DNA from: Rhodosorus marinus CCMP1338
Lineage: Eukaryota; Plantae; Rhodophyta
Direction: 5' to 3'
NCBI GenBank assembly: GCA_029953675.1
Contig: JAMWBK010000002.1
Location: forward strand, 1,860,001 to 1,924,000
DNA: 64,000 bases
Below the pieces are notes generated by a model, which ran no database searches, was not told where the DNA came from, and saw only the letters and a program-made list of their open reading frames with translations. The position numbers and the translations under genes were made by a program. Positions 1-64,000 of the stretch are shown here, piece after piece; within the stretch, counting starts at the first letter, position 1; the number at the start of each line of letters is the position of its first letter.

Positions 1-1
1 G

Positions 2-247
2 AAAACTGGGCGAACCAGTTCCGAAGAGCACGAAAAACTCACAGAACTCATTGTTAAGGCTGTAGGTGACAACCCAACGACATCGTCTATCGAAAACATG
101 CCGTGGACGGCGATTAGCAGGGAAATGGGCACGCGCAGCTACTCGCAGTGCTTGAATGCAGGCCGTGCCATATTCAAGTCTTTGGTGCGACGTCAGGACA
201 CAAATGACCCCGTTCCCGTGCCTTCAAAGGAGCAGGTTGTTGACTAA
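2..247 (+). CDS. 3' end of a Myb/SANT-like protein (gene starts before the window)
   Basis: Open frame from position 2 to TAA at 245-247 reads ...IENMPWTAISREMGTRSYSQCLNAG..., resembling the W-x2-[IV]-S-x2-MGTRS-x2-QC pattern of Reb1/TTF1-type Myb repeats. Confidence 0.5.
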   Translation, partial: KTGRTSSEEHEKLTELIVKAVGDNPTTSSIENMPWTAISREMGTRSYSQCLNAGRAIFKSLVRRQDTNDPVPVPSKEQVVD

Positions 248-2266
248 CCAGAAGGCGCTCCTGGAGAAGAGATCGGGATCGAGTACTTAATATCATCGAC
301 CGACTGGTCGAGCAAACGGGCCGATTGCGCGCTCGCTTTTTTTTCATAATTACCTCTTTTTCCCTGTATTACTGCATTTGACACGAGCTCCCTGCGTCTA
401 GTGACGACTTTGTTGAGATCCTATTCAGAAGTAAACCTGTCCGACGGAGCTGGACATGCACCAAAGCAAGGCTGACTGGCTAATGAGGAGCTAAAACGGA
501 AATTTATCGCGCTTGCGGAAGAAAGACCGTGCGCGCCTTGTGATCCTCTTTTTCCCTACAACGTGCAGTCAGCGGTTTTTTTGCACCCAGCTCTTTCGAA
601 CACTATGGAGGAGCAGAGCACAATCCCTCGTCAGCGGAGCACGAACATGACCCCTTTACTACTAAGAACAACATGAGCTGCTAAAGCAAGAGAACCTGCT
701 GCCGTCATCCTGACATCATTCCCCGAGGCTTTGGCGACACAGCTTAGCACACTCTCCCCAATATCCAAGGGAAAGTGCGATACTCAATACATTAAATCGC
801 CCTCTCCTGCCAGCCTGAACCGAAGGAATGTTGGCTCGGCTAGCAAGGGAAGCCGGAACAGAGCTGCATCCGACTTTGGGCGGAAAGCAATAGGATCCAT
901 CTTCGTTTTGAGGACCAATGAACAGTGCTGCACTGCTGCACTGCGGAGAACACACAGACAGATGAGCAGCGCAACAGAAAAGAAAATGTTGATACAGGAC
1001 GCCATCTCCGATAAGCAGACAATTTCAAAAACTGTATACCCGCGGCACAGAAACCCTACATCGCTGAGAGCAAGGGTGCGAAGTCAGCATGAAACCAGTT
1101 CCTAACCTGTGGTTTTGAATACCTCTAAGCGCATCTGCCACATAGACAGCTATCGATACATTCTAGAGATTCCTAGCGGGGACATTTATAGACCACAACC
1201 CCTCAACCAGCAGCCGATCCAGATACCTTGATCCACACCCCGTTACCCACTCCCCAATCCAAAACTCTAAAAACAGAAGAAATTAAACCACTCATGAAAC
1301 CCTACCAGAAATTCTCTCCTCTCCCGCCACCACTAACTCCCACCCAACCTCCCCCCCCCCAACAAAAAAACGAAAAAGTATACATTGAACAGTAATCTTC
1401 TCTTTTTTTGTGACGAAACACCTCTCAAGCTTCAAGATTCACTGATTCCTGAAACCAGATTCCAACCATTCAAAAAAAATAAAATTACCCGGTAAGAAAT
1501 CCGTAATTGGAAAACATCACAAAAAAAGCAAAAACTACAAACTACATCTCAGAGCCAAAATGCTTAAATATTAAATCCATTCCCGCCCCATCAAAGAAAG
1601 TTCTAAAATTCAAACATTATCTTCCAATACTTCTCCAATATTTACTAGATTTAGGTATCTCGTTCTATTTGTAAAAAAAAAAGAAGAGAACAGCAACTCG
1701 ATATCCGAAAAAAACAACCTACTCTGGACACCCCCCCTCTCAACTTCCGCCAAATGCATGTATCTACATATTCCTTTCCAAGACTTTTCTAAAAAAATTA
1801 ATAAACCGAATTTTCTGTGCTTTATACATCAGGTGGGTATATATTAACAACATATTCTCCAGATTGGATTTTTTAATCTATTTTCATGACGAAAATGGAT
1901 CTCCGCTCAGCTCCTGGTAAAATGGATCCTTTAATAAGTAATGACAGACTGTCTTTTTCGGTGTTTTTAAGTAAATTTTATAAGGATTTGGTTTGTTGTC
2001 TTTTTTTTGGTGGGGGGTGGAGGTGGGAATTCTCTTTAGTTTGGTTTGGGTTGGTTTTGTGGGTGTGAGGAGAACACATTGTGAAATGTCGTTTTTCAAA
2101 ATGATGGTGCGCGATGAGGATGAGGATGTGGATGTGAATGGGGATGTGGATGAGGTATTGGGATTAGGATGGATATATGATCTGTTTAGGGTGTTCCAGT
2201 TAGGGTTAAGAGGAGGGAGGGGGGTGAAGGATGGGAGGGGGTTTTGATGATGTAAAATAAGAAGAA

Positions 2267-2889
2267 ATGGAGGTATCTAAGGAGTGCAATATTTGTTGGG
2301 AGGCGCCTGTGCGTGAAGAGCAGGCGATGGTGTCTGTTTGTAAGCATTTGTACTGGTAGGGTGTTCTGATTTCTTCTTCTTTTCTTGGGGGGTTAGCCTT
2401 GTGACTCTAGGCTGGTTTGCTTGCTGGGTCAACTGAGTTGTTCTTTACTTCTTTCTCTTGCTTGTGACTTTGGATAGCACTTCTTGTATTGTGAGCTGGG
2501 GCCTTGTGAATCCGACCTGTCCCTTGTGCAGAAAGACTTTTAACTCGCTCCTGGTCAGGCGTACTGCTGAAGGCTCGCTGGTTTTGCTTGGCAACGAGGA
2601 ATTGGGATGGGTGGAAGAATCGCTTCTCTGCCTACAGGCTGCTTCTCGAGTGAAATTGAAGGAGGTCGAGGAGAGTCCTGGTGACGACCTCTACTCAACC
2701 GGCAACTTCCAGCTGAGCGATCAATCGGTTTCGCTGACATCTCTGCGTGCAACGGTCTACCGTCCAACTACCGCATACCAAGATCATCTCGAGGCCCAAG
2801 TATTCCAGGATCTTCTCGAGGAAGAAGAATTCTACCATCGAAACGAACTGCGCAGCGGCAGACACATGGCAGACTGCTTTCTGCGCTGA
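2267..2889 (+). CDS. Small C3HC4 RING-finger protein, putative E3 ligase, 166 aa, 2 exons (2267-2355, 2478-2889)
   Basis: Spliced product MEVSKECNICWEAPVREEQAMVSVCKHLYC|TSCIVSWGLVNPTCPLCRK gives a complete RING. A GT..AG phase-2 intron restores the frame. Confidence 0.85.
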
Positions 2890-3280
2890 AAAATAGTTCA
2901 CTGCTGTGATGGGAGCCTTACCATATCACTGAGATCACATGCTTTCAAAGCCCTCTACCCATAATATCGTCGCCCTCTTATTTGCGAGTTACGCGTACAC
3001 GTATTCGTTGGACGAATAAATGCCTTGATATTTAAATAATTGTCTATTGTGAAAAGTCAACGTCCGCCTCCCGCTATTCACATGCTCGAGCCAGAGATGC
3101 TCAACGGGCAAGTTCACTTCACTCCTTGAGCTTCCCTACCCTCTTGGAAACCACAATAACCTCACAACACTGTACAGCGTGAACAAGCCCAACAACCGCT
3201 GTCATCTCTTTGGTGAATGGGCAGTCACATTGGAAGGTGTACTCAGTTGTTGCTCTGTTTGAAAAAGTCATAAGAGCATT

Positions 3281-3955
3281 TTAAAAGTGAGCAAACGACA
3301 GCAAGTAAAAATTGGAGCGAGTGTCCAAGGGCTGCAAGCAGCTTCGCACCTTCGCACCTTGAGCTCTCCTGTGTCTACCACTTCCTCGGTACCTTCCAAG
3401 ATCTTCGTCATCGTCCACGTCGAGAGCTATTGCCTGCTCGAGCATGTCCTCGTACAGCTCGCTTCGGTTTCGAACCAAGTGCAACTCATCAAAATCTTCA
3501 ACGCGAAACTCGATCTCGGCTTCGCTCTTTCGAGCTTCCGCGCTACCAAATTTCTCGAGTTTCAACCACGGAGCTTGAACGAGCGAGTACAAACTTTGCT
3601 CGGACCACCCAAGTTCAACGCCGTCGTCGAACAGAAGCGGTTTTCCTCTTGAATCCTTCCGCACAAGCACCGTGTCAAAGTTTTCCTTGCACAAAGGACA
3701 GGATTCCTGAAGCCTCGACCAGCTGACTATACAAGACAGACTATGAAAACCGCAGTCCACGGAAGAACAAAAGTGAGCACAAGAAGAACCCTTTTCAAGA
3801 GATTTATTCTGACGAAGTCAACTAACGTACCAAAAAGAATGCCCACAGGCAGGTAGCGTACCCCGATCCACCTCCTTGGGGGATCCCAAACACACACTAC
3901 ACACTTCTCCACCCGGCGCGGGTAGACCGCAATCCGATGTCTCCTTCTTCAACAT
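3281..3955 (-). CDS. Small C3HC4 RING-finger protein, paralog of the 2267-2889 gene, 2 exons (3955-3831, 3740-3281)
   Basis: Spliced product ...EVCSVCLGSPKEVDRGTLPACGHSFC|LSCIVSWSRLQESCPLCKENF. GTACGT donor; same intron position as the paralog; shared downstream ELGW motif. Confidence 0.85.
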
Positions 3956-5292
3956 CCTCGAACTTAGGTAAACTCGAATACCATAGGCCCTCCTTCAAAA
4001 CTTGCAGATGTCAATCTTCCTCCTTCAAAGTCTCTGGTCCTGGAACAGAGCTTGCTGCCCTGTCCTCGAAAATTCGTTCAGCGAGAAAGAAGTCTATTGA
4101 CTACGAAAGCAGCAAACGACAGCTGTCCTCGAGGGTTTTGACTTGGTGCGCTTCCGAGTCGTCGGCGAAACATCAGTCTGGACTAGACGCAGGAAGGCAT
4201 TACCACACCCTAGCGTAAGCTTGCCGTCGAATGATCTGGAGGGGCCAGAACGAGTTACGAACGGCAACAGCCAGGACTTGGTCAAGAACAGAATTGGTCT
4301 GACCCAGTGGTATGGGCTTGAGCTTTCCGCCGGTAATGTCTGGGGTGCTGCCTTTCTTCCCATGGCGCTGCTCGAAACTACGACGGTGACTTGCTTGAGT
4401 TACTCTGGCCTGTACGCTCAGTAGGTAGCATCTCCGCTCCACTGGAAGGGCATCAGCTTCGTCTTCAATTCAAATGGCCAAGCCTCGCCAGTTTGGGAGC
4501 GTGACTGGTTGCGAAAGGAACTCGCACTTGTTGACTCTGGATCCACACAGACCAGAACAGATTATCATGAAGAAGTTTTCTAGCGGTACCAAGGTGATTC
4601 AGCTTTTTTAGCAAGGTAAACGAAAATTCAATCACAGCCTGTACTGTGGTTCGCGGAGTCAGTGCGGAACAGCTCTCCGCTTCATCACTTATAGTGCTCA
4701 TCGGGAACCACGCTGAACAAGCTGACCGAGTTTTGGGTCGTTTCAATTCAGACGTTCCTTGATACGTCCGAGCCAACTGTGCCATGAAGCGTCTTTCATA
4801 TGCCTAGTAGATCGAGAATAGAAATTGGCAGCAAGCTATCTACACACCTGCAAAACAGTTCCAGATGGTGAGCTTTTCAAGGTGCGCGGGGGGAGGTGTT
4901 CAGACTCTTGGGAATGAAGACTACAGATTGACTCTGTCTTGAAAGACGCACACGGGACTACCTCGTCCAGGTAGTTTGGCTCTGATTAAGCGCATCTGAT
5001 CTGGACTACCCTATGATAATAGATTGAAGGAAACAGTGACTCGCACCAAGGCCAAGGCACAAAATCTGGTCCGCGAGATGATACACGTTGAAATTTAAGT
5101 AAAAACAGATGGGTTGATGAGTTTCCGCCGCCAACGAGATGACAGCTAAGATTTCTGCAAGGTCCCGTCATTAAAAATGAATATTCTGATAACGAATTTT
5201 GAAAACAATCTATTTACATTGTTCTCGTGCTCAACCCGCTTTCTTGCGCTACCACATCGTTGATCGCATACAGGTTGTAACGATCTGAGACA

Positions 5293-5385
5293 CATACTGT
5301 GTTACAACGATCTGAAGACAGGCATACTGTGTTACAATGATCTGAAGGCAGGCATACTGTGTTACAACGATCTGAAAACAGGCAT
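5293..5385. repeat. 30-bp minisatellite, 3 copies plus a partial copy
   Basis: Unit CATACTGTGTTACAACGATCTGAA(G/A)ACAGG starts at 5293, 5323 and 5353, with 1-2 substitutions per copy and no spacers. Confidence 0.95.
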
Positions 5386-5647
5386 TTGCAGCCCACATGG
5401 CGTCCTATTTCTAGCGATCGTCGTAATTCGATCAATACGCACTTCGTGTTCTGGATGTGTCAAGCGGTCGAAAACTTTTTGGCTCTTAAGGTGCCTAGGC
5501 AAGAAGATAGACTGCGTTTCCCTGCTCACCAACCGAAATCATATTGAACAGTAAAAGAAGGAACGGATCAGGAAAGAGCGGAACTTTTGACGGCGCTCCT
5601 TTCCAACCCGGACCAGATCTCGTTTCCCATTTCCCCACTTTCGTACG

Positions 5648-5765
5648 CTTTCCAATGAAATCAACCAGAGCCCTTCCCTGCAACAACGCAGTTCCTAGCT
5701 TTGATTAATTTCTTACCCTTTCCAATGAAATCGACTGGAGCCCTTCCCTGCAACAACGCAGTCCC
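5648..5765. repeat. 48-bp imperfect direct repeat, period 70
   Basis: CTTTCCAATGAAATC..C..GAGCCCTTCCCTGCAACAACGCAGT.CC at 5648-5695 and 5718-5765. Confidence 0.9.
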
Positions 5766-6795
5766 GAGAGCTTTTAATAACACTCTTGATACAACATCTT
5801 TCAACCTCAATATCACTTATCTGGCTGGTGTTTGGGAGACCGTGTGGATAAGAGGGCGACCTTTAAATGCAAGGATCGAAACCAATTTTTCTCAACGACA
5901 TGGGGTAGTCGTGTCTCACTCCGATCACGAAAACACCAAAGAAAAGCTCTTGTAAATTCTGCTGTCCATCCGTCAGCGCGTGTCTCCCTCAGTCTTACCG
6001 AAGCAAAGTCAGATTCTGAATACTCAAATCTCAACGCATAGCGGCTCTCGACTTATTTCGAGTAGGAACAACTTTTCACATGTTTTAAAAGAAAATAGAT
6101 GAAAAATATCTTGACGAAGGTAACACAGAATTTACGAACAAAAATTATCTGATTTAGTTCTGATTTATGGGGAAAAAGGATTGAGACGCCAGTCATCAAC
6201 CGACTCGCGAAAAACCAAGCAACTTTTTTCATAATTCAGGTGATAAACGTTTCTCGATGAACGCCAATAAAGCGGAAGAAATCCCAAGGGTTTGCCTATC
6301 ATCAGCTTTTATTGGTCATAATAGAAACAAAATTTAATTAGCATATAGTAATTATTTTCAATATTTTGGGAAGATTGTTGACACATTGAATGAATGAATG
6401 GGTGGTTTGTTCGCGGCTCCAACTAATCTCGACAGCCCTTGGCCAACAATCCAACAAATAGGAGCTGAATTAGGCCGTCTGGGGATCAATCAATTTTTGT
6501 TTGGAGTATCCAATTATTTTCGCTCGATTGTGCAAACACTTCAGAATAAGGTCTTTTCCCTCAACTCGGTGATTGACTCTGAAAGGCTTGTCTTCAGGTA
6601 AGTCCGGCCAGGTTGGCACAACCTCAAAACTTTTCTTAAATTTGGGCTAGATTTTCCAGAAAGAACATATGATTATATACACAACCAGCGGACCAAATAT
6701 TTCAATCAAAAGGATATGACAAAGCCAATCACATTAGCCTGCCTCCTCGTGATTGAAAATCCATTCCGTTCCCAGCCTTTTCATTTCCAAGTTTG

Positions 6796-6849
6796 CCAAA
6801 AAAATTCCCCGCGGCGCCCGTAACCCCAAAAAAATTCCCCGCGGCGCCC
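6796..6849. repeat. 24-bp direct repeat, period 30
   Basis: CCAAAAAAATTCCCCGCGGCGCCC at 6796 and 6826. Confidence 0.9.
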
Positions 6850-7092
6850 CCCCCCCCCTTTACGACTGCGTCACCATAAACTCACAACCATTAGTAAGTT
6901 TTCTAGAAATATTATTTTCCACCCTCAATCAAGAATCTATCCGTACTTGATCCACCCAAAAATCCAAGCCCCTCCCCTGCACAACTAGATCGTCACATCC
7001 ATTAAAAACGAAAATCTCACTAGGGACAAACTGTCCTAAAACACAAAAAGAATAATATTTAAAGGACAGGCTGTTTATAGTGACACCGAGAG

Positions 7093-7392
7093 TGTAACGA
7101 TTCAGGTTTCCAACTGTCCGGATCCAAGTTATTTTCCCAAACCTCCACTATTTTTATGTTTTTCTTATCTTGGATACCTCCCTCTAGCTCTCATCCTAGG
7201 AAGGAAGGTCGTAACTCTCGTATTTATAGTCTTCTGACCCATGACCTGGGTATGCTAGATTACTATTATTAGCCAAGACCGTACCATATCTTGCCAGCTG
7301 CGAGCCATCTTGGCCTTACCAGTTTTTGTACCCATTCTGGTTATTTTTAGCCCACCGATACGTTTAGCCAGATGTCAGGTCAGGACGTCACA
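7093..7392 (-). repeat. 3' LTR (300 bp)
   Basis: TGTAACG...GTCACA; matches 10236-10535 with two mismatches seen by eye. Confidence 0.97.
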
Positions 7393-7401
7393 CTCCTCCC
7401 C
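7393..7401 (-). other. Polypurine tract
   Basis: Minus strand GGGGAGGAG lies immediately before the 3' LTR. Confidence 0.85.
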
Positions 7402-7415
7402 ACTGAAAGAGAGAG

Positions 7416-9106
7416 CTACCCGGTTGCTGAAGAGGCTGCTCTATGAAGGTTAACATAGTATCTAATTTGCTTCCGAGTATTCTGATTCTGAGGTAGTTGA
7501 TGGTAAGGTAACCATCTCAAGTCATCGGTGGTCTCACATTGGAAGTAAACGAAATATTCGTCCAGCTGAGCAGCATTCAGTCGATGCCCAAGTACTGACT
7601 TAATCTCTCTTTGTGAATAAGTGGGTAGAAACGCTGTCGTCTTAGGAGTACTTCCTGGTTCAGGTCCATTAAATTTCCGCAAGAGAGATACGTGGAAAAC
7701 GTCGTGAATGTCCTGCTTTCCTCCCAGATCCAACTTGTAAGCGACTTCTCCGATTTTTCGTAGAATCTTAAAAGGTCCAATATATCGGGGTCGAAAAACG
7801 TTTGAACCTGGAAGTTGGAGATTCTGTGTAGATAAAAGGACATAATTTCCTACTTCGTAGCTGATCTCCTTCTTTCCTCGATCATAGTAATGACGTTGAC
7901 ATTCTTGGGCGTAACGTAGGTTAGCTTTTGCGAGCAACCGTTGGTCCTGTTGTTGTTGCATCATAACTGTGGCGGCCTCAGGTAGTGGTCGGGAGGGATT
8001 TTCGCTGGCGGGAACTGTGATGTCAAAAGGTAATCTCGGATTCGCGCCATAAAGCAACTCGAAAGGCGAGAATTGCGTTGAGTCTGAAACCTGGCAGTTG
8101 TAAGCTAGCTCTGCAATTGGAAGGTCGGTCGCCCAGGTCGAGGTTGTTGAATTACATCTCAGGTATGTCTCTAACGTCTGGTTCGTTCGCTCGGTTTGTC
8201 CGTCTGTTTGCGGATGATACGCCGTGCTTAGTTTCTGCTGGATCTTCATCAGCCTCATTAATTCCTTCCAAAAATGCCCCGTGAATTTTGAATCTCGATC
8301 CGAAACAATATTTTCAGGTACCCCCGCGAACCTAATCCAATGACGCATGAATAACTTCGCGGTTGTCTGTGCAGTCGCCGTTGTCGTTGTTGGAAGGAAA
8401 CGGGCGTATTTGGAGAACCGATCGACAATGACAAGGATCGCGTCAAAGCCTTCGGTGGTCGTCGGTAAGGCCGTAATGAAATCCATAGAAATGGATTGGA
8501 ACTTACTATCAGGTATCGGCAAAGGTTGTAGCTTTCCTGCTGAGTATCGCAGTGGCTTCTGTTTCTGGCAGACTTCGCAGGTTCGTAGGACGTCTTCAAT
8601 ATCCCGCTTTAACGTCGGCCAGTAGTATTTCCGCTTTAGTAGACTGATGGTCTTCGTGATTCCGAAATGACCACCCGTAGGTTCCGTGTGGTAGCTTTCC
8701 AAAAGTTCGGGTACCATGGAGTCTGGTATACAGATTCGGTGATGCCGGTACAGGACGTCGCCCCTTCTGATAAAACCTTGCTCCCGATACTTCGGAGGAC
8801 TTTGATAGATCTCCGCAAACTCAGGGTCTTCGAGGTATGCCTGCAACCAGTCCACATCGGTCGTGATAGTGGACTCAACCATCTGTTGCACGGCATGACG
8901 ACTTAACGCATCCGCAATATTCTCCTTGCCTTTTTTATACTCTATCGTAAAGGAGAAGGGCAACAGCCGGTTGACGTAACGTGCTTGCCGTTTGGTGAGT
9001 TCCTTCTGAGAGCGAAGGAACCTCAGCGGGTGGTGGTCCGTCCGAACGGTGAATTCTGAGCCCTCCAGATACATTCTCCAATTTAGGATCGCAGCTGATA
9101 ATGCGA
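7416..9106 (-). pseudogene. Truncated pol: RNase H C-terminus, integrase (HHCC, DDE, GPY/F) and chromodomain
   Basis: Motifs WRMYLEGSEFTVRTDHHPL; YHTEPTGGHFG...CEVC; SMDFIT, DRDSKF, QTERTN; PRYIGPF..HDVFHVSLL; EIKSVLGHR..EYFVYF..RWLP. The frame is open, but its 5' end is cut at the inversion junction. Confidence 0.9.
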
Positions 9107-9552
9107 ATTTTAACAAATGCTTGATCCAGGTTGGAGAAATATCAGACTCGGAGAAATTTGATCGCTTCGTGGAAGGGTTGCAACCAGACTTCAAGAAATA
9201 TATTTACACTCAAGATATAACCACCTTCGAAGAGGCTCAGGCCCTGGCCCTTAAGATCGAAGGAGCGGACATTGCGAGTTACAGCTCAAATTCGCGTAAG
9301 GAACAGACGCCCTACGAACAACCAAAACCGGTACCAAGGGCGACTCCTGCGAGCAGACAAACCCGTTCGGGACGTCAATATCCACCAAGGACGCAAGAGC
9401 TCAACCGAAGCAAATATGCGAACATAATCTGTAACTACTGCGGCAAGACGGGCCATACCCAACGCATCTGTTGGGATAATCCTGACCGAGACATGACGGT
9501 CTCGAAATCGGCTCCGCCGCGAACGCAGCAGTTAAACGATACGCAGCAGTAA
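9107..9552 (+). pseudogene. Inverted C-terminal half of gag with CCHC zinc knuckle
   Basis: Plus-strand FNKCLIQ...CNYCGKTGHTQRICW...QQ* continues the gag seen on the minus strand, but in the opposite orientation. Confidence 0.9.
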
Positions 9553-9566
9553 CCGACGCCGCCACT

Positions 9567-10052
9567 GGCCAGGGCCTGAGCCTCTTCGAAGGTGGTTATA
9601 TCTTGAATGTAAATATATTTCTTGAAGTCTGGTTGCAACCCTTCCACGAAGCGATCAAATTTCTCCGAGTCTGATATTTCTCCAACCTGGATCAAGCATT
9701 TGTTAAAATACGCTGTATAGGCGGCGACCGTTGTGCGTTGTACGGCGCGTGCCAATTGCTGCTTGGCGCGGATCTTCGCGTCAGCCGGGTAAAATTGGGA
9801 TTTTAACGCTTCCTCAAATCCAGCGTAGTGTAGGGGTCTTTTCGCGTCCGGGATGAGGGACCACCAGTAGGAGGCGTCCCCTGTGAGGTAACCCTCCGCC
9901 AAAGTAATTTTGTAGTCATCGTCGTTGTCGGGTAATCGGGCTAATTTGAAATTAGTCCGAAGGTTGTTCAGGAAGGTGCTTATGACGAGCGCGTCTCGCT
10001 TGCCATCGTATGCCTTAGGCTGCGGTGCTTGAATCTTTATCAAAGATGCCAT
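9567..10052 (-). pseudogene. N-terminal gag (retrotransposon capsid-like), truncated at the fold-back junction
   Basis: MASLIKIQAPQPKAYDGKRD...YLTGDASYWW...FVEGLQP; typical Ty3 gag pattern. Confidence 0.9.
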
Positions 10053-10235
10053 TCTCGTTCAAGTTTTCTGATTCTCTGGTTAAAAAGGTCAATTGCCGTT
10101 TGTTGATAGGCTAACTGCTTCTGGGTCGTCGTCTTTGAAGGTGTTATAGGATATTCCTCTGGTTCTGAAGTTTCAGGAGTTCCTCTGGTTTCGGGGTTCA
10201 GCTTCCGTCAATCGCAACACATGCGATGAGACCAA

Positions 10236-10535
10236 TGTAACGATTCAGGTTTCCAACTGTCCGGATCCAAGTTATTTTCCCAAACCTCCACTATTTTTAT
10301 GTTTTTCTTATCTTGGATACCTCCCTCTAGCTCTCATCCTAGGAAGGAAGGTCGTAACTCTCGTATTTATAGTCTTCTGACCCATGACCTGGGTATGCTA
10401 GATTACTATTATTAGCCAAGACCGTACCATATCTTGCCCGCTGCGAGCCATCTTGGCCTTACCAGTTTTTGTACCCATTCTGGTTATTTTTAGCTCACCG
10501 ATACGTTTAGCCAGATGTCAGGTCAGGACGTCACA
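10236..10535 (-). repeat. 5' LTR (300 bp) with TATA box
   Basis: Near-identical to 7093-7392; minus-strand TATAAATA at 10371-10364. Confidence 0.97.
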
Positions 10536-11306
10536 AAGAATAATATTTAAAGGACAGGCTGTTTATAGCGACACCGAGAGAAATCCATCAATTGTTGTTT
10601 TCGTTGCGCGGGGGTCCCGGGGGAAATGCGTGGGCAATGTGTACGCGTAGTATGTGACTAGGAAATGGGACCCGACCTCCGTACTGATCAAAATAGATTT
10701 ATTTTCGGGAGGCGGGACAGGAGTGACGGGGATGTATTTGCTTCCCTTTTTCTTGGTTGGTTTTGGAGAAAAAAGGTGTATTTTAGGGAATATAGGAGAA
10801 ATAGGGCTCAGAGTGGCCCTTGAGGGTTTCGTTGAAAGGTGCCAAGCCGTCAAAGCCTTTTTTTAGGGGGGCTTGAGAAGCTGGGGATGGAAGGTCTTTT
10901 GCGCCAGAGAAGGTTGTGAAGAGAGTGCACTTAGACAGAGAGAGTTAGCGTAGGAAAGAGAGAGAAGTTTTTTTGTCGGATGAATACTGCTTGGAAGCCG
11001 AGTTTGATAGTTGGTCTGTTTTTTGGGTGGAAGTGAACTGTTGTGAGTGCTATAAAAAGGGACGGGGGAAGCGTCTGGAGGGGGCAAGAGCTGGGACATT
11101 GGACTTCCTTGGCGGCTTTCCAGGCCCGGTTCTTGAGGGTTTGGGCTTCTTTAGAAATTTTTCAAAAGGGCTAATGTGGTCTTGTTAGATTTGTGGGTGT
11201 GAAACGTTGAGTAAGTAGGCGATTCGTGTCCATCCAAGTGCAGAGCTAGGTTTCTTGGGCCCTGTTGAGGCGACTCTGGAGTAGTCTCTTCTACTGGCCT
11301 AACGAA

Positions 11307-12596
11307 ATGGGAGCGAAGGATGAGGACAGTGAAAGCTTGGATACGCGATGGGCAGTGGATAGTAGCTTGTGGGTGCAACCAGATGCCAAGTTTGAAACTG
11401 ACCCTCTACGGAGGGTCGCTCCGCTTCATATGTGCTTTGTCTGTCTCGAGAGGGAATCTGATATAGTATTGGATCCTTGCGGGCATAAGATGTGTTCGAC
11501 ATGTGTGACGAATTTGCTCGTCCCAGGATGTCCGCAATGCCGTGTTAATATCGACGCTGTAAAATATCCAACTGAGAGCTTCATTAGATCCTTTCAAGCG
11601 ATCAGAGCTGAACAGCTTATTAGAGAAGAAAGGGTGAGGTCCCAGCTTAAGGACGGATGCGTAAAACGCAACTGGCACCCTGCGAGGTTCTGGTCTGATT
11701 TCTTGTCGTTCTTGTGTAAGGCTCTGGAAGCAACAGTCCAGGTACTTATTATTGGTGTCAGTAGTGTCGGGAAGAAAACTTTGATGAAGAAGATGCTGGA
11801 AGTTTTTCCTGTTTCGCCGTTGGAGAGGGATAAGTTCTACACCTACAGCGGAAAAACTGTAGGAAACTCTGACGCATTGGGAAAGTTTTCTCCCAACGCT
11901 TTGGTGAAGAACACGGCGGTATGAGATTAGCTCCCGCAGGGTGATGCGTGCTGCAATGTACGTACTCACGGAAAATGGTCTGAACCCCCCTCCTCTTCCC
12001 TTGACCGTCAGGTTCGATTCCGGTGCTTCACGCTTCCGCCTTACAACTTGGGCTCGGCGAACAAGCGTTTCATCCTCGAAACAATTGACGACATGCGACC
12101 AGACATTCTGGTGCTAGCGGCCTCTTGTCATAGAAGGGATACGCTGGTACATTGTTCACACTGGGATCGCCTCTTCCAGCAGAGGTTTTCGGACAGATTT
12201 CGAATATGGTGCTTGTTGAAGCACCCAGGACATGAGTTTCTAACTGAAACTGTTGAACAGAATGATGTGTATACAGCGCTCAATGGCACCGCAATAGAAA
12301 AGTATGTGTAATGGAGGGAATAGGCTCAATCATGTATCAGCAGGGCTCGTCATTGGTCTCACAGAATTCGTGTTTGTTGCTCGTGCATCTTCGTGCCGAA
12401 CAGCTATCCAAGGGGCATATTCGTTGCAAATCCAAAGGCGTTTTTGTTAGGGCGCTGGGGCGTAAAGCAGATCGCGTACGCGGCGGTCAAGTTCGGGCGA
12501 CGTGTGAAGAGAATGGAAAACCCGGTTGCGCCTCCGGGACAAACTGGGCTTGGCAGGTTCTTTAGGTGGATGGACAGAAGCGATTTAATAGTGTAG
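11307..12596 (+). CDS. RING-finger protein fused to a degenerate P-loop/small-GTPase-like domain, about 3 exons (11307-11918, 12012-about 12300, about 12344-12596)
   Basis: CFVCLERESDIVLDPCGHKMCSTC...CPQCR (C3HC4) is followed by VQVLIIGVSSVGKKTLMKKML. A phase-0 GTATGA..CAG intron joins ORF 11265-11924 to ORF 12048-12311. The last intron is uncertain. Confidence 0.7.
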
Positions 12597-13137
12597 ACTA
12601 GATTTCTTCGATCGGAAGCAGAATGAAATGATTCGCATTCTGCTGTGACTTGCGAATCTAAATTGGCAGGGGATGGATGGGTATGATTACTGTAGAGAAT
12701 GAATCAAATACACAGCAATGGATTTGATGGTAGACGGAAGGAACTTAAAAGAATTTCACCCGCCGCGTCCTTCCACTTAGCATTCAGTGTGCGTACGACC
12801 AAGCACCGTCCTCGCCTAGAGAGTCGACGCTGAGCCGCACCTCAGCCTCGGAAGAAAGGATTAAAAGATCCACGTTGTGAGAGGAATTCCTGTTTCGACA
12901 GGATGAGTTGCGATCTTTGGAGGGTGCGTTGAGTCCAATTAGCGGGGGAGGTCCCAGCTTCTGCTTCTGAAACGCGATTCAATCGCGATACCCCGACGAC
13001 GGCAGCTCTAAGTGCGGAGCAGTTGAGCCTGTCGGTATCCTGTACAGCTGTTTCGTTTAAGTTGCTATCTTTCAATAAAAATTGTTCAACGGTTGTAAAA
13101 GCTGAGGCACGTAGCAGGCAAATCCCAAGTACCACTG

Positions 13138-14360
13138 CTAAGATTCATAGAAGAGCTTGTACTGCTCTGCGTACGCCTCATATTCTTCGAGAGTCATTTT
13201 CGCGCTCTGGTCATTTGTAACCTGGGAAAGAGGAACCTTCTCCGATCCAATGGTAATCAAAGGCTCCTCCCCACCGTGCACAGCATCATCCTCCGGCTCG
13301 TTGCCAGGCTGCGTTGTACCCTCAGCAGCGGGCCCGCTCACCACATTGGCCATAGAGTGGTATAGCGTGGGCGCGGCGTCCACGTGAGAAGTATCTCTGT
13401 CCTCGTTTTCCTTGTCCTCCTCATCCTGCACAGCCGACTGAGGTTCGTCGAGAAACCATTTAGGCTGCTGGGGGGCACCTTTGTTCTCAATAGAATTGAG
13501 ATTGCCCGCCTCGTTGTCCTCGATTTCAATGACCAGATCCATGTCGTCCTCATTGTTTGTACGTCCATCCGCCCTAGTAGCACCACCGATGACATCCTTG
13601 GGCAGCATATTTTCTGTCTCTGGGGGCGGTTGAATAGGGATTTCTACCTCGTCGAGCTGGGCGATTTTTTCAAGTAGCGGGCGGAGCTCACTCTCAAACC
13701 TATCTTTCAGGTTCTCGAGCTGCGCCTTCCGGCCCGATACATCTTCCTCCTCCAGCACCCCTTGGCACAATTGCTTTCGATTTATAGGCCTCTTGCAGAG
13801 AAATGATCCGGTAGCGTAATCGAGCAAGTCAACAACTTCCAGCACGGGATACTCCGTTCCGCACCGAGGGCACCGATAGAGAAGTTGTGACGACTTTTCT
13901 TCTGCAACCTTGTCAGCGATTTGCTTCCGTATCTTGTGTACTTTGTACTTGACAATATCAATAAAGCTTCGATAGTCTACAAACCAGTACTCCGCCGTAA
14001 CTCTGCGAGTGCGAGTCGATGATTCCGAAACCGGAATCTGAAACTCACGCTTCTGGCTATGAACGAGATCAATCGCCTTCATCTGTTTCAATGCTGCGCG
14101 AACATCCTGCCTTGGAAGATGTAGCTTGAACACAACGGTATCATCGGTAACACTGCAAAAGGGTACGACCAGGAATTCCAGAGGGATGATTGACGTAAGC
14201 TACTTGGCTCAAAGAATAACACAACACAGATACGGAAGTGAAAGGGTCAACTCAACTAATTTTTTTCCCTCAGAATCGTGTCAGTGATGACAATGAAATT
14301 GTCCTGATAGAACGCTCTCATTGTCATTCTCACCGTATCCATGACAATTCTGTCTACCAT
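13138..14360 (-). CDS. GTF2E1: Transcription initiation factor IIE alpha subunit, 2 exons (14360-14257, 14152-13138), 372 aa
   Basis: N-terminus MVDRIVMDTVRMTMRAFY; YWFVDYRSFIDIVKYK; zinc ribbon YRCPRCGTEY...FLC; acidic C-terminus ending QMTLEEYEAY-like (KMTLEEYEAY). Confidence 0.92.
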
Positions 14361-16087
14361 AATTGCCGTTCGCGGGAGCAGCGCTCTAGCGCACACACAA
14401 AGTTCCTAAAGCCGCTCTCCAGCCTCTGCTCAACTTCAAGCTTTCTCCTTTGTCGCCTTTCCTTCAAAAAGCTGGAAGCTGAAGGGGTGTATCCCCAAGA
14501 TATCCAACCACCATCTTCCCCATCCGCAAGCGCTTGCAGCAGCTCTGCAATCTGTTGCTCATGGGGTGCAATCGCTTCGAAGTACGAGCACGCTGAGACT
14601 TCAATTTCGGGGTGCCTTTTGAATACATTCGGCACTGTGAAGTTCTAGAAGCTCTACTGCACGATAGAAAGTTTCGCTTTATCCGAGGAGTGCCCATTGA
14701 ACGATTTCCTAAATTTGCAATCAGAGGGGGATGATTGATCTTATCCCTACACGCGCGATTAGAAACTAGAAGCGAGGGGAGTTCTAGCCACGGATAGCCA
14801 ATCGATACACTCTAGCCCGCTTTGGAGACGATGTCAATGCACAAGTCAATTCAACAGGGAGGCGGACAAAAACAGAAAACACCGTACTAATCGACCGGAA
14901 ACCTCAACTTTGGCGTCGAGGAACACCTTTCTGCTTTGACAAAGCCTAAAAAAAAGCCATTAACGAACAGCAAACTTTGCGGTGCCGTTTCTTATCTTCG
15001 AACACGCGTACTCAAACAAACGATTCTTCCATCCTCACGCGATAGCAAGCCTCTGCTAAGACATGCATGGAAGGTCGACTGGGACAAACATACCGAGCTA
15101 AACCCCTGCATACAATCAAGAATAAAATGATTGATCTAGTCATTTTCAGTTGTATTGGCTAGAACACGCGTCAATACATAATTTGATTATTAGCAACTTG
15201 TTTTGCATAAAAACTAGGATTTGAAAATCGTTCACTTTCCCCCTTTTCGGGAAATTCGATGATTTTTTTTATTTTAGAGCCGGGATCGTTTCGAATGGAT
15301 TTGCAGATGGAGAGAGTGGCGCGGGGGAATAGGAAGGAGGTAAATGATTTGTACTGTTATAATGTCAAAGGGTCTAAAACTTAGCGAAAATGAAATTATA
15401 TTGAAAATTTTGTTAAAGCTGACACCCCCTTTCATGAAGGTTTTGAAACATGTACTCAATCAGAATCTGATGAGGTTGTCCGCTAAAAGCCAGCAGTAGG
15501 GGGTACAAATATTCCAACTGCATGAGGCATCATATGAACCTACCTGGTACTGCAAAGACAACTCCTTTTTTCCAGAAGGATCGATCCTCAATTATTGTTC
15601 CAAATAAAGAGGTATTTTCCGGCCACCTGAACGACCCTTAGGCCTAAGTCAAAACGCGAAACTGTTCTCTTGGAAAAATGAAGACCCCTAAGGCTCTGGT
15701 AGCTTATACCCGCTTTCCAATTCTAAATATAGCAGGCGGTTGAAGTGAAACAAATCACTAACAAGGTACCTTTTTTAATCTTTTAATCGATTAAAATCTC
15801 CGTCTGAGAAAAACTAAGGGCCGGGTTGCATTTTGCTGTCATGCGTGCTGTCAACTCATGCAGAAATGTAACAGGTGATGATTTATCGTAAAAACTTACA
15901 TCACTTGTTCAGGATTGGTGTGGAACATGGGCCTCCGCGAAGGACCTCGGTTTTCACGGTGCATTCAGAGGTTTTGAGATGGACATAAAAGCTTTGGGTT
16001 TCGTGAGATGGGTTCTGGTGAGGGTGGGGAGGGGGAAAGCCTAGTAGCAGTGAGGAAGGGGTTCTGAATTTTTTGAAAGAGTAGTAA

Positions 16088-17272
<1,185 letters not shown>

Positions 17273-17802
17273 TCGTCTCGTGTTGGTGCGAGAACGATTC
17301 AAATAAAGAACTTGGTTAAGCCTCAATCATCCGTGCAAGAAAGGCCCGTCTGTTTCTTACTGCTGAATTTCACGTCCATTCTACAGAGGACCTGACTTGC
17401 CGTTTATCAATGCTCCATTCCTGACTCAGCTCTTCAACTGCTTCAGAGGAAGACAGTCCTAACAACTTTGTTGTCCCCCGCCGCATCTATTCAGAGTACT
17501 TGTTCCAGCGGCTAAGCTCAGGATAAAATCTAGACGCCCAAAGCGGTCACTAAACTCTTCGTATTGCTTATAGCATTGCAGATACTCTCCCTCGAAGAAC
17601 AAAAATGGGATCTAGAAAAAATCCTCGTGTAAAGTATCTGTGAAAAAAGCCGTCTTTGTCGCTTTTTAGATGAGCTTCGGATTACATACTAAAACACAGT
17701 CAAAGACTAAGACAATAATATAATGCACTTCCACAACCAAAAACAAATGCAGAAAACAGTTAACAGGCGCCACTGATCACCCGCCATCGACTGGAGAACT
17801 CA

Positions 17803-20800
17803 CTACCCCGCACTGGGCGGGCCACTCTTCACTATGCTTCGCAAGCCATAAACGTACGGTCCGCGCACTCCACCTTGCTTGTGCCTATCCCACTCTCCTG
17901 TGACCTCGAGCTGAAGTATTTTGCTGAAGAAGTTCTTCATCTTATAAATTTTCACCTTCGACTGATCAAACTTGCACTCCTTGTGGTACTCGTCCTTCAT
18001 GGTGCACAGCCTCACATAGTCCTTCGAGGTCGTTCGATCCACGTTTTCAGTTAGCTCGTAATATTCAGCAATAAACCTCGCAAGCGAGTAGTATTCGTCG
18101 CTTCGATTCTCGGCAATGCTTCGTAAAATTGAATTCCTATCGGCCAAAGTCAGCTTGGACTTCATCTCGCCCATGTTTTTCGCCGGCGCCGCGGCAGCCT
18201 GAGAACGTGCTGTTTACGGGAGCCAAGGGTAATCCATCGACTTCAATCAGAACTCTGGATGATTTTTTGCGAGGTAGAACAAAACAGGGTCTCCCACTTT
18301 GAACTTACGAGAATTCTTCTCCACTTTGGCTCCTCGAGCTTCGTTCTTTGGTCGCTGACGCTTTCTTCGAGGTTCATTTCTGCTGCTGCTTCCGTAACCA
18401 GCAGAAAGTGCTTTTCCTGTGTCCTCCGTTGCAACTTGTCCCATCCCTCTTCGCTCATAACCCTGCCACGACGACTCTCTGACCGACGCGCTGGGGTATG
18501 CGCTATTGCTCGGGGCTGAGGAATTGGCCTGAGCGACGTTGACTGTCGAGACGCAGTTGGGGATAAGAACTTAATTAGGACAATCATTCTCACTTTTCTT
18601 TAACCGACTGTCCGCGACTAGCAGTACTTACCACCGGGAGGTACTATGATATCCGCAGTACTTGAAGTTCCACCTGCTTGCATCGGAAAGTGCGCAGCGT
18701 AGTTTGGAACAACGGGCGCTTTGGAAAACTGCATCGTCGTGTCCGAACCCCCGCCTGAGCTTACTCCAGCGTAAGGATTACGGTGGGAATGGTAGGTTGT
18801 GCCCGACCGTGGGCTTGAGCCCACCCTTCCCAAGGTCCTAAAGGACGATGCCATGCGGAATGACTGGGACAGGTCCGGTGGGGAGGGGTCATAATGCACC
18901 ATTTGCCACAGCGAAGGCAATAGTCCAATGTTGGTGTTCGTAATCTGCTCGTTTTGGACAGGAATATGCTCCAGTTCGTCTTCCGGCCAGTCTTGAGGAC
19001 GTTCAGCGACGGCAGTCATTTTTGCACTGCAGAGAAGTACACGAAACCGAGACTTTGTTAGTCTACTTTTCCAACTCGTCGTGGTGCATTCCAGCGGTAT
19101 GATACCTCGTGCACTGTATCGCTGACCATCTAATCTTCATCTGCCTAGCAGCCTCTCGAGTGCGCTGCCTTGCCGCTGCCGTCTCTATGATCGGCATCGG
19201 ATAAGTCTCACCAAGTTTGACCCCCGCGGGCTCAAGGACTTCCTTTGGCGCCTGCGAGGGATTGTGGATGTACTGGTTCGGTAAATCTCTGAGCTCCGGA
19301 ACCCATTGACGAATGAAGAATCTTCGAGCACAAAGAAAGCCGAAGACAAAGCGAATATTAGCCGCAACTCCCAAAAGTTTTACGTGCGATCCCCCGAGGA
19401 CAACCTACCCAGTGGGGTCCTGCTTCTGGCCGACACCTGTTGGGTTCACAAGGCAGTTAACGGGGAAAGAATCCAAGTTCGAACCAAAGGACCATTGCCA
19501 CCCAAGAGCGTTCGACGCAGCTTCTCCGTCAACGAGTAAGGCAGCAAACTCAGTCACCCCGACGTGCCAAGGCAGCAGTAAATATTTTGTAACAAAGCTA
19601 GCGAGGAGATATCTGTCGAAGACGAGTTCCGGGGAGTTAATCTCCCGAGCGTGTACGAGAAGAACGCAAATTATTCGTTGCTTCTCACCTGAGGCTGTTA
19701 TGAACCCAGCCAATTTTGCGCAGCTGTCGCATTGCTGCGTCTATGATTGGGTACCCCGTTTGACCCTCCCTCCACTTGGGCAGCGTCGAAAAATCATCCG
19801 ACCAAGGAAACACGGAGAACTCAGGAACGATTGGAGCAACTGCCATCTTTGGATGAGTATAGTACATGTGATGTGCGAAGTCCCGCATGCACAGATTCTT
19901 CAAAAACGCCCTCGAGGCATCCGAGAACGCCTTTTGGCGGGATTCTTTGTCTCCCTGGCGTGCTCGAGCGAGGTTGACCTTCGATGTCTGCTGACGAACG
20001 GCGTGGTAGACCTTTCGAGGGGATATCTCCCCAAATCGTAGGTACGGGGAGAGCTTGGAAGTTCCGTTAAGATCGCGCCGACATCGCGAATCGCCAAAAG
20101 TTGGAAAAGTTTCCGTGAGGAACCGATCTAGAACCTCAAGCGCTGCTGAGGAACCAGTTTTCCATGTCTCCCGTAGGTCAGCATCGCCGGACTTGTCGGC
20201 AATCAGTTGTAAACTTTCCAGATCAACCGATTCCAACTTGGTCTCAATTCGATTCAAATGCCTCGGGGCGGAAAGCGGTGGCGGTGGTGGGGGGAGCGCC
20301 ATCCAAGCCGCCACGTACGAGGGCAATGTTTGATACACTTCGCCATTTGCGTCCTTCAAGTCCCATGGCTCCACCAACAACTCCGACTTGAATGTCGACG
20401 AGGCCACGTTTTTCTTCTTCAGCTCCGCCTGTATCTTTTCACTTATCTGCACCAGCTCCGGCTCGTACACGCGATGCCAAAAGACTGTATCGGCTCCAGT
20501 TTCCTCAACAAGTCTATCAATCTCAGTCCCGTAGGTTTTACCTGTTCTTACAGTGAGCTCGAGGCCCAGATTAGCCAAGTCCTCCGCAAGGCTCTTTAGA
20601 GAATTGTGCAGCCACCTAATCGGAATAAAGCCACGAGTGTAAATTAGTTTTCGGAAGCGCCATCGACATGAGAAAGAACGGAGCACAGACTGCAGAGTCA
20701 GAGGAACGAGTCTGATCAACATCAAACGCACCATCTTCCTGCACGACCAAGAGACCACTCCGATGGCGACCATATGAACACCGGGACGACGGGTCCCCCA

Positions 20801-21531
20801 TGTCGAGAGGCGGCAAGCAGCGCTGGGTGATCGCTTATTCTCAGATCGTGCCCTCGAAACCACACAATTGCCGGACGCCTTTGCTCCTTTGGCTTCCTTC
20901 TCGGGTAGCCCTTTCTGGTTCGCTTCTGCGGAGCCGAACTGTCCATGATCACCTTTGTGATCCGGTTCCCGTTTCCTCGTGAGGTAGAAAGGCTTCGCGA
21001 ATGTGAAGCGACGTGGGCCAAGGCCGCAAGGCTTCCCTCATTCTGATCCGAGTAAGCTCCAGAAACAGAGTACCCAGCAGAGTGCAGCATGGAATATGTA
21101 TTCGAGTTGGAAGGCACCGTTGACTGCACACCCGAGTTCACATAAGCTCCTTGTTGAACTTGCGCACCGGAATACGCTTGCGACAGGTCTTGGCCATGCG
21201 ACAGAGAATGTGACTGTACCCGGGAGGCACCCTGGCTCTGGCAGAGAGAATGGGATCGGGAGACGGACTTTGACTGCGTTCTCGAAGCGCTGTGAGAGTT
21301 GGACCTCGAGTGAGTGTGGGCAACTCCTTCGGAGCACAGATTACAAACTCTTCGCCCTGTACATCCTCCACCAAGCTGTTGACGGTTCCTGTGAGCTTCC
21401 TCATCCTCACCACTCTTTCCCCCGCCGAAGAAAATGCCTTTTTCAACGCCAACTTCATTGCCACAGGAATGTGATCCTGTAGAGGCCTTTTCATATCCAA
21501 GCAAACGCTCACTTCCGTGCTTTAAAGCCAT
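17803..21531 (-). CDS. CRY: Plant-like cryptochrome/photolyase-family protein with long N- and C-terminal extensions, 7 exons (21531-20732, 20615-19689, 19612-19409, 19321-19127 or 19106, 19026-18632, 18542-18309, 18209-17803), about 1,050 aa
   Basis: PHR motifs IVWFRGHDLRISDHPAL, TSKLSPYLRFGEISPR, WREGQTGYPIIDAAMRQL, GWVHNSLR, LPW...DG..SNALGWQW, FIRQWVPEL. All six GT-AG introns are phase-compatible and together account for ORFs 20722, 19685, 19405, 19063, 18618, 18247 and 17803. Confidence 0.88.
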
Positions 21532-24500
21532 GGTCCTCGGCTATGTATATATATATAATGATACCGCAAGGTCCCAATTTTGTGGGCAACCTCGAGCATC
21601 AACCGCTGAAGTTCCGCTTCTCTATTTTCCGATCGGAAATCCACCTTACCCCTTAAACCACTACCAAACGATGGTATTCCTCCTGCAAATTGCTGCGAAA
21701 AATCACCCCATAACGCCCGTGCTTGTCGCACCAAAAGTCCACCGAAAAAAGCACTACACCTCGACTCTCCTCGACCTTTATGCAAATAAAGGGAGTCCAA
21801 TATCCCCCCACAAAAGAACCTCGACTACTCTCCTTCCTCTCTCGCTCGTCTAAACTATCCCAAAATCCACGGCCATCTACACCTCCCTCCCCATAACCTC
21901 CACTGCTCAATCTCTCCCCCCTCACAAACCCTCCAAAATCTCACTCACTTCCCAGAAAACAACCTCCAGAATCCAGAATCCACACCCTTCTCCAACACAA
22001 AAAGACCAATCCGAACTCTTCCAAAAACCCCGATCCCAGCTACCCTATCCTTTCCCAAGCTTCCACAAATCCCTTACCTCCTCCCTCATCCTCCCTCCCC
22101 TCCACACAAGACTCAAAAACAAAAACAACAAAAAGGATTCCTAACACCTCAAATACATCATCACAGCACTTATTTCACATATTCCCTCCCTTCCCTCCTT
22201 CTCCCCCACCCCCACCCACCCCCGCATATTGCCTTCCAAACCAACTCATCTCCATCTCCTCTTTCCTCCTGCCCAAAACCCTTTTCTAATTTTTCCCCCT
22301 TTGCCTGAGCCTGAACTTTACAATAATTTCAAAAAACATTATAAATATGAAGAAAATTCATTTGTATCAATAAACAATTCCAATCAAGTAGAGTTTGGAC
22401 AAATCAGGTGATTGATGTTCTCTCCGTTTTCCAATCAAGACTCACCAACATGCATTTCTAAAAATGAGAAATAAATATTCGAATTTATGAAGAATGGTAT
22501 GATTTTCGATAACCCCTTGCGCTGGTTCTCAAATATGGGAAACATTGGTTTTAACTTTCGAGTTTTTATTGTAATTTTGAGGCGTGCTGGTTTGTTGGGA
22601 ACTCTGACCCCCTGGGAAGAACTTTCAGTTACCACCTCCGGCGTTCCTGATTTTATTTATTTTTAGAACATTTTCGTTATAGATGCTTTTTTTTGATCGA
22701 CTGAAAGGGATGACAGATATATAGTAGATTCGGTGTGATGATCAGGAGAATATTCACATTCGAGATCAATTTAGACCGATCAGGATAGATATTTCATTCT
22801 CATAAATGTCCTCTTATGCCTTATTTTATTCACTTTCATGTTGATCGAGATCTTTTCCCGAACCGCCACCAGTTGCGCGTAAGGTACAAGCATCTAGGGC
22901 TTTCTAGTGTATGGCTATTGTTTTTCTAATATTTATGAGAATTATATTGAATAAATGGTTAATACACTGTATTTGTTGTTTGGAGGATCTTTGGATTCTG
23001 GGATGGAGGTCCTGATGAACCATAGCGGCAAGAAGGCAGCTAGGCCTTGCCTTGAGGAGACTGGAAGGCCATGGATGTATGCGCTGCTTACACGATCTCT
23101 CTGAGGCCCGCCTGGCAGTCTTGCGCTCGTTCCTAATGTGGATTTGATCCCCTCTCACTGTTTTAAGGAGCTTTTCTTTGGCGCGCCCCTCGCTGGACGA
23201 GTCAGGGGATGCGCGTCATGAGCGCACCCTATCCATCCCGTTTAGCAGCAATCTTTCCAGAACGTGCGTAGCCTTCATCTTCTCCGCACGCGATTCCAGG
23301 ACGTCCATGCTCAACCGAATAGAAACTCTCCCGATGCTCCTCTGCTAACATACACGCGGTATTCGGTTAACGAACAAAAAACCCGTACACTGAAGCCTTG
23401 GAGACATATCACCCCTCACGAAAAGAACGACCACCATCACCCCGCCGTTCCCATCGAGGGCATCTTTAGCAAACGCGCATGAGAAGCGCTAAACCTGCTA
23501 ACTGGAGCGGCTCGCAGGTCCAAAAGCCATCTCCAAAGGCACCAATCTAAACGCCGCCTCTCATGCAAAATATTTCCATTAATCAATACTATATTTCACC
23601 AATCAATACCTGCCAACACCATGGTGGCGTTTAGAAATTGAGAAATAATATCTCAAATACACCCGTTTGTGCGTTCTAATTTATAGATCTAAACGATAAA
23701 AATCAAACCGCCAATTATAGGCTCTCAGTTTATTGAGCTTTTGGGAGTCGATGGCTTGATGATTAACCACAGCTGGGCATTGCTGTGTGGTAGAGGTGAG
23801 CAGACATAGGTGGATGCGACAATGTTTAGGGATTGTTTTAGAATTAGGCAGAAGCTCTCTCTCAGTTTTTCCTTTTTTTTCTTGTGCGTCTGATCAAGAA
23901 GAGGTGGTAGGCTTGCCGGGATTGGTGAGTGATGATGGTGTGATGCAAGGTGAGAAGTGTGGTGAGCTTTCCGCTTTCGTTTCTTCCTGGAGTATTAACG
24001 GCTTTCTGGATGTGTGCTGGTTTGTCGACGCTTCACGTACTAGCGGCACTAGAGAATTGACTGCTAAACGGAGTCCGTTTTCCTTGTGGTAATATGAACC
24101 GCTTGTTCTTTCCCAATCGAGCGGACTGTTTCAATCAGTTCGGTCTTGTGAATCGTGAGCGTCCTGTACCCCTTCAAGTCCCATATGGGGCCTGCTTAAG
24201 GAGCATCATTGACAAGATATTGGATGATTTTCTCAAGTCTCCCTGAGGCCTACTCCTCACATCGTTGTCCACGGTGCCCCACGTTCGTGTTTTAAGTCGA
24301 TCCTTACTCTTTTTCTTCCATGCAGTATTGTCAGAGGAATTGTTTAGTCCGTATCAGTCACTTTCCTGAGCGTCAGGAAGGGTATTAATCACTATTTTCA
24401 TAGCAGCAAGTTATCCACGAAGCAGCAAGCGACGAGCCTTTCCCATCTGAGCCACTCGGCTGGCTCAATATACTAAAAGACTACAGCAAGTTTTTACCGA

Positions 24501-24667
24501 ATCCCGAGTTCTCGGGATCGACGGTTTTCACGCATCAGCAGCAATCCTTCGCACAATTACAGGTAACCCCAAAACCGGAAACGGAGGACTAACACATAGA
24601 GCAATCTTCAGACCACCGTTGTCAAGTTCATCAGCATTTTTCCAAAGTCAAGTAAAACTCTCTGCGG

Positions 24668-25626
24668 CTAATCAGGATCTCGTCGGGGGCTGTATATAAC
24701 TGTGGTCACGTATTTACCACGCCATCGGCGCGTTATCCCCAGCACTGTAATGTTTTCGTCCTCAAAATGCCTCGTCGCAGTGTTCAGATGTCCTACACAT
24801 ACATGGCTTGGAATGTCGAGTTGTCCGCCTCCCCGCTCTTTGTTCAAAATTGGATCTCTATATAGCTCAGGTAGCTCAGGGATCTCAGACATGCGCAGCT
24901 CGTCTGTGTTGGGTACGGAATCATCGTATGTTTCAAGTGGGGAGAGCGGCTCCGCAGCCATTGGAGCCTCGTTGGGATCAAAAGCCGATTTTTGCTCTGC
25001 AACCTCTACCACGTTGTTCAGATTACCATGCTCGTCCCTCTCCGTGGGCTGCTCTCTATGCGGCCTCCACTCTCCGTCGACAATATATTTGTACTGGAAC
25101 TTTCCCACCTGAGAAAACAACAGTAAAGTTAACGGAGCTCGCTCTGGTAGAGGGAGGCTCACCTTCGAAGATTAAGATTCGGCTTTCAAGCATGTCTTTG
25201 AGCTTACCGGAAGGAGAAGGACAGCAGTAAACTCGTTTCCAAATCGCGAGAGTGGCTGTTTCGTTTGCCATTGATCCCACGCTCCAGTAACGTATATTTG
25301 CTGGCCTCCAAGATTCCAAGAAAAGGTCGTTGGTACTGGCGAGTCGAGATCTACCACGAAAGAAGAGGAAAACCGAACAAGAAAACAAAAGCAAAGATTC
25401 AGTACCCATCAGCTTGTCTCCATCCGATCCAAAAAGGGAAAAACTTTCAGTTAAACCTACCGACTTCCCCTCCAGCAACACCCAGATCCCCAAACCGACC
25501 TACCGATTCAGCCTCCTCCACGCCGATCTGCCCTCCAACAGCGCCCACCACACCTTCCCCCATCGATTCCGACATCGATAACGACGTCGGAACCGCAAAA
25601 CTTGGTCGTGATGATGAAGTCCCCAT
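24668..25626 (-). CDS. AMPK/SnRK1 beta subunit (CBM48 plus ASC domain); 5' exon uncertain
   Basis: Exon 25350-25208 VPTTFSWNLGGQQIYVTGAWDQW and exon 25108-24668 GKFQYKYIVDGEW...PSHVCVGHL...RWRGKYVTTVIYSP. Candidate start MGTSSSR (25626) fits the N-myristoylation motif MGxxxS, but its splice to the next exon was not resolved. Confidence 0.85.
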
Positions 25627-27025
25627 CCAAAGTTACTCCCCATCCACTACTTCATATATATATATGTATATATATATATTCTAATTACAAACCCATCCTC
25701 CCCACCCCACCCCCACCACCCCCTCCCCAAGCCCTCCCTACCTTAACCAATATCCTTCATTATTTACTCTTCACAGAATTACATATCTCCAATCTCCACC
25801 CAATGTCAAACTCACAACATTTCAGAATCTCTCCCACTGCTTCTCTCACAAGGAACTCGTCCCCTCCACCATCATCACAATCTAACCATCACCGTCCCAC
25901 CCTCCCCTGCCCAACCAACAAAAGAAACCATCCAATCTGACGCATCCTTCCCATCGCTCCAAATACTAACAACATGATGTCAACTAACCCCTTATACGAA
26001 TTCGATCAATTTTCTACTAAACTCCTTACCCTTTACATAAGTTTTATATTCGATTTTAATTGTATTAATAAAACTTTTAGAGGCTGTTTCGTACGGGCTA
26101 AATTGGGGATATTCCCAAATGGAAGAATGCGGGTGAAGTGGGGGGGCTGGTTGGAGTGGATTGTCAAGGTCGATGGAGGTGAGGAAGTTCGGGAAAGGGT
26201 CTGTATGAATTGGGAGGGAGTCGGGAAAGATTATTGATGGTTTGGGGGTTAAGATTCGTAACTTTGAGAACTAGTTGTTTCCCTCCCCCACTCCCCCCTT
26301 TTGTATTCTCCATGTGATCTTGGGTTGTTTTCACAACGGCCGTGGACTGGTTTTGGAAGAATGAGCGACTGAAAATGATTGAGCTGATCATTTCCAGTTC
26401 TCTCCCTCTCTAGTCACACTGAGCCCACTCTGTTTGATTTTTTTGAAAAGAAATCCTGCCATTCGGGTAGATTGACCCTTCCAAGCTCATTGCTTCACTC
26501 TGTACGGGCAGCGGTGATTGAAGCGGAGCCGCTTGTACGCTTTCAGAACATGTGAAAAAGCACTTCAGCGTCTTGTCGGAGACCTATCTAGTTCCGGTAG
26601 GAAATATGCTGATCAAGTGCTCATGTATGAGGCCTGGCTTGAGGAATCCCTTACGTCGAAAGGCTTTGTTTAGCCGTCAAGTTCGCTTGAACCTGCAGGA
26701 GCTCAAAGCACCATGCTGGGAAATAGAAAGGCCGAGTGTAGTCAATGATATGCTGTTCTTGCCCGCTGTTTTAGTGTTCCTCTGATACTCCTTAACGCGG
26801 AGCCCGCTCGTGGGCGGAGGAAGTAGTTGCTGGAAGTTGTAGCCAATTCATGTAGAAATTGGGTACAAGGGCGAGAACCGTTTTCGAAAGTCGTGATGTA
26901 CTGAAGAATTTTGCAACATAGGAGCATAAAGATATGGCGGTGGTCAAGTTCCAAAAATGCGCTTGTTCCTCTCGAGGCCCAATTCGCTAGTTCCGTTCTT
27001 GGAGCGTGCATTAAAGACAGTATTT

Positions 27026-28921
27026 TCAAACCATAACTGGCTGCACAATAGTTTTGAGCTTCTCATAGGCGCTTTCCAAACTGTCGTTCACGATCGTGTA
27101 GTCGAAGGTCTCAGTAGTTGCTGCAAAGGTCATTTCCTTCAGGGCATCGGCAAGCCTCGTATTGAGGATCTCCTCGTCCTCAGTCCCTCTCTCGCGGAGA
27201 CGCCGCTCCAGGGTGTCCATATCAGGCGGTGCTACCCAGATATACAAAGCATCCGCAATTTGTTTCTCGCTCATCATTCGCACTCCTTGAATGTCAAGAT
27301 CCAGAACGCATGTACGACCCGAACCCACAATCTGAAGAGCAGAGAGCAGATCTCATCGTCAGAATTACTGGCCAGGTACGGGAACATCAACCTATGATAT
27401 TACCTTTTCCAGGGAATCTTCTGTTGTTCCGTACAAGTTGCCGTGAACCTCAGCCCATTCCAGGAACTCCCCGCGATCAACCTTATCCTTAAACTCTTCC
27501 CTCCTCACAAAGTTATAGTCAACACCGTCCACTTCCGAGCTTCGCGGAGCACGTGTCGTCGTGCTCACAGAGAAGCCCAATGTTTCAGGATTCTCTTTCA
27601 AAAGCCTCCTAATCATAGTGGATTTTCCAACTCCAGAACATCCACTGATGATAACGAGGTTTCCTCTCGCAACTGCTGACGCGTTCTGAACAGGAAACAG
27701 GAACAAGTTAGACCCAATCGAAAATGCCGTCTGAAGCGCATGAAAACCGTTGTGACCGAACATCTGTTGGAACTTACTGCTTCATCAGCTTTCCTCTTTT
27801 CTGCCATGGACTGAGCCGTAGCTATCATCGTTGAAAGAGTCCCTCGCGGTTTTACTTTTGTCTGCTTCAGATCTGAAACCAATTCTTGTGCACTTTGTCC
27901 AAACAAAGGGACTCTGAAGCTCAAGAATCCAACAGCGGCAGTAAGAACTTCAGGTTTTGGAAGTGAAAACAGTTGAAACCCTATGAAAAGCGGAACTATA
28001 TAGTGAGAAGTAACGAGAATTGGCACGCCCGTGATGCTTCCATTTCCATACCGTCATTGTGTAGTATCAAGAGGACCACAAAAGGGACGACCGGAAGCAG
28101 AAATCTTCCGATGTTTATAGTAATGCCGGATCCTACTCTATCAGTAGCGCGTTGAAGGAATGCCAGGTACCCGACGCCACAGACTGACCCGATTCCAAAA
28201 GTCAAGCCGAGAAATGGACTTGCGAAAATGCCCACAGCGGCTGCTCCAGCAGCACCGGTGAACTATTTGAAAAGCGTTTGCGATTGGTAAGTGAAGTGGA
28301 AGCAGTTGGACTAGGTGTATCAGCTTTTGAAAAGAAGAGTGCAGCTCTTACAGCTGCTTGTCTGAGCAACTTAGCTTTCAGAGCCGCGTATTCTTCAAGG
28401 AACTGCTCTCTTTTGGCAGGGTCAACCTGTGGGATCACAGGGTACCCATCATTCACGTCGTTCACTAGGTAAGCATCTTGCTTCTCTACCACTGTCGCCG
28501 TGGCAGAGCGAACGTCCGCGACATCATACCACCTGCGCTTCTAAGCAGACAGGAAAACGAGCACTCTCCAGTGAAAAAGAAGGTCACGATGTCATGGAAC
28601 AAAACCCTAATCACACACCTGTTTGGACAAATTTCTCGGTCTGGCGTAAAGACTTCCCCCAACAGACTTCAACTCGATCACATCAACGACCGCTGAAGTC
28701 TTATCCTCCCTCAGCTGGACATTATCCACCAAACCCACGGACTCCTGCCCAGGCCACTTCCCAGGTGTAATAACAATCTGTCCTTCCGAAGGAACAAAAA
28801 ACCCACGTCCATCGATCACCTTTGTCTTATCCTTACTCTCACCACAACAAACTACCCCCTTCCTCCTCCTGCCCCCAACTCTAAATCCACTGCCACACAC
28901 AAAGCCAATCCTTCTATCCAT
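27026..28921 (-). CDS. gmk: Plastid-targeted fusion: transit peptide, SH3/KOW-like domain, Atp1/CGL160-like multi-TM domain, guanylate kinase; 6 exons (28921-28619, 28540-28352, 28262-28052, 27995-27778, 27685-27404, 27331-27026), 502 aa
   Basis: GK motifs ISGCSGVGKST, FSVSTTTRAPR..EVDGVDYNF, FLEWAEVHGNLYGT, LDLDIQG. Upstream EEYAALKAKLL...GYLAFLQR...RFLLPVV...VGFLSFRV resembles CGL160/Atp1. All five introns are phase-consistent. Confidence 0.85.
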
Positions 28922-30565
28922 CCTCCTCCTCTCTCCGCCCTCCCACCCCCCAAAAAGCAAAGATCGATGTCAGTACTACTTCATCCTCCCACTTCACCGA
29001 TCACCGCCCTCTCCACACGTCCTCCCCAGCATATTCACAGCTCAGTTTCCCTGACCTTCAGAAGGACACTTCGCCGAAAAAAAACAGACCAGTTTCCCTT
29101 GCCTTTTAAGAAGACGATGACGAAGACGACCGACGCCTCCCCTGAAAAAGCCGCGCTCTCAACTCTCAACTAACTCAGAAGACCTTTATGCCAAACTTGC
29201 ACTGCTACTCATCGCCGGTCCGGTTCATAATCACGACCAATCTCGTCACTCAAAGATTGGAAATGAAAACGGCACCTTATTCGGCAACCGCGTAGGATCT
29301 GCCGACTCCTGCTCCTTCCAGCTGCCGTCGCCGGGTAGTGAAAGTACTCTTTATGTCCATCGGTCTGGTGGAGGAGGCTCAAACAGCTTTGAGAATGAAG
29401 TGGCTCCAGTCTTATTAGTTGGAACCAGGCACCATGGCGGAGAGAACCCTCGGCGGGACGCGTGTACCAAGCATTGTTGTCTATTTCGAAATACTGTCGT
29501 TGTACTAATGAGAGCGCTCCACATACATCGATTGTTCTGCTTCAAGAGGGTGCAATCGGTTTCCAGAATGAAGTGGCTCTGGTCTACCTGGTAGGAACAA
29601 GGCTTTCGGTTTTGCTTAAGGGATGAGCCGCTTGCTGACTCTTCCCGTCTTCCTAATTGATTTGAAGAAGAAGGGTTGCGCTAAGTCGAGTCAGACCGTC
29701 GAAATTTGGTTTCCCCCTTGAGCAAGCGAATCATGATCCACATTATCGAGTTGATGGTGTACGTCTGGATCTTGAGCGTCATAGGCATGTGCTTAGTTGA
29801 TGTTATTAGCTCGGGTAGGCAAGAATTTAAAACTCGTCGAGTGGATGGTTTCACATTAAGCCAAGAATGCCAACCGATAACCGGACCGCAAGCGGACATG
29901 AAGCGCGGGTTCTGGTCTGTATGATAGTGGTTGCGTGATGGAGCTAAAACATCTCTGACAGGCTATATGGATTGGATCTCCTGCTCATGTCAATTGACAT
30001 GACTTGATAAGAAGAGTCTGCGGAAGCAATCCGATCCAGGCCCCCAACCCATCGTCCTATTCAGTCCATTGCGACCACGAGGACGTTTTGTATGCAATCA
30101 GCGATGTCGATCATGGCAGTGGATAACTGATAATCGTCGCGGCCAGAGTATGATCTCATCGCACACTTCCTTGTCAGACTGGTCCACCCCCAAAGGGAAG
30201 AATTGGGCACATTCGTTCCGGTTTATTAAAGCTACTTGCTCGAATGTTACCTACCCTTTCCTGATGGCATTCTCAACGCGTAGACGTGAAGGAAAGCTCC
30301 AGACGCTGAAGGCGCCAGTTCGGCCACCAAGGGCGGATCACCGCTGAACTCTCGGTCAAGGGTTTTCGTGGTGGTCGCAAGCCTGAATCACGCCAAAACA
30401 GACCGTGCGAAATAACATAGAAAAAAAAACATCCACTGCGGCGAACTGGCAAGGCGTTTTGTATATCATAGTCTAGAACCCAACTGAGTCTCCACGACTT
30501 GACCACCAAGGCTGAGTCAGCTCTACCGTAGGGTCATAAAAACAGGTTCAAACTTGCGCAGGTTT

Positions 30566-31960
30566 TCAGTCGCTGAAGACTGCTGCACTTCCAAGCTCCT
30601 GTCCTTCGAGTCCGTTCTCTATGACGTCCTTGAAAAAGTCTTCCAAAGTATCGTTACCGTACTCGGGTCCAACCATATCCTGAACCGCGTAGTATTTTCC
30701 AATCCTTGCAAACTCCGCTGCATCCTTTGCGCCGGGCAGTAGCTTGCTGACGAAGTCCAGAACGGAAATGCCGACGTCCATAACACTGTGCAGCCAACGA
30801 AGAGAGAATGAAGAGGGAAGAGGCGAACGACCTGAACAGGTGATTTCCAAAGCTGGGAGCATCTCTGGATAATAAAAGGAACGACACAGAACTTACCCAA
30901 TGGGTGCCTTCGAAAACTTGGGCTCTCTATCTAAGAGTCTGAAGAGAATTTCAGCCTGTTCCTTTGGGGTGACAGGTTTCCCAGGACCGCCAACGGGAAG
31001 AATTTGGTTGCGCTTTGAAGGATCAGAACAGCAGTTTGCGATGAAGTCTGCAAGATCCCGTTCGCTTATTGCATTGCATTTGCTCAGCTCCCCGTCCCCG
31101 AACATGATATAAGCACTCCCATCCTTAACACGTTTCACCTGGCCTGTTGACAGTTGAACAGATCGCTATGTTCAGCCGACCGGGACCTCGACCTGCAGAA
31201 TATTTTCTCTTCCCCTTACTCACCAGCAAGCGACTTGAAGAACGCAGTAGGTCTAACAATCGAATAGCTGAAGGATTCATCCTTTTCAGCAAGCTCCTGG
31301 AGTTTAGCTTCAAACTTCAGCTTCGCCCGCTGAAACTCCAGAAGAGGCTTCTCCACACATATCGCAGAGAGGAGAATAAAATGACGAGCGCCTCCAGTGT
31401 ACCCTTCCTCAAGACAATTCAAAGTAGCATGATAGTCGATCTTGTTGGAATCCTCAATTCCTCCGCTCCGAGATGCCAGGCACGATACCATAACAGTAGA
31501 TTTGGCGTTGGATTCGACATCAAAGGCGTTCGCCACGCTCGTCCGGTCTGAAACGTTTCCCGTAATGACCTATGACGAGGTTAGGGTCAGACTTTTAGCG
31601 CTCAGGGTCATCCAAAAAAAGACGGATGGATGCAGCTCTAACCTGCACAGCCGCAGGGAAATCCTTTCTCACGTCATCCACACTGTTTTTGCCTTTTACA
31701 CCAGATTTTTCCCTCGTAAACGCACTGACCTGATATCCCCGATTTGCAAACTCAGTCGTAACATATCTCCCAATGTATCCAGTAGCGCCGAACACCACAA
31801 CCCGAACATCCTCTGGTGAAGTCGAAGAATCATAAATGCCTTCATCAACCCGATCCATTCGCGGCCCAACCACACGACGTCTTCTCCCTCGCTCACACAC
31901 TCCTTTCCCAGCCTTCAACTCACCCAACCCAATACCACCACCAACACCAATGAAAGCCAT
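30566..31960 (-). CDS. DVR: Divinyl chlorophyllide a 8-vinyl reductase (NADPH type), plastid-targeted, 4 exons
   Basis: MAF transit peptide; [66 protein letters not shown]. Confidence 0.95.
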
Positions 31961-32237
31961 CGCTCTAACCTTCCAAACAAATCCTCAAACTTCTTCCTCT
32001 GCAGTGAAAATGCTGAATCCAACAAAAAAAACACCTGAAAAGGTCACGCCAATTGCAAAAACGTCAAATCCTGACGCCAACCCTCCCTTCGATAAGGGCT
32101 TAGCGCATCCCACCATCCCCACAAGAGCAAAAGCAAAGCTCGCGGATCGACCCTCACCGCGCGAGCTCACATTCAATCACGTTTGGACCATAATGATTAG
32201 ATCAATCAATAAACCAGTTTTACTATTTTAGCTTAAG

Positions 32238-32311
32238 TAGTCTATGCTGAGATCAATAACAATTGATCTCAGCATAGACTAGCGCGCACAGAGACAACAG
32301 TCCCTGTGCGC
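32238..32311. repeat. Two adjacent inverted repeats (20-bp perfect and 12-bp with one mismatch), both with an AACA loop
   Basis: TAGTCTATGCTGAGATCAAT-AACA-ATTGATCTCAGCATAGACTA, then GC, then GCGCACAGAGAC-AACA-GTCCCTGTGCGC. Confidence 0.95.
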
Positions 32312-35124
32312 ATTTTAGAGAGGATTGGCACTTGATTATGAAAGATTCTGGAGAATGGGTTTAGCTTTAGAAATATCTTTATTTAAAGCACCTAGTTTCT
32401 AATTAAGAAACTCTTATTTCGAATTTCATGATAAAAATGAGTACTAGGCCTTAAGTTGGGGAGAATTAGATCTTGTCTGAGTGTTCGGGTCTTCTAAGAG
32501 TTTTTTGGAAGAGGTGGGAGCTGCTAGATGTCTTCATCGCGTGCGCATCGAAGTGGGTGGGGGCTTTTGGTCGGTGTGGGGACGGTATGCGTCTGGGGGT
32601 TTCAAAAATGCGCATGCTGAATTGAAGATCCATCTGGATTCTGACCTACTCACACAGAACGGATAGAGCAAGTGCCTGTGCTATGGCGTCCTCTCTGCCG
32701 CGCGTAGGATGACGCGGGGGATGTTCGAAGACGGCAATTTGCGATCTGACACTCTTCTGCTCGTTATCCCAGTTGGGACGGAATGGATCATGTCAAGATA
32801 AGAAGCTCAAAGGTCGCCGGGTAAGCCCCGGTGGCCCGGTGGGCTAGCGCGACGTCGAAGTGGTCGGGGGGAAGAGCACAAGCGATTGACGGCTTTGGCG
32901 ATCAACAATTTGAAAATCGTGCCCGGAGCCTGGGAACCAGAAACCAACGGAAAGCAAAAAAATGCGATCCACGATCTTCGCATGCACCTTAACTTGAATC
33001 CACGGATCAGGTATCCGGGGCCGTAAGATCTGGACAATTCTCTCCCTATCGGAACTCATCCTATCACAATTTCCCCACAAGACTTACGCAACGATCTTTT
33101 CCACTCACGACTACCACGATGGCTTCCACAAATCATCATCATCATGATAGAATCACACATGCTTCCATCCCAAACCGTGGGACATCTGGCATTGATTGAA
33201 GCCCGAAAACGAAACAATTGTCACGTATCCATATCCTACTCTACCCCTGATACCCACCCTCCTCCCTTCCAATCCTTTATTGAATCACCTCACATCTCAT
33301 ATCTTATGAATAACACTTGACCCAGCCTTTGCAGACCAAGAAATCAACCCACTCCAAACCCAACCACCCCGACTTGCCATTGCCAGCAAAGGGGTTGGAC
33401 AAGCCAGGATAAAAAATCATATCTTCGAAATCATGCAAACTCAGGACATTTATGACTAGCCCAACCTAAACCCACAAGACCCCTCGGAAACTAATGTCTA
33501 AATCCGAACACACAAAAAAAACAAACTATGCACCTTCACAGAGACGAAACAAAGTAACTCCAAAACAAAAGAAAACCTTACAATGGTATCCGCTAATACA
33601 CCAAAAACTTCGTCTACCGTCCGTTCCCGCCTTCCTCAACAAGATGATCCTAAACTCCACCACCCATGCTGGATGATGGCAAGCCACTCCACTATTCGTT
33701 CAGCTAAAAATTTGTAACATGACTCAAAATGCAGGAGGACCCGGGGGGGGGAGGCGAAGCGAGCGGTGGGTGAGTGAAAGAACAGAAAAATGGCTTCAAA
33801 AAAAATTTGTAAAAGGGGGTAAAATCACCCACAACGGCAAAATCCAACTTTGAACCAAAGGGGGCCATCACAGGATTCAAAACCAATTAGGAAACTAGAC
33901 AGATCTTGATTGGTTTTTGTGCAACTGACCCTTTTTTTATTGGTTAACTACAAACGGACAACTGATTTTCTTCCACTAACATCGGTGAGGAGTAGAGCCC
34001 GCCCATGCGAAAAAAAAAGTATCATGGAAGAAAAAACAAAACCGTGCATGGGAGCTCTTGCGCAGCCGACGAAAGTTTTTCCTTTCAAGGTAGTCCTAAA
34101 ACGCTACACGAGCTTTCCTAACCCCTAAGATTTCAGGGACGAATCCACACCAAGACATCCAAAATACGGCTAAACTTGTTTTATATTCAATAACTCGGAA
34201 CTTTCCGCACTTGATTCACCCCGCCTATTCTTGTGGCCTGGAAGAATCAACATAGAATCCTAAGCAAGAATATTTTGTTTTTCACTATTTTGGAACAACG
34301 TTTACGCATGTGAATGGCTGACAAACCCGATTTGATTTTATGCTATTTTATTTACAAATTACACGATCTAGTCACTTGTGGAACACATTCAAATCTTAGA
34401 TCATTGTTATTGGATAATTTCGGCGCTCAATACTCAATCAAAGGGTTTGATAAGGACCAACAAGAAGCCAGAATTTCCAAGAATGATGTTGGCATTTTTT
34501 CTTCGTTCATATAAAAGTTTTTGCATGAACCAATTCTAGAGAAAAGGAAAGGGGGGGGGGGTTGGGAAACACGCGACATTCCATGCCCTTCCCAATTTGC
34601 ATTATCCAATCAGAACATTGCAATTCTGAATTTCTCCATGGGGCGGATTTTTCCTTTTCCCCCCTTGAAGAAGTTGAACCACACTCTAGTGGTGATATCA
34701 TGAAGGGGTGGAAATGAAATCCTTCCAGCCAAGCAACTTGGATTTTTAGAAATAATATGAGCATGTTTTCTTCAACAGAAATAACACACCTGCATGAGGT
34801 TTCGCTTGCATTCCTGACAGCAATTGAGGGGGGTATATTTTAAGCTTCTGCAAGCTTGATGACTGGGGTGGAAAATCGGGTTGAGGGGTCTGTGGGCTAA
34901 GAATCCCGCTCATGCCATTCCGAGACATTTCCCACAATGGCAGTGCACAATGGCAGTGGACTTGGAGAGTATATAGTGGCAAGCATGAGAAGGTGATGAG
35001 GGGCGAATGTTTGGGGTACCGCCACAGAACGCGTTAACTTTGCTGGGTAGGAGGACGTAGCACCTAGTTGTACAGCGAGTGTATATTTTTGTTGTGGGTA
35101 GGCGTTTTTGGGAAATCTGGAGCG

Positions 35125-35661
35125 ATGGCATTTGTAAGTTCGTTTTTGGGTCAGAGTACGAGCGCGTGGCGTAGCCATAACGACACCATGTGCTCGTGTA
35201 CAATGGCAACGGAGCCCTACCAGTTTGGCGATGAGCGATTGACGACCAAAAGGCAGGCCCTGGAGGATGCTTTCAAAGTCACGATGGTGCCCGATGCACA
35301 CAAAGGAAAGGTATGGTTGGAAGGAAACGCTCATATTCTTTGACAAAACGTTCGTGCTGACATATACCCTTCTTTGATCTTCGCTTTGCTTCTTCAGACG
35401 GGCACCTGCACGTGTATATTTTGCTCAGGGTCTGGAAAGAGAAAGTGCAGCTGGTGCAAAGGGCATGGTGTCAGACAAGAGCTTAAGGATCTTTCATGGG
35501 ACCAGATGAATCAGATGATGAATGATATCAAGTCCGGAAAGAAAAGTCCAAGTTCGTTAGAGACTGAACCGGTTGAGTGCCCCGCGTGCAAAGGAACAAC
35601 CATGCTTAAGTGTGGCTACTGCCAGGGAGCAGGGACCGGCAGCTATGGATTCGCGCACTGA
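35125..35661 (+). CDS. Plastid DnaJ-like zinc-finger protein (no J domain), 2 exons (35125-35310, 35398-35661), 149 aa
   Basis: MAFVSSF transit peptide; four CxxCxG motifs (CIFCSGSG, CSWCKGHG, CPACKG, CGYCQGAG); phase-0 GT-AG intron. Confidence 0.85.
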
Positions 35662-38021
35662 AATCTAGAATCGGCTTGTTCCAGTTCGGAGGACTCTGCT
35701 CCTTGCGACTGGAGGGTAGATGATTTCAGTTGACTCGTATCTAATTATCTTGGGTTCAGCAAATCGCGCTTCGAGTAATTTCAAAGTATATAATCAAGCC
35801 TGGGGGATATGGCTTGAGGGGAGGGTGTGAGCGTGTTCAGGATCTGTCAAATCATATAGCAGCTAGACAGGTCAAAAATAATTCTTTTCGGGGCAAAGCC
35901 TCTTTACTGTAGAAAGCAATCTGTATACTAAAATGAAAAATTTTCCATCACAAGAAACTGGCTCTCGGTGCAAAATCTCGCCTGCCGTGTAAGCTTTTTG
36001 AAGCGCGAATCAGTTCTTTTACATATGTAGGATGGACTAATAAAGTTATAGACAAATGTCCATTTCAATCAATCATCAGATCGCGGCCTTCAGCCCCATC
36101 CACACTTCTATCACTACACTTTTCATTTGGTTTGAAAACGGTGTTAACTCCTCAGGAAGAGATTGAAGTGATATGTTACCGGACCGCTCAGGAAGGTCGG
36201 TATTGAGAAATTGATACACAAATATTTCCGTCTTCACAAAAATTTTCATTGATATGAACGAATACGTTCAAACACATCCGTTTTGACCGATCGGATAGAA
36301 ACACATCAAACTCAACATATCAAATGCTTCCACTGCAGCCGTTAGCTTTCAACTTCGGCAGAAGAGGTCCAGGTTAATGGTGGTGATTTGAAGGCACTGG
36401 TGCCTTGCCATCTAAGACGTTATGCAGTTCTATTGGATTAGTTTCCACCCCCGATAAGACTGACCCCGATAAGACTGAGTGCGGTCTTACACTTCTTTTG
36501 CCTTCGACTACCCTTGGATCTCTCAAAGTCCATCCTTGGGTTTCTCCGCTTGAATTCGACTAGGGGGGTGCTAAAGAAAGGAAGGGAGGGGGTGGGGGGT
36601 GGTAGACTTCAGTCCCTTGGTCAAAGACCTAGGCTTTGCTAACTCGTATGCGCTTATCACCCGGCTTATGCTCTCGAGATGGAATCGGGTGGACTGGAGG
36701 CGCGAAAGGAGTGATACAGCAGCGGCGTATTGTTACGTTCTACTGATCAGCTCCTTGTTGAGTCTAGCAGTTGAGTACACTCAATAAGAAATATGTAGAC
36801 CGCCCTCCACCACTACAGTTAGCAGCAAGAATTGAAAGTGAAGATGAACCTGATTGCACTGTTTCATTTCGCCCCGGAGTTTTCGACACAGCAGAGGAAC
36901 CACCCCACTATGGACTGGAAGAAACTTCTCCTCCTCCTCCTCGCACGTCCTTGCTCAATTCCACTAAAGTTGTTCAGATTTGAACCGTTTAATATCGAAG
37001 ATGCTCAGCTTCCTTGTCATCGTCCCAGCAGACATAGGCCCGCCCCCGCTTCCCCACCAACCTTCATGATGCAACGTAAACCGACGAAAGCGGACTCGCC
37101 AATAAGCGTCATCTCGAAACAAGAGATATTCAATCGATATTATGATTTAGTTTTGTATAAACATAAATTAATGGATGATCAATCTTTTATATAGATTGAT
37201 TCACATATGGCACTTAGTATGTAGTTAAGCTCTGCAGTGTCTCTCCAGCTTCCTTTCGTCGATACGGTGCGACTGAAGAGGTTGTCCTTTCTTGTCGTTG
37301 ACTTTGCCTTCACCAGGTGTCCCCTACATGGATCGAACAGCACTGAACTGTGCTGACGCTGACAGGATCTCGAATAAAGGTCGGGATCATGAATCGAGCC
37401 ACCGTCGCTGCAAGAATCCATCCTCGCTCCGCTTCCCACTTCGGTTCATCCGACACGGTTCACTGGCTCTCCGGATTCAACCCAGCTAGGAATTGAAGTA
37501 CCACTGGCTGTGTCTCCCTTTCGGTATGAAGATACCTCGATATCGTAGCTCATTTCTCAGCGCGGTTCTTATCATGGCAGTCGCGCGAGTGACAAGGGCC
37601 CGAGTCCGGCGTCCCATGAACAGTCCGTCGGTGGCTGCTTTCTCGCACAGCTCTAGTACTACGGGTTACGAACATGGCGATCAAGGACCGATGTTTGTTC
37701 TTCCTGCTGAGGGAGAAATACCTTAGTGCCATAGCCATATGAAATGCTACGGGATGGAAGATGTTGGCAGGCGACATATCACAGGCAAACTTGCGGCACG
37801 AGGATCTGCAACGTACCGTGTTTGTGAGATTTGCCGAAATTGCTTACTGGCCAGGAGCGGTTGTGTTTGCAGTAGTAGCAAAAGTCGAAATTCTGGAGCG
37901 GTGTTTTTACGTCCCGTTGGGTGGAGTTTTCTCGTAGAGCAGATTCATGTCCCGCTATTGCTTGATTGTTTGGAGATGTGGAGAGGGTTCTGGCGTTGAG
38001 CTTTTGTGAAGAAGGTGGAGT

Positions 38022-39082
38022 ATGGATGCTACGAGATACTTGACCCGTGGATTCAGAGCACGATTACCTGTTCGCTACCTTCTGGATTCCTGTGAAGAGC
38101 TGTACGGTGACACAGGATGGAGCACCAGGCGAGCGCAAGATGAGCTTGTGGAGGTGTTACAGGGTCAAAAGGATCTCGATTCTTACTGTAGAAGTTTTCT
38201 GAGATTAGTTCTGAGGGAGATAGATCTGTGCCCGAGTGGTCGTGAGGAAATTTCAGAGGACCTTGTGACCCTCGCCGCTCACGCGTGCTCATTAAGCGTG
38301 GCCGCCGGTGACGGAACCATTGCAGAGGTTGCAGAGGCCGCATTCGAATTCGAAGTAGGTGGGGTCAAGCACGACGCCTATGTGTATATATCAAGCGCGA
38401 TGAGCGATGTTCATCTAAGAGTCTGGGACGCTGGGCTGTTCCTGTTCGAATGCATTTTGAGCAAACAGCTCGACATCTCGTCCAAACGGGTCGTTGAGAT
38501 CGGTGCAGGTGCTGGATTGAATCTCGTCGCCTTGCACCTCGCAGGAGCCCAAAGCACGATTCTTACGGACAGGAATGAAATCGCGGTTGACAATCTCGAC
38601 CGAGTCATTGAAAGAAACTCAGCCTCAAATTATGCACGCGCCAGGGTCCTGGACTTAGAGGAGGAGGACGATGCCCGACGCGCCAGCGATTTGCAAGATG
38701 CAGATGTCCTTATAGGTGCTGGTAAGCTTGACGAGCATAGTTCCTTACCAAACTGTGTTTTTGTTCCGTTGTCTAAACGAAAACAAAACCGTCTCTGATA
38801 GATATAACATACGATCCTGCTCTTGTCAAGTCCGTGGTCCGCTGCTACAGCCTCTTCCTTTCAGCCGACAAATCGAAAAGCCGATACGGGTACCTGGCAT
38901 TCACTGTTCGAAGCTCAGAGATGGTCGACCTTCTATACTCCGAGCTCCAGGCAAGGGGTCTCAAGTATTCCGATATAACGCGAGCTGTTGAAGAGAGAAG
39001 AGTACGGTTCTTGGAGTACTGCCGAACCTCCAGAACCGGAAAGCCCTCGGAGATCATATTGATAAGAATCGATCCAAGTTAA
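38022..39082 (+). CDS. METTL21/FAM86(EEF2KMT)-like protein-lysine methyltransferase, 2 exons (38022-38721, 38802-39082)
   Basis: VHLRVWDAGLFL, RVVEIGAGAGL, ILTD, LIGA|DITYDP motifs of Methyltransf_16-type enzymes. Confidence 0.85.
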
Positions 39083-39089
39083 TCACAGA

Positions 39090-40329
39090 TTAGGACGTCT
39101 TCTGGGCTTCAACGATATACAGTGGGTCTCCTTTTCCCCTTCTCGGCGATATGATCCGTGCTGGTCGAATCGAGAGTTGAATCCAGTCACGCAGTTTAGC
39201 GACACATCTTCTTGTCGCGGGATGGTTTGGGTGAAGTTGTAGCTCACCGGAAGGAGAAGAGTACCCGCCTGCGTAATGGAAATAGCATCCGACCGCATAC
39301 ACATGGTCAAGGTCACCTGACCCAGTCCAATGCGCTACAGCTTTCGTCGAAAACAATCTGTTGCTGAACGAAATGATGCACTGACCATTAGGTCGAAGCA
39401 CGCGGACCTCTTTGAGCACGTCCAAAGGCTTGATGAGGTAGTCCATGCTTAGTGCGCACACGACAACATCAAATGATTCCTTTTCATATGGAATTGATGG
39501 ATTCTGGAGATGATGAAGGAACTTAACCTTTCAGAGAGAAGCTTTCAAGTTGTTGTCTGATGTACATTTCGCCATTGGTCATGCTTACGGAGTTCAGATC
39601 ACGTACGAAATACTCCGTGAGCTGTGGATTTAGCTTGAGCTCGGCCTCGTTCATACCCATTCCAGCCACTCGGGGTCCATCTGGATCGCGCTTATAGTCC
39701 TCTGGGAGATACGAGACCCAAGACGAGCAAAGGTCGAGCACGTCCGGCTTTCTGTCTCTGAATCGAGTGCCAATCAACGAGTTGTAGTAGTCTTCAAGCG
39801 CCTTTCTCGCCTGATCATCTATGTGGTAAACAAGCTTTGGCAGCTGGTAAAAGTCGAGATCCGGGCTCTCATCGAACCTCCTGAAGTCGCTAGCTTCGAA
39901 CGGGAACGTTGGTGGCCAGTCGACAGCCACAGCCTTCTCTACCTGGAGGCAGAATGAGCTGTCAACGAAATAGAGTTTCTATTCAAAAGTTCAGGGCTGC
40001 ACATACCTCAGCTGAAGTCGGGGGTCGAGGAGATACCGCTTTCGCACCACTCGGAACAGCAGTGAAGGACAATCCGCCCAGAGTGACGAATGCCCTGCGC
40101 GAACACGTCAATGGTTCATCTCCAGAACGAATGTTGTTACTGCTACTCGAGAAACTGAAGTTTAGACACATTCTGAAAATCAGTTTCACGACCTTACATC
40201 CCGCAAAAAGAAACACTTCTCGTTCCAAGTCCGCCTCGATCCACCCCTGTTCCCAACCAGAGAGGTCAACCTGTTGAGCGGAAGTCGAGGGTGCAAGGAG
40301 CAGCCAGATCGTCTCCTCAGATCAATCAT
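39090..40329 (-). CDS. Class I SAM-dependent methyltransferase (type 11), probably plastid-targeted, multi-exon; 5' end tentative
   Basis: DFRRFDESPDLDFYQLPKLVYHIDD, VLDLCSSWVSYLP, GMGMNEAELKLNPQL, CALSMDYLIKP, ISFSNRLFSTKA. Confidence 0.85.
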
Positions 40330-40572
40330 ATATCTTTTTAGGAAACGTCATGCGACCTTTTGAAAGGACGACCCAGAAAGATCTCATCGAACTCAAGTTT
40401 TCATACGGAAATCGAGCAGGAGAAGCGCACCGTGACCGTGCCGACGATCAACTACGAGAACTGAAAGGGACAATTTCCGCTTAGAACGAAAACAGACGTG
40501 TCATTGGTAAAGAACTTTGGATTATTAATAGATATACAGAAAGCTAAGGGCCAGAGCCGATTAAAAGGCCTC

Positions 40573-43500
40573 CTACGAACGCATATCATCAGAGCCTTCA
40601 TACAATAGTTCACTGCTTGGCTCTTGCTTATCTAGGCTTTGTAATATACTACGAGTTTCGAGCAGCTTGTTAGAGATGATGAAGATTCCGTCGTCTTCGC
40701 CTAGGATTGTTTCCTGATGAGGATTGGTGTAGACCCAGCTGGAGGGCATGGGCATGTTATGAATGTCGTCCTCACTGTTCAAGTTAATATCATTCTGGAC
40801 GGACGATGTCGATCGAAGTAGGCCCACTGCAATTGCCCTGCACCTGAGGAGAAAGGTGAAGGCATAGCTGAAAGTCCTGCCGACAACGGACTTTGGGGCA
40901 CTGATGAGCGAGATGACGTGTTGCCGTGACATCAACATGCTCGCCACATCGAGAATTCCCGGGATTTGATATTCCCGGCATAAGAGGACGGACACACTGG
41001 ACCGGAAAATGAGAGATCCTGAGGCGGTCAGACTCGCGGGTTGGTGGCGGTCAGTCAGAGTACTGGAGTCTCTAAACAACTTCGAGCCAACCATTTCAGC
41101 TAGCGGCTGCTCAAACGTCGGAGCTTCGCCCAATAGCTCCGTCTGCTGGGATTCGCTTTTCCATGTGCAGGGATCCTGTCAAGAAAATGCATAAGACGGA
41201 CTCAGACTGCCGCAACCTGGACGACGAACAAGACAATCACGTATCTGAAGAGACTGAAGACGTACCCCGTGGCGCACTTTCATAGGAACGCGGTGCAGAT
41301 TCTCAAGGTATCCAACCGTATCCTGTTGCTTCAGCAACGTGGTCACGTAAACAAAATGCTTCTTCCCGCAGAGAAACTGCTCTGCGGCCAGAACGCACAA
41401 GACTGGGTCGGCATCATTCGTATCATACTTGCTCGCTTTGAACGTGGGTCCACTGGCTTCTGAGGGCGTGTCTTCGTCCCCGCCAATAACCAGAAGGCTT
41501 TTTGCCTGTTTTTCAGCAAAGGAGCACGTCACGCTAGTTTAGCCTGGTCGTCCCGGCACTGACCATAGCATTCTCAGAGGGCAAATAAGCTCACCATCTG
41601 CAGCTTTGCTGCTTCGAACGTTGATTCCTGGGTAGGTTGTCCGACAATGAAAACAACTTCACCATAGTATCTCCTTTGCAGCAGCATTTCCTGTTCGCGG
41701 GAAAGCGCATTCTCGGAAACAACAACAACACCCGGCGTTTCTTCTGCAATACCCTTTTCGAAGACCAGCTCTCTGAAGCACCGGAGGAGATGCTGTACCC
41801 CGCTAGTGTCAAAGATTATCGCGACAATATGATTGTTGAACACACGGCCAGGCCTATCAACAAGCGAAGCATGGATTTCCAACTTTGAACGGAGAGGTAA
41901 AAAAAAACAAGGGCATCCATCTGGCTAGCGAGGTTGCGTAGGCATTTGCTTACGGAGCTCGATCCATAGTCAATGCTTCAGCGTCCGACGCTATGGTATC
42001 CAGAGCGACGGGACTTTTGCTCAACTCTACGAGTTTGCTTCGAAGTCCCTCGCTTTCAGCTGACTCAGCTGCGTTAATTCTACTAGGTGTGCCAACGACC
42101 AAGCAGAGGTGTTCTGCTATCAGCTCTGCTTCAAAATCCGCAAAGATCATATGCTTCTCCTTCAACTTGCCTGCTCATAACCGGCAAAAGTCTTTCATAA
42201 ATCAAGCAGTATTGCCACTCTTCTCGAAGGTAGAGTTTGAGGTCTTACTCCTTTGATCCTTGTCTCGCGGAAGGAAGGCCACTAGAATGAGTCCGTAGAC
42301 ATCGTACAGAGCTGCAGCGAGGCTTGCAAAAGATATCTGCAAGTCCCAGGTTGGAACCTCCAGAAGGAAGAAACCTGCGATTTTCATCCCAAAGATGGTA
42401 GCCCCGAAGGCAAGGCACTTAGTTAGAATACGACAGTGCACCAAAGCCAAACATGTGCTAAGAGATCGCACTATTGGTCCGTCCTTCCCCAAACTCCTTC
42501 TGCCATTTGGCTGCCTCCTGGCGCTTGTTTGGCTCCAACTCCATAGTGTTGGTGCTGAACGAACATGATTGCAGAACAACCGAAAAAGAGTGCACAACTG
42601 TTAAAAAAAACAAACACCTCCAACTTCGTCGTCGCGCAACGACACCTTCCCCGGACCGTTTCGCTACATCCACTTACAATTCACTAATGATATCGGTAAC
42701 TAACGTGGCAGCGCCGGGAAACCGTATGTTCAAGGCAAGCAGTGCCGCTATGCTTTTCTCCGTGCAAATAATTCCCCACCTATTTGCCTTCTTGCTTCTT
42801 ACGACGTCCACCTCTTCGTCTACCCCAGGAATGTATCCGGTCTTGAATCTCCTCGCCGTACGTTTTAGCACCGCAACTCTCTTTTCCCGAGCTGTCAAGT
42901 CTTTGTTGTACATGAGCTCCTGCGCATGCTTGGTAAACGACTCCGTCATGTGCTCGAATGAATCAACTAGAGTGCAGGTCGCAAAACAAGGAACCTAGGC
43001 ACGGCCAACCAGTTATATCGAAGTTAGAACCCTCAGCACTGTCCATTCCAAACCACACTGAACGCTGTCAAAATGAGCGTAAAAAGGAATCATGCGTAGA
43101 GCAAGCCGTCTTACATTCGGCACCCTTTCTCTTAGGGATAGCAGCGACAGTGTGCCAGCGGCATCAAAAGCCAGCGAGTTTTTTCCTTTCGCATTGGATA
43201 TTGCAAAAATCGCGCCGGCGGACCGTATCTGCGGACATATGCCGTGATACAAGTTGTTTTAAATCGCCTGAGAAGTCTCACGTTCTTCAGCCAAAACGCT
43301 CTTACCGAACTCCTTCTAAGGTCCTGCTCCAATGCGGCAGAACCTCTCACAAATTTCACAATATGCTTGTTCTGAGACTGAACTCTGTCCCAATGGATTT
43401 CCTTCCATGTCAACCAAGGTCCAAGGAGTACAATGGTTGTCTCCGCCTCGGAGGGATCGGCGAAAAAACAATCGTGCAGCGCTTGAAACTCTGATGCTCC

Positions 43501-45094
43501 GTGATTTCCGAGAACCACCACATGTCCTCTTCCTAGCCACCCGCTCCTATAGGATGTGTAAGACCAAGCGACCGCGTCAAGAAGATGGGCTGAGCTTGCA
43601 TACACGGGTTTTGGATCTTTGTTGAAACTCGTACCTATAGCCTGCATCACCAAGTTGGTGATTATTATGGGCTTCTACAACACTTGCAGCTTTCCCACCG
43701 ACCAGGTAGACAAGCAGCATGAGGAAAAGGATAAGGAAAACTTGCGAGAGTACAGTTGATGGGACGAGATCTCCATATCCAACAGTAGACGCGGTAACGA
43801 AAATGAAGTATATGGCAGTGACCATGTTCCACACAACATCTCCCTCGGCGTTGAGAATGCTCAGCGTATTGGTCAAAGCTGCGGTTACCTCAAGCTGTCA
43901 ACAAGCGAAAAAGAAGGTGTTTTGAGGGGTCTCAAGATCCGATTAGCATGTTCCAAGCCCACGGTGGGTGCGTGTCCGTTCAGAAGCATTGCTCGTACCG
44001 AGTAAATCGAAGCAGTGATCAAGAAGATTATCATGTAAAGCTGTAGGAACCACGCGGTCACATAGGTCGATATATCGAAGACCTTGCACGATTGGAGAAA
44101 ATGAGTGAGCCAGTACGTTCGTTTTCACATCGAAAGAGGGTATCTTGCTCACCGGTTCCCCTTTATCTGGATCCCTTGCACCGTATATCAACCTTATCAA
44201 GCAGATATAGAACGAGTAGGCTCGCAAATAGTTCAGATTGACGAAGGACACGGCGCCGACTCCGCTCTGAACGTTCGATGGGGTTGAGCACAGTAAGCAA
44301 GCAAATTGCTGTTCGTGGATTCCTCCTCCTCGGCTACAAAACGTACCAGGATTAAGCTTGGCATTGAAAACGAGTCAAGTACAAACTCCGCGGACGCCAT
44401 GCTCCGAGGGATAGCCACTAAAGGTTGGGTCAGAAGCGCTATCAGCCAGCGTGCAAAGAATGCCGTTCCCGCAATGAGCTACGGAAGAGGTCCAGCCACA
44501 TGTAAAGGGTCAGAAGAGTTTTCCATGCCTGTAAACAGAACGCAAGTAAAACCGGAAATTGCTAGGTTCGAGCCTTTTGCCCCGACACTTACGTCGAGAA
44601 TACGAAAGACAAGCCTTGTTTGGGCGACTCTGGTACCCTCTACCCAACCGACAATCGCTGTGAAGTTAAGAACAGCTGAAACGAAGTGCACCATGAAGGT
44701 GAGTTTCTTGCTGGTCGATTTGAAGGGAAGCAAGAACTTGAAGAATTTGTAGTGCCCGGTTTTTGCAGTCATGCTCAGGTTTTCCTTCATCTGTTTCACA
44801 GATCTATACGCCTTCACTGACTTGGTGCGCTTGGATTGTCTCTTGTGCAATCTACCGAGTAGCTTCAACTTGGACGCTACAAAACGAGCTGTATATATGA
44901 ATGTGCTCAATATCAATCTCGCAAACAGTACTGCGGTCCCAACAAGGAGCAAATACAAGTAGTCCCTCCATGTTGGGAGATCGTCGCTAGAGATGTCAAC
45001 ATCCTGAAAACACAAAAAGGCAAACATACTCGTCAGCAAGAGCTCATTCCTTAAAGGTCCCACAAACAAAATGCGCACTCACCAGTAGCTCCAT
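40573..45094 (-). CDS. Slo/BK-like potassium channel with RCK domains, many exons
   Basis: Pore TAIYFIFVTASTVGYGDLVP; RCK1 GHVVVLGN...VKFVRGSA..DL; RCK2 NHIVAII..VFIVGQP; C-terminal WVYTNP..TIL..DDGIFII. Candidate start gccaccATGg with a 12-nt first exon (MELL). Confidence 0.85.
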
Positions 45095-47791
45095 GGTGGC
45101 CGGGACACCCAGACGTCGTCAATAACCGACGCCTTCTTCTTAAACCTTCATTATCGGTCGCTACCAAGAAAACATATCCCTCATCCTCCAATGAAGCGCT
45201 TACTAACTCACCACAGGTGGCGACAACCACAATCAACCCTTCCTGCTCCCCCTTGCCCACCCCAACGGCTTCTCATCATTTCCGCCCATCCCACGTCCCA
45301 AAATAGATGGAATACCAGAAAATGAGTAATGAATGAAGATATCCGTGTAGTTCAAAAATCCAAGTTATTGGTCTTACTTTTTTATTCCATTTTTCATTCT
45401 CCATTAAGATACTTACCCACCAAAATAAACACCATTTAAAGACTGCAAACGCTTATTAGTTTCATTTTTCAGTTTATATTGATTGATGTATCATTTTCTA
45501 GAGTTTTAGAATCTCTTGATTTGGGGTCTAGGCTACATGAGAAGAGAAAAACTATAATGATTGAGCATCGATAATATTCTTAATTCATTTTATAATGATT
45601 GAAAATTCATTTGTTTTCTAGAATTTTTAATAGTCGTTCGAGAGGCTTGTTGTTGTAAGGTAGGAACTACTAATGTGCGGGTACTTTGGGGCAGTGAGCT
45701 GGGCACGTAGAAGGAGGGCCCACGAAATTGGGGCAATGGGACATGCCCCAATTCAATAATGATAAAAATTCGGAGATACGGTGATTTTGGGGGCAGATTT
45801 TTGAGGTTGAGCACCTCTCAATTCGAAAAGGCTTGGGAAAAGGGGTGTTGTATGCCCCATTTAGAATTTATTTTATATATTCATGAGAAAGTTGCCTAAT
45901 TGCTATCTGCCCTTAATACAACTATAATACAATATATTGCAGCTCATTTGTATGGTGAAAATAAATTGAATGCCATATTTAAATACAGATTATTGAACTG
46001 AAATTCATTATACAGATGGACCTTCCAGCAGCTGTTCACGAGGCGATAGTCACCGCTTCTCAGATGAGCATCTTAGCTCATTCTAAAAAGAAGCAGACCC
46101 ACCGCCCCACATCAACGAATGGGGCATGAGTTGGGGCAAGTATTGGGGCATTAGAATCTCAACGAGCTGGTCAGAATCTCGGATGGGGCTTTCCAAAGGG
46201 GGACGATGAGGCAACGAAACCTTGCAAATCTACTACATTCTCGCACTAGGGCAATAGGCATGCCCGGAGATGGTCGAATGCCTACCGGCGATGATATAAA
46301 ATTAAAATTTTGCGTCCATTTTGGGACGTATGGGGGCACTACATCAACTGGGGCATGCCCGCTGCTAAATATATGTTGCATATATTTTCAGAAAGGGTGC
46401 GCCCCCCAAAGCGTATGTCCTCTAGTACAACTGAAGTACAGTACATCAAACCTTATTCGCCTATAGCTTACGACGATGAAGAAGAGTTTAGTGCCTCAAC
46501 GAAAGTAAATTAGTGAGCTGAAATTCGATATTAGGATGTACGTAGACGCGGTATCAAAAGGTCAAAAACCCCGGCGCCGAGAAGCAGGCCGCACTGCGGA
46601 TGCGGTTTGCGAGTCAGTACAGGATTTTGGGTCATGCAGGGGCACGCTTAAGGGCTAGCTTGAGTGCATCGGAATCTGTACCAGGAATTTAGAGTCGCCG
46701 ATATGGCTTGCCCCGGACCCACCTTGGTTATTGGACTTCAGTCTTGTTCATGTTTAGACTGGTCGCGATTCTCGCTGGCGAGTGCTTGTACCTTGTATCC
46801 CTTTGAGCTATGAGTGGTGAGCAGGAATCGTTACCTAGAGCTTGTGTCTGTTCAGCAGTGACTGCACATCAGATCAGTGCATAGTGGAGGTGATGAGCTG
46901 ATGCCAGAATTCCAGGTTTTCCTGGAATCTGCAAGTTGGGGTTCGTTCTGTTTACGATGAAAGAGCGCTTGAGGGAAGCACGAGAGATGAGGATTGGATC
47001 TAGCTATGTGTTTCTGTTGTGCAGGTCCCAGAAGGTTGATTGATGCGGATGGGGTACCTGCTTTCTTGTGTTGAGTGGTTAATTCACTACCAAAAAGAAA
47101 ACGAGCCTGTAGGCCTGTACAGCTTTGATCAAAGGGAACAAAGTGAGTGAGAGAGAGTTTCTGTGTAGTATTGGCTTCGTTTCGCTGACTCACCAAGTTT
47201 CTCGCGCCTGTGCAAAGTGTATCCTCCTCGAGAACTCTTCTGCTGAGGTATTGTGGCCGCTCCCGCCTTTGTCATCAGAGGCCATGGAATCCCTCCACAA
47301 CCTTCATATTGCCTGTCCAACAACTTCACATTCCTGGCCATGCCTTACAACAGTCAAGGATGCTCAACCCTGGATCCTCTCGGCTGCCTCTCGGTTCCAG
47401 AGCAATCCGTACCCTACTTACACAACCGTAACCCACCATACAACTGAAAAGTAGTCAGTCATAACTGTCGCACGTAATTCAGTCAAAACATCATACAATC
47501 AAAATTAATTTTATATAAAAAGTATTTATTACGTTGTACAATCTATATTATAGTCAATATGGAGATGACGCTGAAAGACCGTCGACGGTCGATGCAGTGG
47601 ATGCCAATCGACCAAAATGGAAGAGTCTCGAGACGGTTTGAGGCGGGTGAACGTAGTTGGTTTTTGACTAGGATTTAGGGGTTCTGGAATAGATAGAAGG
47701 GAATTCTGAATGTTTCCTTTGAAAGATCTATTCAGAATATTCGGGTTGTAATTAGAAGAGATTTTGCTAGGGTTTAGGAGGTAGAGGAAGG

Positions 47792-49814
47792 ATGCAGGCA
47801 CCTGTGCTCGTGCTAAGTGAGTTGAGCGGGTTCTCCATAGATTTTCTTCTTTGTGGGTTGAGTTTTGTTGGTGTTAGGTTTTATTGACTAATCGAGCTCG
47901 TTTTTTAATTTGGTATGTGAATCGTAGATGAGCAGACTCAGCGGGATACTGGCCGTCGGGCTCAGCTGACTAATATTGCCGCGGCCAAGGTACGAGCGCG
48001 ACGATCGCTTTCTGCTGATGAATCCATCGGGCATGACTCGGTCAGATTTGGAGTTGATGCTTTTGCTAAGATCGTTTTCTTTTTTCAATTTCTGTTTAGG
48101 CGGTTTCGGAGATCATTCGGACAACACTTGGACCACGAGCAATGTTGAAAATGATCCTGGATGCTTCGGGAGGTATTGTTTTGACAAACGATGGAAATGC
48201 GATTCTCAGGGAGATCGATGTGAATCATCCCGCGGCAAAGAGCATCATAGAGCTCTCGAAGACTCAGGATGAGGAGGTCGGGGACGGAACGACATCAGTC
48301 AGCGTTTTGGCAGGCGAGCTTTTGTCGCTTTCGGAGCAGTTCCTCGAGCGGAACATCCATCCGACAGTTGTTGTGAACGGTTTCTTCCGGGCCCTCAACG
48401 ATGCAGTCGCAATCGCAGAAGAGCTCTCCATGCAGATCGATGTTAACAAACCCGGCGAACTCGACAAGGTCGTTGCAAGCTGCGTGGGAACCAAGTATGT
48501 TAGCAGATACGGTGATCTCATGGTGAAAATCGCAATCGACGCTGTGAATACAGTCAAGGTTGAAGATGGGGACCGGATAACCGCTGACTTCAAGAACTAT
48601 GCCAAGGTGGAGAAGATCCCGGGCGGGGACTTGAATGAGAGCAAGGTCTTAAGCGGAGTCATGTTCAACAAGGACGTGGTCAGTGGAACGATGCGACGAC
48701 GTATTGAAAACCCAAGAATCATTCTTCTGGATACGCCGGTGCAGTACCAGAAAGGAGAGAGCCAGACGAACATCGAGCTTACTAAAGGCGAAGATTTCCA
48801 GAGGCTGATGGAACTCGAAGAAGAATACGTCCAGAAGATCTGCGAAGACATTCTCAAATTCAACCCTGATGTGGTTATAAGCGAGAAAGGGATAAGCGAT
48901 TTAGCCCTGCACTTCTTCTCGAAGAAGAATGTCTCTTGCATTCGACGCCTGAGGAAGACTGACAACAACAGAGTTGCAAGAGCCTGTGGCGCCACCATTG
49001 TATCGAGGACAGATGAACTTAAGGTAACTCATACTCCCCGGTGTCTTCCCTTGCTTTTGCAATCTTTCAGGGTTCATATCCATTCACGTTCTTTGTTTTT
49101 GGCTCTGTTAGGAGAGTGACGTTGGCACTGGAGCAGGACTTTTTGAAGTTAGCAAGATCGGTGATGAGTACTTCACCTATGTCGTTGACTGTAAAGATGC
49201 CAAAGCCTGCTCGATAGTTCTTCGTGGCGGAAGCAAGGACGTACTGAACGAGGTGGAGAGAAATCTACAGGACGCTATGTGTGTCGCTCGGAATGTAGTG
49301 AAAAAGCCTACTTTAGTGTGCGGCGGGGGCGCAATCGAGATGGCCATCTCGCATGCGCTGATGGAGAAGAGCAAGTCTATCGAGGGCGTTGTCCAGCAGC
49401 CTTACCAGGCAGTGGCCCAGGCGTTGGAGGTTATTCCCAGGACACTGGTTGTAAGTACCTCTTTCAGAAAGTTGCTCAAACTAGATCGTTCCATGCAAGA
49501 GACTAATGCTAGCGGTATTCTGGTTTGGACGTTTGAAGGAAAACTGCGGAGCGAGCGTCGTGAGAGTTATGACTGCGCTTCGAGCAAAGCACGCCAACGG
49601 AGAAAATACAACTTTCGGAGTCGACGGCATGAAGGGTGAAGTAGTCGACATGAGAACTCTTGGCCTCTTCGAACCTCTGGAGGTGAAGACGCAAACTATT
49701 AAGACGTCCGTGGAAGCAGCAGCTATGTTGCTGCGAATCGATGATGTTGTATCTGGTATTACACGGAAACAAGATCCTGCTAGCGGCCCAGTTCAGCACG
49801 ACGATGATGATTGA
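47792..49814 (+). CDS. CCT3: T-complex protein 1 subunit gamma, multi-exon
   Basis: MQAPVLVLN|EQTQRD...TTLGPRAMLKM, TNDGNAILRE, GDGTTSV, KVEKIPGG, CIRRLRKTDNNR, LLRIDDVVSG. Confidence 0.97.
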
Positions 49815-50914
49815 GCCCCAACCTGAAATCAAAGTCCATGTCCAGCGTGTTAGTAAAAAAAAACAAGATCTGCAAAATCTAATCCGACATCCCGCGGCAG
49901 TCGCCTGGGATCACTTTGATGTGCTGCCCGTAGATCTGTTTGGGGTATGAAACTACTTCTTCTCCTCGCAGAAGGTCGCACCGCGCCTAAAGCTACTGAC
50001 TCAGAATGATCGCCCAGATATGCCCGTCTACGCACAGATCCATGTATTAGCTCTTAAAAAGTGGCAGCAGCCCTCTCATTTCACACGTTCTGGTACAAAC
50101 CACAGTCCTTCAAACGCATGAAAACCTTGTCTACCCAAACCGCTCGTCGAAATGCGTTTCAGCCTGATAAACAAGGAAGTCACGCTCGGGTACAGCTCGA
50201 GTATCAGACTCCCTCTTGCCATTGGCATCCAACGACAACCCGCAAGAACTATCAACCATCAAGACTCTTCAAAAAAAAACCGTTTGATCAGCAAGACCGT
50301 TTCTTCCACGACAGATACAAATAGAAGGGCCAGTTGATGAGCTTACTAGTCCGTGAAGATTCATACCAGGCGCTTACTACTTGAGTCCTAAACCCGAAAC
50401 TGGTATGCAACTCTCGAATGCAACCCAAAGGAAACCGATAAGCATCCATTATCAGTCAAACCCTAACAAGGACACGTTCCTGCAAATAATTGGTAAGATT
50501 CTGAACACGCGTCACAATTTCAATGCATAAACAATGATTGAAAGACAATATTGACTGAATATAAAACGCCTGTCATCACGAAGTTGGTATCCCCCTATGA
50601 ACAAACAAAACTTTACCATAGAAAACGCGTTTTATAATTTATGAATATATATTAAAGCGAAATGTGGATATCGTAGAAGACTATGAGGGGTAGCAAAACT
50701 TGAGCAAGAATAGTATGTGTTTTTATTATTATACTGACGATCGTCGGCGGCGTCTTTGTTAGTTTTTTTTTTGTTCTTTTTTGGGGGACGTCAGGAAAAG
50801 TGACGGGAATTTGATTGGAAGGAGGGGGTTTGGGGAGGATGGGAAGGGGAACGGAATGGTGGATGGTGAGGGAGGGGGAGAAGGGGGCTTAGGTTTGTTA
50901 TAAGTTATAGAACT

Positions 50915-51360
50915 ATGGCGCCAAAGGCACAGGGAAAGGATAAGTTGAATAAGGCTGCTGCCTCGGCGCAGTCCGCTTCTAAAGGAGGCAAGTCTGCGAA
51001 GAAGAAGAAGTGGTCGAAGGGAAAGGTAAGGGCAGGGGCGGTTGTTGTTTTCGTTTGTCAGTCTGTGGAGGAGGAGTTTAAGTGTTGAAGAGTTGGTTTT
51101 TCCTTCTTGTGATGTTTGTGGTATTTTAGGTCAAGGAGAAGGCCAACAACCTGGTTCTTTTTGATCAGGATACGTATGAGAAATTGTATAAGGAAGCACC
51201 CAAGTACAAGTTGATAACGCCATCGATTTTGAGTGAGAGACTGAGAATCAACGGCTCTCTTGCAAGGCAAGCTATTAAGGAGCTTAACGCTAAGAACGAG
51301 ATCAGAGCCGTATCTGTGCACAGCTCGCAGTTGATCTATACCCGCGCCACCAACGTTTAG
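50915..51360 (+). CDS. RPS25: 40S ribosomal protein S25, 2 exons (50915-51025, 51130-51360), 113 aa
   Basis: KKKKWSKGK|[49 protein letters not shown]...QLIYTRAT. Confidence 0.97.
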
Positions 51361-51889
51361 AATGAGTAAAGTACATAACGCTGAACTGGAAGTATTCACG
51401 TCGAGGGTAGGACGTTCTATAGGCATTCAGGATACTTTTAGGATCTTGCGCTGCGATGTCTGCCACCAACTGTGGAAATTCAACCGGAGTTGGTAGAAAC
51501 ATATGCTTTCTTGGAGCCGTGCCAGAGGTCTTAGTGGTAGTTCTTGTCTTATGCCTTTATGGTCTGGTCCTGGGAAGATCCAACAACAGGTGGTAGACTG
51601 GTCCTAAAGTCTAACACGAAACGAGTCAACTTAGCGGATAACCACAAAAGCAAGAGATCCGCGAAATTGGAATAGGAGCCTTTCGAGTCCTAGAGTTCGT
51701 GGAACAGATCCCGGGCATGAAAAGAGTCAGAAAACACAACTAGTTCAAGCCCCTCCCCATTAGTTCCTTCTGCTAAGACCGTGTTGGAATTGCTTCCCTA
51801 GTTCTGCGGAAATTCCATCTTGATTCCGAGGGGGGAGTTCAAACTAAAACGTAGCAAAGAACGTTCTCTGGTGGAACTAAGCGCTTGCG

Positions 51890-53162
51890 CTACATTTCCA
51901 TCTTCTGTGCTCCGTCTTCAGCGGCTGGCGGTGCTTCAACACCTTCAGGCTTCTTCTTGTCCTTCTTCTTCTTCTTCTTCTTGTCGACTTCTTGGGCCAG
52001 GAGGTCCTTGAGGCTTTGATCTTTCACCTCCTTCTCGCTCTTCACATTCTGCGGTGGTTGAACTGATGTCACTCTTATCGTCTGTGAGGGCATAACCAGC
52101 GCAGTGTACTTGATCCTGCCCACAATTTCGCCCTCCTTTTCGTACAGAACCGGGTAGCCGACAACGAGGCCGTGCGTCAGCAGTTCGGTCATACCCAACT
52201 TGCACTTCTGCTCATCTGAAAGAGCCCTCAGGGCAAACGGAAGGGCGGGGGACTTTGTATTGATTTCGCTGAATACTTGTCTAGAAGCCTTCATCTTCAA
52301 CATGTACTCGACATCCACCTGCCTCTTAAAAACCGTCGAACGTACTCTCGCCTCTTTCAGCTTGCCTTCCCCTGTGCTCATCGCAATGTCGATCGCATAG
52401 ACTTCGTTCTCCTCAAATTTAATATCTTCGACCCTGTGCTCATAAGTAGGCTTCCCAATAATGGCCTGAAAGTTCGTCCAGAAGAACAGCGTCGGATTAG
52501 AGCTGGTCCATACCTGAGCACTTCCTTCCGGGCTGTTGAGCAAACAATCGCGGACTTACCTTATTACCATCAATTACATATCGCTTCATTTGGTGACTAA
52601 GCGATCCTTCTACAACTTCCACGCCGAAATCGATTGCGGCTCTGTTAATGATCTCTGTCACGTCATAATTAGTCTTTCCAGGGCGTAAGGCTCTTAGAAC
52701 TGCCTCCCCGGCAACATACGCGGCCATCAGCGCGTCTGCTGCTTTACCAGTCAGTTCCTCATTCCCTACAACAACGCTGCGAGCAGCAAGGGCAATATAT
52801 CCATCAATGTGGCAACCAAGGTCGATTGAAATAATGTCCCCATCCTTAAGCACGGTTGGGTCATCGGACATCGGCGAAAAATGGCAGACACAGTTGTTCA
52901 CTGATACACATGTCGGAAACCCAACTCCCTTCTCAATCTTATCCCCCTTCTCCGTCCTGGCCTTATTGTAAACCCCAGCGGTGCTCTCGGTAATCACAGA
53001 ATCGCCCAGCGCGCACAAGCTCACCACATCAACCCCAGCAGCAACCTTGGCGGACACAGCCGCAATCGCCTTATCCGCAATCTCCGCCGCAGTCTTATAC
53101 TTATTCACAACATCAGGCGATCCAACGCTCTTCTCCTCCTCAACCTTATCCTCCTCTTCCAT
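51890..53162 (-). CDS. PA2G4: ErbB3-binding protein 1 / proliferation-associated 2G4 (MetAP-like fold), 2 exons (53162-52560, 52465-51890)
   Basis: DVVNKYKTAAEIA, GVGFPTCVSVNNCVCHFSP, IDLGCHIDGY, SHQMKRYVIDG, EVYAIDIAMSTGEGK; Lys-rich tail. Confidence 0.95.
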
Positions 53163-54170
53163 CTTGCTTCTACCCTTCCAAAACACCCAAACCAAAAAAA
53201 AATTCCAAGAACCAGTATACCAAATCACCTCTCACTCCCTACCCATTCTCCCACCAACCTCAACAGAGAAAGCTTCACTCTCTAAATATGTCAATCTAAA
53301 CCCTTTTCCATTCCCAATCTTAAAACCTCACCCCCCCTCCTCCCCCCTTTCCTCCCCCCCTCTTTCTCAAAACCAAAATTCACCATCTACAGCTTGATGA
53401 TCTTTTATCAATCCAATCGTCTTCGAAACCCTTTTTTCCCGTACCCCTCAAGAGATGCCTTCTAAACCATTAGATTGAAAAAACTAAAGATAATCAAAAC
53501 TGGGTTTTCGACCCAAGGTGGGTGGGGGGTTGGGGGGTGTTTTCCCGTCTTCAAACCCCGCGTCGACGACCGAGATGGTCAATCAATATAAATACTTATT
53601 TCATATATATTTTCTTGTTGGCAATCAATAATGGTAGTGCGTTTCCGTAGATGGGATAATGGATGCACGAAGAGAAACAAGCATGTTGACCTTTTTCGGG
53701 GGTATTCGGTTGGGGGCCTGTTGTGTTGTGTTGTGGGCTGCAGCGGGACGCGTGAGGATTACGAATATGATCGTACTCGTAGGTTAACATCCTCGAAGGA
53801 TGTTTACCTCCCACAGGATGCTAGCGCCCACTCCTTGCGCCCCGCTAGCATCCTCTGGGAAGACTGCGTTGAAAAGACCGCCTTCTGAGCTGGTTGATGC
53901 AGTGCTTGGCTTTCTTTTCAACGAGGTAGTTTCCCAGTGGAAACAACTTCTTTCGTACGCTGCGTTTTCGCTTCTCCATGTGGTCGTGGGGTGTTTCACA
54001 TATTCGTTTTTAAGTGATATAGTTTATTCTCATTTTACGTTTTCCCGTTGCTGGGATTGACGCACATATGCACCCAACTAATATAGTCAAGGCGCTGATT
54101 AATTTGGAATTATTGCAAAAAACGTTCTACAACCGTGGCACGTGAAAACTCCCGCTCTGATCTTCTCTAT

Positions 54171-57100
54171 CTACCAGTAAGTGAAATCTCGCACCCACCC
54201 TCCAAGCCGACTGTTTGCAGGTGGGTCACCCCGGCGAATCCAGAACTTCCTGTGCTCGTCATAGACCACCTCGAACATGGCAAACGGTATTCCAGGGAGC
54301 CAGTGCAGTCCGTAGAGACTCGCTGTGCCAAACGCATCATTGATCGGAGGAATGTATGTAAGCAGCACAGCCAAACAGATCTCAGAGAAGATTCCAACGT
54401 CCAACACATAGTTCTTCATGCCCTGCTGGAAGAGTGACAATTTCCTCGTCTTGCAGATCAAGCCACCACCAATTTGTGAAATGACAATGGACACGAAGAA
54501 AGCACCCTGCGCGTGCTGCAGAGTATCAGACTGCTGTTCGATTGTCCACGAGTCGAAGCATCCAGTTCCAGCCGGCTGATCATCAATGTCAGTAATTTCG
54601 ATGACATTAGGGTTGGCCTCCCCGGTATTCACTCCATAGTAGTATACCATCGGGGTAACAGTTTCTCCACTTGAATTGGTGAAATTCCCCTGGAAGAAGC
54701 AGGTGTCATAATCGTTGAAAATCTGATTGTTGTTCTCATCGAGGCAGACGAACGCCAAGCAAGGAGGCTGGAACAACACCTGTCCAATGGCCTTGATCAT
54801 GTTGTTAAACTGATCACTACCAGGAATTCCGGAGATTCCTTCAAGCCCGTCAGGAGGTGAATCCGTTGCTGTCCGCGGAATCTGGTCGAACTGAGTTGTA
54901 GTCTGCAGAATGAAGCCATCTGCCGGCGGAGAATTGTAAACGAAATCGAAAACCCCGTCACCTGCAAACTCTCCGTCGTCGAAGTACTGACCGGACATGA
55001 CTTGAGCTGTTGCCGAAAACCTTCGTGTGTACCACCATCTCTGCAAGTCCTCGAATTTGGAACCCCACTGGTTCCTCTGAGATAGACCCGGCAAGACGCG
55101 AGGAGCGACTGCGTAATCGTTCAACACGACGCAATACACGAAGAATCCGCATGAAGCCTGAATGACTCCAATCTGCGCATACGAAAACGAGATCAACCTC
55201 CTGTTCACGAGTCGGTCAAGCTTCATATCGCGAGGATAGCGAAGCATTATGTCGCTCTCTGCTTTCTCGTACGCGAACGAAATTGCCGGCAACATGTCAG
55301 TTCCGAGGTCAATGAGCAGGATCAAGATAGTTGTCAGCGGCTGCGGGATTCCGAGAATGACGTGCATCAGGAACGGAGTGATTTCCGGGATGTTCGACGT
55401 CAAGGTGTACGCAATCGACTTCTTCAAGTTGTCGAAGATGAGACGGCCTTCCTCAACTCCTTTCACGATAGAGGAGAAGTTGTCATCCAACAAGATCATA
55501 TCGGCGGCCTCCTTCGACACGTCTGAACCAGCGATACCCATGGCGATACCAATGTGCGCCTTCTTCAGGGCCGGCGAATCGTTCACTCCATCTCCAGTCA
55601 CAGCAACGATCTTTCCAAGCCGCTGGCAGTTCTCTACAATGATGAGTTTCTGTTGCGGGGATGTACGCGCAAAAACAATCTGGTTGTTCGCAAGGGCACG
55701 GTCCCAATCCGGCTCATCGAAGTCCTTGATCTGCGATCCCGGAATGACAATGGCATTCACTTCACTGCGATCCACCTCCTCCAGCGGAATTCCACGCTCC
55801 TCAGCAACATCTTCCGCAGTGCGATCGCTGATGATGTTCACCTGCTGAGCAATCGCCTTTGCAGTTGCTGGATGATCGCCAGTGACCATGATAACCTGAA
55901 TACCAGCGGTCTGGCACGTTTCCACGGCTCCTGGTACAGACTCTCGTGGTGGATCAAGCAAAGCCATCAGCCCAACGAAAGTCAAACCATCGAGTGGGAA
56001 GTTAAGTTCATCCCCATCGAACACAAAACCTTCTTCGAACATTTCCGGATACTCTTTCTGAGTTAGGGTGAGCTGTGCAAACCCTAGGACTCGCTCTCCT
56101 CCATTCATCATCTTCTGGAGCAGGTTGGTGGTCTGCGTCGAATCATCCTCCGACATTGGTTTTTCCTCACCCTGGAGGTAGATCTTGTCGCACCGCTCCA
56201 AAATCCTCTCAGGTGCGCCCTTCATGAGCAGCCTGTAGTCACCGGGAGACTCGGAGTCCTTGTGAATCGTGATCATGAACTTGTTCGTCGAGTTGAAAGG
56301 AATTCCTCCAATCACAGGATTCAGTGCTCTTGACGCCACTACTGGAGTAATCTTCTCTGAGAACTTCAGAATTCCGGCTTCTGATGCATCACCGTTCACT
56401 TTGCGTTCGTCAATCGGCAGATCTGGATTCTCCTCAAGGTCAGCCTCGTCGAAAATTGCCTTCGCGCAGTTAACAGCTCCGAAGAACAGCGTCTTGAAAC
56501 CCGGATCCTCTTCATTGTAACTTGACTCCTGAGTAGCAGTCGGAGCAGTAAACAGAGTGTGGTCATAGACCAGATGCACAATGGTCATCCTGTTCTGAGT
56601 CAGCGTCCCAGTCTTATCCGAGCAAATGGTGGTTGTCGACCCCAGCGTCTCAACTGATTCAAGCTTCTTGACAAGTACATTCTTCTTGGCCATTCGCTTC
56701 GACGTCAATGTTAAAGCCACAGTGACTGTCGCAAGTAGGCCCTCAGGTACGTTCGCCACGATAATTCCGATGCAGAAAACGATATTCTCAATCCAATCAG
56801 TTCCCTTCACAGCGTTGATGATGAAGAACAAAACTCCCAGGAAGATGGCGAAGGCAGAAATGATGAGCACGAAGTGGTGGATTTCAATCTGCATGGTCGT
56901 CTGCTCCGTCTTCGAGCTCGCCGCCAGACCCGCAATCCTTCCGAACAGTGTTCGGTCCCCAGTATTCACTACGATGCCCGTCGCTGTTCCCTCCACGGCG
57001 TTGGTTCCGAAGAATGCAATATTCCTCGTCTCCAACGGGTTTTCATCCGTGCACTCTGTTGACCGAGCCAATGGTTCCGACTCTCCAGTTAAGGAAGAAT

Positions 57101-57755
57101 TGTCCACCTTCAACTTATTGTTCACAATAAGTCGAATGTCAGCTGGAATCTTGTCTCCCAATTTCACATCAATCACGTCTCCAACAACGAGATCAGCAGC
57201 CTCACAAGAGAAGATCTTTCCATCCCTGTGAACCACAGTCTGTGGTGGAAGGAAATTCTTGAATTTCTCCATGGTCTTCTCAGACTTAAACTCCTGCAAA
57301 AAGGAGAATACGGCGGTGATGATGACGACTGTGTACAACACAATACCCAACACCAAGTTCTCCGTATCCGCCGGGTTGAGACCGTAGGCGATGAAGCAGA
57401 GAATTGACGCGACCTGCAGCAACAGCGCGAAAAAGTTGAGGAACTGCTGCAGAAGTTTGACATACCAAGCCGTAGTTTTGGGTGGCGTGAGCATGTTTGG
57501 CCCATCCTTAAGTAGCCTCTGCTTATGGTCCTCAGAGGTAAGACCCTTTTCGAGACTGGTACCAAGCTTCTCCGCCAATTCTTCGCAGGTCACTTTGTGC
57601 TCCCACATCTCAATCTCCTTCTTAAGGTCGTCATCCTTCTCTCCGTCCTTCCCTGCCTTCTGCCTCTCCAGCGTTTCGGAGACTCTCTGAGCCGTCTCCG
57701 AGTACTGGCGAACCATCTCCAGCTCGAACGACGTCTTTTTCGGTCCGTCCGTCAT
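54171..57755 (-). CDS. P-type IIC (Na+/K+-ATPase-like) alpha subunit, single exon, 1194 aa
   Basis: DNSSLTGESE, IVANVPEGLL, ICSDKTGTLTQNRM, KGAPERI, VTGDHPATA, TGDGVNDSPALKKAHIG, YTLTSNIPEI, DLGTDMLPAISFAYE; C-terminal ...FTYW. Confidence 0.97.
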   Translation of the reverse strand: MTDGPKKTSFELEMVRQYSETAQRVSETLERQKAGKDGEKDDDLKKEIEMWEHKVTCEELAEKLGTSLEKGLTSEDHKQRLLKDGPNMLTPPKTTAWYVKLLQQFLNFFALLLQVASILCFIAYGLNPADTENLVLGIVLYTVVIITAVFSFLQEFKSEKTMEKFKNFLPPQTVVHRDGKIFSCEAADLVVGDVIDVKLGDKIPADIRLIVNNKLKVDNSSLTGESEPLARSTECTDENPLETRNIAFFGTNAVEGTATGIVVNTGDRTLFGRIAGLAASSKTEQTTMQIEIHHFVLIISAFAIFLGVLFFIINAVKGTDWIENIVFCIGIIVANVPEGLLATVTVALTLTSKRMAKKNVLVKKLESVETLGSTTTICSDKTGTLTQNRMTIVHLVYDHTLFTAPTATQESSYNEEDPGFKTLFFGAVNCAKAIFDEADLEENPDLPIDERKVNGDASEAGILKFSEKITPVVASRALNPVIGGIPFNSTNKFMITIHKDSESPGDYRLLMKGAPERILERCDKIYLQGEEKPMSEDDSTQTTNLLQKMMNGGERVLGFAQLTLTQKEYPEMFEEGFVFDGDELNFPLDGLTFVGLMALLDPPRESVPGAVETCQTAGIQVIMVTGDHPATAKAIAQQVNIISDRTAEDVAEERGIPLEEVDRSEVNAIVIPGSQIKDFDEPDWDRALANNQIVFARTSPQQKLIIVENCQRLGKIVAVTGDGVNDSPALKKAHIGIAMGIAGSDVSKEAADMILLDDNFSSIVKGVEEGRLIFDNLKKSIAYTLTSNIPEITPFLMHVILGIPQPLTTILILLIDLGTDMLPAISFAYEKAESDIMLRYPRDMKLDRLVNRRLISFSYAQIGVIQASCGFFVYCVVLNDYAVAPRVLPGLSQRNQWGSKFEDLQRWWYTRRFSATAQVMSGQYFDDGEFAGDGVFDFVYNSPPADGFILQTTTQFDQIPRTATDSPPDGLEGISGIPGSDQFNNMIKAIGQVLFQPPCLAFVCLDENNNQIFNDYDTCFFQGNFTNSSGETVTPMVYYYGVNTGEANPNVIEITDIDDQPAGTGCFDSWTIEQQSDTLQHAQGAFFVSIVISQIGGGLICKTRKLSLFQQGMKNYVLDVGIFSEICLAVLLTYIPPINDAFGTASLYGLHWLPGIPFAMFEVVYDEHRKFWIRRGDPPANSRLGGWVRDFTYW

Positions 57756-60700
57756 GATGGCTAATTTCTGTCAAGTCGACCACACGGAACCTCCAATCCC
57801 AAACCACAAGAAGCGAACCCACTCCCCTTAATGTAACAGGTCTCCGACCCTGAAGTCAGCCTTGCTTCCTCGCGCTGGATTCTTACCGCGCACTAACGAG
57901 ATCCTGCGGCCTTTATAATGTTCACGCGCGAACGACGGCTTAACCAGCTGCTTCAATATCCCTGCCAAATTTCTTTGCAAAAACTAACGGATCGAACCGA
58001 AACCCTGCCAAAAGCACTCATTTTGTAGGAGACACTTTGCTCAGTTCCTCATCTCTCCCATTTCACTAGTCAACTTCATTTCGAAACTCTTTCTTTTCCC
58101 CTCCCCCCCCCTCCCCTCCCCCCTCTGAAACGCATTCGTCAACCTGTGATGTGATGCGCTGTTTGCCCAACAAAGAGCAGAAAATATATTTACAAAATAA
58201 TTCATACAAATGATCCTCCAATTTAGCCACCCCTTTCATGTTTCGGGTGAATCGCTGTCTTAGGTCTTATCTGACGTGTCGAAAAAAAGCCACAAATATG
58301 ATATCATGAAAGTAGCAAAAAACGTAATTGCCTGTGGCTTTGAACGGACCCCCTTGCGCGAGTTCACGCTCTCACGTGGAAATGGACGGTCGCCATGTTT
58401 GATTGGCAATTCGGTTGGCTTCCGTTGAGGGATGGAGAGCTCATCTAACCCCCCTTTTTTAATCTACGCAAAACGCTCCTTGGGGCTGGAAGAATTAGAG
58501 CAAACCCCTCCCTCCATATTTTCCTTGATGCGACATTATCCATTACAACAATATTTTATTCTACCAAAAAAGCCTCTTTACAGATTGCTCGGGGGGGGTT
58601 GGGCAATTGACTTTTTTCCGGTTCCTTGTTGCATTTAGAGGGAATCGCGAAAGGCCCTTTTCGAGAAATTCTGATATCCTGTGACACCATCCTTGCATTT
58701 CGTCGTAACTATTTGTCTCACATCGCGCAAGGGGTTGGAGACCTTCTACTTTGGCAGCAAAGTCCCTTACCAAAACATAAAAAATTATAAATTCTTTCTT
58801 AACTATTTCCAATAACCAACTCAACGCTCTCAAAGGGAGAGGTTTCCTCATGGCGAAGCTGCTTTCTCCTATATTCCGCGAACATTGAAACGGGTTTTTA
58901 CGGCAAAGGGTTCACGAGGAATCATAAGCCGAAGTCGTTCTCACAAGGATTTCTAGGGAAAAGTCCGTGACGGGTTGAGGCGGAGGGTTTGGGGGGGGGG
59001 GGAGAGGGGGAAGTGGGGGCTAAGGCAGTCTAATTCGCTTATCGATCTAAACGGACAAGCAAATCGCTGCGAGTCATTTGACTGTTGGCGAATAGGAACG
59101 ATTTGCTGGGCAGAATTTTTTCCTCATAGCTCGATATATTTTTAAGAATATGAAAAAACAAGAATTAATATTCAAAAACAAAACGTGTCCATTACTTTTC
59201 CCGAAACGGTCCAGAGCCACAGGCGGTCATGCTCAGTTCGAGTAAAGGGGGGGTAGAAAACATCTGAGATCAAGTTTGAAGATGCAGCGGCTTGTTGGAA
59301 ATGTACAAAAAAAGTAACTATTCGGAATTGAAGATCTATTTTGTCAGAGGGGTTAAGGTTGGTTTTCTTGCTCAGAGCAAGAATTGGTCCAGCCGCGTGT
59401 CCAACGAAATTCTGTGATTCTGCTCCCGCAATCCACGAATACTGGGTGCTGCGTTGACGATGGTCCAGCCCACGCCGTTGGCCAATGAAAAAAGCGGCAA
59501 GTTCCCAGTTGGGATATAGTTTCCTAATTACTTTCACCAAAAACGAAACGTAAGACTGTAATTACATAATATCTTGCTACATGCCTTTGTTTATCCAATT
59601 ATGTTCAACAAGGTAGAATCGCGAAGGATGATTGGTTTATCGCTTCTTTAAATATTGCAGATCCCTCTGAGTTTGCTCAAATAACATTGTTCCGCTAAGT
59701 AAATACTCTTCTCCCAACTCTTTTCTTTGTATATTCAAGCCCCACATTGTATATTCATTCAGTCAAAGTGTATCTGCTATAGAGCGCCGCAAAAAGCCAA
59801 TACAAATATTGAATTAAGAACTATATGCATAGGTATATTCGGAGGACAATCATTGGTGAGTTTCTATTCCCCAATAGGCTGTGTGCTCCAACACTGACAA
59901 TAGGAGCGAAGACAAAGAATTGTGGATAGTACGACTTTTAGCCCGCTTCGGACTACCCATAGAACTCTACCTCAGCGTGCCTTGGAACTACAAAACTATT
60001 TCAGCCAAACGCTACAATTTTGGTTCAGGGGGTTGCAAAGATAATTCCAACATCCCCTTGGCTGCAGTCTAAATTACTGCCTACCTGACGGTCATTCTCT
60101 CAAATAGATAATAAAAAAACAAGATCAGGTGCTGAGTAATCCAATGATTCACGAGGAGCACTGATGTGCATGATAAATATTGGTTTATATTCGTTTTGAT
60201 TGTAGCAGATATAGATACATACAATTTTGTCCTTTTTTTTATTGACATTTCGTAGAAGGACATTTCCTTTTGAGCGCATCGTTGTCCTGAGACATCGACT
60301 CAAAAACTTTGAAATTCTATTAGGAGCTTTGCGATAGATCCATAGTCGAAAAGGTCAGGCGCGGAGACAACCTTTGCTAGGACGGTTTTGATTCGTGGGG
60401 GGAGGACTGTAAGGGGTTCCATTGGTAGTTGGAGACACGAAGTGGAATCGGGTTTTCGGTATCCGAATCTGATATGCAGATTGATCATTGAGGCTTTGTG
60501 ACAGGAGAGCAGGGTCTACTCACAGCAGCCGTGTGCCAGGGGTTACAACTCTCTTCACCGTAAATTGAATCGTTCGGAATGGATTGCGCAGTTTTCATTC
60601 CGTTGTGGTCTTCCTCGGGCTGGTAGGAGTTCAAAGGGTATATGGTATATGCTATGACTCTTGTTTGACAGTGCCAGTTTGTGCCTCCAACTCCTGCCGG

Positions 60701-62148
60701 ACTGAGTGCTCGGAATCTCAAGGTGGAGGGCAGAAGACTCCAAAGCGCGTTCGTACGCGGTGCCAACGATCCTGTAAACGACTGAAAATAGATTAGATAA
60801 CGAAACCCACTCGATTTGTCATTACTAAACCGCTTTGGACTAAGAGCAACGCTTTGCTGACAGCTCCATGCGACATCGTGCAGTCTTAAAGCTTGCATCT
60901 CGGTGCAGCAAGGTCCAATTCTTCCGCACAATCATGGTCCAGGAACTGAATATTGTGCGCAAACTGGGCCTTGCGCAAGATCTGGCGACCTCCACATAGA
61001 TTAGAGCATCGCAGTTCGAAAAGGCGTGTTTCTGGAGCCTATCAGACCATAGAGGCTTCCTTGGTACGATCAGTAAATATACGGCGGCTCGAGAAAGATG
61101 TGTATGGATGCTTCCCCACACGATGCGCGAAAACCGCTTGAATGTACAGAGTCGTTAGTGAATGACCAATGGGTCTAAGGCGTCGGAACTTGCTGCTTTT
61201 ACCCCCTTCCCACCCCCCCCTGGAGAGGGGATGTATGGTTTTGCGTTCCTCGATACCTCAACGCTTAACACAAGCGTAGTGAGCCAGAAAGGCGTCAATA
61301 TCTATCCATTGTAGCACGTGTAGATCGATTTAGCTCATTCTGTACGTATAGCTGACCTGCTCACCTCTTGAGCTTGTTTTCAACGAGCGCGTAAATCTTC
61401 GCACTTGCTGTAGTTCTATGTGTCGTTCACGTTTCCTTTCCGTTGGACCTTGTGCCCTGCGCATGCAGACAACCACGCCATCGCTGAAGGTTTGCCAGAA
61501 TCCGAGCACCTCTCTGATCTTTGATCTTGAGAGGTAAGGACAAGTACATGCCAAATCAAACAGCACCAGTTGCTTAGCGCTCGAAATTCTGCCCCCACGT
61601 GAGACAATCCCAATCGATCCTCAAGCAATGCTAATCATCATACCGCGGATCCCACTCCAGAGTAGGGACTGAACCAATGATTTTGGATTATCACGGTGGT
61701 GCTCAACCTACAAATTGGTGTTTTATGAATAAAAAACATTCATGCAAGATCGTAGTTCCTAAATAAAGCTACAAAAATTCATAATTAAACCCATGATGGT
61801 GGCAAGGAGGGAGTTGAGGATTCGCGAGGTCGCGGTGATCTAGTAAGTGTCGGCGTCGAGGTCGGAGGGAGGTTGTCGACCGATTCGTATGAGAGTAGTG
61901 ATGGTAAACGTACGGTCTTTTTTGAAGTATTTTTGGGGTTTAATATGAAACCTCAAGAAACTGAAACTGTATGATGATGTTGAAAGCGATCGCTTGACGA
62001 CGGCCTTCGCGAGAGGAAGTGAGAAAGTGTTGTGAGTTGTTCGCGTCTTCGTTGGGAACGGAGACGGAAGTGGCAGATTTTGATTTCGGATGCGGCGTTT
62101 GTTGTTCAGCAGGTGGATCTGACTGAAGCATTGACAACCAGTGCTTGC

Positions 62149-63339
62149 ATGATGACGGACGCCTATTCTATCGAAAAGTATGTTTTCCTTTAGTCAGCTG
62201 CGTCCTTTCGTTGCAATGGTTCGAATGGTGTCGCTTTGTTTTGCTGGTTTTATTACCGTGCTTCGTCTCACATTTTTTCTGTTCTTTCTTGTCTTTCTTG
62301 GACATAGCAATGCCGAACTTACGGCTGAGAAAAAGTCCACTCCGGAGGTCCAGATGTCGTCTGCTTCGGATTTTACAGTTCCAGCTTCGCAGAACTCCTC
62401 CCTGACGCGATCGTCCCGTGGAAGCATGAAGGTTGGAAACAAGCACCAAGCGGTTTTGCCACAAAAGAAATATTTTACCAAAGAGGCTAGAGAGAGTGTC
62501 AGAGTCGATTCTGCACTTGTCTGGGATCCGATGCGTACCTCGAAGAGCATTGTTGATGCGTATAAATCCAAGTGCGATGAGCTTCACTTGCAGAACTTTG
62601 GGGAGGAGATGGTACACGGATTTCTGCTCCACCATTTGGTTAATGTATCCATAGCTCCTTTGCGCCTGGAGGTAACTAACCTGTGAGCGTCGGACTTTGT
62701 TCGCGTGGAAAGCCCCCAAAGGTTTATCAGGCCGCGATGATGTGCCTGAGGCGGCACGAATACTCTGCCGACAAAGCTCTCAAAGAATTCGAAGTAGGCG
62801 ATTTGGCAGCGGCCATGCGCATGACTGAGAAGCATCCTTTCGTTCCCTTTGCTATAATCCCTGGGGAGAACAAGACTTTTGATTTTGTGGGGATTGCTGA
62901 GGAACAGGAGAAAGAGTTTGCTCAGTTATTGCTCTATCTTGGCAAGGACCTGTCAGTAAGTTGCCGCTGCAGGACGACAAGCCCTGGAACTCTGCATCGC
63001 ATGTCCTAACGATTGTCCTCTGAACCACTGTTACAGTCGATAGGAGAGAGCATTTCCGCCGACTCTCCCGAGATTATCGTTCGGTATTACTATCAGCGCT
63101 ACAAGCAAGTGTCATACTTGCGAGGAGAAAAGCAACGAGACTCGAAGCTCGTCGAATACAGTTCCGAGCCACCAAATGAACAAGCGATGGATGCCAAGCG
63201 AGTGATCGCTGCGCTTCGAGTACTTGCTTTGTCTAGCCACGACTCATTTGAGGTCGACAAAAGAGTCGTGAAAGCGGTCAGCTTCTTCCGGAACAAGAGA
63301 ACATGGGTGAAGCTTATCAAGAAGGCCCAAGGGAACTGA
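62149..63339 (+). CDS. ELM2/SANT-like chromatin co-repressor protein, 4 exons (62149-62177, 62308-62611, 62722-62955, 63037-63339); start tentative
   Basis: ELM2-like MKVGNKHQAVLP...LVWDP; AMMCLRRHEYSADKAL; SANT-like EKEFAQLLLYLGKDL|SIG..IIVRYYY; phase-consistent introns. Confidence 0.7.
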
Positions 63340-64000
63340 CCAAGTAGGACGGCTACGGATTGTCCGTGGGCGGAGCACGGTTTGACATTAATGGTTAGTA
63401 TCCCAGTTTTCAGAGCAAAGTTGCGTATCCCGAGATCGTAATGTCCATTCCTTCAAAGCCTGAGAGGATGATTGCATCGACTTGACACCTCTTGTTTGAG
63501 GGACCTTGTGTCCCGCTGAACGTAGATTTGCTTCAATTTGTATCTGATCGCTTGTCCCCCTTCGGGTGAACAGGAAATCTGAACATTGTGAAACTGGAAT
63601 CTGATGGCAGCGGATTGCTTTTTTTTTTATTGCAGGCGTCTGGAACGTTCGCCGAGATTTCTTAGCCCTCGTCCACGTTTCCCAGAATCATAGCCTTGGT
63701 CCAGCTTCAGGTTGGATGCGTTTTGGGTCACAGCACGATCGTCGTGCATAGATCCGAGAATTCAAGGATACCGGACATATCGCACGTTCCCGAAACTCTG
63801 GGTGCGTTCAAGAGGCAGGGATTGTGGCGTCGAGGTACAAACCATGTCACTAGGAGACTGGCGACGCCCGCAAATTTTTTTGGTTGCTTGAGGTACTGAA
63901 ATTTCAGGGGCACTCGTGTTCGAACGAACTTTAGGCTACCTTGTTCTCTGCTTCTACCCACGCCACTGGAAAGCTTCTGTTTGAAAGGTAGTCCTTATTG

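What the first reader, a model, noticed from the sequence alone, without database searches (positions are those of the whole stretch)
17803..21531. Cryptochrome spliced to a C-terminal RFX-like winged-helix domain: candidate one-component blue-light transcription factor
Seen in sequence: seven separate ORF fragments join through six phase-compatible GT-AG introns (donors include GTAAGT twice) into one protein of about 1,050 aa. Its last exon (18209-17803) encodes LARFIAEYYELTEN...DYVRLCTMKDEYHKEC...MKNFFSKIL...GGVRGPYVYGLR. Established knowledge: the RFX DNA-binding domain reads approximately WLLDNYE...VSLPRSTLYxHYLxHC...FGKLIRSVF...GTRGNSKYHYYGLR, and the same fold occurs in D5/P4-primase C-terminal winged helices. 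The helix spacing and terminal GxRG..YxYGLR wing line up by eye. Basic NLS-like patches flank the PHR (KRTRKGYPRRKPK, PRRKRQRPK). Characterised cryptochromes signal through partner proteins. Inference: this could be a photoreceptor with its own DNA-binding domain, a red-lineage analogue of aureochromes.
Basis: partly seen in the sequence, partly recalled or inferred. Interest (0 to 1): 0.88.

Follow-up and report, generated by a model that had tools for sequence, protein, structure and literature searches.

The report
Red-algal cryptochrome carrying an RFX-like domain
This red-alga gene joins a blue-light-sensing cryptochrome to a conserved C-terminal domain predicted to fold like the DNA-binding domain of RFX transcription factors, so the light sensor may bind DNA directly, although nobody has tested this.

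Summary
The window is Rhodosorus marinus nuclear DNA, and the gene is the annotated NDN08_007876 (1,021 aa, 8 exons, minus strand 21494-17803).

The last exon belongs to the gene. Its roughly 105-aa domain lies at the extreme C-terminus of photolyase-homology proteins in every named source, all of them red algae (Cyanidioschyzon PHR3, Galdieria, Porphyridium, Chondrus, Gracilariopsis pCRY1). Two complete transcript ORFs from relatives carry both parts.

The domain matches nothing by sequence in Pfam, PDB or PHROGs. A profile comparison with RFX is not significant. Two independent AlphaFold models (pLDDT 83.5 and 88.6) give a winged helix. The best PDB neighbour both times is the RFX5 DNA-binding domain (probability 0.99 and 0.96, TM 0.66). 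The best viral neighbours are D5-type primase-helicase proteins.

Five of nine RFX1 DNA-contact residues fall on near-invariant identical residues.

The photolyase-homology region keeps the Trp triad but lacks the CPD-pocket Glu and Trp.

Best reading: a nuclear cryptochrome with its own DNA-binding module. DNA binding and light control are inferred, not shown. I found no prior description.

The parts
21269..21494 (-). Exon 1 of the annotated model, starting at ATG 21494.
   Evidence: The 8-exon join translates exactly to P0003. The choice of N-terminus is unresolved.
20732..21188 (-). Exon 2: low-complexity N-terminal extension, basic patch, and start of the photolyase-homology region (PHR) up to ..GRAGRW|W
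   Evidence: The RWWLHNSL motif is restored across the intron.
19689..20615 (-). Exon 3: most of the PHR alpha/beta domain and the start of the FAD-binding domain
19409..19612 (-). Exon 4: FAD-binding core, including SNALGWQW
19106..19321 (-). Exon 5: end of the PHR.
   Evidence: RWSAIQ aligns with RWSLVQ of the paralog.
18632..19026 (-). Exon 6: disordered linker carrying the conserved GLLPSLW motif
18309..18542 (-). Exon 7: linker ending in the basic patch PRRKRQRPK. Donor GTAAGT.
18210..18308 (-). Intron 7 (99 nt, GTAAGT...CAG), which separates the linker from the winged-helix exon. Read-through would stop after ..NSRKFKVGDPVLFYLAKNHPEF.
   Evidence: A related transcript (P0023) ends just upstream of the domain-coding region.
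17803..18209 (-). Exon 8, the last exon: short Ala-rich spacer, the winged-helix domain, and stop TAG at 17805-17803
20288..20871 (-). DNA_photolyase alpha/beta domain (PF00875), residues 182-337 of P0003. It spans intron 2.
   Evidence: Pfam E 1.9e-40; coordinates
19144..19906 (-). FAD_binding_7 domain (PF03441), residues 465-664. It spans introns 3 and 4.
   Evidence: Pfam E 1.5e-65; coordinates
19492..19515 (-). SNALGWQW: Asn at the FAD-N5 position (AtCRY1 D396, E. coli N378) and the proximal Trp of the triad
   Evidence: Alignments to 1u3c, 4u63 and 6lz3
20887..20925 (-). Basic patch KRTRKGYPRRKPK, NLS-like, just before the PHR
   Evidence: Sequence. Function not tested.
18897..18926 (-). 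GLLPSLWQMV short conserved motif in the C-terminal extension
   Evidence: A strict regex finds it in 19 of 44 long family members, including Cyanidiales and Florideophyceae
18346..18372 (-). Basic patch PRRKRQRPK, about 30 aa upstream of the winged helix
   Evidence: The upstream 80 aa are strongly basic in most homologs.
17839..18153 (-). Conserved C-terminal RFX-like winged-helix domain, residues 906-1010: extra N-terminal helix, H1, beta-hairpin, H2, H3, beta2, wing, beta3
   Evidence: Alignments A1 and A3; AF2 models; Foldseek
17839..17907 (-). Wing segment EVTGEWDRHKQGGVRGPYVYGLR, the most invariant stretch of the family
   Evidence: Invariant columns. They map onto RFX1 wing contacts R57, G60, R62 and Y67 (PMC12311785).

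Best explanation
NDN08_007876 is a red-algal member of the plant-CRY / class III photolyase branch of the cryptochrome-photolyase family.

Its N-terminal photolyase-homology region (PHR) should bind FAD and be photoreducible through an intact Trp triad. A long disordered linker follows. It carries a conserved LLPSLW motif and a basic patch. The protein ends in a roughly 105-aa winged-helix domain of the RFX / D5-primase structural type.

Most likely mechanism:
- The protein is nuclear.
- The winged helix binds duplex DNA mainly through its beta-hairpin wing (the invariant R...GGVRGPYVYG stretch), as RFX domains do.
- Blue-light photoreduction of FAD changes how effectively the protein engages DNA or recruits the transcription machinery. 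This could happen by releasing the C-terminal part from the PHR, or by PHR oligomerisation that brings several winged helices together.

That would make it a one-polypeptide light-to-gene switch.

Shown here: the gene model, the domain architecture, its conservation across Rhodophyta, and the predicted fold. Inferred: FAD photochemistry, nuclear localisation, DNA binding and light dependence.
For: Gene model and fusion:
- The 8-exon join reproduces the annotated 1,021-aa protein exactly.
- The 3' end converges on a polyubiquitin gene about 530 bp away.
- An HMM search of 1.84 billion representatives finds only 62 proteins. In all of them the domain lies within about 60 residues of the C-terminus.
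- Every true hit longer than 600 aa also has a PHR. The single exception is P0079, a weak repeat-sequence artefact.
- The MMETSP complete ORFs P0007 and P0017 carry both the PHR and the domain.

PHR:
- PF00875 E 1.9e-40 and PF03441 E 1.5e-65.
- The best PDB relatives are plant CRY1/CRY2 and Agrobacterium PhrA (E about 1e-94).
- W324, W377 and W400 equivalents are kept.
- The E. coli E274 and W277 equivalents are N and M, as expected for a cryptochrome rather than a CPD photolyase. The same holds in the orthologs.

Domain:
- 21 invariant columns among 25 sequences.
- AF2 pLDDT 83.5 / pTM 0.73 for the window sequence, and 88.6 / 0.80 for the Gracilariopsis sequence. Both have H1-beta-H2-H3-beta-wing-beta topology.
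- Both models have RFX5 (8zjr_M) as top PDB hit: probability 0.99 and 0.96, TMt 0.66, rmsd about 4 A. All other hits have probability 0.28 or less and are mostly winged helices (Fur, Cdt1, ESCRT-II, ASFV PrimPol).
- BFVD top hits are phage and giant-virus DNA primase, D5 primase-helicase and SF3 helicase proteins, with probability up to 1.0.
- In the collinear hhalign alignment (70 of 76 RFX columns, 26% identity), RFX1 contacts R19, R57, G60, R62 and Y67 (listed in PMC12311785) fall on the same residue. These are kept in 54-62 of 62 family members. R58 maps to H or R, and K45 to K or R in 38 of 62.
- Enrichment of identities at contact columns gives p about 0.003. This test was post hoc.
- Net charge is +4 on average, concentrated in H3 and the wing.
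Against: - There is no significant sequence link to RFX. None of the 25 members hits Pfam PF02257.
- hhalign probability is 1.8-2.9%. Its score is matched by 10 of 300 column shuffles and by the reversed profile.
- The R19 mapping depends on where a gap is placed.
- Foldseek E-values (0.011-0.11) are above the usual cut-offs. RFX1 (1DP7) is never listed.
- The H3 contacts K45 and R48 are variable, and K66 is deleted.
- The wing loop is longer than in RFX and is modelled with low confidence (pLDDT below 50 to 77).
- Many winged helices bind proteins, not DNA.
- The residue next to FAD N5 is Asn, as in photolyases, not the Asp of plant CRYs. The photocycle is therefore uncertain.
- A transcript of a related gene (P0023) ends just before the domain.
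- There is no experimental evidence of any kind for this protein family.
Confidence: 0.55

Rival explanations
1. The C-terminal winged helix is a protein-protein or oligomerisation module, as in the cullin WHB, ESCRT-II and Cdt1 winged helices. The receptor would then signal through partners (for example a COP1-type ligase) like other cryptochromes, without touching DNA.
For: Lower-ranked Foldseek hits include protein-binding winged helices: ESCRT-II, Cdt1 and cullin WHB. The H3 positions equivalent to RFX K45 and R48 are not conserved. Net charge is lower than in RFX (+4 against +6 to +9). A COP1 homolog exists in red algae (PMC10853006).
Against: The top structural neighbours are DNA-binding winged helices: RFX5, Fur, and primase-helicase proteins. 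The invariant residues are Arg, Gly and Tyr in the wing, and they coincide with RFX DNA contacts. A basic tract precedes the domain in most homologs.
Confidence: 0.2
2. The protein is a DNA-repair photolyase, or a dual-function enzyme. The winged helix would simply tether or target it to DNA or chromatin to improve repair, not to regulate genes.
For: The PHR scores as well against the class III CPD photolyase PhrA (E 7e-94) as against plant CRYs. It keeps the photolyase-type Asn at FAD N5 and the W384-equivalent Trp (GWQW). Several database entries name homologs 'deoxyribodipyrimidine photolyase'. C. merolae CPF proteins have been reported to show photolyase activity (bioRxiv 10.1101/2021.05.23.445365, citing Asimgil and Kavakli 2012).
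Against: The substrate-pocket residues E274 and W277 (E. coli numbering), which PhrA keeps, are N and M here and N/K and L in the orthologs. This resembles AtCRY1 (S and L). A several-hundred-residue disordered extension is typical of signalling cryptochromes. The database names are automatic.
Confidence: 0.12
3. The winged helix binds DNA constitutively, as a chromatin anchor. Light acts only on what the PHR recruits, not on DNA binding itself.
For: The linker of 230-900 disordered residues makes direct allosteric coupling between the PHR and the domain hard to picture. The LLPSLW motif could be the light-regulated docking site.
Against: Nothing here argues against it. It is a variant of the main explanation and cannot be told apart in silico.
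Confidence: 0.25
4. The fusion is a gene-prediction artefact, and exon 8 is a separate small gene starting at ATG 18174.
For: An ATG-initiated 123-aa ORF exists at 18174-17803. There is no RNA evidence for this exact gene. One related transcript lacks the domain.
Against: The domain is C-terminal to a PHR in all long true homologs from at least 11 red-algal genera, many of which have few introns. The complete transcript ORFs P0007 and P0017 contain both parts. Hits without a PHR are short. The one checked (P0033) starts about 380 bp from a contig end in all three contigs shown.
Confidence: 0.02

Closest known systems
Plant cryptochromes CRY1/CRY2 (e.g. Arabidopsis 1U3C, 6K8I)
   Same: The PHR is as similar as to any solved structure (E about 1e-93 to 1e-87, full length). 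The Trp triad is conserved, the CPD-pocket Glu and Trp are lost, and there is a long disordered C-terminal extension.
   Different: The FAD-N5 residue is Asn instead of Asp396. No DAS motif was found: no DQxVP or STAES. The extension ends in a folded winged-helix domain that plant CRYs lack.
Class III CPD photolyase (Agrobacterium PhrA, 4U63)
   Same: Equal PHR similarity (E 7e-94). It shares the Asn at N5 and the GWQW / NWQW motif.
   Different: PhrA keeps E and W in the ..KEIVWREF.. substrate pocket, where this protein has N and M. PhrA has no C-terminal extension or winged helix.
RFX DNA-binding domain (PF02257; RFX1 1DP7, RFX5 8ZJR)
   Same: Best PDB structural neighbour of two independent models (TMt 0.66, probability 0.96-0.99). 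Same H1-beta1-H2-H3-beta2-wing-beta3 order. The wing pattern R..G.RG..Y.YG(L/I)R is shared, and 5 of 9 DNA-contact residues are kept.
   Different: It does not reach any Pfam score, and hhalign probability is 3% or less. It has an extra N-terminal helix, a 7-residue beta-hairpin insertion and a longer wing loop. K66 is absent and the H3 contacts are variable. RFX factors are reported only from opisthokonts and amoebozoans, with rare exceptions (PMC10530576).
D5 / P4-type primase-helicase proteins of phages and giant viruses (ASFV PrimPol 8IQH, mimivirus, Bodo saltans virus, virophage SF3 helicases)
   Same: Best BFVD structural neighbours (E 0.011-0.1, probability up to 1.0) and recurrent PDB hits.
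   Different: No sequence similarity (PHROGs: nothing above noise). Here the domain is attached to a flavin photosensor, not to a primase or helicase.
Aureochromes (LOV + bZIP), fungal WC-1 (LOV + GATA zinc finger), bacterial EL222 (LOV + HTH)
   Same: Same logic: a flavin photosensor and a DNA-binding module in one polypeptide.
   Different: The sensor here is a PHR with non-covalent FAD and electron transfer, not a LOV domain. The DNA-binding module is a winged helix. Sensor and DNA-binding module are separated by hundreds of disordered residues. Function is untested.
Red-algal 'pCRY' genes already listed in surveys (C. merolae PHR3 BAM80957; G. chorda Gc-pCRY1 PXF43553.1; the unassigned red-algal branch next to PCRY in PMC9498864)
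   Same: These are orthologs or paralogs of the window gene and contain the same C-terminal domain.
   Different: The papers I could read treat them only as cryptochrome/photolyase family members and do not mention the C-terminal domain.

Membership tests
Cryptochrome/photolyase family | N-terminal alpha/beta photolyase domain (PF00875) | tested here: met
   E 1.9e-40, 139 bits against a cut-off of 26.6
Cryptochrome/photolyase family | FAD-binding helical domain (PF03441) | tested here: met
   E 1.5e-65, 220.9 bits, profile positions 1-202 of 203
Cryptochrome/photolyase family | Electron-transfer Trp triad (AtCRY1 W324, W377, W400) | tested here: met
   All three align to Trp in the 1u3c alignment
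Plant cryptochrome subfamily (CRY1/CRY2) | Asp next to FAD N5 (AtCRY1 D396) | tested here: not met
   Asn in SNALGWQW, as in PhrA and E. coli photolyase
Plant cryptochrome subfamily (CRY1/CRY2) | DAS motif (DQxVP, acidic stretch, STAES) in the C-terminal extension | tested here: not met
   No DQxVP or STAES in P0003 by regex. Only these strict patterns were tried.
CPD photolyase (class I/III) | Substrate-pocket Glu and Trp (E. coli E274 and W277; PhrA ..KEIVWREF..) | tested here: not met
   The query has ..KNLCMRDF.. (N and M). Orthologs have N/K and L.
CPD photolyase (class I/III) | Light-driven repair of CPD lesions | not testable with these tools
   Needs an enzyme assay
RFX DNA-binding domain (Pfam PF02257) | Match to the family HMM above the gathering score | tested here: not met
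   No hit at E up to 10 for the window sequence or any of 25 homologs
RFX DNA-binding domain (Pfam PF02257) | Profile-profile similarity to RFX domains | tested here: inconclusive
   hhalign gives a collinear 70-column alignment at 26% identity, but probability is 2.9% with score 18. Ten of 300 shuffles and the reversed profile reach that score.
RFX DNA-binding domain (Pfam PF02257) | RFX-type winged-helix fold | tested here: met
   Two AF2 models both have RFX5 8zjr_M as top PDB hit: probability 0.99 and 0.96, TMt 0.66, rmsd 3.9-4.1 A. E-values are only 0.06-0.11.
RFX DNA-binding domain (Pfam PF02257) | Conserved DNA-contact residues (RFX1 R19, K45, R48, R57, R58, G60, R62, K66, Y67; PMC12311785) | tested here: inconclusive
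   R19, R57, G60, R62 and Y67 are kept and near-invariant. K45 is partly kept, R58 maps to H or R, R48 is variable and K66 is deleted. The mapping depends on the alignment.
RFX DNA-binding domain (Pfam PF02257) | Binding to X-box DNA | not testable with these tools
   Needs EMSA, SELEX or DAP-seq
D5/P4-type primase-helicase C-terminal winged helix | Structural similarity of the domain | tested here: met
   BFVD top hits are DNA primase, D5 primase-helicase and SF3 helicase proteins, with probability up to 1.0 and E 0.011-0.1. ASFV PrimPol and mpox E5 appear in the PDB list.
D5/P4-type primase-helicase C-terminal winged helix | Association with a primase or SF3 helicase | tested here: not met
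   The only other domains are PF00875 and PF03441
One-component light-regulated transcription factors (aureochrome, WC-1, EL222 type) | Photosensor and DNA-binding domain in one polypeptide | tested here: met
   Architecture confirmed and conserved. That the domain binds DNA is predicted only.
One-component light-regulated transcription factors (aureochrome, WC-1, EL222 type) | Light-dependent DNA binding or transcriptional output | not testable with these tools
   Needs biochemistry or genetics

The most novel reading that the evidence does not exclude
All red algae, which lack phytochromes, would carry a cryptochrome that is itself a sequence-specific DNA-binding protein. Its RFX-type winged helix would be an ancient, previously unrecognised occurrence of that fold class outside opisthokonts and amoebozoans, possibly sharing ancestry with viral primase-helicase winged helices. 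Blue light would gate its DNA occupancy or activity directly. This would be the first cryptochrome-based one-component light-to-transcription switch.
Probability: 0.4. Interest if true: 0.9.

Novelty: new variant of a known kind. Interest (0 to 1): 0.78.

Why it matters
All characterised cryptochromes act through partner proteins. A cryptochrome with its own DNA-binding domain would be a new signalling architecture for this photoreceptor family.

It would be the shortest possible path from blue light to gene expression in a lineage that has no phytochromes (PMC10853006).

It would extend RFX-type DNA-binding folds beyond opisthokonts and amoebozoans, and it bears on where that fold came from (cellular or viral).

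It makes a clear prediction that can be tested in a tractable organism: C. merolae PHR3 is an ortholog, and gene editing exists there.

It could also supply a compact cryptochrome-based optogenetic DNA-targeting module.

Tried and rejected
- Pfam scans of the C-terminal 135 aa and of 25 homologs gave only noise.
- PDB sequence searches with the single sequence and with the profile gave only chance hits: RecQ at E 1.5 and uS13m at E 0.45.
- A PHROGs scan of 25 homologs gave nothing above noise.
- hhalign against a 2-sequence and then a 9-sequence RFX alignment, and with a 62-sequence domain alignment, gave probability 1-3%. Shuffle and reversal controls showed the score is not significant. I therefore do not claim RFX family membership from sequence.
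- The last homolog search, used to deepen the RFX profile, returned mostly near-identical RFX1-3 fragments, so the profile stayed shallow.
- The word-indexed homolog search with exon 8 alone found only 2 fragments. The exhaustive HMM search was needed to see the family.
- I tried to settle the N-terminus by comparison with paralogs. The QDHIPVA / RDHLPLA match is not significant (E 11).
- I looked for a non-cryptochrome context. P0033 is cut by a contig end. P0078 is a weak, wing-less relative with no PHR in 5 kb upstream, from an unknown organism. P0079 is a repeat artefact.
- Four literature searches aimed at a prior description of the domain, or of a cryptochrome-RFX link, found none.
- I rejected the separate-gene and simple-photolyase readings, as set out under the rival explanations.


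Full report
**1. What is in the window**

The minus strand between 21531 and 17803 carries a series of ORF fragments that join through GT-AG introns.

A homolog search with the joined protein returned a 100%-identical database entry: Rhodosorus marinus hypothetical protein NDN08_007876 (P0003, 1,021 aa, Pfam PF00875 + PF03441). It is encoded on GCA_029953675.1, contig JAMWBK010000002.1.

I reproduced that protein exactly with eight exons: 21494-21269, 21188-20732, 20615-19689, 19612-19409, 19321-19106, 19026-18632, 18542-18309 and 18209-17803.

The annotation uses ATG 21494 in another frame plus an 80-nt intron. I could not resolve this. The only paralog similarity in that stretch has E = 11.
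The annotation uses AG|GTATCA at 19106. The seven extra codons (RWSAIQCT) align with RWSLVQ in a paralogous transcript, so the annotation is probably right.

**2. Does the last exon belong to the cryptochrome?**

Yes, with high confidence. The reasons are as follows.
- The gene's 3' end faces the 3' end of a five-unit polyubiquitin gene about 530 bp away.
- A profile of the domain, searched with HMMER against 1.84 billion representative proteins, found only 62 proteins. In every one the match lies within about 60 residues of the C-terminus.
- Every true hit longer than 600 aa also contains a photolyase-homology region (PHR). The single exception, P0079, is a weak repeat-sequence artefact.
- The hits without a PHR are short. 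The one I checked (P0033) begins about 380 bp from a contig end in all three contigs shown.
- Two MMETSP transcript ORFs flagged 'complete' (P0007, 795 aa; P0017, 805 aa, Rhodosorus marinus) contain the PHR and the domain in one frame. P0007 aligns with the window protein from the N-terminal extension to the C-terminus.

There are two caveats. I found no transcript of this exact gene. Another MMETSP ORF (P0023, 86% identical to P0017) stops a few codons after diverging from P0017, just upstream of the domain. The divergent tail begins with Val (a GTN codon), which is what retention of the intron preceding the domain exon would produce. A domain-less isoform may therefore exist.

**3. The photosensory part**

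- Pfam gives DNA_photolyase (E 1.9e-40) and FAD_binding_7 (E 1.5e-65).
- Against PDB sequences the PHR is about equally close to plant cryptochromes (6lz3, 1u3c, 6k8i; E 1e-94 to 1e-87) and to the Agrobacterium class III CPD photolyase PhrA (4u63; E 7e-94). It is much further from class I photolyases and from animal or DASH cryptochromes.
- In those alignments the Trp triad (AtCRY1 W324, W377, W400) is conserved.
- The residue beside FAD N5 is Asn, as in photolyases. Plant CRYs have Asp396 there.
- The two substrate-pocket residues that PhrA keeps (..KEIVWREF.., E. coli E274 and W277) are Asn and Met here (..KNLCMRDF..). Orthologs have N/K and L, which resembles AtCRY1 (S and L).
- No DAS motif was found.

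This is therefore best called a cryptochrome-like member of the plant-CRY / class III branch. It fits the 'unassigned red-algal branch next to PCRY' described in PMC9498864. Repair activity cannot be excluded in silico.

**4. The C-terminal domain**

Twenty-five homologous C-termini align with 51% mean column identity and 21 invariant columns. These are concentrated in ..DYVRLC....K.FF..L and above all ..VTGEWDRH.HGGVRGPYVYG...

Sequence methods do not identify the domain.
- No Pfam family matches the window sequence or any of the 25 members at E up to 10.
- PDB sequence and profile searches give nothing.
- PHROGs gives nothing.
The alignment is collinear over 70 of 76 RFX columns at 26% identity. 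Probability is only 2.9% (score 18).
- Ten of 300 column-shuffled profiles, and the reversed profile, reach that score.
- A 62-sequence domain alignment does no better.

Sequence similarity to RFX is therefore not significant.

Structure prediction is more informative.
- AlphaFold2 on the window sequence with alignment A1 gives pLDDT 83.5 and pTM 0.73. The core is above 93.
- An independent run on the trimmed Gracilariopsis chorda sequence gives pLDDT 88.6 and pTM 0.80.
- Both models show an extra N-terminal helix followed by H1, a beta-hairpin, H2, H3, beta2, a wing loop and beta3. This is a winged helix.
- Foldseek against 350,542 PDB chains puts the RFX5 DNA-binding domain (8zjr_M) first for both models: E 0.062 and 0.11, probability 0.99 and 0.96, TM 0.66 normalised to the target, rmsd 3.9-4.1 A.
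- All other hits have probability 0.28 or less. Most are winged helices: Fur family, Cdt1, ESCRT-II, STIV F93, ASFV PrimPol and mpox E5.
- Against the viral library the top hits are phage and giant-virus DNA primases, D5 primase-helicases and SF3 helicases (E 0.011-0.1, probability up to 1.0).

Weak points are that the E-values are modest, that RFX1 (1DP7) never appears in the lists, and that the wing loop is modelled with low confidence.

**5. Do the conserved residues make sense for DNA binding?**

PMC12311785 lists the RFX1 DNA contacts as R19, K45, R48, R57, R58, G60, R62, K66 and Y67. Under the hhalign alignment, across 62 family members:

| RFX1 contact | Residue in this family |
|---|---|
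| R19 | R in 62 of 62 |
| R57 | R in 60 |
| G60 | G in 60 |
| R62 | R in 61 |
| Y67 | Y in 54, W in 8 |
| R58 | H in 44, R in 17 |
| K45 | K or R in 38 |
| R48 | variable |
| K66 | falls in a deletion |

Identities are enriched at contact columns (6 of 8 against 18 of 70 overall, p about 0.003; post hoc and alignment-dependent). The R19 equivalence depends on gap placement. It does fit the predicted secondary-structure register, because it is the last residue of the strand before H2.

The domain is net basic (mean +4), mostly in H3 and the wing. In most homologs the preceding 80 residues are strongly basic.

In RFX1 the wing makes most of the DNA contacts (five of the nine listed). It is therefore notable that the wing is the invariant part here.

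**6. Distribution and prior knowledge**

Every family member that carries a source name is from a red alga:
- Cyanidioschyzon merolae PHR3 (BAM80957)
- Cyanidium
- Cyanidiococcus
- two Galdieria species (two paralogs)
- Porphyridium purpureum
- Rhodosorus (at least two paralogs)
- Hildenbrandia
- Chondrus crispus (CDF32158 and CDF35207)
- Agarophyton
- Gracilariopsis chorda Gc-pCRY1 (PXF43553.1)

Many Logan and ENA members are unnamed, so a wider distribution is not excluded.

On the literature:
- RFX factors are reported as essentially confined to opisthokonts and amoebozoans (PMC10530576).
- Reviews and surveys of algal cryptochromes, and the G. chorda and C. merolae papers I read, list these genes as pCRY or PHR3. 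None mentions a C-terminal folded domain.
- Targeted searches for cryptochrome plus RFX or winged helix found nothing relevant.
- The other G. chorda plant-like CRY (Gc-pCRY2) was nuclear in a heterologous system (PMC10853006). I did not verify that it carries the domain. I infer that it does, because both Chondrus paralogs do.

**7. Mechanism and rivals**

Best-supported reading (confidence about 0.55): a nuclear cryptochrome whose C-terminal RFX-like winged helix binds DNA through its wing. FAD photoreduction in the PHR would modulate DNA engagement or transcriptional output. This could work by releasing the C-terminal part or by light-induced oligomerisation that raises avidity.

The architecture, the conservation and the predicted fold are shown. 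The rest is inference by analogy with RFX and P4-type winged helices and with plant cryptochrome photoactivation.

The rivals are:
- a protein-binding winged helix with partner-mediated signalling (0.2);
- a DNA-tethered photolyase (0.12), weakened by the lost pocket residues;
- a constitutive chromatin anchor with light acting elsewhere (a variant of the main reading);
- a gene-model artefact (0.02).

**8. Verdict**

It is a new variant of known kinds, namely cryptochromes and one-component light-regulated transcription factors. It is apparently undescribed, conserved across Rhodophyta, and directly testable in C. merolae.

Noticed in passing
window 18897-18926 (P0003 residues 711-720): A short motif, GLLPSLW(S/A/Q)(L/M)..D.P(P)S, lies about 50 aa after the PHR. 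It is conserved from Cyanidiales to Florideophyceae: 19 of 44 long family members match a strict regex. It is probably a docking motif in the otherwise unalignable linker.
   Followed up: partly
P0023 versus P0017 (MMETSP Rhodosorus transcripts); corresponds to window intron 7, 18210-18308: A 681-aa 'complete' transcript ORF, 86% identical to the paralog P0017, ends about 8 residues after diverging from it, just upstream of the winged-helix domain. The divergent tail starts with Val (GTN). This looks like retention of the intron before the domain exon, so a domain-less isoform may exist.
   Followed up: partly
L001 4989-6251 (JGI metagenome 3300081713, P0078): A weak relative of the domain (E 2.7e-10) lacks the GGVRGPYVYG wing motif. 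It sits at the end of a 420-aa Q/P-rich protein, with no PHR detectable in the 5 kb upstream. The organism is unknown. This is the only possible non-cryptochrome context seen.
   Followed up: partly
window 16103-17272 (+): A polyubiquitin gene with five head-to-tail ubiquitin units, convergent with the cryptochrome. The two stop codons are about 530 bp apart.
   Followed up: no
window 7416-9194 (-): A 592-aa ORF with RNase H, integrase zinc-binding, rve core and Tf2-type SH3 domains. It is a fragment of a Ty3/gypsy-type LTR retrotransposon pol gene.
   Followed up: no
window 54171-57755 (-), 13138-14133 (-), 48142-49119 (+), 52497-53228 (-), 38022-38798 (+): Ordinary nuclear neighbours: a P-type cation ATPase (an uninterrupted 1,194-aa ORF), a TFIIE-alpha-like protein, a CCT/TCP-1 chaperonin exon, an M24 metallopeptidase exon and a lysine methyltransferase-like ORF.
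   Followed up: no
Foldseek PDB lists: RFX5 (8zjr_M) is the top hit for both models, yet RFX1 (1DP7, 37% identical to RFX5 in the domain) never appears among hits with E up to 10. This is unexplained. It may be a prefilter effect or reflect the DNA-bound conformation.
   Followed up: no
Family-wide (P0014/P0252 group versus P0061/P0063/P0026 group): Florideophyceae carry two paralogs with the domain. The second group ends in ..YVYGCVKR.. and has an insertion (..MDYNDETYGGKHWEQW..) before H1. In Chondrus this paralog is auto-annotated 'deoxyribodipyrimidine photolyase'.
   Followed up: partly

Follow-up and report, generated by a model that had tools for sequence, protein, structure and literature searches.

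A nuclear gene of Rhodosorus marinus gives rise to one mRNA and one protein that joins a CGL160-like membrane domain to a guanylate kinase (GK). The gene lies within the 64,000-nucleotide stretch of DNA that was analyzed (the window), in which tRNA and Rfam scans returned no matches. We consider it likely, with a probability of roughly 0.7, that the product is a plastid membrane protein comprising a presequence, a beta-barrel, a domain homologous to CGL160/Atp1, a linker, and a catalytically complete guanylate kinase. The coordinates of these features are compiled in Table 1.

Table 1. Features of the fusion gene and its product, in window coordinates.
Feature	Residues	Position	Strand	Remarks
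Coding region, ATG to TGA	1-497	27026..28921	(-)	Six exons, 1494 nt, 497 aa + stop
Exons		28921-28619, 28540-28352, 28262-28052, 27980-27778, 27685-27404, 27331-27026	(-)
Putative presequence	1-33	28823..28921	(-)	Basic, Gly/Ser/Cys-rich, Phe7 and Phe13; modelled disordered (pLDDT 31-36)
Soluble beta-barrel domain	34-135	28439..28822	(-)	Spans intron 1; AlphaFold pLDDT 92.8, pTM 0.81
CGL160_C/Atp1(UncI)-like domain	141-275	27859..28423	(-)	Spans introns 2 and 3; Pfam, hhalign, model, hydropathy
Flexible linker	276-309	27665..27858	(-)	Spans intron 4; modelled disordered (pLDDT 42-58)
Intron 4		27686..27777	(-)	92 nt, GTAAGT..CTAAC..TTCAG, phase 0; within the membrane-domain/kinase linker
Guanylate kinase domain	310-497	27029..27664	(-)	Spans intron 5; PF00625, TIGR03263, residues, fold
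P-loop		27643-27620	(-)	GCSGVGKS; within the kinase domain
GMP-binding segment		27565-27509	(-)	S-x-TTR-x-x-R-x-x-E-x-x-G-x-x-Y; within the kinase domain
Intron 5		27332..27403	(-)	72 nt, phase 0, after ...LEK
Lid arginines		27205-27155	(-)	Within the kinase domain

Gene structure, transcripts, and distribution of the fusion

The earlier note on this DNA had read six exons that splice in frame, and both the exons and their phases are as it described. The five introns (78, 89, 71, 92, and 72 nt) all have GT..AG boundaries, and splicing yields a protein with 100% identity to NCBI KAJ8907773.1 (R. marinus NDN08_007878, 497 aa). The junction singled out as critical (GCA/AAC, 27778/27685) is likewise present with each of its splice signals and in phase 0, with intron 4 separating codon 302 (GCA) from codon 303 (AAC). 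Retention of this intron would shift the frame and lead to a stop at 27613. The position and phase of intron 5 are matched in the gene of the closest homolog (L001, 1294-1382, after ...QK).

Transcript evidence comes from a second R. marinus isolate, for which an MMETSP transcript-derived protein (P0003), also of 497 aa, aligns from residue 25 through the C-terminus at 92% identity and with 0 gaps. This gap-free product indicates that four introns, including that at the CGL160/GK junction, are spliced out of a real mRNA, and the first exon junction is supported by the two proteins being co-linear and of the same length. The claim that the fusion is carried on a single transcript was thereby borne out. 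A chance match is excluded by the E-values of the kinase profiles (Guanylate_kin, 2.5e-53; TIGR03263, 3.4e-63).

Protein searches recovered this architecture in Porphyridium purpureum (KAA8495622), Compsopogon caeruleus (A0A7S1TBH5), Cyanidiococcus yangmingshanensis, and many further proteins. Four red-algal classes have the fusion, and a C-terminal GK-like domain was identified in 69 of the 157 proteins retrieved, with the architecture common to more than 40 clusters. In two cases (L003, 2650-4473, and L004, 6001-7719) the whole fusion is encoded in one uninterrupted open reading frame. When an alignment of 31 sequences covering the N-terminal and membrane region served as the query of a word-indexed search, only three proteins were returned, hydrophobic words having saturated the candidate list, and Cyanidiococcus was added to the set. 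Glaucophyte, green, and cryptophyte relatives, the last represented by Teleaulax, do not have the kinase. Judged from the sequences retrieved, the fusion is old and widespread among red-type algae.

Collectively, these data leave a negligible probability that the fusion is an annotation artefact in which adjacent CGL160-like and GK genes were misjoined through a predicted intron: an ATG at 27763 does lie within intron 4 in frame with the kinase, and a 212-aa transcript product (P0004) carries only the kinase end, but that product begins in exon 4 and so also spans the junction, the 497-aa transcript product crosses it without a gap, and both the intron-less reading frames and the many clusters encode the same arrangement.

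Domains of the encoded protein

Residues 1-33 are a putative red-algal plastid transit peptide, as suggested by their composition; of the 15 homologs of the catalytic class that were listed, 10 have a phenylalanine no later than about residue 11. The adjoining soluble domain is modelled as a beta-barrel of SH3/Tudor-like overall shape. It matched no Pfam family, and a Foldseek search of its fold against the PDB returned nothing significant, the best hits being Tudor/Agenet/PWWP-like barrels (E 0.08, TM about 0.4); no function is inferred for it, since that search was without a significant match. Conservation of the barrel extends to red-type homologs and, weakly, to the glaucophyte Cyanophora. 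Sequence preceding the amphipathic helix shows, in the hhalign comparison, no convincing similarity to the N-terminal region of green CGL160.

The membrane domain begins with this amphipathic helix (EYAALKAKLL) and continues with four membrane helices (about 163-177, 180-205, 216-232, and 243-274). The AlphaFold helices span 142-177, 180-205, 216-232, and 243-274, for the most part at pLDDT values above 85, and hydropathy peaks agree with modelled helices 1-3. The earlier note had held that this region resembles Atp1/CGL160 and had proposed a profile search as a check, the outcome of which was mixed for the single sequence: Pfam CGL160_C (PF24763) matches residues 146-264 over profile positions 7-131 of 133 (23.7 bits, E 6.7e-5), but this is below the gathering cut-off of 34.2, and ATP-synt_I gave no direct match to the window protein at E <= 10. 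The resemblance itself was upheld by the wider family. CGL160_C is matched by 24 of 28 full-length fusion homologs (best E 2.6e-12), and its gathering score is exceeded by several other relatives retrieved with the family profile. Among the retrieved relatives that are not fusions (n = 35), 30 match CGL160_C and 6 match ATP-synt_I. Comparison of the red-type family profile with green, glaucophyte, and cyanobacterial CGL160/ATP-synt_I proteins by hhalign gave a probability of 99.9% (E 6.3e-34, 192 columns), a comparison that is not fully independent because its target set was itself retrieved with the red-type profile. The segments EYAALKAKLL, GVGYLAFLQRATD, RFLLP, and VGFLSFRVP occupy consensus columns in both profiles. 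The four motifs previously noticed by eye all fall on conserved positions of the family, and the conserved family motifs EY..LK..LL, G..YL.LL.R.VD, R[FL], and GFL.YK are all present in the window protein. These observations support membership of the membrane region in the CGL160_C/Atp1 family.

It is very improbable that this region is instead a generic anchor of four helices whose likeness to CGL160 stems solely from hydrophobic composition. Membrane helices can produce spurious profile matches, and the single-sequence Pfam score is indeed sub-threshold; however, the PF24763 match spans nearly the entire model and includes the polar motifs EY..LK..LL, YL.LLQR..D, RF, and GFL.[YF][KR], homologs score above the Pfam gathering score, and a search of 1.8 billion proteins with the family profile recovered almost only CGL160_C/ATP-synt_I proteins.

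The linker that follows contains a VKPRGTLST motif conserved between the two closest species. The full-length AlphaFold model has a pTM of 0.45, such that the relative placement of the domains is unreliable, and in a Foldseek search of the full model the kinase alone was matched.

The C-terminal domain is a complete guanylate kinase that is predicted to be catalytic. It scores 180.9 bits against PF00625, where the cut-off is 25.2, with positions 3-180 of the 182 in the profile covered, and 212.5 bits against TIGR03263, for which the cut-off is 160.45, over positions 1-179 of 180; all 13 key residues are present (K323, S324, S343, R347, R350, E353, Y359, E378, Y387, T389, D409, R444, and R455). 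The best Foldseek match is the yeast enzyme 1GKY (E 3e-20, target-normalised TM-score 0.87, rmsd 2.5, 184 columns). The domain had been described as a plastid/bacterial guanylate kinase; its identity as a guanylate kinase holds, but the plastid/bacterial type is not supported, as among solved structures it scores best against eukaryotic GKs (182 bits for yeast versus 144 for E. coli). A word-indexed search with the GK domain recovered mainly stand-alone GKs of ~50% identity, both bacterial and eukaryotic and with no clear nearest group, and we therefore make no claim as to a cyanobacterial or host origin of the kinase. Purpureofilum, a related red alga, encodes a separate GK of 188 aa, which is consistent with the fused copy being an organellar isoform.

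Degenerate kinases and the proposed role of the fusion

Relatives of the protein fall on both sides of catalytic competence. All named red-algal homologs retain the 13 catalytic residues, whereas in about 40 of the 69 clusters that carry the GK-like domain the Ser/Arg/Glu/Tyr of the GMP site and the lid Arg are gone, although the domain itself persists together with a G-x-x-x-x-G-[KR]-[ST] that resembles a P-loop. The GMP-site serine is replaced (W, L, F, P, and others) in most members of this degenerate class that align there, and the entire GMP-binding segment is deleted in many others. According to the titles of PDB entries 4F4J and 9JAE, mutation of this serine to proline yields a protein-binding module. 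The N-termini of the degenerate class mostly have a signal peptide followed by an aromatic residue, typical of complex red plastids, and to judge by these N-terminal sequence patterns alone the class probably derives from algae with such plastids. The persistence of the domain in many relatives after loss of GMP-binding and catalytic residues points to an additional, non-catalytic role. The occurrence of catalytic and dead kinases in one architecture is also a natural experiment in which catalytic and structural roles are separable.

Given four membrane helices, both soluble domains of the Rhodosorus protein would lie on one side of the membrane, which by homology with Arabidopsis CGL160 would be the stroma. 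There, the membrane domain may act in CFo assembly in the manner of CGL160/Atp1, and the kinase may convert GMP to GDP in the plastid, tethered to the thylakoid surface, the site of ATP production. The kinase fold may also have a structural or binding function at the stromal face, as suggested by the many relatives, mostly with complex-plastid targeting signals, that retain the domain minus its GMP site. Functional equivalence to CGL160 is not guaranteed, since the N-terminal domain is unrelated to the CF1-recruiting N-domain of green CGL160. A functional coupling would tie plastid GTP/ppGpp metabolism to the biogenesis of the ATP synthase or to the local supply of ATP.

A possible though clearly less probable explanation is that the kinase is mainly structural, serving ATP-synthase assembly as a docking or nucleotide-sensing module in the stroma and forming the counterpart of the green N-domain, with catalysis retained but secondary. 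The degenerate clusters that keep the domain are in line with this, as are the frequent replacement or deletion of the serine linked to conversion into a binding module and the absence of the green CF1-recruiting N-domain from red-type proteins, but the complete catalytic residues of Rhodosorus and of all named red-algal homologs argue for selection on enzyme activity, and the domain has no known binding partner.

We regard as unlikely the simpler explanation of targeting or anchoring convenience, by which a plastid GK borrowed the presequence and anchor of a neighboring gene and the two activities are independent. Intergenic loss often creates domain fusions, intron 4 sits within the long, disordered linker between the domains, and the kinase-less Teleaulax homolog indicates that the membrane part can work alone. 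However, the fusion has been kept in four red-algal classes and in a large and diverse set of clusters, and its retention where the kinase is catalytically dead is hard to reconcile with a benefit from enzyme delivery only.

More speculative still, and somewhat less likely in our estimation, is that in the red lineage the GK fold has replaced the N-domain of green CGL160 as the stromal module for CFo-CF1 coupling or assembly gating. In red algae it would be an active enzyme that may respond to ppGpp or guanine nucleotides, and in algae with complex red plastids a pseudo-kinase confined to binding or sensing. Were this true, ATP-synthase biogenesis would be wired directly to the guanine-nucleotide and stringent-response state of the plastid.

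Comparison with known systems

To our knowledge, no chloroplast factor other than CGL160 is known to assemble CFo, and CGL160 has been named as 'conserved only in the green lineage'. Our results indicate a wider distribution in which red algae own a clear relative with a different N-domain and an added guanylate kinase. In the literature searched, outside of which most subscription papers fell, we found no paper on a CGL160-guanylate kinase fusion. A membrane-tethered GK is likewise without precedent among the GKs in the literature and solved structures examined, all of which are soluble.

Like Arabidopsis CGL160 (At2g31040, UniProt O82279), the Rhodosorus protein is nuclear-encoded, and its presequence and soluble N-terminal part precede a membrane domain of four helices that carries the same conserved motifs. 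It differs in that its N-domain is a beta-barrel that does not align to the green N-domain, such that the stromal domain by which the green type recruits CF1 via the beta subunit is absent, and in that it adds a complete C-terminal guanylate kinase. The N-terminus of CGL160 is stromal, and the protein has a role in c-ring and CF1 assembly (PMC9806626), a role established only for the plant protein (PMC9806626, PMC4383579); for CGL160/Atp1 as a group, a thylakoid location, interaction with CFo-c/b, and promotion of c-ring assembly are known from Arabidopsis and bacteria only. The membrane domain of CGL160 evolved from cyanobacterial/bacterial Atp1 (PMC9806626).

The likeness to Atp1 (UncI, PF03899) lies in the four-helix membrane protein and in the six ATP-synt_I proteins that the red-type profile retrieved. 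Atp1 is small (about 120-140 aa), without soluble domains, and encoded in the atp operon, whereas the window protein has soluble domains and does not match ATP-synt_I directly.

With yeast Guk1 (1GKY), human GUK1, and plant GKpm/V2 (At3g06200), the Rhodosorus protein shares a GK domain of full length in which no catalytic or GMP-binding residue is missing, and, like the plant plastid/mitochondrial GKpm, its kinase is presumably an organellar isoform; unlike these soluble enzymes, it is tethered to a membrane protein. Plant GKpm is inhibited by ppGpp (PMC10107265). The GK-like domains of MAGUK proteins resemble the degenerate relatives, in which the GK fold is kept and the GMP-site serine and catalytic residues are lost, and the conversion of an enzyme to a binding protein named in the title of 4F4J is comparable to what these relatives display. 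The Rhodosorus domain differs from the MAGUK type in retaining the serine and all of its catalytic residues.

Gene model and transcripts

With residues 1-302 as the query, the 497-aa protein KAJ8907773.1 (hypothetical protein NDN08_007878 of Rhodosorus marinus, encoded on a 3.48-Mb contig and named guanylate kinase in UniRef) was recovered at 100% identity over the whole query. This match indicates that the window is nuclear DNA of the unicellular red alga R. marinus and that the gene model proposed in the earlier note is the deposited one. When the minus strand of positions 26700-29300 was read, splicing of the six exons yielded a 1494-nt open frame (497 codons and a stop) whose product is identical to the deposited protein, and the six exons thus join in frame as had been claimed. 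The five introns measure 78, 89, 71, 92, and 72 nt, and all begin with GT and end with AG. The junction between the membrane and guanylate kinase (GK) domains lies exactly where it had been placed: exon 4 ends in ...GAA GCA at 27778, exon 5 begins with AAC GCG at 27685, and the intervening intron 4 (27777-27686) reads GTAAGT...GGGTCTAACTTG...CCTGTTCAG, with phase 0 given by the 906 nt of cumulative length upstream.

A single fused transcript across 27778/27685 is supported by two transcript-derived proteins. P0003, a 497-aa MMETSP transcriptome product from another R. marinus isolate, is 92% identical, shares a 90% cluster with KAJ8907773.1, and aligns without gaps from residue 25 to the end; junctions beyond residue 25, including that between the domains, are therefore used in real mRNA. 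P0004 (212 aa), which has Met286 (exon 4) as its first residue, likewise spans the CGL160/GK junction. It may be a 5'-truncated contig, and the next relative lacks this methionine. Retention of intron 4 would lead to a frameshift and a stop at 27613 (ORF 27613..28026), truncating the protein after the membrane domain. An ATG at 27763 inside this intron is in the same frame as the kinase (27392-27763). As judged from the DNA, intron retention or use of this ATG might separate the membrane part from the kinase, although neither event was seen among the transcripts. The surroundings of the gene in the window are ordinary eukaryotic nuclear genes.

Features of the window and of the fusion protein
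Feature	Position	Strand	Remarks
Ty3/gypsy-type retrotransposon pol remnant	7416-9194	minus	592-aa ORF; RNase H, integrase zinc-binding, integrase core, Tf2-type SH3
TFIIE alpha	13138-14133		
Polyubiquitin gene	16103-17272	plus	five head-to-tail ubiquitin repeats
DNA photolyase/cryptochrome	19685-20863	minus	DNA_photolyase, FAD_binding_7; downstream neighbour, same strand as fusion gene
AMPK/SnRK1 beta subunit	24668-25162	minus	CBM, AMPKBI; downstream neighbour, same strand as fusion gene
Fusion gene exons	28921-28619, 28540-28352, 28262-28052, 27980-27778, 27685-27404, 27331-27026	minus	splicing of proposed exons
NmrA-like exon	31595-31960		
Lysine methyltransferase	38022-38798		
CCT chaperonin exon	48142-49119		
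P-type cation-transporting ATPase	54171-57755	minus	uninterrupted 1194-aa ORF
Disordered N-terminus	residues 1-31		AlphaFold model
Beta-rich domain	residues 49-130		AlphaFold model
Helices	residues 142-177, 180-205, 216-232, 243-274		AlphaFold model
Low-confidence stretches	residues 276-289, 296-309		AlphaFold model; inside 276-309 linker
Kinase, confident	residues 312-496		AlphaFold model

One polypeptide with three folded domains

The gene encodes one polypeptide with three folded domains, and its kinase is catalytically complete by residues. The full protein was modeled with AlphaFold using 28 homologues as input (mean pLDDT 82.9). The N-terminal domain modeled alone reached a pLDDT of 92.8 and a pTM of 0.81; it matched no Pfam family, and a fold search of the PDB found no solved structure at significance, the nearest being Tudor/Agenet/PWWP-like barrels (best E 0.08). 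Guanylate_kin was matched at residues 311-493 (Pfam; E 2.5e-53), the TIGR03263 guanylate kinase equivalog exceeded its cut-off of 160.45 with 212.5 bits (NCBIfam), and the kinase model superposed on yeast guanylate kinase 1GKY with a TM-score of 0.87. The earlier note had described a plastid/bacterial guanylate kinase; a full kinase is confirmed, but its best solved match is the yeast enzyme (182 bits, with the human enzyme at 158 and that of E. coli at 144).

The membrane region had been likened by eye to CGL160/Atp1. Pfam CGL160_C was indeed matched at residues 146-264 (model positions 7-131 of 133), but at 23.7 bits, under the gathering score of 34.2, for this protein alone. A profile built from two sequences, residues 1-302 and the closest homologue, was then scored against 1.84 billion representatives, giving 172 matches at E <= 0.001, several of which pass the CGL160_C cut-off (41.3, 43.0, 40.2, 50.4, and 35.2 bits). 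CGL160_C was matched in 24 of 28 full-length fusions (best 2.6e-12). Among 35 retrieved kinase-less proteins, including those of Chlorokybus atmophyticus, the angiosperm Bienertia, and the glaucophyte Cyanophora paradoxa, it was matched in 30 (best 5.3e-29), with ATP-synt_I in 6 and DUF7755 in 10. Profile-profile comparison of the red-type and kinase-less sets (hhalign) gave a probability of 99.9% (E 6.3e-34, 192 columns), a value that is not independent since the kinase-less set was retrieved with the red-type profile; the Pfam matches, unlike it, are independent evidence. The consensus eY..LK..LL, G..YL.LLqr.VD, Rf/Rl, and lGFl.yK(v) coincides with the four motifs singled out earlier (EYAALKAKL, GYLAFL, RFLLPVV, and VGFLSF). 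We accept the membrane domain, on profile similarity, as a putative CGL160/Atp1 family member. Functional orthology to CGL160 was not accepted for the protein as a whole, since it lacks the green N-domain that recruits CF1.

Some green-lineage proteins (P0126 of Bienertia, P0155 of Chlorokybus, P0134, P0108, and P0128) pair a CGL160_C membrane domain with DUF7755, which by eye resembles PLAT/LH2, and are separate from classic CGL160 (P0152-type). No discussion of this second architecture was found in the CGL160 literature examined.

Distribution of the fusion and decay of the kinase

Mapping of three query segments onto every retrieved protein identified barrel, membrane, and kinase domains together in 34 clusters, and membrane and kinase domains in 10 further clusters. 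The survey of red algae suggested in the earlier note recovered the fusion in Porphyridium purpureum (KAA8495622, 'guanylate kinase', 559 aa), Compsopogon caeruleus (A0A7S1TBH5, 528 aa), and Cyanidiococcus yangmingshanensis (550 aa), which with Rhodosorus represent four classes of red algae, the deep-branching Cyanidiophyceae among them. The fusion is independent of any predicted splice because it occurs as a single ORF in two homologous loci, L004 and L003, the latter (2650-4473, 607 aa, uninterrupted) on a 71-kb metagenomic eukaryotic contig and closely related to the Cyanidiococcus protein. The kinase domain is interrupted by a phase-0 intron behind an ...[EQ]K codon, at an equal position in the window (intron 5, 27332-27403) and in L001 (1294-1382), the gene of the closest, 53%-identical homologue; P0002 (JGI, 419 aa) is the product of the latter intron being kept in an assembled transcript. 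The kinase is lacking in green-lineage proteins, in Cyanophora (barrel-like and membrane domains, 278 aa), and in the cryptophyte Teleaulax (barrel, membrane domain, and charged tail, 489 aa). The simplest reading of this distribution is that the stem lineage of red algae acquired the kinase.

P-loop, GMP-site, and lid residues were scored in the full-length fusion alignment and then in 69 proteins matching a family-specific GK profile. Twelve or 13 of the 13 residues are kept in 21 of the 69, including all named red algae, and nine or fewer in about 40 (P0034, P0040, P0051, P0053, P0054, P0062, P0098, P0116, and about 30 others). The degenerate class is without the GMP-site Ser/Arg/Glu/Tyr, Glu378, Thr389, and the lid arginines, and G-x-x-x-x-G-[KR]-[ST] is still present in most of its members. 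The lost serine (S343 in Rhodosorus) is the residue named in PDB 9JAE (human S37P) and 4F4J, the title of which describes an enzyme turned into a binding protein.

Most N-termini of the degenerate class open with a strongly hydrophobic stretch, behind which small residues precede an aromatic one (e.g., SVAF|S, TEAF|T, and CNAF|Q), the bipartite signal pattern of complex red plastids. In the catalytic class this stretch is mostly absent, and Phe falls within the first ~11 residues in 10 of the 15 listed; Phe near the N-terminus is typical of red-algal transit peptides. By these established motifs, rather than predictor output, the degenerate class would be targeted to complex red plastids and the catalytic class would carry a red-algal transit peptide. 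Conservation of Atp1 in diatoms was noted by Fristedt et al. (PMC4383579).

Possible role and relation to known systems

With four helices in the membrane, the N- and C-terminal domains would lie on one side of it. Protease protection puts the N-domain of Arabidopsis CGL160 in the stroma (PMC9806626), and the kinase needs ATP and GMP, which makes a stromal location of both soluble domains the natural inference. In decreasing order of confidence, the protein would reside in the plastid thylakoid and expose both soluble domains to the stroma, its membrane domain would by homology act in CFo/c-ring assembly, its kinase would be the plastid GMP kinase, and the kinase fold may have an additional non-catalytic role at the membrane surface, as the retention of dead versions suggests. 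A separate 188-aa GK (51% identical) in the related red alga Purpureofilum is consistent with distinct cytosolic and organellar isoforms. The earlier proposal that a membrane-tethered GK links ATP synthase and plastid GTP is plausible, but is complicated by the pseudo-kinase relatives. By being tethered, the kinase might be supplied with a substrate (ATP from CF1), be regulated jointly with ATP-synthase biogenesis, help to dock CF1, or simply share the targeting of the membrane domain.

Public databases label the protein 'hypothetical protein' or 'guanylate kinase', and the two-domain Pfam architecture is already precomputed for some homologues; literature searches found no paper mentioning the CGL160-like/GK fusion. 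The fusion architecture is clear, testable, and apparently undescribed. Papers on CGL160 treat the family as one of the green lineage, together with diatoms, and discuss the green N-domain alone (PMC9806626, PMC4383579).
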